A stretch of 64,000 bases of DNA, from positions 147,066,001 to 147,130,000 of the forward strand of contig NC_086097.1 of NCBI RefSeq assembly GCF_963921235.1. Reading direction: 5' to 3'. The notes beneath the pieces were generated by a model. The model saw only the letters and a list, made by a program, of their open reading frames with translations, was not told the origin of the DNA and ran no database searches. This stretch comes from Mobula hypostoma (lineage: Eukaryota). This document shows, in pieces, positions 1-64,000 of this stretch. Positions within the stretch are counted from its first letter, which is position 1, and the number at the start of each line of letters is the position of its first letter. The position numbers and the translations under genes were made by a program.

Positions 1-108
1 TTTTAATTCAATCCCTGTTTGGCTTTGTCTATCATAAAAAGTTTACAAACTTTTCACAACTGGGCAATCTCACTCAGCAAGCTCGTTGATTGACAACAAC
101 CATTAACA

Positions 109-200
109 CCATAAGACAATAAGATTTAGGAGCAGAATTAGGCCAATTAGTCCAAACAGTCCATCGAGACTGCTCTGTTACTTCATCATGGTTGATCCAT
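109..200 (-). mobile_element. CR1 LINE 3'-end fragment
   Basis: ccataagac..taggagcagaattaggcc..catggttgatcca matches the CR1 3' terminus at 5455-5530. Confidence 0.7.
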
Positions 201-420
201 TAAAAGGCTTTCTATCACAATTACTGGACTTGCTCAATATGGACATTATCCTTTTATTTCTCATTGTACTTAAACAACATACATTTTTTCTGTTCTTTAT
301 ATTTTAATATAGCCTTCGGTCCGTATGTGTTTAAATAGCTCAGTTCAGATTCAATTCGGATTTAGATTAATTTATCACACATACATAGAAACATACAGCG
401 AAATGAATCTCAAATAAACT

Positions 421-1401
421 GGCTAGGTAGTTATGGCACCCAACGGCGACTCCTTTGCTGGCAAATGATACCACAAACTCCTAGTTTGTTATGATTCATT
501 ACCTCAGTAACCATGAGACCATTTTGGGTATGGAGAGAAGGCAGGTATAGGGTTCTGAGTTGGATGATCAGCCATAATCGTACTGAATGGCGGTGCAGGC
601 TCGAAGGGCCGAATGGCCTACTCCTGCACCTATTTTCTATGTTTCTATCTTCGAAAATAGTTCTATTTCCATCTGTAATATCTCTATTTTTCCCTTTAAG
701 AGTTCTCTTGAAGACCCTGACCTGGAGTTACACGTTGACTACGGTTCTTTGCGGGAATGGGACCCGCTCTCAGGCTTCCACAAATGGCCGCTATACGGCT
801 TGGCCTAAGATTTCGGCACAGATTCAGAAGCCTGGGATCTCGAGGAACTGGAGACGGTGAGATCAAAGGTCGGTGTCGCCACAGGAGTCCTGTGTTTCGT
901 TGGGGGAGTTGGAACGTCTGCTGTGCACCTGGGGACCCGGGATCTTTACGATCTTCAGGCACAGAGCTTGAAAAAAGCAATGCAACGGACTTTTAACATC
1001 ATAAACCAGCGAGTTGTTTGTTATGCTCCCAACTCGTTGGAAAATGGGGTTATCTCTTTCTCCCTTATTAGGAGAGAGAGAGCCTGCAGCATGTCAAATT
1101 ACCAGGTGAACAACGTAGTCTTTGGGGTAACTGCAAGTCTGTGTCTTTGCTATTGCTTTGCTCACACTTGAGTACTGGTAGTGGGTGCGCATTATTTTTG
1201 CCGCTGGGGGAGGGGGATTGTTGCTCGCTGCCGTTTACGCATGGGAGGGAGGGAACTTGGTGGGGGGCATTGGAGTTCTAACATTTAACTGTCATTCATT
1301 CTTGGGGCACTCCTCTGTTTTTCGTGGATGGTTGCGAAGAAAAAGCATTTCAGGATGTATATTGTATACATTTCTCAGACATTAAATGAACCTTTGAACC
1401 T
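421..1401 (+). mobile_element. Non-autonomous retroposon-like interspersed repeat (copy 1), interrupted at 464-648
   Basis: Colinear with 14477-15280; ends in attaaatgaacctttgaacc tail; no RT ORF. Confidence 0.75.
527..648 (+). mobile_element. Short CR1 3'-end insertion
   Basis: gatcagccat..gaatggcgg..gaagggccgaatggcctactcctgcacctattttctatgtttctat is a CR1-type 3' hairpin plus tandem tail. Confidence 0.75.
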
Positions 1402-2514
1402 TAAATGCCAAATCCATGCTGAAATCACATATTCAATTGCCATTATGAAGCAACTAAAAACATTGTTATAATTTTATGATATAACTAATTTGCTTCTATC
1501 CACACTTCAACTCATTTACTATCTCCTTTTGCCTCAAAATAGCCTCATGGTTACTGAGGTAATGAGTCATAATAAACAAGGAGTTTGTGGATAGCTTAGA
1601 TGTAGAATTAATGAATTGACTGAAATTCAATCCGTTTATACATACAGAGAGAATATTTATCATGAACAACGTAAACAGAGTCCTGGGGAAATCAGCAAGT
1701 TAGGTACCATTGTTTGATTAGATGCATTTGCACAGAATGGTGATAGAGGCTCAAATATAAGTAAAATTTATTTACTACAGTGCAAGAGTCTGCTGTTAAA
1801 ATTAATTTAAACAATAAAATCTTTATCATTCTGGAGGCCTCAGCAATTTCTGTTTTAGTATTCATAAATTTTAGCCCATCCTTAATTGTATCTTGCATTA
1901 TGTGGCTGAATGAGAGTAAAAAGACAACAGTCATTCATTTATAGATCAGGTTAAAACATAGGATTTCCTTCCCTAGAGAATCAAATACATTTTCATAACA
2001 TTTCATTAGTATTTGATTATCTTTTAAATTCCAGATTCATTTAATTAATTGAATTTAAATTCCACATTTGGCAGTATAGACTTAAACCCAAATCTCCAAA
2101 TCAATATACTAGGCCTCCAGACCACTGATCCTGTGGATCTAACAATCTGTTTTCATGCCCCAGTGAATAGTGCTGAATTAAAACACCATCTCCTGCTGTA
2201 ACAATGTCTTTCAATCCATTTTCTGAGATTTAAAACAGAGCACTAACTGCAGGTGATCTCCTGACAATGCTGTCTTCCCATGAACTGCAGACGGCAGTGT
2301 TTGAATGTTGTACTTACAACTGGCTGATTATTCGTGTACATACTAAATTCTAATGTAACCGGCTGAGCACCATTAGGATTCACACTAACATTGGTTTATC
2401 AAAGAACTAACAATTCAAATTAACTAACACATTATTTAATTAAATTTACCAAATGTCATTCATATAAAATGATTCTTACTAACTCCTTTAAGAAGAGTAC
2501 TTTGGCTAATCTTT

Positions 2515-3765
2515 GCCATTACCCTCCACCATCTGGCAGAACTGGTCTTCACATTCAACAATTTCTCCTTCGACTCCTCCCATGTTCTCAAGACTCAATG
2601 AGTACCCATGAACACCCATAAGGGTCCCAGGTATGTTTGCCTTTTCATTGGCTATGTAGAACAATCCATGTTCCAAGCCTTCCCTGCTAATTCTCCCCAA
2701 CTCTTCCTCTGCTACATTAATGACTGCATTAGTGCTGCTTCATGCACTCATGCTGAGCTTGTCAATTTCTTCAACTATGCCTCCAACTTCCACCCCACCC
2801 TTAATTTCATCAGGTTTTTTCTAACACCCCTCTCCCCTTTCTTGATCTCTCTGTTTCCATCCGTGGAGACAAACTGTCAACCAACATCTTTTGTAAACCT
2901 ACCAATTCCCACGGTTATCTTGACAATACCTCTTCCCTCCCTGTCTCCTGTAAAAATGCTCTTCCTTTTTCTCAGTCCCTTTGCCTTCACCGCATCTATT
3001 CTCAAGATGAGGCCTGTCTCTCCAGGACAACAGGGATTCCTCTTTCTTCAAAGAATAGAGTTTCCCTTCCTCCAACATTGATACTGCTGTCAGCCACATT
3101 TCCTCACTCACACGATCTTCCTACCACCTTAACAGTGATAGAGTTCCTCTTGCCCTTACCTATCACCCTTTGAGCATCCACATCCAGCACATCATTCTCT
3201 ACAACTTATGTCCTCTCCAAAGGGATGCTACCACCAAAACTATTATTAACTAACCCCCACACTTAGTTTTCTACAGGGAATGCTCCCTCCATTATTCCTT
3301 GTCCATTTGTCTCTTCCCACTAATCTCCCCGCCCCAGCACTTATCCTTGCTAGCAGCCAAAGTGTCACACCTGCCCATTCACCTCCTACCCCACCTTCAT
3401 TCAGGACCCCTCACAGTCCTTCCAGGTGAGGCAACATCTCAACTGCATATCTGCTGGGGTTGTCTATTGTATCTGGTGCTTCCGATGTGGCCTCCTCTAC
3501 ATTGGTGAGACCCATCGTAAATTGGGAGACCGCCTCACCACCTCCACTCCATCTGACAAAAGCAGATCTTCCTGGTGGCTAAACATTTTAATTCCAATTT
3601 CCATTTCCATTCTGACATGTCATCCATGGCCTCATCTTGTGCAACAATGAGGCCACCCTCAGGGTGAAAGAGTAACACCTTATATTCTGTCTGGAGCCTC
3701 CAAACTGATGGCATGAATAGCAATTTCTCTTTTTGGTTAAAAAAATCCCTCCCTCTCCCCTCTTC
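2515..3765 (+). mobile_element. Penelope-like retroelement, degraded RT + GIY-YIG endonuclease
   Basis: RT-like GPRYVCLFIGYVEQSMF..LFLCYINDCI (decayed YIDD motif); GIY-YIG-like GVVYCIWCFRCGLLYIGET at 3426-3520. Confidence 0.85.
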
Positions 3766-4584
3766 TTTTTGTAATATCCCTGGTTTAAAACCATGCTGTA
3801 CTTTATTAATACAGTCATGCTGTTAGTTATTTTATTTTCTGCAAATTTTCTCAAAATGCAATGTATTTCTTCAATCACATTATACAATTGAGTAATTCAG
3901 CTGATTTATAAGTCAGGCTTGTTGAATTAGCCAACAGGATTTGTCTCGTTAACATTTAGCCAATAAGATGTCTGGAATAATTTTGAGGGTTTCAGGGATG
4001 CAATTTTGCTGGAGAAAGGAGAGAGATGAAAGAATGTAGACAGATGACAAACATGAGTGAAGAACATGGTGAAGCACTCACAGAACCCACATGGAAGAAA
4101 AGATACTGCTGTCAGAGAATCCTCATACATACAATGGTCTCATGAAGAATGTAAAAATAGCTTTTAATTAGCTAGTTATCACATGAACTTGGAGAAAGTT
4201 CGCCACCTTGTCCTTGGATGTTGCATGGATATTTATTTGTGGTTTCGCTTGGACTGTGTTTTCAGGCAGAATTTTTCAATACCGTGAATAAACGAAGTGA
4301 AAGAAATTGGATTGACTAATCATCAATGAGCTCCAATGATCATGTGCACACTATAGGCTAATATATGTGTAATGGGCACTTTTCTCTATTTTGTTTGTTG
4401 TAGGTTAAAATATAATTGACAATTTAATTTCAATTTAAGTTTATACTGGGGTCATATTTATCCTAGACAAGTTTATTATTGGAAATGGCCTTCTCATCAT
4501 TATTCCTCATGCATTGTAGTGTTATATTGCTGTTAGGTTGGATCCACAGTAATAGCTAGCTCATTATAAGCCTATGGTGAGATG

Positions 4585-4902
4585 GTTTCATTCTGTTTCC
4601 CACTTTGGACTCTTCTCACCTGCCTTTCCTCTCGCCCAGGTGCCCCTCCTCTTTCCCTTTCTTCTACAGTTCACCTTCTTCTCCTACCAGATTCCTTCCT
4701 CTCCAGCCCTTCACCTTTCCCACCCAACCCACTTCACCTATCATTTTCTGTCCCATCCTGCTTCCCCACCTTTTTATTCTGGTATCTTCGCCCTTCCTTT
4801 CCAGTCCAGAAGAAGTGTCTCGGTCCGAAATGTCAATTGTTTGTTTATTTCCATAATGCTGCTTGACCTGCTGTGTTCCTCCAACATTTTGTGTGTGTTT
4901 CT
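4585..4902 (+). mobile_element. Penelope 3' end (pLTR) fragment with decayed hammerhead motif
   Basis: Pyrimidine-rich tract then cagtccagaagaagtgtctcggtccgaaatgtc, homologous to 56233-56270. Confidence 0.7.
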
Positions 4903-5454
4903 TTAGTCCAAGCTTATTTGGCTTTGAAAAGATTATGTTCCATGTCTTTCAGTAGAGATAATTTAAAATCTTAATTCTTTAACTGACAAATCACAGACAA
5001 CAACCATGATATAAGGCAGAGTTGGCTCTGTTCTGATTTATAAAGAAAGTAACATGTACCTGTAACGTTGTAAAAGGATGATAAGATCTCGCAATATCGT
5101 TCTAGCAAAGATGTGAACAATGATGCAAAACACGGCAGGGCTATCTGAAAAGAGAAAACAGAATCTGTTTACATTTAAATTGAATTAAAAGAGGAACTAT
5201 GCATAGAATATACCTGAGCATTCACTTTGCCACCTTCCTCCTCCCACTACTCACTCACCACCAACCTCACTACTCTGATGCTACCTATGTGCCCTTGAGT
5301 GTTGGTCAAGTAAAGATAAAAATTAGTTATGAAGTGGCTTTCACAGGGCACCACATAGGCCACGGAGAGCTTATAGAGTGCGCATGTTGACTTCTACAGA
5401 ATGGAACTCTGCGGAACAATCCATAGAGGTATCGAAAAGGGCGCAGATATATTT

Positions 5455-7962
5455 AGACCATAAGACATAGGAGCAGAATTAGGCTACTTGGCCCATCAAG
5501 TCTGCTCTGCTATTCAATCATGGCTGATCCATTTTCCCCTCCTCCGCCCCACTCCCTGGCCTTCTCCCCATAACCTTCAATGCCGTGGCCAGTCAAGAAC
5601 CTATCAATCTCCACATTAAATACACATAACGACCTGAGCTGCCCGTGGTAACAAATTCATCACCCTCTAGCTAAAGGAATTTCTCTGCATCTCTGTTTTA
5701 AATGGTCACCCCCCCCCCACCATCCTGAGGCTGTGCCCTCTTGTCCTAGTTTCCCCCACATCTACTCTCTCTAGGCCTTTCAACGTTCAAGAGCTTTCAA
5801 TGAGATCTGCCCTCAGCCTTCTAAATTCCAGCGAGTGGCCCAGAGCCATCAAATGTTCCTGATATGATAACCCTTTCACTCCCAGAATTATCCTTGGGAA
5901 CCTCCTCTGAACCCTTTCCAATGTCAGCACATCTTAGATAAGGACCCCAAAGCTGTTCACAATACTCAAGGTGAGACCTCACCAGTGCCTATAAAGTCTC
6001 AGCATCGCATCCCTGCTCTTACATTCTAGACCTCTTGAAATGAATGCTACATTGCATTTGCCTTACTCACCACCGATTCAACCTGCAAGTTAACCTTTAG
6101 GTTGTTCTGTACAAGGAATCCCAAGTCCCTTTGCATCTGAGATTTTCAGATTTTCTCCCCATTTAGAAAATAGTCTATACATTTATTTCTTCTACCAAAG
6201 TGCATCACCATACATTTTCCAACATTATATTTTATTTGCCACTTTCTTGCCACTTCTCCTAATCTGTCCAAGTCCTTCTGTAGCCTTTCTCAACCCTACC
6301 TGCCCCTCCACTAATCTTCATATCATCTGCAGACCTGGTAACAAAACTATCTATTCCATCATCTAAATCATTGACATACCACATTAAAAGAAGCAGTCCC
6401 AACACCGGAACACACTAGTCACTGTTAGCCAACCAGAAAAGGATCCTTTTATTCCCACTCACTGCCTCTTACCAATCAGCTAATACTCTAACCATGTCAG
6501 TAATTTTCCTGTAATATTATAGGCTCTAAACTTGGTAAGCAGCTTCATGTGTGGCACCTTGTCAGAGGTCTTCTGAAAGTCCAAATATACGACATCCACT
6601 GCATCCCCATTATCTATCCTACTTGTAATGTCCTCAAAGAATTGCAACAGGGTTGTCAGGCAAGATTTTCCCTTGAAGAAACCATGCTGACTTTTCCTAT
6701 CTTGTCCTGTGCCACCAACTACTCCATAACCTCATCCTTATCAATTGACTCCAACATCTTCCCAACCACTGAGGTCAGGCTACCCAGTCTATACTTTCCT
6801 TTCTGCTGTCTTCATCCTTTCTTAAAGAGTGGGGTGACATTTGCAATTCTCCAGTCTTCTGGAACCATGCTAAAGTCCAATGGTTCTCGAAAGATCATTA
6901 CTAACGCCTCCACAATCTCTACTGCTACCTCTTTCAGAACCCTAGGGTGTAGTTCCTCTAGTCCAGGTGACTTATGCACCTTTAGGTGTTTCAGCTTGTT
7001 GAGCACCTTCTCTTTGTTATAGTAACAGTTCTTGCTTCTTTTCCCTCTTACGCTTCAACACTTCGCATATTGCCAGTGTCTTCCACAGTGAAGACTGATG
7101 CAAAATACTCATTTAGTTCATTGGCCATCTCCTTGTCCCCCATTATTATTTCTCTGGCCTCATTTTCTAGCGGTCCTATATCCATTCTCATCTCTCTTCT
7201 ATTTTTTTATATATATATTTGGAAAGCTTTTTCTGTCTTTGATATTCTTTGCTAGCTTGCTTTTATATTTCATGTTTTCCCTCTTAATGATTCTTTTAGT
7301 TGCTTTCTGTAGGTTTTTAAAAGCTTTCCAATCCTCTATCTTCATGCTAATTTTTGCTTTGTTGTATGCCCTCCCTTTTGCATTTGCATTAGCATTAGCT
7401 TTGACTTTCCTTGTCAGCCACGGTTGTACTACCTTGCCATTTGAGTATTTCTTTGTTTCTGGAATACATCTATCTTGCACCTTCCTCATTTTTCCCAGAA
7501 TCTCAAGCCATTGCTGCTCTATTGTCATCCCTGCCAGCATCTCCTTCCAATTTACTTTGGCCAATTCCTCTCTCATGCCAATATAATTTCTTTTACTCCA
7601 ATGAAATACTGCTAAGTCAGACTTTACTTTCTCCCTATCAAATTTCAAGTTGAACTCAATCATATTGTGATCACTATCTCCTAAGTGTTCCTTTACCTTG
7701 AGCTCCTTAATTGCCTCCGGTTCATTACATAACACCCAACCTAGTATTGCTGACCCCCTAGTAGGCCCAATGACAAGCTGCTGTAAAAAGCCATCTCGTA
7801 GGTATTCAACAAATTTACTCTCTTGAGGTCCATTACCAACTTGATTTTCCCAATTTACCTGCATGTTAAAATCTCCCATGACTATTATAATATTGCCCTT
7901 ACGACATGCCTTTTCTATTTCCCATTGTATTCTGTAGTCTGAATCACAGCTCCTGTTTGGAG
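5455..7962 (-). mobile_element. CR1 LINE ORF2 (APE endonuclease + RT) through 3' tail, degraded
   Basis: VMGDFNM, HLGDSDHNMIEF (ORF 7199-8050); KSPG..HPRVLKEVAVEIVEAL..PEDWRIANVTPLFKKG; CR1 tail at 5455. Confidence 0.92.
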
Positions 7963-7979
7963 CTACTGTCATTCTGGCA

Positions 7980-8706
7980 TCCCAAGCAGCAGCAGGAGCA
8001 GTGCAGAGAGGATCAAATAAAAGTACAAAAGGGACAAGCGGAGCGGCCACTGTTGGGAGTGGGCCAGTGGTGAGAGTGGGAGTGTCAAGCTTTGGCTCTG
8101 GGTAAGTTGTCCGGGTAAGCTTCTGTTAGGTTTCCGTTTTTCCTTACTGTGTCAAGGGTACTTAGTGTAGTTTAAATAGCTATTGTGTGCTGTTCATGCT
8201 GGATACTGGAGTCCTGGGAGCCCCAGAGTCTGCCAGGGAACTTCCTCTGTGTGGTGCATCCAGCTGTATCTGTGTTAGAGATCTAGGGCAGCAGCTGAAT
8301 GACCTTTAGCTTATACAGGAGAGTGAGGAGATAGTTGTTTGGAAATACAGGGAAGTAGTCACCCCTAAGTTGCAGGAGGTGGGTAGCTGGGTGTCTGTCA
8401 GGAGAAATAGAAATGTGAATAGGCAGTTAGCGCTGTGGCCATTTCCCTGAATAATAAATATACCGTTTTGGATACTGTTGTGGGCGATGACCTCCCAGGG
8501 GAATGCCACGGAGGCCAGGTTACTGGCAATGAGCATGAGTCCATGGTGCAGAAGGGAGAGAGAGAGAGGAGGGGGACAGTAGTGATAGGAGACAGAATAG
8601 TCAGAGGAACAGACAGCAGATTCTGTGGATGTGAACTGGACACCCGGATGGTGTGTTGCCCTGGTGCCAGGGTCAGGGACATTTCGGAGTGCATCCACAA
8701 CATCTT
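7980..8706 (+). mobile_element. CR1 5' end (5'UTR + ORF1 N-terminal part, start of SGNH esterase domain)
   Basis: ISLNNKYTVLDTV..TVVIGDRIVRGTDSRFCG..MVCCPGARVRDISE (GDS-like block of the CR1 ORF1 esterase). Confidence 0.8.
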
Positions 8707-9199
8707 TATTTCAGAAACTGCTCTGACCTTTATATCACATCTTTAACATGTCATTAGATTAATCTCTCTCTCTCTCTCTTTCTCCCCACCCCACCCCTCC
8801 CACCCTCATTAATCTATTAATCAGACTGCTCCATAAACATCAGGATTATCAGGGCAACCCTGCCCTCACCAATTAGAGATATTCCCTTGGACCTTTCCAT
8901 CCCCCCACTGTCCCATCCTCTTTATTACATAATATTCTCAGTTTCTGGTTCTGATGAAGCATCAGATAAACCTGACAGTTTATCTTTGTTTTCTTTCTGA
9001 AATGCTGCCTGCCATGCTGAGTGCTTCCAATATTTTCAGTTTGCACGTCAAATTTCCAACTACTGTTTTTATTAAGAGTTCATAATTTTGGCTTCACATT
9101 TGGCCTTGAAATTAGTATCAGGTCTTGTACATGTACCATCAATATGCTCACTTAGTTCCATCTCCATTACACACACTCTTCTTCAGCCCAAGTGCTCCT

Positions 9200-9640
9200 C
9201 AAACCCTCATCCATGCATTTATTACTGCTATTCCAATGGACTCTTTGCCTACCACTTATTTCCAACTCTGCATAAGATTGTAGTCATGCAAAACTTTTCA
9301 CCCATCAACTCTTATTTAATCAACTCAACTGCCTGTTGTTCTACTTTGGCTCACAGTCAAGTGATGCCTTGGTTTAAATCTTCTTGTTTTAAACACTCTG
9401 GTTTACTTTCTCCCTATTTTTGTGATCTCCTGGTGTCCTATTACCCCAAGTTCTATTGGCACCCCTCTAACTATGGTCTCTTGAGTTGTTTGTTTAGGTG
9501 CTCTGTCATTGGAGACCATTCATTCAAGGTGTCAAGGCCCCTTAATTAGAATTCACACCTGAAACACTGCTGCATCTTTATTTCTGTCATTCTGTGCCTT
9601 AAATCCTGACATCTTCACCAAGCCCTTGATCACCTGCCAA
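9200..9640 (+). mobile_element. Old L2-like LINE 3' fragment
   Basis: Degraded text resembling the L2 ORF2 C-terminus (YCYSNGLF..LHKIVVMQN); very diverged. Confidence 0.4.
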
Positions 9641-9709
9641 CATATTACTGTGTATAGCTCAACTCCAATTTTCCTCTGTAATATAATATTCCTATTTTGC
9701 ATTATAACA

Positions 9710-10504
9710 CAGTGCATTTCAGTTAATTGGGACACATCAGAACAAGTACATTAAGTGGATGCTCCAATCAGCTAAAGTTTCATGGAAATATTAAAAAGGT
9801 ATGAATAAGACAAACTGAGTAACAAATTATGTATTTAAATTAAATACAGAACAAATCAGAACACTACCAATTCTACAATAATACTATAAAACTGTATACT
9901 AGTCCTTAACAATTATCAACAGAAGAATTCATCCCTTTTGAGTTCTTTTGACTGTAAATGAACAAAATCAATGCAGACACTGAGTACAGATAATGGGCTG
10001 CCTTTAAACAATGCTGTCAATGATTGCATCCACCAAATCTTCCTTTTAATTGTGGCATTCAAGATGGCTGTCAATACCTTCAAATTCTTCGAGTTTTCTG
10101 ACTTGTTTACGTAGTGAAATCATTTCATTTTCCATTCCTGTGTAGGACACCTCCAAGCCTGAATGCTTGAAACCATAATGAGCAAAACAGTTCTAACTTG
10201 TCTTACTGATTATTCCTTACCAAATATTGCCACTTTTTGAAGACACACACACATGTAACTGGCGCTATTGAAAAAATGTTTACTCAAAGTATGGTGTGGA
10301 GTCTAATGGCCACACAAGTGCATGCAATTGGTGCTACTTAGAAACTGTTCAGCAATCATTTTGGGCCCCAATTAAGTGGCATGGTGTCCCAAATAAACCA
10401 AGTGAATGCCTGCTACTGCGTTGATTAGTTTGTGTTCTTTAAGAGTTGTCACAAATAAGTGGCTGCCCTGATTAACCGATGACCCAAGTAAATGGAATCC
10501 ACTG
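9710..10504. mobile_element. Non-autonomous Tc1/pogo (Tigger-like) DNA transposon
   Basis: Imperfect TIRs cagtgcatttcagttaattggg ... cccaagtaaatggaatccactg; TA on the right flank (left flank CA). Confidence 0.6.
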
Positions 10505-11399
10505 TATTCCTTTAACAGAATATTGTAATATAATTATTATGAGCATAGATAATTACACTTCACTAAAGTTGCTGTGTTTGGAGAATAGTTGCTGTTGCCA
10601 TGGCTTTATTAACATCCTGTCAAGATTAATTCAAGTGAACTGCAAGTTTCTACACTCCCTTTAAAATTGCAGCACTTGGTTTACTTTGCCTCTCCATAAA
10701 AACACACCATTTGACATTTCCTTATGATTACACTTCATCTGACTTTTCCCTGCTCATTTGTCAATCTGGAAATGGATCATGGCGGGTGCTGATAAGCTCC
10801 TTACTCTTTACCAGATTTTCAGGTTTCCCATCATTTCCCCACTTTGAAATGATCCTCTGTATGTATAAATGCAGATGATTAACATATATCACAGAGAGCA
10901 ATTGTGCTTCTGGAGGTAGCAAGCCAGTATGCATCTCTGCAGTCTGAACAAGCAACTCTTCATCACTACTTTCTCTAAAGTTAAGTTAGTAAATGAAAGG
11001 TATGGAGATGCACTGAGGTGACAAAGTTTTATAAAATAACCGGTATTTTCCCTTTTTGAGTAATGCAGTACATGCAATGGACAGTAGATGTCAGGTTTCT
11101 CAGCATAGCCATTGTTAAAATCATATCCATTATGGTAGCTGCATTAAACTATATTTATACATTATAGTAGATGCAGGAAATAATTAGAATACAGAGTTTT
11201 AATTAATTATAGGTCATGTTTTTCTTTCCAAACTGCTTTCTGTTTTAAATTTTAATTACAAAAACTTTGTGGCCTACAAAACATTACATTTTTATTGTGG
11301 ACCAGCTGCTTTGAAATAAGGAAAGAGGAAGTTATTTGAGGCACTGAAGAATAACAAGTTAAACAAACAGTGGAACTAGTTAGCGTCAATGTTCAGTGA

Positions 11400-12360
11400 G
11401 TAACAGTGGGGTTAGTGGGCGTCTGTGCTCTATGTTATGATCTGGTTAGTCTGGATATGCATTGAGGAACTCGGGGGGATACCTAGTTGGAACCTGTGAT
11501 CAGTGAGTAAGCATGGGATTATTTGGGGCTTGTAATGGCTATGTTTCAACAGGGTTATTCAAGACACCCAATGGTAACATTGGCAAAGGTGATTCAAGAC
11601 CAGGTTCTGTTGCAGGGGTCATACAAAGAGGATTGTTTGTGATCCATCTTATTTCACATTACTATGGACCATCTGATCTGATTACTACCAACATCAGTAT
11701 ATTGCACTGACTGTCTCTTCTGCAGAAACAGTGGATGACATCAGGACATTACAGGACTTCTGCAAGGGTACTGGCTTGAAAATCAATATAAAGACAATCA
11801 GGGAATGTCACATGATCAGTAAAAGTAAAACATATCTCTGTGATTCATAGAAAATTTGACAGTGTTTATCAAACCAAAGGAATTGACCCAAGGGGGTGTG
11901 TTAGCAAGGAGAGCTAGAACAGAAAGGTTGATGAAAGGTTCTAGAATTTAAGGGTGGGTCAGGTTGTAGCAGAGTCTGGCTTCCAAATGCCTAGGTTCCT
12001 CTTGTCACTGGATCAAGTCCCTCCTCTCTGAAATATGTGTGTAGTTAGTGTACAATTGCTACCTTTGCCATATGAATATCAAGATCTGGAATTTCAGACT
12101 CAAATATACAGTCCCATCAGTGGCAGACCAGAATACCACTCTGCTCTCACAGAGAATAAGACATTTTGACATTGGCATCACCATAATATGTGAGAAACAG
12201 CAGGCAGGAGAAGGTCAGTTTAAAGAACAAGGCAATGGTATGTTTTGTTCTGAGGAGACAAGAAGGAAAATTGTCTTCAGACATTGTCATCAAGAATGGG
12301 ACAGTTGGCAGCCTCAGCAACTCCCTCTATGGAAAATGTCTGGTGACACTTTGCCTCACT
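11400..12360 (+). mobile_element. Highly degraded R2-like non-LTR RT fragment
   Basis: Frameshifted pieces GVIQRG..LFHITMDHLI, ISIL, LQDFCKGTGLKINIK, GIDPRG, QGNG..F in the order expected for R2-type RT. Confidence 0.4.
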
Positions 12361-13819
12361 ACTAGTTGAGGCCTGTGAGGTGATGGGATTTAAAGGTCAG
12401 GGGACAGTCAGTAACTAGGATGGACTTTTGATACCAAGGATATCGGTTGTGAGAATTGTGGGCCACAGATGTTGCTTCCATTTGACTGACATAGATGGAG
12501 TAGCGCAAGGAAATGTCCTGAGTTAGGTTCCCATCACTGGACTGGCATATGCTCAGGTAAACTTGCTTTGAGTTGAGAGGATCCAATGGTCAGCAAATTC
12601 CAGATTCACAGGGACTAAATCATTCTGACTCTCCTCTAAAAAAGAAATGGTGTCAACATGCATAATGCTTGATCTTCACAAAGCTGATGCAACAAACAGA
12701 AATGCCCTGTCAAACTTACAGAGATGTGATTTGATCTGGAAACCATCTTAATTCAGGAAAAAGAATAAGTTTCTTTTACACAGCATGCACAAATGACTGC
12801 TCCATCCCTGAACTTCCAGACCATCATCTGAGTTGTGTTTAGTGTGCATTTGTGAAGCGCTACTATCACTAACCATTCCATTATACAGGCAGATATTATG
12901 TGTGCCATTGCTTTGCTGAATTCAGCAGGTATTCCCCCAGTTCTACAGGGTGGGTACCAGCCACGGTTAATTACTTTTTTAAAGTAAGAACTAAGATTGA
13001 GCCCTCAAACAATTTTATTGAAATAAAGAAGCAGTATCACTACTGAAATATACATTTATGTTAACCAAATGCAAAATGTATGGAGATCCATGTGTTTTCT
13101 TTGAATATTAAATAATTTATCTTATTCTTCAAAAGATTTTTCACTCAGACCTATTTCAGGATAGCTGTACTATATTAGGGTATAATTTTCTTCACACCTT
13201 ACCCTGAATTAATTTATGGGATTTAATATATGATTAGCATTTAATAAATAAAAAAGTTAAGGAAATAGATTAGTTTATGTAAATCAACTGCCAAGATTTG
13301 AATGTTTCAAAATATGGCTAAAGAGATGGTGTGGGAGGGAGAGTGTTAGATTTTTAGATCATTGGGCTCTCCTCCAAGGAAGGTACAGGTCCGTACAGAA
13401 GAGACGGTTTGCACCTGAAGTCAGGAATCAAAAGGTTGAGTATGGTGCGATTAATGTCCTGAGCAGTTTATATTTCAATGCATAAGTATTGTAGGAAAGG
13501 CAGATGAGCTCAGGGCATGGATTATGATAACATGAAATTATGATAACATAGTCGTTAATAAGACCTGGTTGCAGGAGGGACTGGACCGGCAGCTCAACAT
13601 TCTGGGGCTCCATTGTTTTAGATGTGACAGAGTGGGAGGGATTAAAGGGGGAGGGGTGGCACTACTAGTCAGGGAGAATGTCTCGACAGTACTCAGTCAG
13701 GACAGACTGGAGAGCTCGTCGATTGAGGCTTTATGGGTGGAACTGATGAATAAGGTTACCATGTTACCCTGTTAATGGGCTTGTGTTACAGACCACCCAA
13801 CAATCCGTAGGGTTTAGAG

Positions 13820-13981
13820 CAGTGGTCTCCAACCACCGGGCCGTGGACTGATACCAGGCCGCGAAGAGTGCAACGGTGTAGCGGATAGCCGGAACACACT
13901 CAGCACGTCTTTAAGAAAAACACCAAAATAAACAAGCTAATTAATTAGGTGCCACTGCGGCCCAGAGGTTGGGGACCACTG
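13820..13981. mobile_element. hAT (Charlie-like) MITE, 162 bp
   Basis: TIRs cagtggtctccaacc / ggttggggaccactg; 8-bp TSD gtttagag / gtttagaa. Confidence 0.9.
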
Positions 13982-14476
13982 GTTTAGAAGAACAAATTTG
14001 TAAAGATTGCAGACTATTGCAAGAAACATAAGGTTGTTAGAGTAGATAATTTTAAATTTCCAACTATTGAGTGGGACTCCCATACTGTAAAAGGACTAGA
14101 TGGGATAGCGTTAGTCAAATGTGTTCAGAAAAATTTTCTCTATGAGTACATAGAAGTTCCAAAAAAAGTGTGTGATACTTGATCTCCTATTAGGGAATGA
14201 GACAGCGTAGGTGATGGAAGTTTCTGTAGCAGAACACTTTACATCCAGTGATACTAATGCCATTAATTTCAAAGTAAATATGGAAAAAGATAGGGCAGGT
14301 CTGGGGGTTGAGATTCTAAAATGGAGAAAGGCCAATTTTGATGGTATCAGAATATCATTGATTGTGTGGAATATTTCAGGTTGTTTTCTCGTGAAGTTGT
14401 TCATGGTAAGTGGAGGCCTTCAAGTGTGAAACTTGTCAGAATAAAAGATAAAGATAACATGCTTAGGGAATCTTGG

Positions 14477-15280
14477 AGCTTAGGGGGAGACAATGATGCC
14501 TAACGGAGACTCCTCTGCTTGCATCTTCGGAAGCACCTCTATTTCCATCTGTAATATCTCTATTTTTCCCTTTCAGGGTTCTTTTGAAGACCCTAACCTG
14601 GAGTTACACGCTGACTTCAGTTCTTTGTGGGAATGGGACCCGCTCTCGGGGTTTCACGACTGGCCGTTATTCGATATGCCAAGGACGCAGTCTAAGAGAT
14701 TAGCTCGCCTTTGGAGTTCCGGAATCTCGTGGCTCCAGAGATGGGCGGACTGAAGGTTGTTGTCCCGGCAGGAAATCGGTGTGTCGTGGGAGATGGAAGA
14801 TATCTGGCTGTGCACCCAGAGACCCAAGATCTTTGGGCACAGAGCTTGGAAAAAGCAACACAATGGACTTTTAACATCATAAATCAATGAGTTGTTTGTT
14901 ATGTCTCCCCTCTCGCTGTGAAATAGAGACACCTCTTTCTCCTTATTAGGGAGAGAGAGAGAGCTTGTGGTATGTCGAATACCAGGTGAACAAGTAGTCT
15001 TTGGGGTACTGCAAGTCTGTGTCTTTGCTGTTGCTTTGCTGCACATTTGAGTGCTCAGTGGTGGGTTCTGATGCTTTTTTTGCTGGTGAGGGAGGGGGGA
15101 TCATTGCTTTGCTGCTGCTTATGCGTGGGAGTGGGGAGCTGGGGGGCTTTGGGGTTCTAACATTTAACTGTCATTCATTCTTTGGGGCACTCCTCTGTTT
15201 TCATGGATGGTTGCGAAGAAAAAGCATTTCAGGGTGTATATTGTATATATTTCTCTGACATTAAATGTACCTTTGAAACC
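14477..15280 (+). mobile_element. Non-autonomous retroposon-like repeat (copy 2), inserted in CR1
   Basis: Homologous to 421-1401; CR1 text resumes at 15281. Confidence 0.8.
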
Positions 15281-15411
15281 TTTTCAAAAGATATTGAGGC
15301 CCTGGTTAAGAAAAGGAAGAGGTACATAGCAGGTATAGGCAGATATGAACAAATGAGGTACTAATGGAGTATCAGAAATGCAAGAGAAATTTCTCTTAAG
15401 AAATAAATCAG

Positions 15412-16527
15412 GACCTCTAAGACCTGGGCCTTAGTACACCCTTGTGCAATCGTATCCTGGATTTCCTCACTTGTAGACCCCAGTTAGTTCGGAATGGCAA
15501 AAATATCTTCTCCACAGTCTCCATCAGCAGAAGAGCACCACAGGGATGAGTGCTTAGCACCCTGTTCTAACTCGCTTTACACCTATGACTGTGTGGCTAA
15601 GTACAGCTCCAACACAATATACAAGTTTGCTGATGACACCACTGCTGTGGGCTGTATCAAAGGTGGTGATGAATCAGCATACAGGAGGGAGATTGAAAAC
15701 TTGGTGTGTGGTGTAATAACAACAATGTCAATAAGACCAAGGAACTGATTGTAGACCAAGAGTGAGAAACCAAATGTCCATGAGCCAGTAATCATCAGAG
15801 GATCAGAAGAGGAGAGGGTCAGTAAATATAAATTCCTGGGTGTCAGCATCTCTGAGCACCTGTATTGGACCAATCATATAAATATGATGCAAAGAAAACA
15901 CGACAGCTTCTCTACTTCCTCAGGAGTCTGCAGGTATTTGGCAGGTCATCAAATCCTTGCCTAGTGTTTATAGATGTGTGGTGGAAAGTGTGCTGACTGG
16001 CTGCACTTCGGCCTTATATGGCTTTGAGAAGAAAAATCCGACAAAAGGTAATGGATTTGGCCCAGTATATCATGGGTAAAACCCTCCCAACCATTGAGCA
16101 CATCCGTAAGAAACATTGCTGTAGGAACGCAGCATCTATCATCAAAGATCCTCACCACCCAGGTCATGCTCCTTTCTTGCTGCTGCCACCAAGTTGAAGA
16201 TGCAAGTGCCTCAGGACTCACAACACCAGGTTCAAGAACAGTTACTACCCCTCAACTATCAGCCTCTTAAACAAAAGGGAATAACTACATTCAATTTCTA
16301 GTGTCCCCACAACCAATGGTCACACTTTAAGAGCTCATAGTCGTGTTATTTCATGTCTGTTGTCTACTGTTATTTATTTATATTTGCATTTGCACAGTTT
16401 GCTGTCCACTGATCATGTTTACAGTTACTGATCTATAGATTTGCTAAGTATGCCCACAGAAAAAGAATCTCAGAGGTGTATGTGCTGATATGGATGTACT
16501 TTGATAATAAATTTTACTTCGAATTTT
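15412..16527 (+). mobile_element. Rex1/Babar LINE, 5'-truncated, inserted in CR1
   Basis: LYTYDCVAKYSSNTIYKFADDTTAVGCIKGGDESAYRREIENL; tail ataataaattttacttcgaattt. Confidence 0.85.
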
Positions 16528-18374
16528 AAAAGGAGGCATGAGTTTGCCCTAGCAGGCAAGATGAAGGAGAATCCCAAGGTATTCTACAGATATGTTAAGA
16601 GGAAAAGGATTGCAAAGGACAAAATTGGTCTCCCAGAAGATCAGAATGTAATCTATGCGTGGAGCCATAAGAGAAGGGGAAGAATTTAAATAGATTTTTT
16701 GCATCCGTATTTACTCGACAGGCAGACACGGAGTTTATAGACGTGGGGCAAAGCAGCAGCAAGATCATGGACCCTATACAGATTACAGAGAAGGTGCTTG
16801 CTGTCTTGAGGCAAATGAGGGTGGATAAATCCCCAGGGCCTGACAAGGTGTTTCCTTGGACCCTGTGGGAGGCTAGTACAGAAAACTGTAGGGGCCCTAC
16901 CAGAGATGTCTGAATCATCTTTAGCGACAGGTAAGTTACCTGAGGAGTGAAGGATAACTAATGTGGTTCCACTATTTAAGAAAAGCTCCAAATATAAACC
17001 AGGAAATTATAGTCCAGGGAGTTTGACATCAGTAGTGGGAAAGTTACTGGAAGATACTCTAAGGGACCAGATATATGAGTATTTGGATAGACAGGGACTG
17101 ATTAGAGATAGTCAACATGGCTTTGAGCATGGTGAGGCATGTCCAACCAATCTTGTAGAGTTTTTCAAAGAAATTGCCAGGAAGGTTGATGAACGCAAGG
17201 CGGTGGATGTAGTCTGTATGGACTTTAGCAAGGCAAGGCCTGTTGTTGGAGGGTGGTCAGGAAGGTTCAGTTGCTTGGCATTCAAGATGAGGTAGTAAAT
17301 TAGATTAGACATTGGCTTCGCAGGAGAAGCCAGAGAGCGGTAATAGATGATTGTCTCTCTGACTGAAGTCCTGACAGTAGTGGAATGCTGGGTCCATTTT
17401 TGTTTGTCATCTATATCAATGATCTGGGTGATAACGTGGTTAACTGGATCAGTAAATTTGAGGATGACACCGTGTAGTAGGCAGTGAGAGAGGCTATCAG
17501 AGCTTACAGCGGGATCTGAACCAGCTGGAAAAATGGGCTGAAATTGGCAGATGGAATTTAATACAGACAAGTGAGAGGTGTTGCACTTCGATAGGACCAA
17601 CCCAGGTAGGTCTTAGACGGTGAGCGGTACGGCAGAATGTGGTAGAACAAAGGGATCAGGGAATATAGGTCGGTAAGACATTGAAAGTGGTGTCACAGAT
17701 ATATAGGGTTACAAAGAAAGCTTTTGGCACATTGACCTTCATAAATCAAAGCATTGAGTACAGGAAATAGGATGTTATGTTGACATTGTATGAGATGTTT
17801 GTGAAGCCTAATTTGGAGTATTGTGTGACTTTTTGGTCAGCTACCTCAAGGAAAGATGCAATTAAGGTTGAAAGAGTACAGCGAAAATTTACATGTATGT
17901 TGCTGGGACTGGAGCACCTGCGTTATGAGGAAAGATTGAACGGGTTAGGACCTTATTCCTTGGAGTGTAGAATGTTGAGGGGAGATTTGATAGAGATATA
18001 CAAATTTATGAGGGGTATAGATAGGGTAAATGCAAGCAAGCTTTTTCCACTGAGGTTTAGTGGGTCTTCAACTAAAAGTCATGGGTTAACATGAAAGATT
18101 AAATGTTTAAGGGAAACATAAAGGGAACCTTCTTCACTCAGAGGGCCATGAATGTGTGGAACAAGCTGCCTCTCAAGTGGTGGGTGTGAGCTCGATTTCA
18201 AAGTTTAAGAGAAGTGGGATAGGTACATGGATGGGAGGAATATGAAGGGCTATAGTGCAGATGCAGGTCTATGAAGCTAGGCAGTTTAAATGGTTCAGCA
18301 TGGACTAGATGGGCCGTAGGGACTGTTTCTGTGCTGCACTTTTCTATGACTCTGACTCAGGGAAATAATATATA

Positions 18375-19210
18375 TGCTGATGCATCACCACCTTTGATTC
18401 GGACAATGACAGTGGAGTAACTTAAATATGGCATTGGAGCTATGCTTAGCCGCACCATCAAGTGAGTAGAGCGGGGCTAAGCACACAGTCTTGTGGTGCA
18501 CCTGTGCTGATGGAGATCATAGAGATGTTGTTGCCAATCCAAACTAAAAGTGAGAAAATCAGAGATCCAATTTCACAAGAAGATATTAAGGCCTAGGTCT
18601 TGAAGCGTATTGATTATTTTTGAAAGGACAATAGTATTGAATGCCAAGCTGTAGTTGACAAAGGACATTCTTAATGTCCACATGTTCCAGGGTTGAGTGA
18701 AGAGCAAATGAAATGGCATCTACTGTGGATCTGATCTGCCGGTAGGCAAATTGGAGCTGATCCAAGTTGCTTCTCAGGCAGGAGTTGATGTGTTTCATCA
18801 TTAACCTGTCAAAGCACTTCATCACAGTGGATGTAAGTGTTCCTGGACGATGGTCATTGAGGCAGGTCACTAGTCTTCTTGGGCACCATTATAATTGAAG
18901 CAGATGAGTACCTCAGACTAACGAAACAAGAGGTTAAAGATATCAGAGAACACAGCAACCAGTTGAAGAGCACAGGTCTTCAGTACTTGGTCAGGAACCC
19001 CATCTGGTCTGGATGCTTTCCATGAGTTCACTCTCCTGAAGTATGCTCTCCATCAGCCTCAGAGACTGAAATCACAGGATCCTCGGTGGCTGTGGGAGGT
19101 TGTGAAGATGCCTCCATGTTTTGACGGGCAAGGCGAACATTGAGCTAATCTGGGAGCGAGATTTTATTGTCAAATATGTCAATTGGTTTCCCTTTGTAGA
19201 AGGTGATAGT
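18375..19210 (-). mobile_element. Rex1/Babar LINE RT fragment
   Basis: TCLNDHRPGTLTSTVMKCFDRL..LDQLQFAYRQIRSTVDAISFALH. Confidence 0.85.
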
Positions 19211-21534
19211 GTGCAAGTTGCAGTAAGGCAAGGGTTAATGACATCATCCAGACACGAGGAGCCTGGGCAGATGTAATCAAGTGATAGAGACGCCTCTGCT
19301 GACTACAGACAAGATAAGCGTGGGTGACTACAGCACCGTGTGCTCAAGCCAGATGAGTGAGTTTGCAGTGATAGTAATCCGGACAGAGTATATTTAGAAG
19401 TTTTGTAAGCTACCCGCAAAAATTAGCCGTTGTTTTCCAATTCAATCTTGGAAACATAAACAGATAATTCGATTTCCATCACGGACACTGACAAGATTCG
19501 TTATCCCGAAGAGTGTTTCCAAATCGAGAGCCCCTGACCTCCTCACAAGGAAAGACCACCAACAGAATACACAGATAATTCCCAAAGGGATACAAGAAAG
19601 CACTTTCCCATGTACCAACTTATAATTATTTTCCCAGGAACATTGGCAGAGATTTTGGAGCTGCTCTAAAGAGGTTTCAAGTGAGGAAAGTCTGACTACC
19701 TTTAATATGATTTTTGGTTTTGCTCTTCATTACTTTGCTGAGAAACGTCAAATCACTCTGAGTAGTAATAACTATTGTTTAGAAGCACTCTTGCAACATT
19801 TACAGACTGAAATTAATTGTCTGTCTGCTTATAACTAGTTATCTAATACTACAGTTGAAACTCGTTGACAGACAATTTGTAACCAAGAGAAATCCCAGCC
19901 ACCCACTTCCACCTTTCTGTGTCAGTAGGTGAATGGAGAGTTCCCAGTTCTAAAACAGTGGTAAAAATATTCAGCAGCTGAGGTAGCATCTCTGGAGATC
20001 ACATGAATTAACATTTCAAGTTTGTGGCCTTTCATGATGAAAGGTTATTGATATACAATGTTTACTTTTATTTTCTCACATTCACATTTTTATTTCCAAG
20101 TTTCCAGCATCTCGCTTTCCAAACTTCTTTGTATTAGATCTCATTCAAGCTATTCGCTAATTTAATGCCTTGTATAAGAAATGGCTAAATGCGATATATT
20201 GTTAGTGATTATTATTAAAGGTGATGTGCTAATCCCAAATATCTTTTAGGGCAAATTGCTGGAACTGTGCAGTTTCTTTTCTTAAGATAGATGATACCCA
20301 TGAATGATCTCCAAATAGTGAACATAAAAATTGAGAATTATTTCTGTAGAAAATAAAAACAAAGATGTTATACATGTGCAATGGGTCAGACAGTATTTGT
20401 GAAAAAAGAAAGTAGATTAAAATTTAAAGTCAAGGAATCAAGGACTCTTGGTTACTCCTGCTTGCATATTTCCAACAGTCTTATGTTTCCAACAGCCAAT
20501 GGATAAGACACTCAATAAAAAAACTGCCATTTCAAGCTACTATTTAAAAGAACTGCTTTCAGATTGTTTTATTGAAATGCATAGTTGAAATATACAATTT
20601 TAGAAAAGCAAGTTTTCTTTGCTATATTTGATTCAGAGTACCTTCAGCCAAAAGGGCCTTGGGGGATCGTTAAATGTGCTTTCCAAAAACAATGCCAGAG
20701 CCTATTGTCGAACTATTGGGGCCCATCTTCCCCACCCTACAAGGAAGTACAACTACCTTCCTTCCAGTGTTATGTCTGTTTGCTTTCTTTTGCTTATGTA
20801 CTGTGAATTCAAAGCATACTCAAGAGAGTGCACATCCTGTAATGTTCAGTGTTCAGTTATATTTAACTGATCATTAATTTCAATCTTTGCTTTTAAGCCT
20901 CTTGGGAGCTATAAAGCTTTCAGATCACTGCAGCTCATGAGCATTCTTCCCTATCTCTCCCTATACCTTTACCCATGGTTTGGTAGGAGGATGAAGAGGA
21001 ATTAGTCTTCAAGGGGAAATTTCTCTTCTCCGTACTTGACTAATGGAGTGCCTTGGCCAATCAGTGGTAAATCTGATGTTCCCTTTCAGTACGTTTTCCA
21101 AATAGTGCCTTTATTATCTGCAACAACAACTGAGCGCAAATTGTTCATATTATTAACACATATTAACACCTCCAGAATTGCTGTATTGAAATTGAAGGCA
21201 AAAAGTCCTAGATTAGTATTTAAGTTCAGAGGAATTCATTTTTCATTTTCTTGATGCAGCTCTTTTGGCAAGATCAGCATCTATTGCTCATCAACAGTTG
21301 CTTTTGAGATAGTGAAGGTATTTCCACAAAATTGGTATTTAGCTAAGTCAGAATGAATTATGTCTGGGTCTGCGTAGGTGATGATCATGTTACTATATTC
21401 GTATCTTTCTTAGTAGGTCACCATATCAATCACATTTGTCTTATACCACACTCATCACTATCATCATCACATTGCTAAGGTATCCCGAGATATTTTTTTC
21501 TTTGTTAAGGCCACTTCATTATTTACAGAAGAGT

Positions 21535-22095
21535 TTCTCTAGATGCTGGAAATCCAGGACAACAGACACAAAAAGCTGCAGAAACTCAACAGTTCAGGCA
21601 GCATCTATAGAAATGAATAAATATTTAATAATTTGAGCCAAGATGCTTCATTAGGACTGGAAAAGGGTAGGGGAAGATGACAGAATAAAAAGGTGGGTGG
21701 AGGGGAATGAGGACAAGGTAGAAGGTGATAGGTGAGACCAGCTGGGTGGGGAAAGTAAAGGGTTGGAGAAGAAGGAATCTGGTAAGAGTAGATAATGGAA
21801 GAAAGGGAATGAGGAGGGTCACCAGGGAGAGGCGATAGGCAGGTGGAGGAGAAGATGTAAGAGGCCAGAGTAGGGAATAAAAGAAGAGGGAGATGGGAAT
21901 GGAAAAATATTACCAGTATGAAAAATTGATGTCCATCAGGTTGGAGGCTAACTTGACAGAATGTGAGATGTTAAATCTCCACCCTGAGAGTGGCCTCTTT
22001 GTGGCAGAAGAGTAGGCCATAGATGGACATACTGGAATGGAAGTAGGGATAGGAATTAAAATGGTTAGCTACCAGGAAATTCTTTGCAGTGGACA
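21535..22095 (-). mobile_element. Penelope 3' part (end of GIY-YIG region + pLTR)
   Basis: Reverse-complement homology to 3560-3765 and 4585-4902; minus-strand cagtcctaatgaagcatcttggctcaaat is a decayed hammerhead. Confidence 0.75.
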
Positions 22096-24609
22096 GCAAG
22101 AACTCAATTTTTACTAAAGCCGACTATTTCCATACTCAAACAACAACTGCAATGAAATCTCATGTAAACTGCTGTCATAAGTTATTTCCCATATTGTATG
22201 TTTCCATTGCTGTGGACATCAGGATAACTTACTTTGTTGTGACAACCATTGTCATGAAGGAGATAAAGGGGAGGAATTTCACTGTTATAAATTCTCAACT
22301 TAATCAGGGGTCACAGTCAGTTGCAGTCTGTCAGTGTGCTAGTCTCAACATTTTAAATTGAAATTTAAAGAACCTCTTCAGCTGTCCTTGCATCAATTTG
22401 GTCCTCCTGACTATTATCAATTATTTACGCAGTGCTTCAGTTCTAACTCATGTATATGCAAACAAAAGAGATCAGAAAGCCTGAATTTGCCCTCCCCAGC
22501 CATTATAACCCACATTTACAAAATAGTTGCATGCATATAGCACTTATAGCACTGGGAAACATCCCAATGCAGTTCACTGAAGTACAATCAAACAAAACAG
22601 ATGCTGCGCCAGGGAAGCTTCTCACCCATTCCGTAAGTAGCTACTCTGAACAATCCAGAAGTCTACTCATCAATATTGAATTGATTTATCAATGAAAATC
22701 CTGTAATTTAATCTCCTAATGGCCAGCAATGTATTCAAACTCTGCTCTGCCAGAGCTTTGGTTCAACTGCTATTGAGGTGGAAATTTAAAACTACATCTC
22801 CGAATCCTGATGAAGTGATATTGACACTGATTCTCTTTCCACAAATACTGCTTGAGCTCCTGAGAGTTTCAGGCATTTTCTGTTCTGTTTCCCATTGCCT
22901 GCAAATGCAGCTTTTGTTTCAACCTCTGTATCCTGCCTGCTTCATGTTTATCAATTTCTTTCTCTTAAACACCTTCTGTCTTGGACATATGTGACACTTA
23001 GTGAAGCAGGCAGAATCAGAGAGTCGAAGAATACTACAGCAGAGAAACAGGCCCTTTGGCCTGTCGAGTTCATGTCAAACTATTGTTCTGCCTAGACCCA
23101 CTGATCTGCACCTGGACGTGTGAGCTTTGCCTGTGGCAAGCTTCTTCAGGCTTTTCGAATCCTTCCAAATTCAAAAGCACTGAAAATGTTGTAAATAAGA
23201 TAGTGTCATAGCTTCATGAAAAGCTTTTTGATTTCTAAGCAATTTATATTAAAAGGATAAAATGATACAATTTTTTTCAAAAATATCTCAACTAGAATAA
23301 TGTTCTAATAATCTGTACTGTATTTTTTCCTATTTTATCTCTTTACAATACAGAAGGATGCCATTTGGCCCATTGACCTATGTTGCCTTTTAAGGCAATT
23401 CCAGCATATCCATCCACTCACTCATTTCCAGATTAACCCTTCTCTCTCATTTGCCTTTCAGCCCCTACCACCTGATACTCCTGCCACCCCCCTGCAATGT
23501 TTCTAATTAGGAAATACTTCAATTGTACATGAATCTAGAGAATACAGAACTGTACACCCACCTGGGAGTTATATCATCAAATTCTACCCTGGTAAGTTTT
23601 GAAATAAATTCAACAACTTGCGAGTTGGCATTGGGTGAATGGATCAAAGCTACCAGATTATTCTGAATTTCGTGTTGATAGTTCTTCATATTAAACAATT
23701 AACTATTCCTTTTGCAGCTGCTATCTGATCTGCTGAGTGTTTCCAGCATTTCCCTTTATTTTGGGTTTCCAACTTTTTCATTTTCAATTTTATATGCAAT
23801 GTTTTTTGCAAATTGATCTCCATATAAGATTTTGTAAAGCTTTTGCCTGTTCTCAAAGCAATCAGAAACAACAGGAATAAGTGAAAAGGTAAATATACAT
23901 TAATATATTTGGAGAGAATTTTTAAATACTGTACTGTTGAATGAACAATGACAGTTTTATTGCTAACATCACATTCCTGAAGGAAAAGTTTTGAATTTTC
24001 CTCATTAGAAGTACAAAGAAACATTTAAATATCAATCAATTCCTGTATTTAGCAATAACTATCAATATAACAACTATAATAACTGGTTAAGTTGCATTTC
24101 CACTGCTGATTTAATTTTAGTCTGTAATGCTACATTTTTGCTGCTTCTATTCATTTCCTATACTCATTTTAATCTACATTGGCCTTTGACTAATCCAAAT
24201 GGGTTTTTATCCCCTTCCTGAGATCAATTGCATTCTAAGATTTTGTTCAATAATTTTAATTAAAAGTCAACCTGAGCATAATTTAGGATTTTCTGTTTGG
24301 AATTCAAGCTAACATCTTTTGGTAAATTATTGAAAAGCGTAAGTAGCACATAGCTATCGTATTATACCATCCTAGTAATGGAAAGATTACACTGTCTCCA
24401 TGAAATTGCTATGATTCCTCTTTCTACAAAAAACCCTATTTACAATAAATTCATTAATACCTTCAGTAAAAGTGAATGACTATAATAAAAGGTTTATTGA
24501 TACTACTGCACAAGTTAGCTTTAGCTTCTTAGTCTGAAGTCAGCCTCCGGCCAAAAGGAACCAGATGAATTGAAGCCACTAAGTTCCGTCAAATTCAGCT
24601 TCAGATTTA

Positions 24610-25400
24610 TAAAGTACAAACCTATGTGTGAGTTAGGATGTTGAGGCCTGAAGTGCTTCATGATCAAGAGTCAGTGAGCTCAAGGTTGGATTGGCAAGAA
24701 CAGAAGATATCAACAATCTCCAAGTCCATAAGTCAAACATCAGAACAGCAGGTGTCACAAGGACTGGTGACCCATCCCCCTCCACAGGTCACTTGGGTTG
24801 GAGATCCGAGTCAGTCCAGAAATTGAGAAGTATGGAAGTTCAGAACCTGTGCTTGGCAAGTCCTGGTTCTTGGCCTGAGGTCAAACCCATGACTGGCAAG
24901 TCATGGGGTCAAGGCCCAAATGTCAAACCAGTGACTGGCGAGTCCTGGGGTCAACATCCAGAGATTAGTGAAAGCAAAATCAAAGATCAAACTCCAGAGC
25001 TCTGTGAGCCTGGAGGTAAAGAGCCCCAGGGTCAAAGACCGAAGTCAGTGAGTCTGGAGGCAAGGCACAAAAGTCAAGTCTGTGAGTGGAGGCCAAGGTC
25101 TAGAGGTTAGAGGCCTGAATTCTGCAAGTCTGAGAGTCTGGAGCGGAAGACTGAAGCGCTGAAGCTGACCTGTCTCAGGGTTGGTTGGTTGCCTGTCTGT
25201 GGGTGGGAGGGAAAAGGGTTTGTTTTGCTATTGTGTTCTTGTTTTGTTCTGTTGATGTTGTTGTTGTTCTGATGAATACTGTGGGTACGCTATGTTGGTG
25301 CTGAAATATGTGGTAACAATTGCGGGCTGCCCCTTATGTGTGTTTGTTAACTTAATTGATGCATTTTACTGTACGTGATAAATAAATCTGAACCTGAACT
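24610..25400 (+). mobile_element. Non-autonomous retroposon-like element with degenerate internal tandem repeats
   Basis: Repeated gtcaaacc..tgactggc.agtc.tggggtcaa units; 3' tail aaataaatctgaacctgaa. Confidence 0.5.
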
Positions 25401-26261
25401 AATTAACTAGAAATTGCGATGAGAGATGACTGAGTATAAATAGCAAATTTAAATGATATCTTGAAGGATTAAAATTAATTTTGTAAGCACTTCCATTAAA
25501 CAGTGGGCCTGTTGTATTTGTCCGTTCTTATTTATCAATCACTTTGTGCTTGCAAAGTTCTGATTTTAAAATTCTATCTCAATTCTTCAATGCCCTCACC
25601 ACTCCCTAATTCTGAAACACCTTCCAGGCTTGAACCTTCCAAAAGCTCTGTATTTCTCCATTTCTCACCTTCTGTGCATTTCCCAGTTCTTTCAGTGTGT
25701 CATTGGCATCCTTTCACCTAAGACTTACATCTGAGATTTCCTGCCTACACTTTCCCATTCTTTCTGCTTCTTTGGTGCTTTTTGAAATGTCTCTAAGAAC
25801 TGTTTTAAGATCTAAGTCTTCACCTTGATGTGAAATTTTGCTTCATTCCAACCCTGTGAAACACCTTGGGAGTTTTTTTTAAATATCATGTTAAAGGTAT
25901 CATAAATTGTGTTGATTTTCCATTCTTTCGATCCAAAGCTTTAATCTCCCAGAATTTTCTGCTTTTCTTTGCACATCTGCAAGATTTCCTCTTGCAGTCG
26001 AATTGTTAAATATTCATTTACCTATTACTTAAATTTAGCTTAGATTTGGATTTTGATGACTGTCTGGAATGGAGCAGCTAAGAAGGCGGGAGGCTGATCT
26101 ATCAGCATGTTGGAATAAGACAGATAACGTATTCAACAATATGTCCTGAGTATATCAGCTAGTTGGAAATGATGAACCCTTATTAGCCTGTTTTCCATGC
26201 AACACTTGATTAACAATTAATCCTTGTCATTACAGTTAACAATTCTACAGGGCTGGTGCTT

Positions 26262-26710
26262 ATGAAGTCCTTTTAAGGACTCTCTCTTCACTATCATGGT
26301 ATGGAGAGGTAACTGTACAGGATAAGAGAAAGCTGCAAAGGACTGAAAACTCAGCCATCTCCATCACAGGCACTAGCCTCACTGGCAGCAAGGGAGATGA
26401 TGTCTCAAAAAAGCAACATCTATCATTGATTCCTATTACCCAGGACATGCTCTCTTCTTATTACTACCATTGGGGAAGAGGCACAGGAGCCTGAAGACAC
26501 ACACTCAACATTTTAGGAACAGCTTCTCCCATCTGGCATATAAGTCCTGCAGGGACAATGAACCAACCCTTGAACACCTCACTATTTTTGCTCTGTTTGT
26601 GTACTATTCTCTGAATTTTATATATATCATATTGTCACTTATAGTATTCTTTATGTATTGCACTGTTTTGCTACTGTAAAAAAAATGTAAACCTGATTCT
26701 GATTCTGAAT
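26262..26710 (+). mobile_element. Rex1/Babar LINE 3' end
   Basis: GKRHRSLKTHTQHFRNSF; tail cctgattctgattctga. Confidence 0.75.
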
Positions 26711-27515
26711 TAATTCTAAACTGTGGTGACTTAGTAAAGCATTGCACTTCTGATGTGAGTGGGGATATGGACAGCAGGGATACCATTAGGTAATAAAACC
26801 CACTGGTATGTCAGTCACCTATCAGAAAGCTGAACTGAATGCTTTGTGTCCATCATATTATGTTGCTCAATCACATGTGTTTAGCTCCCAATTTAATTCA
26901 CTGTTCTGATTACAACCAGATGTAATAATGGTATTTCCTACCAGCAGCCAGGGGTAGAAAATAAAGAGAACTTGCACTAATACTGTGCCTTTCAAAAATC
27001 TTTGAACATCACATGGGGCTTTATCGCCAATAGAGTAACTTGAAATGAAGTCATTATATGGGAACATAGGAAACAGCATGGCCAATTATGACAGAATATT
27101 TCCCCTCAAACATGCACTAAATTGGAAACAGGAGACACCGTGACTACAGGTGCTGGACTCTGGAGCAACAAGCAATCTGCTAAAGACATTTAACAGGTTA
27201 GACAACATTTGTGGGAGGTAAGTTTCCAGTGGAAACTTTGCATCAGGACTCATGTAAAGTTTCAACCTGAAATGTCCACAATTCATTTCCTTCCACAGTT
27301 GCTGCTCAACCTGCTGGGTTTCTCCCTCATATTGATGGTTGCCTGAGACGGGAAACATAATCATCTCAGATTTAGCAATCATGTTAATTATTGTCTTTTC
27401 CGGCTGTAGCTTCTCAGAGCAAAATGCTTTTACAGCCAGCAAAGTACTAATACTAGTCAGTAGTATTGCAGGAAAAGGTTAAGTTTTGCTAAATAAATCA
27501 AAGTGGTAGCCTTAC

Positions 27516-27597
27516 TTCTTGGAAGTACAATCCAGTGACAGGGCAGCAAAGCATTGTCCTTGTGCAGGCATCTTCACTATTTTGTGAAACTTTTCTT
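27516..27597 (-). other. Candidate exon of an unidentified host gene
   Basis: Acceptor ttttcctacttttcactgctcag, donor AA|gtaagg; open as EKFHKIVKMPAQGQCFAALSLDCTSK. Confidence 0.4.
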
Positions 27598-27950
27598 CTG
27601 AGCAGTGAAAAGTAGGAAAATGCTTGATGTCGGAGATATGAAATGAGAAACAGCGGGTTAGGCAGACCTGAAACGTTAACTCTGTTTCTTTTCCCACAGA
27701 CGCTGCCTGACCAGTATGTGAACACTAGCCTTGTTGACTGGAAAGGAAGATAGGTATCACAAGGGCTCAGAGTGTTGATCCCGGGCAGTGAGTCTCTATG
27801 CCAGTTTGAAGACTTGTTTCTAGGCTTCCTAGAGAATTTGGTTATTGCCAGGAGTGGTGTTTGTCTCCAGGAGGGCCACTGTAAAAGCTCGCTGTGACGC
27901 CCACTGACTACTCAAACTGCTACCGAACTCGTATATAATCACTTCTCTTT

Positions 27951-27984
27951 ACACACACAGACACAGACACACACACATACACAC
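27951..27984. repeat. Interrupted (CA)n microsatellite
   Basis: acacacacagacacagacacacacacatacacac. Confidence 0.9.
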
Positions 27985-28536
27985 CAGTGCACGCAAATGT
28001 AAGATCAGGAGACAATCAAAGGCTGGCAATATGGTAAAACATATGAGTGAATCGCATCCACGTGAACAAACAAGCACCCTTCATTTGTAACAATTATCTT
28101 GGTCAAGTAAATCCTGGATTTTGGTGTAGAATTGTTAATGGGCGATAAAAATCCAGATCGATTGGCCCCAATTCTATTTCTGGATCCAGTCAAATTATTG
28201 CGCGACCGGCAGTGACTTGATCCTTCTGATCCTTTGGAAATCGTTTTACTCCTTTCAGTTTGAAGGGGAATTTTCTTTTTGAAAAACATTAACACGGGTT
28301 ACAAGCATAATACAGACATCGCCTTGAAATCCCACCAAGCTAAATCCCGCTGCAAACGCTTCGAACAGAGTGACTGCAGTCCATCACTCAACGAAGCCGC
28401 TAACTCGTTTAATTTAAGTAAAATCTTTAAAACAAGAGCAACAATTCGAGACTGAGGTGTTATTTTTTGATGTCCAGGTGACACTATGTTTTAGTAGCCT
28501 CCATCAATCTTTCAAAATTTCTCAGCAGGATCTTAC

Positions 28537-28618
28537 CGGTAGAAACTTCAGCCAAACTAACACGCAAGAGGAGGCATGAATACATAAAACGTTATATGCA
28601 GACAGTTATAATGAGATA
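28537..28618 (-). other. Candidate exon (5'UTR or first coding)
   Basis: Acceptor tatgtatcttcctag, donor CCG|gtaaga; ATG at 28585 gives MYSCLLLRVSLAEVST, in phase with 27516-27597. Confidence 0.3.
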
Positions 28619-28825
28619 CTAGGAAGATACATAGAAACATATAAGTGTCATTCAAGTACATAGGATCTTTCAGTAACAACCCTTTTCTTGCGAAGTGTAT
28701 GTGTGACCCAGCTGTATAAATTTGACAACTTTTGAAAATCAATTTATTGGTCATGATGAGGATCTTTTTAAAAAAAAAAATCAGCGATCTCCACTCACCT
28801 ACTGGGTAATTGAAATGAAACTTAC

Positions 28826-29050
28826 GTGAAGTGATAAAGTCCAGAACATCGCCCGCTGAAGAACCATGTTGTTAGTCGGGGTTGTGCGATTGTTCTTCTT
28901 GCCCCATATCCAGTTTAGCTTTCTCACGAAACGCCGGACTTTTTGTGTTTAGAAGCTCCCGGTTAGATAAAAATAAAGGACCAAGTTAATCCCTCCCGAG
29001 GCGCTCGTGAGGGTTTTAGATCAATATCCAGCAACTTTGTTGATGATTAT
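28826..29050 (-). other. Candidate first exon
   Basis: Donor CAC|gtaagt at 28826 and alternative TAG|gtgagt at 28799; downstream of GC boxes; short ORF MVLQRAMFWTLSLH at 28867-28826; 5' boundary guessed. Confidence 0.35.
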
Positions 29051-31529
29051 TCAGAACTAAAACTGTTCTCGCTGCTCATTTAACTCCCTTGATTTTGCGA
29101 GAACATCCCAGCTGCGCTCTCTCTCTCGCCCATCCCGCCCCTATCCCCGCCCATTCGTAGATGGGGAAGCCCCAGTTTAAGCCTCTCCTCCAATGCATCT
29201 CTCTCCGTGTCTCTCCCCGGCGCGAACATGATTCCAAATTCAATCTTTCACAGGAGATTGGGTTAACTTTACTGCCTCGGGTGTGTTGCCATGGATCAAG
29301 TTTGAGTGTTACGGAAAGGGACGGGTTGTGACACAAGACAGTGATCAGTGTCTCTTGTATGCAGATTTTTTTTTAAGTTATACCCCTACACAACACCTAT
29401 TTTTGACCTGGCACAGCATTGTATCGATTCAGGACTGGATGCTATTTTCCAGTTCTATTCTTATAGTAATAAAAAAGTTGTTTCGGAATGAAAAACAAAT
29501 TAGTTTATCTTCAGCGGTAATTGGTGTACTCTATGACTAGGCAGCTGGAGATCATATTCCGTAGACAATTGCCATCCTGCTATCTTACATCTCATGCTGC
29601 CTGTGGTGTTGAGTTTCGGGATCTTTGCAAAGGTTTACAGAAATCTTTGAAGAAAGGCACGGGCTAGCTGTGGGAGTAATTGGAAGATCAAAATGCAGAC
29701 CAGACCAGTGCTTCATTCAATACAAAACATGTTGCTCACATTTGAGTAGCACCACTCGGATGGACTGGTTGGCTTGTTTTCAAGTTGTGGTGTCGGTGGA
29801 CGACATAAGGTCAGAACGGATGCAAAGCCAAAAGTAGAGCAATGACTTGTTCTTTTCGGGGGTTTTTTTTGTGCGCGGTAATTGCATTAGAATCCGATAA
29901 AAAATTTTATGTCTCAGCTCTGCACTGTTATGAAAGTAATCGGTTATTAAAATTTTCTCCATTACTTCAATTCTGTTTGAGGCCATTCATTAAAAATGCA
30001 ATACCCCTGCAATTATAGCAACAGATAACATTCCGTGGATATTGGGTCGGCTTTTTGTTTTGCACACCATCAGCATTCAAAATGCGAATTATACTTAAGG
30101 GTGTATCTGTTTTCTAAATTGATAGCTTAAGTTTCTAATCAAACTTGTTCACACAATCAAAAGCATAGCGCTTTTCAAGAACCAACACAATCAGTGTTTT
30201 CAAAAGTAATAATTTACTGTTTTACCTCACATGAAAAAATATTTCTTGATACAATTAAGATTTTATTGCTACAAATGGAATCGGACTGTCAGGAATGATA
30301 ACCATTCAAGGTGTCTCATCCACCGCATGTATAATCCAATTCAAATGAATGTTAGTGACTAAAAAATCCCATACTGAACTATTTGGTAACTTTATAGATG
30401 TTGGATAATGGTAGATTCATATGAAAACCTTTGAAACATGGTTGTTAGTAACTCTGAGGCTTAAAAAATGGTAGTCTCCCAGTACAGTTGCAAACACGTA
30501 TAATTAATGGGAAGTTGCTAATTTAATCTGGGGCGATAGCCTGATTTTCTGATCGGTCTAATTTTTATTAAATTACCATATGACTCTCTAAGCGATTTCT
30601 GATTTGATCTCCCTTATGTATTAATTAATATTGTTTTGCAAATGGCATTTACCTCCAGATACCAATGCAAGGCATGAAAGATCATAGAAGAAAATTGTCC
30701 TAATATCAGTCACATTCATTACTGTATCTGCATTGTCAACCAATCAATAACATAAAAATCCATTGACTACACCATCTTCAATGTTAGAAAACCATAAACT
30801 ATTTCATCTTCCACATTATGACACAAGAGAATTGTTAATATGGATTTGTCCTTTAAAAACTGAGCTTTTAATATTAAGTACTTTATAGATAATTGCTAAC
30901 ATCCAGTAGTCCAAAAATAGTATAACAACATCTTTTATTAAGTGCTGAATTTCTTTGCAACATTTCAATAGTGGAGAGATTATTTACTGAAAATATAGTA
31001 ATTGAATGTCAGGTCCTTTCTATTTGTATCTGGAATGTAATAACTTAATGTTAGCCATGAATTAGAATTAAGCAATCATCAGTTAATGAGATTAGTACAT
31101 GCCCAAATATATTATAATTGCAATGATAACATTATTCAAGACAAATTAGTACAGGACCAGCTATGGCTCCATGAGTAACGTCATTATATTCAGCTCAGAG
31201 CTAGTGGATTCATGTCAATTCTGGGGATATGAGCAAAATGCAAATATAAGTTAATTTTCCAGTGCAGCATGTTGCAGGTGCCATCTTTTTGATGAGATGC
31301 TAAATGGAGGTCATCACTTTGGCCACCAGACTTCTATTTGACAAAGTACTGTGGATTGAGTCCACAACACTGCGCTTCCTAAAAAGGTGTGAATACCAGA
31401 TGCTTCTGGCGCAGTATTATCTATGCTTTATAAATATTAATTGTCTTCTATGTTTGCACGTAAAATGCCAAACAAATGTATTTTGGATTTAACTTGCATT
31501 CCTAAAGGCTGTGGATACCAACTGAGACA

Positions 31530-31806
31530 TGTTGGCGTTGGAAGGAAAGGATGAATTCAGAAGGTGTGATGTTTGTAGGTAGCTTCAAAAGGAAGCATTG
31601 TCTATGCATTGTCTATAGCTTTTTAAGTAGCGATTGCCTTTGTGTTTAGCATATAAATATTGAGCCCACATTGGGCTAGCAGACCTTTATGCGGAAATCG
31701 TCTCCGTCTGTAAGGTGCCTGCTATACCTTGTTGTGTCGAATAAAGAAGCTGCTTTGTATCTACCAGTGACTCTGTCTCTCTGGTGATTTCATCCATGCT
31801 ACAACA
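31530..31806 (+). mobile_element. LTR with PBS-like sequence behind it
   Basis: TGTTG...CAACA termini, internal tataaa and aataaa, followed by tttggtggcag. Confidence 0.65.
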
Positions 31807-31814
31807 TTTGGTGG

Positions 31815-34800
31815 CAGGATGAAAGTGGATAGAACTCAAGACGCTTCCTCCTGGATGCACCCTCCCATTTCACCAGGTACAGCACACCCCATCCAGGATG
31901 ATGTGAATCCATCAACCGCTGAACCATATACATTGGACCACCTTCCAGCACCCTAGGTTCCAGAGGGTCAGTCTCAGATGGGTTGGGTGGTCCATGGACA
32001 ACAGGTTTGAGGCAGGACACGTGGAAGGCAGGTGTGCTCCTGGACAGTGGCAGCTGGAGATGGTAAGTGACTGGAAGGATGCAATGGTTAATTGTAAAGG
32101 GACCAATGAAGCAGGGTGAAAGCTTGTGGGAATTAATGCGGAGGGGCAGATCTCAGGTGGACAGCTAGGCACAGTGCCCAGACTGAAATTGTCTGGCTGG
32201 GCATAGCCAGAGGCTGATATGACATTCTGTGCCCTTTTCCAAGCATTCCAACAGCAGTGAACTGGAGTCTTGGTGGATGGGACCTCCACTATTGGCTTCT
32301 CTGTGGGAACAATGGTGACTGGTAGCCATGAAGCACTTCTGAGGGTGACATATCCAGGACAGAGGAGGCAGCTCAGCCCAGAGCAGATACCTCTTCCATG
32401 TGGAAGGGTTAAAGGTGGTGACGCATCACTGAAACTTGCTGATTGGCTCTTTCTGACTGACCGTTGATCTGCATATGACAGACAGAGGACAAACTTCTGA
32501 GGTGTGGAGGAGGAAGCAGAGGCTCACCAGAAGTGGAAGCTGAATTGTGGGCTCTAGTCTGGTGCAATGTCCTAGGGGAAGCCATGAAGGCAAAGAACAT
32601 GTTGGAGAACCAAGTCTGCCATCTCAGCAGCTGACAAAAGTATGGGGGGGGGGCAATGGAGTGAGCCACCATGGAGAACTGTTCCACTATTGTTACAATG
32701 TCGATGATCCCATCGTGGGAAACCTATGACGAAATTTGTGATGATATGGGACCATAGGTGTCGAGTGACAGAGGGCCACTGCTTGGAGGAATTGGACAGG
32801 GTACATTGAGGGCGGGCAGTGGTGAACTGATGTACACCTGCGATCACGGTAAACCACCAGAACCAGTGTTGAATAAAATCCAGAGACCGCCGTGCACCTG
32901 GATGGCCAGAGAGGGGTGAGGAGAGGGCCCACTGGAGTGCCTCGTCACCAGCACGTACATGCATTTGTCAAGTGTGTCATCTGGAGCAGGCTTGTGCTGT
33001 AGGGCTGGCGAATCTGATTCTCAAGATGTCAGACCATTGGGGCAAGGATCTGAGAAAATCAGATGATAGGCTGAGGGACAATCTCTATTTCTGCTGGGTC
33101 AATCTGACATGCCAGGGTGTCCACCTTAGTGTTCTTGGAAATGGGTCAGTAGGAGATGGTGAAGTTGAATTGCTTGAGGATGTGGGCCCAGTGAGCCTAA
33201 AGTGATGAAAGGTCCTGACGAAGGGTCTCGGCCCGAAACATCGACTGTACCACTTCCTAGAGATGCTGCCTGGACTGTTGCGTTCACCAGCAACTTATAT
33301 GTGTGGAGCCTAACGTGAGTTGAGCTGGTGGGTGTATTCAATGGATATGAGATTCTGGTGGTCAGTCCAAATTAGTGTTTCCCATCATCCAATATCTTCA
33401 CTTCTCCAAGGCCCATTTAATGGTGAATAGCTTCCTGACTCCTACTCCATAATGGTACTGTATAGAATTGAAATTGTGCAACAAAAAGGCACAGAGGTGT
33501 CTCAGTCCTCACTGGGAGTGGATGGCTCTGATGCCCACATCAGGTGTGTCCACCTCTACCAGAAAAGGTCCGGAGTAGTTCAGAAGATGGAGATTCATGA
33601 AGTGTTTCATGAGCGCCTCAAAGACATAGTCTATAGTAGCAGACTAAGTTATCTTTGAGATCAGTGACTTGGTGAAGGAGATAAGAGGAGTGGTAATTTA
33701 GCTATAGTTTTTTATGAACCAGCAATAGAAGTTTGAGAAGCCCAAGAAGGGCTGTAACTGTTTAAGGGAGCGTGGTCGGGGATATTCAATGATGGCGAGC
33801 ACTTTCTCTGTGTCTATGGTTATGCCTTGGTGAAAGGACATAACCCAGGAAAGAAATGACTTTGGTATAGAACTAGCATTTTTCTAACTTGCAGTGTAGT
33901 TGGTTTTTGAAGGAACACTGAAGGATTGAACAAATGTGACAGACATAGTCTTGGGGGTCCTTGGAGAAGTTGAGGATGTCATTGAGGTAGCTGAATACAT
34001 TCCTGTGCAGCATGTCTTGGAGGATCTTGTTAATGAAGGCTTGTCAACTGATCAAATTGTTGAAAAGTCCAAAAGGCATCACTCAGTATTCATAGTGGCC
34101 AATGCGTGTTATGAGCACTGTCTTCCACACATCTTCCGGCAGAAGCAGATCAATTTAGATGCAATCTGTCGGTCCAGTTTGGTGAAGATCTGGGCACTGC
34201 AGAGTGTTTTGAATGTGTTGAGAGGGTAGTGGTTCTTAATAGTGATCTGTTTGGGTCCACGGTAGTCAATGCAAGGACAAAGACCGCCATCTTTCTTTTT
34301 GACAAAGAAGAATCCTGCACCAGCTGAGGAACGTGATGGGGAAAATGAAGCCTTGCTGTAGTGCTTCGGCGATGGGGCCATCCTTGCCTTGGGTCTCGGG
34401 AGGGGAGAGGGAGAACAGACGACTTCGGGGAGGGGTGGTGCACGAATATGGGTTAATCACAGAGTCGTGTGGTCTGTGAGATAGCAGGGCACTAGCTTCC
34501 CTCTTAATGAAGGTGATGGCAGGGTCGTGGTATTCCTGTGGGAGCTTGGTGAGTTTGAGGGTTTCCTTTGTCTCCATGGATTTATGGGGTAAAGTTAATT
34601 GAGATTACAGGCAGATGGTCTGCCAGGTAGGCCCCCAACTCAGCATTAAAACCGGATGACCAGGCAAAGTGAGGGTCATGGATGGAGAATGAGGGATAAC
34701 CCAAGATGAGGGGAGTGTTGGGTGATTCGATCAGAAGGAATTGGGTGGACTTGCAGCATTCTCCGATGCTCACATGCTTAGGCTATGTGCACACCCTGAC

Positions 34801-36040
34801 CATTCCAGACCCCAAGGGACATCTGCCAATGCCTGTAATGCAGAAGCAGTGAGAGTTAGGCTCAGAAGGATGTCCAAGCTGCACACACCGATTCTGGCCC
34901 AGAAAGTAGCCTGCTGTCCTGGAATCCACCAGAGCCCGCGGTACACACAAATCCATCAGGGAGTGGAGGAGAATAGAAAGAGTGAGTCGGACTATGGGTT
35001 CTGGAGGCTTTGCTGATGGGGGCCCTGCAGCTTGAAATGGTTTGGGAAATGGTACTGGGGTTCTGTCTGCTGATCTAGAGTGGCATTCCGTAAAACAGTT
35101 GTTAATATGGAGGGCCAGAGCAATGAAGCTTTTTGAGATTTGTGGGCATCTCCCAAATAGGGAGCTCATCTTTCAAGTGCTCCAAATATCTATAATGGTT
35201 ATAGGCCGGCAGTGCTTCCATACTCCTACTGCACTCTGCTGCAAGGGTCCTGAATCCCACAGTGTAATCCAACACTGAGCACGAGCTTTGATGGAGTCAA
35301 AGTATCTGATCCGCTGCCTCCCTTCCATGTCACAGATGGTCAAAAGCCCAGCACAAGTCAGCAGTGAAATCATCATACTGTATCTGTTGCACATGGTGAA
35401 TTGTTGTCCCAGTTAGAGGCAGTACAGATCAGACCTAGCCCAACCAACAGAGAGATGAGAAGAGCAATCTTGTCTCAGTCCGTAAAATAGAGAGATGACA
35501 GGAGCTCGAATTTCAAGACTCACTGGGACAGGACGTTGCAGCACTGGGTTGGGGATCCATCAACTTGTCCTGGTTCCAGAATTGGGGGCTCTGGCTCTGA
35601 GAGAAGAAGTTGACTGACGTGAAGTTGATGTACTGAGACAAGGAGTGCTGAGAAGACGGCCAGTCGTTTCTTGCTGCCCTCAGATTGTGTGCTCATATCA
35701 ATGGGTAAGTTCCTTTATGCCAGCAATACTCTTCTTGTTTCACCAATCCTGTCAGGAAATGTAGAGGAGGCTTGGGCCAAGGTAGAGCAATGGATACGAT
35801 TCAGTAGTGAGAGACAACTTTACTAATGAATTGCAAAGTAACAGACCATGAGGGGCCACAAAACAAGATAGAGGAGATACTTAACGTTACAATGTAACAA
35901 GGCTAGGAACCATTGGTTGAGGATGGTTAGTTCATTGGGTGAACAAGGACTGTGGATGAGAGCTGGGTTTAAATAGGCTGCAGGTAATGAGTTGGAAACA
36001 AGTGCTAGGTGGCTCTTGTTATCTGCATGAAGACTGAGAG
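31815..36040 (-). mobile_element. Chromoviral Ty3/Gypsy (sushi-like) LTR retrotransposon, degraded: partial 5' LTR, gag, PR, RT, RH, IN, chromodomain
   Basis: ALVDS protease; [30 protein letters not shown] and YLNDIL RT; SGHPG..FWW integrase; VLYLVKWEG chromodomain; LTR edge at 35750. Confidence 0.9.
33206..33305 (+). mobile_element. 100-bp Penelope pLTR insertion within the Gypsy element
   Basis: TSD gagcctaaagtga / gagcctaacgtga; contains CTGACGA-AGGGTCTCGGCCC-GAAACATC. Confidence 0.85.
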
Positions 36041-36044
36041 TCTG

Positions 36045-37395
36045 TTCCTCCGTTTCACGATGGCTGATCCATTTTTCCTCTCAGCTCCAATCGCCTGCCT
36101 ATCCCTTCATGCCCTGACCAACCAATAATCTATCAATCTCTGCCTTAAATATTCATAAAGACTTGGCCTCCACAGCTGCCTGTGGAAATGAATTCCTCAG
36201 GTTCACTACTCTCTGGCTAAAGAAACCCTCCTCACCTCTGTTCTAAAAGGACATATTCTGATGCTGTGTCCTCTGGTCTTAGAATCTCCCACCCCAGGAA
36301 ACATCCCTCTCCACACCTACTCTATCAAGGCCTTTCACCTAATAGGATTCAATTAGGTCACCCCTCATTCTTCTGAATTTCAGTGAATACAGGACAGAGC
36401 CATCAAATTCACTTCATATGACAAGCCATTTAATCCTGGAGTCATTTTCGTGAACCTCCTTTGAGCCCTCTCCAGTTTCAGCAAATCCCTCCTAAGATAA
36501 GGGGCCCAAAACTGCTCATAATACTCCAAGTGAGGCCTCATCAGTGCTTTATAAAGTCACAACATTACATTCTTGCTTTTAGATTCTAGTCCCCTTGAAA
36601 TGAATGCTAACATTGCATTTGCCTTCCTCACCACAGACTCAACCTGCAAATTAACCTTTAGGGAATCCTGCACAAGGACTCCCAAATCCCTCTGCACCTC
36701 AACTTTTTGTATTTTCTCTCCATTTAGACATTGGTCAACCCTTTCATTTCTTCTATCAAAGTGCATGAACATACAGTTCCCAACACTGTAATCCATCTGC
36801 CATTTCTTTGACCATTCTCCTAATTTACCTAAATCCTTCTGTAGATTCTCTATTTTCTCAAAACTACCTACCCCTCCACCTATCTTTTTATCATCTGCAA
36901 ACTTTGCAACAAAGCCATCAATTCCAAAAGAATCAGTCCCAACACAGACCCCTGTGGAACACCACGATCACCGGCAGCCAAGCAGAAAAGGCTCCCTCTA
37001 TTCTCATTCTTTGCCTCCTGCCAATCTGCCTCTGTTTTATCCATGTTAGAATCTATCGTGTAATACCATGGGCTTGTAGCTTGTTACACAGCCTCATGTA
37101 TGGCACCTTGTCAAAGGTCTTCTGAAAATCGAAGTATACAACATCAGCCAATTTCTTTGTCCATCCTGCTTGTTATTTCTTCAAAGAATTCTAACAGATT
37201 TGTCAGGCAAGATTTTCCCTTGAGGAAACCATTCTGATTAAGACCTATTTTATTATATGCCTCCATGTATCCTGAAACCATATCCTTAACAATCGACTCC
37301 GACATCTTCCCAACCACTGAGGTTAGGCTAACCAGCCTATAATTTCCTTTCTTCAGCCTCTCTCCATTCTTGAAGAGTGGAGTGACATTTACAAT
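36045..37395 (-). mobile_element. CR1 LINE RT/3' part
   Basis: EVQRDLGVLVQDSLKVNLQVESVVRKANAMLAFISRG; homologous to 5500-6850. Confidence 0.9.
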
Positions 37396-37895
37396 AGGGA
37401 GACAATGTTCATGGCCTCATGGACCGTTCAGAAATCTGAAGGTAGTGGGGAAGAAGTTGTTCCTAAAACATTAAGTGTGTGTCTTCAGGCTCCTGTATTT
37501 CCTCTTTGATGGTAGTAAATAAGAAGATGGTTTGTCCCACATGCTGAGAATACTTAATATGGATTCCACCTTCTAAAAGCAATGCCTTTTCAAGATATTT
37601 TTGATGGTGGAGAGAGTTGTGCCTGTGATGGAGCTTTTCAAGATATTTTGTCAACAGCCCTCTGCAGCCTCTTTGAATCATGTGGATTGCAGCATATATA
37701 CCAAGCAGTGATACAAACAGTCAGAATTCTCTCCAAGGTACATGTGTAGAAATTTTCTAGAGTGCTTGGTGGCATACCAAATTTCCTCAAACTCCTGATA
37801 AAGTACAGCTGCGGCGTGCCTTTTTTTGTGATTGCGTCAACATGATAGAGCTAGGATAGATCTTCTTGATGTGTTGACGCCAAAGGCCTTGAAAG
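37396..37895 (-). mobile_element. Rex1/Babar LINE 3' fragment
   Basis: Reverse-complement homology to 15850-16260 and 26262-26560. Confidence 0.7.
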
Positions 37896-37939
37896 ATGAT
37901 GCTAATAAAGGAACTGCAGACTTTTCTGCAGATGGGCTT

Positions 37940-38771
37940 TGATACGAAACCCCTCTTTGCTGGGCATCTCTAGAGATATGGCTTGTTAGCCCCTTGCTAA
38001 CAGCCACCGGACTCAGTGGTGAGAAAACCACATTTCTCAAACTCTGTATGTCTAGGGTGGATATGAGTTGGGTCCTGCCAAACCCGTGAGATTAGGATGT
38101 CTCACCCATCCAAACCCTGATTTGTGTGAATATTCTGTAATTTACTTCTTCCATGCAATAGCCTGGTGGCAAGAAATAAGACTGTACACTGCATACAATT
38201 ATAAAGAAAGTATACTTAAGAATGCTAATTTAACCAGTTATTAAAGTAAAGAAAGAAAAAAAACAAAAGGGCCCACCATAATTAAAGAGTCAAATGTACA
38301 TGTAAGTTGGAGCTCATTTTCAAGTTGTCTTCAACTCACACACTGAACCCTTGATTTGCATTAAAGCACACACCACCTACTAAATGTTGCTCGAAATCCA
38401 TCCTGAACAAACAGGCTCCCCCATGGGAGTATTGGTCTTCCTCCTTGAAGCCATTCATCTGCACAAAGCACCTTGTACGACAGGATCGTACAACAGCATC
38501 CTCAGCCAGCTCCCCTCCCAGCTTCTACCAAAAAGACCTCCACCCACACAAGCGTTCATCACTGAAACCTACCTCCCCAGCATCCTCTGGAATCTTCTCC
38601 CAATTTCACCATCCTGATTGGCTGACACAACATTCCTAAGTTAACAACAACAAATCCCCTTATCTTAGCTCAAACCCAAACAGGCTGAAAGCAGAACAGT
38701 CTGCACTTACAGAACTGCTAAAATGAAAGACCTACAGCATAGCAGTAAAAATCTTAACCAGGGCAGTATCA
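37940..38771 (-). mobile_element. Solo LTR
   Basis: Perfect TGATAC...GTATCA termini; 5-bp TSD ggctt / ggatt; orientation inferred. Confidence 0.75.
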
Positions 38772-38944
38772 GGATTGCAAGAGGGTGATGACATTGTGTA
38801 CTTTATCAGGTGGTCCTTTGCTTACGTGGAGCTTCGATGTGCTCCTGATACACAGATATGACATTCTCAGTACCATCCTAAATGTTTCTTCTCCGCTGAG
38901 TATGATCATGAACAGGGTGTTGAAGAATCAACAGGGCGAGATTC

Positions 38945-39680
38945 ATAGAGTAATATAGATTGGATCCAGAGTCTTCAGCCTATGCTGACCACAGTGCCCA
39001 CCCAGCCAGTCCCAGTTACTTGCATTCAGCTGACATACCTCCAAACCCTGATCCTCCAAGCCTTAACTGACTCGATCCTGCCTGCATCACTTTGTATGGC
39101 AGCCCTTTCTATGTATTCACTATTCTCTGTGAAAAGGCTGCCTCTCAGGTTCTTTGTAAATCTTTCCTCTCTCATCCTAAATCTATACCCCCTAGTTTTG
39201 GGCTCCCCTATCCTGCAAAAAGGACTGTTATCCATCTTATCTATACTCCTTATAATCGCCCCTTATCCTCTGGCATTCCCAGGAATAAGAACTTGACCTG
39301 GCCATCCTCTCAGATCATCTAGTCCTGAAAACATCCTCAAATGTTTTCTGCACTCTTTCTATTTTAACCACATTTTCTTGTCACAGGGTGACCAAAACTG
39401 CACGCAGTATTGCAAGTGCAGCCTTTGCCACAAGTGTGGAGCAGACTCGATGAACCAAATGGTCTAAATCTGCCCCTATAGCTTATGGTCTTGTACAACT
39501 GCATAATGTCCCAATTCCTACACTCAAGGCCATCTGATGAAGGCCATCTTGCTTAATGCCGTTTTCACTACCCTGCTTACTTGTGATGTTTCTTTCAATG
39601 AAATATGCACTTCTACTCCTAGCTCCCTGTTGTATTACACTCCCTAATGCATACCAATCATTGTACATGTCTGCCTTACT
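38945..39680 (-). mobile_element. Old CR1 3' fragment
   Basis: GEPKTRGYRFRMREERFTKNLRGSLFT. Confidence 0.75.
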
Positions 39681-39829
39681 TGTTAAACCTCAAGCCCTAA
39701 AAATAAATGCAATTTAACTGAGTATTTCTTTCCCTGCCTATACTCTACCCCTGGGTATCCTGATGACGAGACTTGCTCTTATTGGCTATTGCTTTATTCC
39801 ATGATTTGCTCCTGCTCAGACGCCCATCA

Positions 39830-40165
39830 ATCTACGTTTGTAGCTTAAACTTTTCCATGTAGCACTATCAAATTTCCCTGCAAGGATATTGGCTCCTCTC
39901 TGGCTCAAGCATCCCTCTTGTACAGGTTGCCTCTACTCCAGAAGAAATCCCTACGGTCCTATTACCTGAATTCCTGCACCATCCACCCCCTCCTCAGCCA
40001 CAGGTTCATCCGACCTGTCCTTTTATTTCTGACCTCGCTAGCTCATGGCAGCAGCAGTAATCTAGAGATAACTACTCTTGAGATTCTGCTTCTTCCTACC
40101 TTAGTCCAATGCTTTTTCTGCAGGACCTTCTTATCCTTTCTTTTATCCTTGTCAGCTATGACAGC
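39830..40165 (-). mobile_element. CR1 ORF1 (esterase region) fragment
   Basis: Homologous to 51160-51500. Confidence 0.65.
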
Positions 40166-40360
40166 CCCAAGAGTGCAGAACTGCCAGAAATGGAGTTTCT
40201 CCAATTCATTAAGATACCAGAAAACTATATCAACAGCCTCCTATCATTGGGCTTTTACCCTCCCCCATCAACTCCATCTGTCTGCACACTCTTCCACTGG
40301 GTCCCCATTCCCCCCCCTCCCCATGTTCCCACCTGCCCACCATCTCTCCCTTATTTGGTT

Positions 40361-42120
40361 CATCATCATCATCAGGTGCCATGCCCAGTTTGGGCTTTGA
40401 CTGCCATGGCCCACACACTCCTGTTTCAGGTCAAGTGGATCAATTCATTGGTATTCATTTCCAATTCTCTGGCTGCTGTCTCCGTCATCATTTGTCTTTG
40501 TCCTCCTCTTGCTTTCTTCCCTTCAATCTTTCCCATAAATACCATGCATTCTAACTCCTCTTTCCTAATCACATGTCCAATGAAGTTACGTTGCCTTTTC
40601 ATGATCTCATACATTATTTCTCTTTTTGTGTTTGCTCTGTTCATGACATCCTTACTAGATATTCGTTTCATCCATGATATTCTATGCATCCTCTTCAAAA
40701 ACTGTATTTCTGCTGCTACAACTCATCTCCTCATGTTACTAGATATTGTCCAACATTCTGAGCCACATACTATAACTGGATAAACATAACATTTCAGTAC
40801 TCTGAGGCGGGTTGTCATGCCTAGTTTAGCATGCCTAGGTCAGTATACTCTTCATTCTCGTAAAGGTGTCTTTTGCCATCCCTATTCTTTTGATATCCAA
40901 GTCGCACCTGCCATCTGATGTCATCCAGCTTCCTAGGTAGCAAAAGTTCGTTACTTGTTTTATGTCTTCCCCATTTATTCTCAGCCTGCAGATAGGATTT
41001 TCCTTTTTGGATATCACCATACATTCTGTCTTTTTGCAATTGATAGATAGACCCATTTTTGCACTTTCTTCAACAATTATATCAATTAAGTTTTGTAGTT
41101 CTTCCTCCGTACTTGCAATTAATACAGTGTCATCTGCACCTCTGAAATTATCGATGTTTTCACCGCCAACTTTGATTCCCAAGATGTCTCTTATTTTTGT
41201 AATATTGTTTCACTGTACACATTAAATAAATCAGGGGAGAAAACATACCCTTGTCTAATGCCTCTCTTGATTTTCGTAAACTGACTCACTTCTCCATCTA
41301 TTCTTACAGCAGCAGTTTATTCCCAGTACAGATTTCTGATTAGGCGGAGGTCTTTTGAATCTAGATATAGAGTTTTCTGTATTAGTTCAAATAATTTATT
41401 GTGCTTCATTTTATCAAATGCTTTTGTGTAGTCGATAAAACAAACAAATCTTTTTGCACTTGAATAGCTTGTTCTGATAGTATCCTTAACATCAATGTTG
41501 CATTTCTTGTAGCTTTGTCTTTCACAAAACCAAATTGTTCTTTGCCTATTTCAGTTTGTGTCTTACTTTTAGCTCTTGTCATCAAAATTCTTAGAAGTAC
41601 CTTGGTGATATGACCATTAAACTTATGGTCCTATGTAATTCACATTCTATTGCTCCAGGTTTCTTAGGAAAAGTGATAAATACTGATTTTTTTCATCTCT
41701 TGTGGTATTATTTCAGTTTCATAAATGTCATTGATTAAATCAGTAAGTTTTTCAATTCCATGATCTTCAAGGGTGATAATTTGTTCTATTACTAATTCAT
41801 CAAGACCTGCTGCCTTTCTTTTCTTCATCTTATTTTTTGCATTACGAACTTCAGATTTTAAAATACTTGGACCTTCAATGTTTTTTGTAATTTCTAGATT
41901 TTCGCCTCGATTGTCTTCAAACAATTCCTGAATATACTCAGTCCACCTGTTGATAATCTCATCTTTTTTTGTGATAATGGTACCATCTTTTGCTTTGAAA
42001 CAACCGCCTGAAGAACAGAGGAGCTTTTTACCAGTGATATTCTTGATTTGTTGATGATTTGGATCAGTAATAGGGATTCTTTCTATTTGCTCACATTCCT
42101 GGTTTAACCATCCTTCTTTG
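40361..42120 (-). mobile_element. RTE-clade LINE, 5'-truncated, inserted in a Penelope pLTR remnant (40200-42410)
   Basis: GIKVGGENIDNFRGADDTVLIA..FCYLGSWMTSDGRC; FIGHVIRKEELE..GKIEGKKARG; (GAT)n tail at 40361-40374. Confidence 0.9.
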
Positions 42121-42481
42121 ATCCACCCTTCACCTTTCCGTTTTATCAGATCTCATTGTATGCAACCTTTTGTTGTTTCCACCTATCAACTTCCAACCTC
42201 TGTTGATATTTCCACCTTTCTTTCCACCACTTGATTGCATCTGGAAATCACCCCTCCCCACCTGAATCCACCTATCACTAGCCAGTTCTTGTCCCACCCC
42301 TTCCCTCATTACTAGCTATCTACTCTTTCAATACAGATGAAGAAAATATTTTCCCTTACAGATGCTGTCTGATTCTGTTCCAGCATCTGCAGTCTCTTGT
42401 GTCTCCTCTGTACAAAGTCCAACAACAATGTGCAGCACCATTTGCTGAGCTATAACCAAACTTACCACTTAAATGTCTTCC

Positions 42482-42670
42482 AAAGTTCAAAGAAAATTAA
42501 TTATCTAAGTACATATATGTCACCATATACAACCATGAGTTTTTTTTTCTTGTAGGCATGCTTAGTAAATCCAGTAACCATAGTAGAATTAATGAAAGAC
42601 CACACCTATCAGGCCGGATAACCAGTGTGCCAAAGACAACAAACTGTGCAAATACTGTACAAAAGAATAA
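42482..42670 (-). mobile_element. Rex1-type 3' tail fragment
   Basis: Reverse-complement homology to 16390-16525. Confidence 0.6.
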
Positions 42671-44208
42671 AAAATATTGTTCAATGAGGACAATACACAA
42701 TTGCATATAAAACTTTGTCACTCTTACACTATGTCTATCTGATTACATATTAACTAAAACTATACGGCTCCCTCACAGGACCTAGGAAAAGAGAATATTG
42801 AGAAAACCAAAAGATTGTATGAAGTCTCAGTAATAAAAATGGTATGTGCCCTTCAAAACAAAGGTTACCTTCTCCAAAAGAATACTTTGCAGAATTAAGT
42901 ATTGTATCTCAAAGAAGGACTTAATAACAACATCCAAACAATGAGTTGAGTAGGTTTTTGACTTATTTTATTTGTCAAATATCTACCCAACTCAATATGC
43001 TTTCAATTCTTGGGCCATCTACTAATATTTTAGAGTATGGCAGTGGCTGCTCACTCTATATGGAAATATGCTGCATTCAAAATGGGAGATATTTCTGCTA
43101 AAAGAACTGTCGTTATATTCCAGAAGTAGTTCTCAGTGTGAAGAACTGGATTGTTTGGTGGAGACATGATAGACAATTTTCATTCCAAATAATCATTCAG
43201 AATATTTGTTTATACAGCTAATTTCACAATTTAGTTCAAATTAACAAACATTTTATATTGAAACCTCCAGGTGTCCCAAAATACCTTCTAATATCCTCTG
43301 TGAAATAAAATAATTTGATGTTAATTTGATTGCATGATCTAGATTTTCTTCAGACAGTGCAATTTCAATTCAGTTTTAGGTCTTGCCATTAGACTATAAC
43401 CAATGGGACATGAATTACCAGGATAATGTGATTTCCTATCAAATAACCTTGATATAACATGTAATGTAAAATATAATGTGCATCATTCCATCATTCCTAG
43501 CTCTCTACAATAGTCAGGTTTATTGAAATAACAAACTGATTATTTGAAGTGGGGGTGCTTCCAGGATGACTCATTTAGCTTGAAGAAATTGAAGCTAAAG
43601 TATTCTCCATGGCCCCTTTAGTACGAGAGCCAGGTTTGGTGTCAAGAGCACAGTTCATGTTTCACTGCAGCTCCTTGGTAAGGTCTCAATGAAAGAGACA
43701 AAATGATGCACAAGATTTTAGCTCTTTCTTCCTGGTAATCCTGATATTTAGTGTTTCTAGCTTGAGAGGAAGTCTAAAGAAAATGCATCATGCACTGATA
43801 TTGGTAAATTGTGCTGAATTAGCTAAAATAAATTCCAATGTAATCCCAAGAACACTTATAGAACCCAAATCTTTGACTTCTATTTACTTACCTAAACATT
43901 ATATGCTAAATTCTTACAGGAAAGCATCATGGATTCCCTAATAAATAAACAGACACGAGTGAATGATTTTTGTAGAAGTTTATCTTGGAGACTTCTAAAC
44001 ATGGTAATTAAATCTCACTCATGTCAAAAACCTGTATATTGATCAAAGATGTTGCTTGTGAAGTACAGCTTGGTTTATGTTTGAACTTGATACTGAGAAT
44101 ACAGTAAGGTGAAAGTTGAACTTTGTGGGTTTCATAACAAGGGTTGCTTGACGATTGAACAACTTCCAATGTATTTTACTTAAGGCATTAAGCCATTATT
44201 TACGCCTG

Positions 44209-44346
44209 GAGTCCTGTTGAAGAGTCTCGGCCTGAAACATCCACTGCACTCTTTTCCATAGATGCTACCTGGCCTGCTGAGCTCCTCCAGCATTTTGTGT
44301 GTGCTGCTCGGAGTTCCAGCATCAGCGGATTTTCTCCTGCTTGTGA
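44209..44346 (+). mobile_element. Penelope pLTR fragment with mutated hammerhead core
   Basis: gtcctgttgaagagtctcggcctgaaacatcc..gatgctacctggcctgctgagctcctccagc. Confidence 0.75.
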
Positions 44347-45687
44347 CTTGTTTAAACGTTGCTACCTGCTGAAAGCACAAACATGAAAATAGGGCTGAAA
44401 TTGTCTATGAGAGTGCTGGCAATCCCAAACGCTGGTGCTCTTTGTGTGGAGCTTCCTGTGATGATGTGGACTCACATCCCAGTGATGTACAGGTCGGTGG
44501 GGTAAGAAGAGATTCTACATTGCTCCTTGAGTAGTAGAATTTGTGTGAACTTGATAGGAGTGTGGAGAGTTTAGGTGACAGAGAATATTAGTGAAAGGCT
44601 GGGATTATTCAGTGACCCACATAGATTCAAATAGGTCAAGTAGTTTTTCGACTATCATGAGGAACTATGGAAATCAATTGCGAGGACAATCCTTTAACCA
44701 ATTATTATCTGGGATCAAATTTCTAGGAAAGACAGCAGAGGACCTCTTATGACATTGAAATGGCACCTCGAAATGGATATTCAAGCAAGGATTTGGAGTC
44801 TTGAACTCATTAAAATATCAGAGCAACAGTATCTTGACTTTGCACGCTTTCCTCATGTACAGTCAACTCTACACTCTTGGCAAAGAGGAACAGGGCACAT
44901 CCAACATTTTTACAGGAAAAATTCAGTTAAGCATGCAAATAAGCTTACACTTTAGGTTGGGAATCATAATTATCCGGGAGAGGAGGAAGCAAGGAATAGG
45001 CAGTAGGCTGCATTAGCATTAGTAAAACCAAAATAAAGCTATCAAGATACTGAATGTTCATTGAGGTTTATAGGCAGAGAAATCAAATGTTTGCTTGTAT
45101 GGCAACATCAGATGCATTTCAAAGTGATTAATCATATGAAGTCCTTTCAATTGTTTCTTAAAGGTGAACAAAGATTCTAAATAGGGGAACTTCGTCTTTA
45201 TTATGAGCATGAGGCCGTTCATATTTTTGAACATGAAAGAAGGAATTCTGAGTTTAAATGGTAGCAAAAGAGTTCAAGTTAACTGGCAATGGGGAAAGGC
45301 TACAAGGCTGATTAAGTGAGAGAGGAAAGTAAGATTATCATGGTGACATGTTTCATTCAGAATCATATGAGGAGAAACAAGGGACACGTAGCTGGTGATT
45401 GAATCGTGTTATGTAATTTGATTTTTTTAATATTCTTAATACATATGGGAAATTTAAGCATTGTTTTATGTGTTTAATTTCCCTTGAGAGTCATGAACAT
45501 TTGAAAATAGATTATAAATTCCATAACATCTCATGAGGTTTGGCAGTCTTGTACAAGACAATATTAACTACAGAATTACAGAATCTGAACAAGTCATGCT
45601 CCATTTATGTTATATGGAACAATCAATGTAAATTCGCATTGGGAAATTATTCCAATTTACTTGTTGAAGTCTTCCTCCTCAGAGCAC

Positions 45688-46042
45688 TAGAACATAGAAA
45701 TCTACAGCACATTACAGGCCCTTCAGCCCACAATGTTGTGCCGACCATGTAACCTACTCTAGAATCTGCCCAGAATTTCCCTACTGCATAGCCCTCTATT
45801 TTTCTAAGCTCCACATACCTATCTAAGAGTCTCTTAAAAGACCCTATATTATCCACCTTTACCATCATCACTAGCAGTGCATTCCACACCCCCCCCCAAC
45901 TCTTTGTGTGAAAAACTTACCTCTGACATCCCCTCTGTACCTACTTCCAAGCACATTAAAACTACACCCCCTTGTGTTAGCCATTTCAGCCTTGGGGAAA
46001 AAAGCCTCTGGCTATCCACATGATCAATGCCTCTCATCATCA
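45688..46042 (-). mobile_element. CR1 3' end
   Basis: MMRGIDHVDSQRLF; tagaacatagaa tail. Confidence 0.85.
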
Positions 46043-48409
46043 CTAGATTCCATGGATTATATTTATGTACTGCAGATGGCCTCTGGAATAAGTCGCTATA
46101 TTATATGTGTTTTGGTTACGCACAGTGGAAAATATGATTCAGATATTTTTCTGCTGAACCACATAGGTGAGGATTCTGTTACATGTTCTCACTCAAAGTA
46201 AGTGTGGACTGGAATGTTGGGACTTGATGATCAATGACTAGAATCACAACAATTCTAATTTTCCCGTTATTATCAGTAATCCTTCTCAAAGTTTAAAAAA
46301 AGAGGAGAGGCTGATTTATGGATAAACTCTAGAGCAGAGGTTTCTCCAGCAATTAAACCATAAATCCATTTTCTGTTTCAACCAGCATAATGTGTGAAAG
46401 ATAGGTTCTATTGCTCTGAAAATTAAGAACAAAGATGGCTCAAGCAACAATGGAAGAAAAGAGAGTAAAAAGTCCAACTTTGAATTTTGGCAATTGTGTA
46501 ATATAAATCGTTCTAGATTGATTACTCTTCATCAACTCTTCCAAATTTTCAAGATTCAAGATTCAACTACATTTATTATCAAAGAATTATGCCACCTTGA
46601 GGTTTTCTGATGTCCATTTAAAGCAATTTCCCTGAGCCTAAAACAATCTCTTTTTTTGCCTAATGTGTTCAGATCATTGAGATTCAGAGTACATTGGACA
46701 TCTGGGGATATCTACAAGGCAATGAGGAAAAACATGCCTATTTTATAAACACCATTAGTGTCTCTCACTGAGATGGCAATCTAGAAATACCCGAAGCAGT
46801 TTCTCTGCATGTACTGCAGAGATCAAGCAGGACTGGGATATTTTGTTTCCTTGTTTTTCTTTCATACTGAGTTATGATAACACAAATGTTGGTTGCTTGA
46901 CAGCAGCCTGTTCAGGATTGGTTATAATTTATGTTTTAAAATGTGCATACAAGCCACTTATCTTTCTGATAGTCCCATCCTGAGCACTTATGAGACAATG
47001 AACTACTGTTAAAAATCTTGGCTGATGTTTTAGTTCAATGGTAGCCTCAGGGTTTGATTCAAGAACAGTCTATAGACTGGAGTAGACCATTCAGGGTCTG
47101 CTTAATTTGAGAACTTGGCATTGTTTCATTTCAGAATCAAAGTAAAATGGAGGCTGGAAGAGAAAATCCAATATTTGCTGATGCTGGATGTCCAAAATAA
47201 AAACATGAAATACTATACTGGAAACACCCATCTGTTGAAGTCGAAATAATTAACATTTTGGGTCCATACACCTTCATCAGAAGTGGGAAATAGAGGATAA
47301 CAAGTGAGTTTTCAATTAGAGAGAAGATAAAGGAGTTGTGGGTAGAACAAAGTGCAGCTGCTTATTGTTAACAAAAACTGCTCATAGAAGTGACAGGGGA
47401 TCTTAGCCAATATTTGCTCATAAAACAACATTACTAGCACAAAATTACCACACTGCTGTGGAAAACAATGGTGTATCTTTAAGATCATGTCACCGACTTT
47501 TAAATGCTGATGGTATTGTTGTGGTAGAAGGAACAATGGAAATACACACTTTCATTTTCATTCCAGGATTTCATTACATCATCTCAATGATCATTCTAGA
47601 GCAATTCTAAAGGGATACTCTACTGTTTAGGAGATTGTACTATTGATGAAATGTTAGCCTAATGCACTAGCTGATGAAGAAACCTTAATTGATGACCATT
47701 ATTAAGTTCTCATGGACAGCATAATTTTCCAAATCTAGAACAGGCTATAAAGTAAAAGCAGAAAATGGTGGAAATACTTAATGGATCAGGTAGGAAGAGA
47801 AAGTGTTACTATAAATTAATAAAAAGCAGATGTCAGAAAGATGAAATACAAACAGAAAGTTTGGAACCACTCTGCAAGTTAGACAGTATCCATGGAAAGA
47901 GAAAGAAAAAAATATTTTAGATCAAAGAATTCAGTGTCTGAACAATAAAGTATAGGAAACAAGTTTGCTTTAAGTTTTAGAGAATGTAGAGATGGGATGG
48001 ATAAGGAAACAGAAAACTTAAGATAGGCTGATGACGAGGCTGCTGTAAGGATAGCCTGTGAACTATGTCATCTGGTTGATTGGTTTATGAGGGAATTTAG
48101 AAAGGGGTAGAATACAAACAAAAGTATATACCATCTGTGAACTGCAAAGGAATTGGAGAAGCCCAGCAGGTCATGAATTCACAGCAAGGAGAGGATGAGT
48201 AAACTTATGTGGAAGTGGACAGGTGTGATACAAACAGATATAATGAGCCACTGAAGCTATTGAATTCCATTTTGTATTTGGAAGGTTACAACTGCCGAGA
48301 TGGAATATAAAGTGATTAAGCTTACATTGGGCTTCATTATGAAACTGCAGGACGACACCAATAACTAGTGCACAATGGAAGTGGGATAAAGAATTGAAAT
48401 GGCGGACAA

Positions 48410-51400
48410 CATAGAACATAGTATAGTACAGCACAGTACTGGCCCTTCGGCCCACATTGTTGTGCTGACCCTCAAACCCTGTCTCCCATATAACCCCCCA
48501 CCTTAAATTCCTCCATATACTTGTCTAGTAGTCTCTTAAATTTCACTAGTGTATCTGCCTCCACCACTGACTCAGGCAGTGTATTCCACACACCAACCAC
48601 TCCCTGAGTAAAAAACCTTCCTCTAATATCCCCCTTGAACTTCCCACCCCTTACCTTAAAGCCATGTCCCCTTGTATTGAGTAGTGGTGCCCTGGGGAAG
48701 AAGTGCTTGCTATCCACTCTATCTATTCCTCTTAATATCTTGTATACCTCTATCATGTCTCCTCTCATCCTCCTTCTCTCCAGAGAGTAAAGCCCTAGCT
48801 CCCTTAATCTCTGATCTTAATCCATACTCTCAAAACCAGGCAGCATCCTGGTAAATCTCCTCTGTACCCTTTCCAATGCTTCCACATCCTTCCTATAGTG
48901 AGGCGACCAGAACTGGACACAGTACTCCAAGTGTGGCCTAACCAGAGTTTTATAGAGCTGCATCATTACATTGCGACTCTTAAACTCTATCCCTCAACTT
49001 ATGAAAGCTAACATCCCATAAGCTTTCTTAACTACCCTATCTACCTGTGAGGCAACTTTCAGGGATCAGTGGACATGTACCTCCAGGTCCCTCTGCTCCT
49101 CCACACTACCAAGTATCCTGCCATTTACTTTGTACTCTGCCTTGGAGTTTGTCCTTCCAAAGTGTACCACCCACACTTCCCCAGGTTAAACTCCATCTGC
49201 CACTTCTCAGCCCACTTCTGCAACCTATCAATGTCTCTCTGCAATCTTTGACAATCCTCTACACTACTTACAACACCACCAACCTCTGTGTCGTCTGCAA
49301 ACTTGCCAACCCACCCCTCTGCCCCCACATCCAGGTCGCTAATAAAAATCACGAAAAGTAGAGGTCCCAGAACCGATCCTTGTGGGACACCACTAGTCAC
49401 AACCCTCCAATCCGAATGTACTCCCTCCACCACGACCCTCTGCCTTCTGCAGGCAAGCCAATTCTGAATCCACCTGGCCAAACATCCCTGGATCCCATGC
49501 CTTCTGACTTTCTGAATAAGCCTACTGTGTAGAACCTTGTCAAATGCCTTACTAAAATCCATATAGATCATATCCACTGCACTACCCTCATCTATATACC
49601 TGGTCACCTCCTCAAAGAACTCTATCAGGCTTGTCAGACACGATCTGCCCTTCACAAGACCATGCTAGCCAGAGGCTCAGCAATCTCTTCGCTCACCTTG
49701 TGGATCAGCCCAGGGACTTATCTGTCCTAATGTATTTTAATAACTCCAACACCTCCTCTCCCTTAATATCAACATGCTCCAGAACACCAACCTCACTCAT
49801 ATTGTCCTCGCCATCATCAAGTTCCCTCTCATTGGTGAATACTGAAGAGAAGTATTCATTGAGGACCTCGCTCACTTCCACAGCCTCCAGGCACATCTTC
49901 CCACCTTTATCTCTAATTGGTCCTACCTTCACTCCTGTCATCCTTTTGTTCTTCACATAATTGAAGAATGCCTTGGGGTTTTCCTTTGCCCTAATCACCA
50001 AGGCCTTCTCATGACCCCTTCTTGCTCTTCTCAGCCCCTTCTTAACTTCCTTTGTTGCTTCCCTATATTCCTCAATAGACCCATCTGATCCTTGCTTCCT
50101 AAACCTCATGTATGCTGCCTTCTTCCACTTGACTAGATTCTCCACCTCATTTGTCACCCATGGTTCCTTCACCCTACCATTCTTTATCTTTCTCACGGGG
50201 ACAAATTTATCCCTAACATCCCGCAAGAGATCTCCAAACATCGACCACATGCCCATAGTACATTTCCCTGCAAAAACATCATCCCAATTCACACCCACAA
50301 GTTCTAGCCGTATAGCCTCATAATTTGCCTTTCCCCAATTAAAAATTTTCCTGTCCTCTTTGATTCTATCCTTTTCCATGATAATTATAAAGGCCAGGGT
50401 GTGGTGGTCACTGTCCCCCAGATGCTCACCCACTGAGAGATCTGTGACCTGACCCGGTTCATTACCTAGCACTAGATCTAGTATGGCATTCCCCCTGGTC
50501 AGCCAGTCCACATACTGTGACAAGAATCCGTCCTGGACACACTTAACAAACTCTGCCCCATCCAAACCCTTGGAACTAATCAGGTGCCAATCAATATTAG
50601 GGAAGTTAAAGTCACCCATGATAACAATCCTGTTATTTTTGTACCTTTTCAAAATCTGACACCCAATCTGCTCCTTGGTATCTCTGCTGCTACCAGGGGG
50701 CCTATAGAATACTCCCAATAGAGTAACTTCTCCCTTCCTGTTCCTGATTTCCACCCATACTGACTCAAAAGATGATCCTGCTACATTACCCATCCTTTCT
50801 GTAGCTGTAATGGTATCCCTGACCAGAAATGCCACCCCTCCTCCCCTTCCCCCCCCCCCATCCCTTTTAAAGTACTGAAATCCAGGAATATTGAGAATCC
50901 ATTCCTGCCCTGGTGCCAGCCAAGTCCTTGTAATGGCCACTACATCATAATTCCATGTACATATCCAAGCTCTCAGTTCATCACCTTTGTTCCTGATGCT
51001 TCTTGCATTGAAGTACACGCACTCTAGCCCTTCTACCTTCCTACCTTTATCCCCTTTATTCTGCTTCTCTTTCCTCAAAGCCTCTCTATATGTTAGATCT
51101 GGCTTTACTCCATGCACTTCTTGCACTGCTCTATTGCTCCAGATCCCATCCCCCTCGTAAATTAGTTTAAACTCTCCCGAACCATGCTAGCAAACCTACC
51201 TGCAAGGATATTGCTCCCCCTTGAGTTCAGGTGCAACCCATCCAAGCTGTACAGGTCCCACCTTCCCCAGAAGAGATCCCAATTATCCAAAAATCAAAAC
51301 CCTGCCCGCTGCACCAACTCCTCAGCCACGCATTCAACTGCCATCTCCTCCAACTCTTACCATCACTATCAAGTAGCATTGGCAGCAATCCTGAGAACGT

Positions 51401-51580
51401 CACCCTTAACGTCCTGTTCTTCAGCCTTCTGCCTAGTTCCTGACACTCACACTTCAGGACCTCATCCCTCTTCCTGCCTATGTCGTTGGTGCCAACATGT
51501 GTCACGACTTCTGGTTGCTTTCCCTCTCATACCAGGATGTCGTGCATCCGGTCAGAGACATCCCGGACCCTGGCACCCTG
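48410..51580 (-). mobile_element. Relatively young CR1 LINE: ORF1 esterase C-terminus, ORF2 with internal deletion, 3' tail
   Basis: HVGTNDIGRKRDEVL (ORF1); 473-aa open EN region FNARSI..MGDFNFP..DSDH; SGVPQGSVLGP..KFADDT RT. Confidence 0.95.
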
Positions 51581-51609
51581 GCAAGAAGCTTGGAGACGTC
51601 TGAATTATT

Positions 51610-52895
51610 GAGTCATGGCTGACAGAAGATAGTAGTTGGGAACTTAACATCCAAGCATACACGTTGCATTGAAAGCAGAGGCAGGTAGGCAGAGGGAGTG
51701 GGTGGCACTGTTGTTAAAAATGAAATCAAATCCTTAGAAAGAAGTAACATAGGATCAGAAGATGCAGAATCCTTCTGGGTATTGTAAAGATACCGCAAGG
51801 ATAAAAGGACCATGATGGGAGTTATAGACAGGCCTCTGAACAGTAGCCAGGATGCAGGGTACAGGGAGTGGTAGTAGTTGGTTGTCTCTCCTCCTGGAGG
51901 CCTGTGACTAGTGGCGTGCCACAGGAATCAGTGCTGGGTCGATTGCTGTTTATCATTTACATCAACAATCTGGAAGGTAATGTAGCAAACTGGATCTGCC
52001 TATTTGCCGATGACACCAAGGCTGGGGTGTAGTAAACAGCAAGAAAGGCTATCAAAGCTTGCAGTGGGATCTGGACATTCTGGAAAAGTGGGCTAAGGAA
52101 TGGGAAAGGGAATTTAATGCAGAAAAATGTCAGTTGCACTTTGGGAGGACAAAGCATGGTAGGACCTATATAATGAGTAGTAGGGCACTGAGGAATGCAA
52201 TAGAACAGAAAGACCTAGGAATATGGATGCATAATTCCTTGAAAGTTGCGTCACAGGTACATAGGGTCATAATGACAGCTTTTGGCACATTGTCCATAAA
52301 TGAAGGTACTAAGTATAGGAGTTGGGATGTTATATTGAAGTTCTATAATAAGTTAGTGAGACCTAAATTGGAGTATTGTGTCCAGTTCTGGTCACCTACC
52401 CACAGGAAAGTTATCAGTAAGATTGAAAGTGTGTAGAGAAAATTTACAAGGATGTTGCTAGGACTTGAGACCTGATTTTTTAGGACTGGTTGAATTGGTT
52501 TGTACCTTTGTTCACCAGAGAATAGGAGAAAGAGGAGACATTTGACGGACGACTACAAATTTATGAGGGGCTTAGACAGGGTAAATGCAAGCAGATCTTT
52601 TCCACTGAGGTTGGGTGTGACTAAAACTAGAGGTCCCAGATTAAGAGTAAAAGGTGAAATGTTTAAGGTGAACGTGAGTGAGAGTGAGAGTGTGGAATAA
52701 GGTGCCAATGGAGGTAATGCATGTGGGTTTGCTTTCAATGTTTGAGAGAAATTTGGATAGAATATATAGATGGGAGGGATATGGAGGGCTATGGTCTGGA
52801 TGCAGGTCAATGGGAATAGGCAGACTAATAGTTCAGCACAGACTAGATGGGCCAAAAGGCCTGTTTCTCTGTTATAGTATTCTATAACTCCATGG
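51610..52895 (+). mobile_element. CR1 fragments (EN piece joined to RT/3' end)
   Basis: tatttgccgatgacaccaag (FADDTK); LVRPKLEYCVQFWSP; ctataactccatggct tail. Confidence 0.85.
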
Positions 52896-53110
52896 CTCTA
52901 AGAATGAAATGTGTATTTTTTGGGAGATTTTTATTAATTTCCCCATTGAATGACAGCAACACTATTATTAAGTGAAATCCTTCAAGCCTTTAACAGTTTT
53001 TGAGCATATTGCACTGATATCAAGTTTATTATTGAAGTATGTATACATTATAGAACCTTGAGATTCATCTCCTGACAGGCAGCCACAAAACAAAGGAACC
53101 CAATGTATGC

Positions 53111-53340
53111 ATAAAAAAAAGACTGTCGAACAACTAATGTGCAGAGAGAAAAAAAAACATCATGCCTATAAAAAAAACCCATAAAAAATAAGAGAACTCA
53201 TAAAAAAAGACTGCTGAGCACCCAATGTGAAGAGGGAAAAAAACGCATATCATGCCCATAAAGAAGAACCATAAAAGATAAAAGAATCAATTAAAAAGGA
53301 CCATCGAATGTGCAGAGAAAAAGAACACATCATGCAAACA
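53111..53340. repeat. Degenerate ~90-bp tandem repeat (~2.5 copies) inside a retroposon tail remnant
   Basis: Units starting ataaaaaaa(a)gactg / attaaaaaggacc at ~53111, 53200, 53290, each with aatgtg.agag..catcatgc. Confidence 0.65.
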
Positions 53341-56134
53341 ATAACCACAAATATGTAGCATTCTGAACTGAAGTCCGCAAAGAGAGTCCCATAGTTCAGC
53401 CCAGAGCCAAGTAAGCACTGTGGAGCAGCAATTATTATGCTTTACAAATTGCAACCTTTCATTCTTAGCTATTGCAGTAATTACATTATTACTGATCACC
53501 TTTATGGCTAAGGATCAAAGTATGCCACCTGAAATATGGAAGGCAATAGATAGATGGACTACTGACCTCACAATTGACCTCATTATGGCCTTACACCTTA
53601 TTATCTACCTGCAATGCACTTCCTTTGTAACTGTAACACTTTATTCTGCATTCTATTATTGTCTAACCTTGAACTATCTCAATGCTCTGTTGTAATGATA
53701 TGATCTGTATGATGGCATGCAAGGTAAAGTTTTATTTCTATGCCACAGTACATGTTATAGTACTTCACCAATTTATAATTTACAAGTTAGTATAATGGGT
53801 AGGGGTAACTCACTGAAGGGTCCTCTAAGGCAGGTTCAATGGCTCAGTCAATTCCCAATGTCCGAAGGTCAGATGTAGGCTGAGGTTGCACAATACAGTA
53901 TCTACAACATCGTTATACTGCTCCCTGCTCTATGCAGTGCATCACCATCGCTCACCTAGCAATAATAGTTATCAATCAGGATTCCCACCAAGTATTAAAA
54001 TGTCCCTTCTTAAATTTATTCGTTGCTCATCCCTCATTGCCCATTAGAAGGACTGCAGTTAAGTTGCATTCTTAAGCCATTGCATTCCTTCTAGTAATGC
54101 TGTGGTAATCCCTTCTGGTAATTCCACAATGCTGTGACAGTAGAATTTAGGGGCAGCAATGAGAAACAATATAGTTCACAATCAGAATGGTGTGTGTCCT
54201 GGAAAGAGCTTGCAAGTGGTTGCATAACCATATACCTGGTACCTCTTCCATATTTGTTAGGGAAATTTCTGGTTTGGGAGGTGATGTTGTAGCAGCTTCA
54301 AAAGTAATTGGCCATGCTTTCTGGATATAAATAAGAACAAGATAATGAGGGGAGGAGAGTTGGAGAACACCAAAGGGAAGGTGTGTACTAGGGTGGAAGC
54401 AGGAGAGTTTGAATGATGTAACTGGTGATGGAGTTCATTGAAGGAGGACGGCAAAGGCTGGTGAATGACAGAGGATATATTCCCAGATTGAGATTCTAAA
54501 TTGAAGAAAGGCCAACTTTGATGGTTTTAGAAAGGGTCTGTCAAGCGTGGATTGGGACAGGTTGTTTTCTGACAAACATGTACATGGTAAATGGGGGGCC
54601 TTCAAACGTGAAATTTTGAGACAACAGTGTTTGTACATTCCTGGCAGAACAAAAGGAAAGCATAACAGGTTTAGGGAACCTTGGTAAACTACTGAGGCCC
54701 TGGTTAAGAAAAACGAGAAGGTGTATAGCAGGTATAGGCAGGCAAAAGCAAAAAAGGTACTTGAAGAATATAAGAAATGCAAGAGAACACTTAAGAAAGA
54801 AATAAGGAGGGCTAAAATAAGGCATGAGATTAAAGTAAGGCATAAAAGGCATAAGGCTAAAATAAGGCATAAGGCATGAGGCATATATCTTCTATGTTAG
54901 ACACTTGCTTTACCACTGATGAGATTAAGAATATTATTTTTTCTATGAACCTGGGGAAAGCTCCTGGTCCTGATGGGTTTACCATGGAATTTTATAAATT
55001 TTTTGCATCTTCATTAATCCCTTGGTTATTCAGGGTTCTGGAGGCCTCATTAAAACTTGGTAAACTTCCTGAATACTTTTATACAGCAACGATCTATTTA
55101 ATATTAAAGAAGGATAAAGATCCTGCTCAATGTGCATCTTATAGACCAATATCCTTATTAAATGTTGACTCTAAAATTTTTTCTAAATTATTATCAAACA
55201 GATTAGAAAAAGCACTTCCTTATATTATTTCGGAAGACCAAACGGGTTTTATTAAAGGTCGTTACTCTTTTTATAATATTCGTACACTGTTAAACATTGT
55301 CTATACCCCGTCACAAAATGATCCTGAATGCGTCATTTCCTTAGACGCTGAAAAGGCCTTCAACAGAGTCGAATGGCCTTACTTATTTAAGGTGCTTGAA
55401 ATGTTTAATTTCAGCCTGAAATTTATATCCTGGATCAAATTGTTATATCATTCTCCTATGGCCTCAGTCTGTACTAACTCTTTAAACTCACCTTTTTTCC
55501 TCTTTTTCAAGGTACCAGACAAAGTTGTCCTCTCAGTCCTTTATTATTTGATATTGCATTAGAACCTCTTGCAATTGCTATTCGAGAATCTCCAAATATT
55601 ATTGGTATAACTCGTGGTTTAAAGTCTCATAAAGTATCACTTTATGCTGATGACTTACTTTTATGTATTTCTAATCCTCAAAAATCTATTCCTGCTGCTT
55701 TAGATTTATTAGCACAATTTAGTCTTTTTTCAGGTTATAAGTTAAATCTCAATAAGAGTGAACTTTTCCTGATTAATAAGCAAGTTCCCTTATATCAGAA
55801 TCTCCCGTTTAAATTGGTTAATAACCATTTTTCATATCTAGGGATTAAAATTACCTGTAAACATAAGGATTTATTTAAGACTAATTTCCTACCCTTAATT
55901 GATCACATTACTCAACTTTCATTTAAATGGTCTCCACTTTATTTAATTTTGATTGGTCGTGTTACTGCTGTTAAGATGTTTATTCTGCCAAAATTTTTAT
56001 ATGTATTTCAGGCACTACCGTTTTTTGTTCCAAAATACTTTTTTGACAAAGTTGACCATAAAATTTCTTCAACCAACATACATCAAAGTTGCTGGTGAAC
56101 ACAGCAGGCCAAGCAGCATCTATAGGAAGAGGCG

Positions 56135-56172
56135 CAGTCGACGTTTCAGGCCGAGACCCTTCGTCAGGACTA
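56135..56172 (-). ncRNA. Minimal type I hammerhead ribozyme motif (inverted copy)
   Basis: Exact reverse complement of 56233-56270. Confidence 0.8.
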
Positions 56173-56232
56173 ACTGAAGGAAGAGTGAGTAAGGGATTTG
56201 AAAGCTGGAGGGGGACTCACTCTTCCTTCAGT

Positions 56233-56270
56233 TAGTCCTGACGAAGGGTCTCGGCCTGAAACGTCGACTG
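56233..56270 (+). ncRNA. Minimal type I hammerhead ribozyme motif
   Basis: Stem I tagtc/gactg; core CTGACGA; stem II AGG/CCT; GAAAC-GTC cleavage triplet. Confidence 0.8.
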
Positions 56271-59006
56271 TGCCTCTTCCTATAGATGCTGCTTGGCCTG
56301 CTGCGTTCACCAGCAACTTTGATGTATGTTGCTTGAATTTCCAGCATCTGCAGAATTCCTGTTGTTTGCGTATAAAATTTCTTCATTTATTTGGCAAAAT
56401 AAAAACCCGAGATTGGGTAGAATACATCTACAGAAAGCTAAGAGAGATGGAGGTTTGGCATTACCTAACTTTAGATTCTATTATTGGGCAATTAATATTC
56501 GACACATGAAATTTTGGTTACTTGACAAGATACATTATCCATTCCTAAATGGGTAGTATTGGAATTACAATCTGCTCAAGGTTATGCACTTGGCTCCATT
56601 TTAGGTTCTTCTCTTCCTTTCGATTTGAAACGCCACAAACAGGTTTGTAACTCAATAGTTAAATATACCTTACGTGTTTGGTTTCAATTCCGAAAATTTT
56701 TCAATCTTAATCAATTTGGGCTTGCGATTCCTATTTTAGGCAACATATTCTTTCCCCACTCTTCCATGGACCGTGCCTTTCAAATTTTGAAGACTAATGG
56801 TATATTACGGTTTTTGGATTTATCTTTAGATGGCTCCCTTATGTCTTTTGAACAATTATCTAACAAATATAACTTACCAAGAATACATTTTTTTAGATAC
56901 CTCCAAATTAGAAATTTCCTAAGTACTATATTCTCTTCCTTTCTGACGTTACCTCCTACATATATTTTAGATACTATAATTAACCTTAACCCATGTCAGA
57001 AAGGTGTAACAGCTATTATTTATAATACTATCCTGAAACTTAGGAAAGCTCCATTCGATAAGATTAGGTCAGATTGGGAAAAGGAATTGGGTCTTATTAT
57101 TCCGGTGGATGACTGGGCGCATATTTTACAACTAGTCAATACTTCCTCTATCTGTTCCAAATATTCCCTAATTCAATTTAAAGTTGTTCATAGAGCGCAT
57201 ATGTCTAAAGATAAATTAGCTCGTTTTTATTCTCATATTAACCCTCTTTGTGACAGATGTCATGGGGAGATAGCTTCCTTAACTCATATGTTTTGGTCCT
57301 GTCCTACTTTGGAAACTTCTTGGAAAGATATTTTTAATATTATTTCAAAGGTATTGGATATAGATATTTCTCCCCATCCTATTACTGCTATCTTTGGATT
57401 ACCTAAAATTTACAGTAATCTTTCCCCCTCAGCCCGTAGAAAGATTGCATTTCTTACTTTAACGGCGAAAAGACGTATTTTACAACATTGGAAGGAGATT
57501 AATGCCCCAACTATGTTCTTTTGGTTTTCTCAGATGATACTATGTTTAAATTTGGAGAAAATCAGAAGTAATCTTTATGATCCTTCAGTTAAATTTGAAC
57601 AGACCTGGGGATCTTTTATTTAACATTTTCATTTAATGTAATTTTTTTTTCTCTTTGCCCATATTTACATTCCCTTCTTGCTTTTTAACTGTTTTTAATG
57701 GAGGTCGGGTTTGAGCATGTGATTGTTTTAAGTTGTTTAAGTCTACTTGATACCTAGTTAGCCCATTGCTTTGCTTTGCTTTTTAGATTAGTTGCACGGT
57801 GGGTTTTTTCTTCTGTTTATTGATATGTATGGAAAATTAGTATACCATTATATTACCCTGTTATTGTATATCTAAACTGCACTGTTTGTACTAATTTTTT
57901 TTGGTTATTAATATCGCTTGTAAATTTATATTGCAACAGTGTATTAGTGTCTACATGGTTTACCTTTTGTGTACTAATTCAATAAAAAGATTTAAAAAGA
58001 GATTACTCTAGCAGACAAGGGGAAGGAGAATCCTAAGGGCTTCTACAGGTATATTAAGAGCAAAAGGATAGCAAGAGATAAAACTGGTCCTCTGGAAGAT
58101 CAGAGTGGTAATCTATGTGTGGAGCCAAAAGAGATGGGGGAGATCTTAAATAGATTTTTTGCATCTGTATTTACGAGGGAGAGAGACACAGACCTATACC
58201 TGTGAGGCAATGCAGCCACAATGTTATGGACCCTATGCAGCTTACAGAGGAGGACGTGTTTGCTGTCTTGAGGCAAATTAGGGTGATTAAATCCCCAAGA
58301 CACTGACAGTGTGTTCTCGCGGACCCTATGGAAGGCTAGAGCAGAATTTACAGGGGCCCGAGCAGAGATATGTTAAACATCCTTAGCCATGAATCAGTTG
58401 CCAAAGGATTGCAGGATAGCTAGTGTTGTTCTGTTGTTTAAAAAAGGCTCCAACAGTAAGCCAAGAAATTATAGGTCAGTGAGCCTGACATCAGTAGTAG
58501 GAAGATTATTGGAAGGTGTTCTAACAGACTGGATATATGAGTGTTTGGATAGACAGACTGGTTAGGGATAGTCAACCTGGCTGTGTACGTGGTAAGACAT
58601 ACCCCATTGATTCTTGAGAATTTAGATAAAACAGGTTTTAATTTTGAAAAGAAAAATTTTTAAAGGTTAAGAAATCTAAACATATGTTTAGGTGCAACCT
58701 CCTGATTTTGTAATTTTTTTCAGAAAATACATGCTTTTCCTGTCATTACTTAGTTTTTGTCAACACAGTCAGACACAATAAAGAACTAATTTTTCCTATT
58801 TATTTAGTCTTAAATAGATTTAGAGCTTTTAAATAATTGTGTCTACACCATAGGTACACATATATGCTGTTAAATGTTGAATAATCACTTTCTTTCATTT
58901 TTTATATTATTTCACATGTACTCCTTTAAAAACATGCAACTTTTATCATTAGCATTAAATATACAAAATAACAATTTTGGACATAAAAACATTTTTAATT
59001 TTAAAG

Positions 59007-59869
59007 TGTGACGAGAATACACATAAAAATTAAGATGTTTGCTGGCCTGGGCTAGCATCAGTGGCATCAGCAGTTGGTCTGCCACCTGCCCTCAGGGGAA
59101 GGAGAGATAAGGAACAATGGAGCAGCGTCTGGAGATGTGTAATGAAGGGACATGGGAGAGAGAGCTGTCTGGAGCGGCTCCCCCCTTTGAACCTTGAACT
59201 GTTTGAAGTGATGGACAGGCGATACCCCAGCAGGGGGATAAAAAGGGACCAGTTCACTAAGGCAAGACACACGCCACCCGAGGTAACGAGACCCTGGAAG
59301 CGGTGCGCCTCTCACGAGTGGGTGAGAAGTACCAGACAACGACCAGGGTGGAAAGGTATGATCAGCGGGAACCCGGTGTGTGTCCGCCCTTGCCTGGGTG
59401 CCGGGTTCACTGCAGAGGATCGACCGCATCTGGAGGAGGGGTCACAGTCGGTGACCTCAGGTGACATCACCAAGGACCCGCCCAAAAGTTGCTTGTGAGC
59501 AATATCGCCGGTCTGTGAGTGAAGCCGTTCTGAATGATCAGTTGTTCCCGTCCTATCTCTCTCTTCCCCCCCACGTTGTCCATCGCCAGGGCAACGATTA
59601 CTGCGAACTGAACTACTAAACTGGACTGAACTTTGAGTCACTTTTAAATTTGGTCATTTACCCCTAGACAACGATAGAGCTTGATTGATGCTGTTATCTT
59701 AATTCTGTGCACATGTGTGGTTATCATTGTTGAACTGTTGCATTTATTATCCTTTCGATTACTGTGTTGCTTGTTTCTTTAATAAAACTTTCTTAGTTCT
59801 AGTACTCCAGACTCCAACTGAGTGATCCATTTCTGCTGGTTTGGCAACCCAGTTACGGGGTACGTAACA
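59007..59869 (+). mobile_element. Solo LTR inserted in the DNA transposon
   Basis: TGTGACG...CGTAACA termini; flanks aaag / aaat; gataaaa TATA-like box and aataaa; CpGs retained (young). Confidence 0.85.
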
Positions 59870-60251
59870 AAATACACAATTACTTTAATAAATCAACCAT
59901 TTTGGAGGAACAGATTGTAAGCATATTAATTTAAAACAAAGAAAGTTCCATCTGACGGTGGTGACTGCGACCTGACGGTGGTGGCAGTGGCCTAATTACA
60001 ACAAACAATTCCAACCTTTTCACCACTCAAGTCAATGCTTCCTTGCTTAACAACTTTATTTAACAATTTGGTACAACAAATAACAATTTGTCATGTACAT
60101 TTTATCCTTCTGTAAATATTAACAACAATGGTAAACAGCAAAATAAAAACGACAGTACAACTGCAATGTTTAAGCATAAATATCAGAAAACACACCAGGA
60201 ACTAAATAAAAAATTCCATCCATTTCTGGGCTTGAAAATCTTTGAAAACTT

Positions 60252-62795
60252 TCAGTCAGCTTTATCAGGAAGTAGATGATTAATATGCTCCTCCTCTGTG
60301 AAGTCCATGACCTCAGCAGACAGGTGGTAGGTCTCCCTCGTCCTGCTTGCATGATCTGGTGATGATGGCTCCATCAGTCTGACCAGAATATCTTCAACTG
60401 GTACAAAGCACATATTCTTTCCACCTGGTTTTGGATGGAAGCGTGTGTTGGGCCCATAACGATGGAAAAACTCCACTTGAACATCTTGATGATGAGCATC
60501 CACAGTGACAGCCTTTGCTAACCATCAATTTTGGTCATAAATGACTGCAAGCCAATCTCCACAATTAATGACACCAGCAGATATATCTGTCGTAGTCCTG
60601 TCAGGACCACTCTGAGGTTCCTGCTCCATTTCCTTCATCGGCATTGCCAAAGGCCCTCTGTTCTTTCCCATTTTGGTAGAGCCATCATTCTCCTCAGCCT
60701 GTACCCTGGCATGTGTATTTTTAGTCAACTGAAATGTTGTTGGGTTGAAACACTGACACATCTGTGGCTCACTGCAGAAACATGACAATGATTTGCAATG
60801 GATGCTGTTTTCATAAGGTATGACCTGATGGATTTTCCTCGTGCTGGTACAGGTTTTAGTGGTTGAGAAAGGAGTGCATCATATGTTTGCATGTCACCTT
60901 CAGCAATATGATAGAGCTGAGTACTGCTTCTCCCAACCATCTCATGGAAGATCTTGCTGTCCACAATGTCATTCCCCTGTAGTACAAGGCTGTCTGCAGT
61001 CCTTTTCACAGTTCCCCCAATGCCATCTGGAGTTCCCTTCCCATGAGAAGCGGCGAAGAAGTTCCAGGTTGTTTTCTGGAAACCCAGTGTTGGAGGGACA
61101 TTGCAGAGGAGATAGAAGTTCTTCTTGTTTTTGTACTGCTTGCTGGGGCCATCTGACCAAAATTGAATGGTATCAACTTCTGGAAATTTTAAACGAATAT
61201 TTCAGAGGACTGGTTTCATGTGAGTCCAAATGGCAGAAGCATCCTGTCGCTTGGATTCTGATATTGTACAGAATCCTGCTTTCTCTTCTTTTGTGTAGTA
61301 CATGCCAGTGTGCAGATTGAGTTGTGGGAGGTTCTAACCAAAAATGGCATGACTGTACCTCAGAACTATATTTGCATTTCCATGCCTCAGAAAAGTCCAC
61401 ATGCACAATTACAGTGCTTTCATTGCAGTTCTGTATCATGCTCCTGTATTCCCTGGACTAGTCCTGAACCAAGCACACGTGTTGTTGTTTTAATCTTTAG
61501 TTTGTCTTCATACAGTTTGATCAGCTCTGCCAGTGTGCCATTGTGCTTCACAAGTCTTGTGTTGTAGTGAATTCCATCTGCTGTTTGGTCCTGAACTCAT
61601 TCCCATTGCTGCCACTCAACATCGGTCAACTCTTCGCTGTGGGGTGAGAAGTGTGTGCTGGTGGAGACACCAGGTGCAGGAGCGCAGAAGACATGCCTTG
61701 CTTGTCTGAGAACAATATACAAGTTCAAAACTATCCTCCAATTTGCTAGACTTGACAATACCATATGTTCTTAGGACCTCAAACATCAGCTCTGCATTTT
61801 CATGGCATTGGCATGTCTTTCAATCTGATGGTTTTGGTGCTGTGACATAGCACAGAAGGATGAATAACTGAGTTTTACGGTTGGTTCCTTTTTGATGAAC
61901 TCCCTGTGGAGGTTGAATATTGTGCCAGTCAGAATCATTCTCTAATGCTTTATTTTCTTCCGTGTTATCGTGTCCTGTTTGCCAGTCATCATTCGTGCAG
62001 CATTATGGTAGAAATCCTGAACCATCTGGGTTATTGTTTGAATATAAGTGGATTTTTTGTCAGTAGTCCTTCTCTTTCACAGTGTGTTGTATGTCAGCCC
62101 GAACTGCTTTGTCTGGTGTATTAGGCGATATTTCTTTAGAACCCTGCCTGACAGAGTCAAATTCTTTGATTTTTGAGCAGACTTGAGCAGAATTATTTTT
62201 GTTTTGATTAAATTCTTGAATGAGACAGTTGTGGAAGAGCAGAGTTTTCTTGATCGAGGGGTTTTTGAGTTTGCTTCCCCGTAGTATCTGCTCTGTTTTT
62301 TTTTCTTGTTGATTCTTGCGTTTTTATATTGCTAGTTTGCTCTCATCACCAACGCTTTTTCAGTTTGTTCCTATCTTTTATTATCTCTTGAAGTTTATTT
62401 TTCAAAGCTTTCATCTCTCTCAGGTATCTCGCTCTTATTTTCTTTCTTTCCCTTTCCCCTGCTATAGACTGCCTACTGTGAGCTGGCTCCTGTATAGTCT
62501 GATCCAATGGACTATCTGGGGGAGTTTCTGGGCATTCTGGGTCCTTTCTCTTACGCTGTCTTGACTCTTGCTGTCTATGTTTCCATGCCTTTCTCTTACT
62601 CCTCTTTTCCCTTTCATTCAAATCACTGATAGTTTTTATCTTCCCATCCTCTACTCTCTTCTTCCATCTTTGCTTTTCCTTTCTCAAGTATTCCTCCTTT
62701 AACTCTGGCTCTCTATATACTTTCTCTCTCTGCTTTTTTTGGTAATCTCTGTTTCTTCTCCTTTGCTCCTCCACTGATAGCTGCTGCCTAACCAT
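60252..62795 (-). pseudogene. Frameshifted transposase gene of the Sola2-like element
   Basis: Charged N-terminus MVRQQLSVEEQRRRNR.., three acidic motifs, C-terminal CFC..CQC and GDWLAVIYD, spread across several frames. Confidence 0.8.
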
Positions 62796-64000
62796 AACTT
62801 CCTAAAATACGTAAAAGGAAGGTCAGAATTTAATGGAATTATTATGAAATTGTGCAAAATTACTATGAATTTAATTACATTTAATTTGGTGAAATTTTAT
62901 AAAATGATTATGAAATGGTGCAACTAAATTCATTTATGTTTTTAGTCATTGGTGATACATATAATAAGGAAATATTGTAGGCCTGTGTGTGGAAGAAATA
63001 AAGGGGAAATTATGTATATTATAAATAAAGAGGTTAATGAAACATTACAAGCCCTATTACTATTTAGTTTGATCATGAATTATATTCAGGCCTCCATTGA
63101 GGATGATTTGGATGTTTTGTCAACACTATCAAACTATGTGTCACCACCATCAGACAGAAAACCTAACAGTTTTAATGTCTGACAGTGGTGACAAGAACAC
63201 ACTTTTTTACATGACATGCATGAGTTGTATACAGGAGCCATCTTGTTTTCCCTCTGTTGCTAGCTGCCTCTGGCCTCTACTTAAAATGCATAAATTTATA
63301 TCATATTGTAAAATAATTCTTTTTATACAAAAGAGACAGTGTTGACACATCATGGTTGTGACAGTAGCAACATCAATAAATATGTAAAAATTATTGAAAA
63401 AATAGAAAACTTACAGGAGTTTGTTTGACCTTGTTGCATTTAGCAGATGTGGAGGGTGGAAAGGGGGTCCTCAGGAATATAGTTGACCATGTGGTTGCCT
63501 GATTTTATTGCTTTTTTTATAAACATCTGACGGTGTTGACAAAAACTTGGGACACATTTTGAGCAACCACAAAATAAAAGTAAATATTGTTGAAAATTCA
63601 CTGCTTTTAGTTTTAATAGGTGTTTCACTCTACTCTTTCATCTAGCATATATATTATACATTTTAAATTATTTTTTCACACTTTTTTATCAAATTGAAAT
63701 GATAATCTCTTGTCTGAGGACAACTGACTTTGTGGGTACTGGGCTATCATATAATCATATAATTTATAAAATTAAAAACAAGCATATGAAAAAATGTTGC
63801 ATTTATGCAAAAGACCCTCAGATGATCAACCCTGATTATTTTAAATCAGAAAAAATATTATTTATTTTCAACGGACTTAGCACTTTTTTTAGTGGGACAT
63901 GTTTACAGCGACGACTCAAGAATCCATGACTTAACCGGACTTATAATGTTTCTTGATGAAGTTATTATGAAAGTTGATGAAGGCAGGGCAGTAGATATTT

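What the first reader, a model, noticed from the sequence alone, without database searches (positions are those of the whole stretch)
56058..56385. Near-perfect 117-bp hairpin carrying a hammerhead ribozyme motif on each strand
Seen: a 300-bp insert with a 14-bp TSD, arms differing at only two CpG-type positions, and a 24-nt loop. Each arm has stem I (tagtc/gactg), CTGACGA, stem II (AGG/CCT) and GAAAC-GTC with a palindromic ACGT in place of stem III. Established: Penelope-like elements carry minimal hammerheads thought to cleave as dimers, and often insert as inverted pLTRs. Inference: a transcript from either strand would contain one ribozyme plus its antisense, so long dsRNA would compete with ribozyme folding. 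If identical 300-bp units recur, this is a MITE-like non-coding ribozyme retroelement.
Basis: partly seen in the sequence, partly recalled or inferred. Interest (0 to 1): 0.75.

Follow-up and report, generated by a model that had tools for sequence, protein, structure and literature searches.

The report
Ordinary head-to-head Penelope retroelement stub
This 300-base hairpin is a real insertion of two back-to-back copies of the end of a very abundant, likely Penelope-like jumping gene, each carrying a small self-cutting RNA motif that is predicted to be locked up by the hairpin, and it is likely a one-off leftover of a pattern already described rather than a new mobile element.

Summary
Observation confirmed: exact 14-bp TSD, 117-bp arms with two CpG-type mismatches, 24-nt loop, one minimal type I hammerhead motif per strand, inserted into an old LINE. 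New details: only the right end has a 38-nt tail; the loop is the family's ordinary upstream sequence read backwards; both arms share the same minority subfamily alleles. This is the known Penelope-like 'inverted 5'-truncated copy + one-sided tail + TSD' insertion (PMC3846280, PMC8557442); hammerhead pairs on opposite strands 100-700 bp apart are described in PMC4209133. In run contigs the arm is about 1,000-10,600 times deeper than the loop and other inversion joints lie elsewhere. So a high-copy MITE-like unit is not supported, but strict uniqueness of this junction was not shown. On both strands the antisense arm is transcribed first and pairs the motif with probability above 0.99, so cleavage is unlikely. 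Most likely made once, by priming at both nicked strands from the element's two 3' ends. The scan noted similar hairpins before in this and other genomes (unchecked AI notes).

The parts
56058..56071 (+). Left copy of the 14-bp target-site duplication (12 of 14 A/T); its last 4 nt are complementary to the first 4 nt of the element's tail (microhomology at the left junction)
56072..56190 (-). Left arm: inverted, tail-less copy of the pLTR 3' end; starts at the mirror of 56333
56135..56172 (-). Minimal type I hammerhead motif on the minus strand (stem I to stem I; core starts at 56167)
   Evidence: motif scan; mirror of 56233-56270
56191..56214 (-). 24-nt loop: ordinary upstream family sequence belonging to the left (inverted) copy; no pairing across the loop end in 6 of 6 positions checked
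   Evidence: table 7 (loose ends before 56215 resemble the reverse complement of the loop)
56215..56333 (+). Right arm: sense copy of the pLTR 3' end, 5'-truncated at the inversion junction
56233..56270 (+). Minimal type I hammerhead motif: stem I 56233-37/56266-70, core 56238-44, extra A 56245, stem II 56246-49/56254-57, GAAAC 56258-62, GTC 56263-65; palindromic ACGT in place of stem III; predicted cut after 56265
   Evidence: features listed in PMC4209133
56334..56371 (+). 38-nt one-sided 'tail' (34 nt if the 4-nt microhomology is counted to the arm)
   Evidence: family ends near 56367-56371 and at 56333 table 7
56372..56385 (+). Right copy of the target-site duplication
54873..57623 (+). 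Host element: broken LINE (L1-like by my reading) RT open reading frame into which the unit inserted; RVT_1 before the site, zf-RVT after it

Best explanation
It is a 300-bp insertion with a 14-bp target duplication, made of two head-to-head copies of the hammerhead-bearing 3' end of a very high-copy repeat that is likely a Penelope-like retroelement, likely laid down in one event and likely never re-mobilised as a unit, with both ribozyme motifs predicted to be inactive inside the hairpin. Shown: boundaries, arms, one-sided tail, loop polarity, shared subfamily alleles, family abundance and two family 3' ends. Inferred mechanism (about 55% within this reading): the element's GIY-YIG endonuclease nicked both strands of an AT-rich site 14 nt apart. 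The bottom-strand end primed cDNA at the distal start site (56371) and the top-strand end primed cDNA at the proximal start site (56333), helped by 4 nt of complementarity. The two cDNAs stopped after about 157 and 143 nt and were joined end to end and filled in, giving inverted arms, a tail on one side only and a loop made of the extra 24 nt of the longer-reaching copy. Since then the arms have picked up two CpG transitions. A read-through transcript of either strand would meet the antisense arm first and would fold into a ~120-bp duplex, so the single motif per strand, which also needs a partner copy, would not fold.
For: Anatomy. Architecture matches published PLE insertions: inverted pLTR, 9-10 bp TSD, optional 31-bp tail on one inverted copy, head-to-head most frequent (PMC3846280 passages); inverted 5'-truncated copy plus 30-40 bp tail at one end (PMC8557442 passages); dual min-HHRs 100-700 bp apart on opposite strands related to truncated PLEs (PMC4209133). 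A purified PLE protein nicks and extends both strands of AT-rich DNA and starts RT at two sites whose spacing is the tail (PMC11167929); arm bins 8.4-14.5 million summed depth against 2,447 in the loop bin in X1; mean ratios 4,733, 995, 10,595 and 2,992 in the four runs. Loose ends before 56215 (166, 67 and 14 contigs in X1, X5, X13) resemble the reversed loop. Long, low-agreement, A/T-rich loose ends lie behind 56367-56371, and behind 56333 in X9 (6 contigs), exactly where the left arm begins. 2 of the 15 joints shown change strand, at 56220/56284 and 56242/56275, one contig per run. Both arms carry G56272, T56293 and A56326, which are minority alleles (family majority differs in 67-99.9% of depth), so one source made both. 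Of 4 older window copies of the family, 2 have tail-like sequence and 2 stop near the tail-less end. An older related copy at 21535-22099 runs directly from a GIY-YIG-type C-terminal fragment into pLTR sequence 75% identical over 81 nt to the right arm and tail; the matching protein P0001 clusters with RVT_1/GIY-YIG proteins. Arm-arm pairing probability over the motif is at least 0.997 on both strands, antisense first.
Against: The junction was not shown to be single-copy. The loop bin's depth (2,447 in X1) is far above the 8-19 of single-contig joints, though it may be mostly opposite-strand matches from ordinary copies; the tool warns that depth is no copy number, and 128,766 pieces were not shown. 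No ORF was linked to this exact young subfamily: the link is through older relatives at about 75% identity, and GIY-YIG and RVT_1 scores are below Pfam gathering cut-offs. Rfam did not recognise the motif. The in vitro work is on a lizard Poseidon element and found no homology between RT start and target, whereas this site shows a 4-nt match. The published explanation for head-to-head PLE repeats is self-priming on an antisense template, which fits the loop polarity equally well.
Confidence: 0.85

Rival explanations
1. Same one-off PLE insertion, but the inversion arose by self-priming or fold-back on an antisense template (RNA or free cDNA), and the left end was then trimmed of its tail at integration; or a longer palindrome lost its centre after insertion. 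This is a rival for the mechanism step only, within the best explanation.
For: Proposed for head-to-head PLE repeats in PMC3846280. The plus strand reads antisense arm, antisense loop, then sense arm and tail, the order this model predicts.
Against: No complementarity across the loop end (0 of 6 positions pair), unlike the junction palindromes described in that paper. The left arm begins exactly at a 3' end that the family also uses on its own (56333), which priming from a second start site explains directly. Simple fold-back of a tail-primed cDNA would put the extra loop bases on the other strand.
Confidence: 0.35
2. The 300-bp hairpin is a self-propagating, non-autonomous, MITE-like unit that the PLE machinery copies whole.
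For: The loop bin's summed depth is not at single-contig level (2,447 in X1; 5,855 in X5), so up to the order of a hundred copies is not excluded. One other strand-change joint (56220/56284) appears in both organism A and organism B. pLTR sequences can mobilise cargo in trans.
Against: The loop holds 0.01-0.10% of arm depth; at most 20, 10, 3 and 3 contigs run over either end of the stretch; contigs leaving the arm go into ordinary upstream sequence; other inversion joints are at other positions. The joint shared by A and B is as easily one old orthologous insertion. RT would have to copy through a duplex of about -250 kcal/mol.
Confidence: 0.05
3. The hairpin has been kept for a host function (small-RNA source, dsRNA editing substrate or ribozyme switch).
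For: Near-perfect 117-bp duplex; the family is abundant in a run guessed to be RNA.
Against: It sits inside a broken LINE in a repeat-dense window. The arms are similar because the insertion is young and from one source, and both differences are CpG-type. Nothing here shows that this locus is transcribed.
Confidence: 0.05
4. Assembly or read artefact (fold-back chimera).
For: Inverted repeats cause assembly problems for PLEs (PMC8557442 passage); no contig spanning the locus was shown.
Against: Exact 14-bp TSD, open host frame when the insert is removed, asymmetric tail, and three differences between the arms. The TSD's first base is A in both copies while uninterrupted paralogous LINE copies read C there (table 7, X5 7 contigs, X9 1 contig), so the duplication was made from this locus.
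Confidence: 0.03

Closest known systems
Inverted-pLTR insertions of endonuclease-bearing Penelope-like elements with one-sided tail and TSD (Arkhipova et al. 2013, PMC3846280; Craig et al. 2021, PMC8557442)
   Same: Head-to-head inverted 5'-truncated copy, 30-40 bp tail at one end only, short TSD, AT-rich target, insertion into another retroelement.
   Different: Extreme truncation: no ORF and no direct pLTR, both copies under 160 nt; 24-nt unpaired loop rather than a junction palindrome; TSD 14 bp rather than 8-10 bp.
[quoted passage not shown]
   Same: [quoted passage not shown]
   Different: Stem II is 4 bp rather than the 7-8 bp of Schistosoma motifs; this copy has G-U at 10.1-11.1, where 23-33% of family depth has the usual G-C.
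Poseidon element of Anolis carolinensis, in vitro (Frangieh et al. 2024, PMC11167929)
   Same: Two 3' ends separated by a tail; AT-rich target; both-strand nicking and extension would produce this layout.
   Different: Different element; that study found no homology between RT start and target, and its ribozyme cleaved only with the protein present and was not needed for insertion.
Non-LTR retrozymes of animals (bioRxiv 10.64898/2026.07.22.740005; PMC7229834 seen in listing only)
   Same: Non-coding, PLE-derived, about 300 nt, type I hammerhead.
   Different: Retrozymes are defined by head-to-tail tandem units on one strand; here the two motifs are head-to-head on opposite strands and cannot dimerise in one transcript.
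MITEs (PMC8969392 passage)
   Same: Short, non-coding, inverted repeats, TSD.
   Different: MITEs are deletion derivatives of DNA transposons with terminal inverted repeats at both ends and many near-identical copies; here one end carries an unpaired tail, the sequence is retroelement-derived and recurrence is not supported.

Membership tests
EN+ Penelope-like element insertion | Repeat family linked to an ORF with RT followed by C-terminal GIY-YIG endonuclease | tested here: met
   Met through older relatives only: tblastn of P0001/P0003/P0004 hits 2521-3742 and 21932-22099; the 21.5-22.1 kb copy runs into sequence 75% identical over 81 nt to the right arm and tail; P0001 neighbours carry RVT_1 and GIY-YIG; Pfam scores below gathering. 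No ORF was tied to this exact subfamily.
EN+ Penelope-like element insertion | Inverted 5'-truncated copy adjoining at the 5' end (head-to-head) | tested here: met
   loop polarity.
EN+ Penelope-like element insertion | 30-40 bp tail at one end only; two family 3' ends | tested here: met
   38 nt; loose ends behind 56367-71 and 56333 (24 of 728 rows shown); 2 of 4 older window copies tailed.
EN+ Penelope-like element insertion | Short TSD at an AT-rich site, no poly(A) tail | tested here: met
   14 bp, 12 of 14 A/T; the insert ends without poly(A).
EN+ Penelope-like element insertion | Clade placement (Poseidon, Neptune, Nematis) by RT phylogeny | not tested
   No reference PLE proteins were fetched; no tree built.
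Minimal type I hammerhead (min-HHR) | Core CUGANGA and GAAA with UH cleavage triplet, stems I and II | tested here: met
   Rfam models did not detect it.
Minimal type I hammerhead (min-HHR) | Extra nucleotide between 9 and 10.1 and palindromic 15.2-16.2 | tested here: met
Minimal type I hammerhead (min-HHR) | G10.1-C11.1 closing pair | tested here: not met
   G-U in both arms of this copy; C is present in 23-33% of family depth among contigs at least 90% alike.
Minimal type I hammerhead (min-HHR) | Self-cleavage as a dimer | not testable with these tools
   Computed dimer ribozyme fold -12.7 kcal/mol against -31.7 for the best alternative dimer fold; needs a bench assay.
Non-LTR retrozyme | At least two consecutive tandem units, each with a complete hammerhead on the same strand | tested here: not met
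   One motif per strand; definition.
MITE-like self-propagating unit | Many copies with the same internal junction and different TSDs | tested here: inconclusive
   High copy number not supported (loop 0.01-0.10% of arm depth); low copy number not excluded; no genome held.
MITE-like self-propagating unit | Terminal inverted repeats at both ends | tested here: not met
   The right end carries a 38-nt tail with no partner.

The most novel reading that the evidence does not exclude
This exact fold-back unit (same loop junction) has been re-copied whole to tens or a few hundred loci by the PLE enzyme, making it a hairpin-shaped non-autonomous retroelement whose ribozyme is held shut by its own antisense arm. 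A milder and likelier novelty (about 0.5, interest about 0.35): young insertions like this one record in vivo that a PLE primes cDNA at both nicks from its two start sites, which would explain why the tail sits on one inverted arm only.
Probability: 0.05. Interest if true: 0.6.

Novelty: new member of a known kind. Interest (0 to 1): 0.14.

Why it matters
As a single locus it matters little: it is one scrap of a huge repeat family. As a class, such young TSD-bounded stubs could settle how Penelope-like elements make head-to-head repeats and one-sided tails (priming at both nicks versus self-priming), which the papers read call undefined; that needs a genome-wide junction census, not this one copy. 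If transcribed, they would be a source of long dsRNA rather than of active ribozymes.

Tried and rejected
No own genome is held, so copies could not be counted directly. Rfam found nothing at gathering score; the E-value scan gave 12 sub-threshold matches, mostly miRNA hairpin models fitting the stem, all rejected as generic. Pattern scans for the core found 0 loci in viral contigs and 0 in two scans of metagenome contigs, which says only that those collections lack this DNA. No RNA holder was listed on record; runs guessed to be RNA show nothing about this locus. Only 4 of 24 listed runs were laid, on 450 bases without the left arm; no listed piece spans the stretch and the tables were cut (40 of 49 difference rows, 15 of 28 joints, 12 of 79 spacer rows, 24 of 728 loose ends, 32 of 128,798 pieces), so presence or absence of this locus in organisms A, B and C stays open. 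PDB sequence search with P0001: 0 matches to E 1. Scan look-ups by sequence and by relatives: nothing. L1-type twin priming was rejected because the two segments here overlap fully, whereas in L1 they do not (recalled), and there is no poly(A). Fold-back of a tail-primed cDNA alone was rejected because the loop has the wrong polarity. Literature: 0 of the 14 papers listed contain 'MITE-like' beside the other terms, and one search found 0 papers with Penelope, Neptune, shark and GIY-YIG together; these are narrow searches of an open-access library, and repeat databases could not be searched.
Full report
Observation. A 14-bp direct repeat at 56058-56071 and 56372-56385 encloses exactly 300 bp. 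Arms 56074-56190 and 56215-56331 pair with two mismatches, both C-to-T type in a CG context. Pairing continues to 56068/56337 with one more mismatch, and its outer 4 nt overlap the left TSD. The RNA fold is -254.8 kcal/mol, z -26, 0 of 100 shuffles as stable; no other exact inverted repeat above 12 bp with a spacer up to 60 nt exists in the window. The unit interrupts a broken LINE RT frame (RVT_1 upstream, zf-RVT downstream), and taking out the insert with one TSD copy gives an open frame across the site. Protein hits to other repeats in the window come from Hypanus and Mobula, so the window is likely from a ray.

The right end has 38 nt (56334-56371) with no partner on the left. The loop is not foreign: contigs that leave the arm at 56215 continue with sequence resembling the reverse complement of the loop (166, 67 and 14 contigs in X1, X5, X13). 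So the left copy is an inverted, tail-less piece of 143 nt (56072-56214) and the right copy a sense piece of 157 nt with tail (56215-56371). Both arms share three alleles that are the minority among contigs at least 90% alike (family majority differs in 73-86% of depth in X1 and 86-99.9% in X5 and X13), so they were made from one source of a subfamily enriched in organism A.

The ribozyme motif. Each strand carries a minimal type I hammerhead with the cut predicted after 56265. Rfam does not detect it. It fits the published min-HHR features: short stem I, an extra base between 9 and 10.1, palindromic 15.2-16.2 (PMC4209133, parts 1-2 of 4 read). This copy then has G-U where G10.1-C11.1 is usual. 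That paper found no cleavage by a single motif and low cleavage by dimers; a review repeats this (PMC6765202 passages; the Lunse et al. paper was seen only as a reference). Because the junction is head-to-head, the antisense arm is transcribed first on either strand, and arm-arm pairing over the motif has probability at least 0.997. The motif is therefore predicted to be silent at this locus. No cleavage was tested.

Link to Penelope-like elements. Older relatives in the window tie this repeat to an RT plus GIY-YIG ORF. P0001, P0003 and P0004 align to 2521-3742 and 21932-22099, and the minus-strand copy at 21.5-22.1 kb runs from the endonuclease end into sequence 75% identical over 81 nt to the right arm and tail. 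P0001's nearest Atlas clusters carry RVT_1, HTH_animal and GIY-YIG. Pfam scores for GIY-YIG and RVT_1 on these decayed proteins are below gathering, and no ORF was tied to the young subfamily itself, so the assignment is likely rather than proven.

Does the unit recur? No genome is held. I laid Logan contigs of 4 of 24 listed runs (organisms A, B, C) on 56191-56640. Mean arm depth exceeds the loop bin by 4,733, 995, 10,595 and 2,992 times, and only 20, 10, 3 and 3 contigs run over either end of the stretch. Of 15 joints shown (28 in all), 2 change strand, at 56220/56284 (X1 and X5) and 56242/56275 (X9), each one contig of depth 10-14. The family's 3' ends show as long, unrelated, A/T-rich loose ends behind 56367-56371 and, in X9, behind 56333, the mirror of the left arm's first base. 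Against my reading: the loop bin (2,447 in X1) is well above single-contig depth (8-19); it may be filled by ordinary copies matching the loop on the other strand, but that was not shown, the tool warns that depth is no copy number, and most rows were cut. A high-copy MITE-like family is not supported; a low-copy one is not excluded.

How it most likely formed. Purified PLE protein nicks and extends both strands of AT-rich DNA and starts reverse transcription at two sites that bound the tail (PMC11167929, parts 1-2 of 4 read). Applied here (inference): nicks 14 nt apart; the bottom strand primed at the distal start, the top strand at the proximal start with 4 nt of complementarity; both cDNAs stopped early and were joined. 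This accounts for the TSD, the head-to-head arms, the one-sided tail and the loop polarity. The published alternative, self-priming on an antisense template (PMC3846280 passages), fits the polarity too but expects complementarity at the turn, and none is seen (0 of 6 positions). I put these at about 55 and 35%. Either way the product is a dead, one-off stub.

Comparison and novelty. An inverted 5'-truncated copy with a one-sided 30-40 bp tail is described as typical of PLE insertions (PMC8557442 passages; PMC8969392 passages; PMC3846280), and opposite-strand min-HHR pairs 100-700 bp apart were reported in 2014. It fails the tandem definition of non-LTR retrozymes (bioRxiv 10.64898/2026.07.22.740005, part 1 of 5 and passages) and lacks the two-ended TIRs of a MITE. 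The scan's own notes list similar hairpins of 172-298 bases in this and other genomes (87 notes fit the look-up, 8 shown); they are unchecked AI notes, were seen after I had stated my reading, and are not counted as evidence. Verdict: real, a new member of a known kind, interest 0.14.

Noticed in passing
tables 5 and 5c, places 56262-56271 back to 56223-56235: Several contigs in X1 and X5 go back from just after stem I 3' to just before stem I 5', i.e. tandem repeats of about 35-45 nt made of the hammerhead core alone (summed depth up to 146-181 in X1). Such head-to-tail cores could form the active dimer in one transcript, like a very small retrozyme.
   Followed up: no
table 5, joint 56330 to 56373 (X1, one contig, depth 10): A tail-less sense arm runs straight into sequence like the LINE at this same site: either an independent insertion at the same spot of a paralogous LINE or an allele lacking the tail.
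   Followed up: no
table 5, joint 56220/56284: Another strand-change joint of the family is present in one contig each of organisms A and B, possibly an older inverted insertion shared by two species.
   Followed up: no
window 33212-33305 (+), 44210-44343 (+), 4803-4903 (+), 21535-21613 (-): Four older solo copies of the same pLTR end (74-88% identity); only the 33212 copy keeps the core motif intact in the scan; two have tail-like sequence.
   Followed up: partly
window 2521-3770 and 4617-4903 (+); 21535-22099 (-): Decayed Penelope-like ORF fragments (RT thumb region, GIY-YIG-type end) followed by the C-rich 3' region; the first is split by about 850 bp of other sequence.
   Followed up: partly
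window 60725-61201 and 62346-62801 (-): ORF fragments that look like a decayed DNA-transposon-type gene by my reading; nearest Atlas clusters are eukaryotic hypothetical proteins, 11-20% of whose members carry DUF7869; no Pfam hit of note.
   Followed up: partly
window 5800-8100, 16500-18100, 36000-37400, 48400-52700, 58000-58600: Many decayed copies of CR1/L2-type LINEs (my reading; endonuclease domain at 49705-51186 by Pfam); 31800-35200 looks like LTR-retroelement remains by eye.
   Followed up: no
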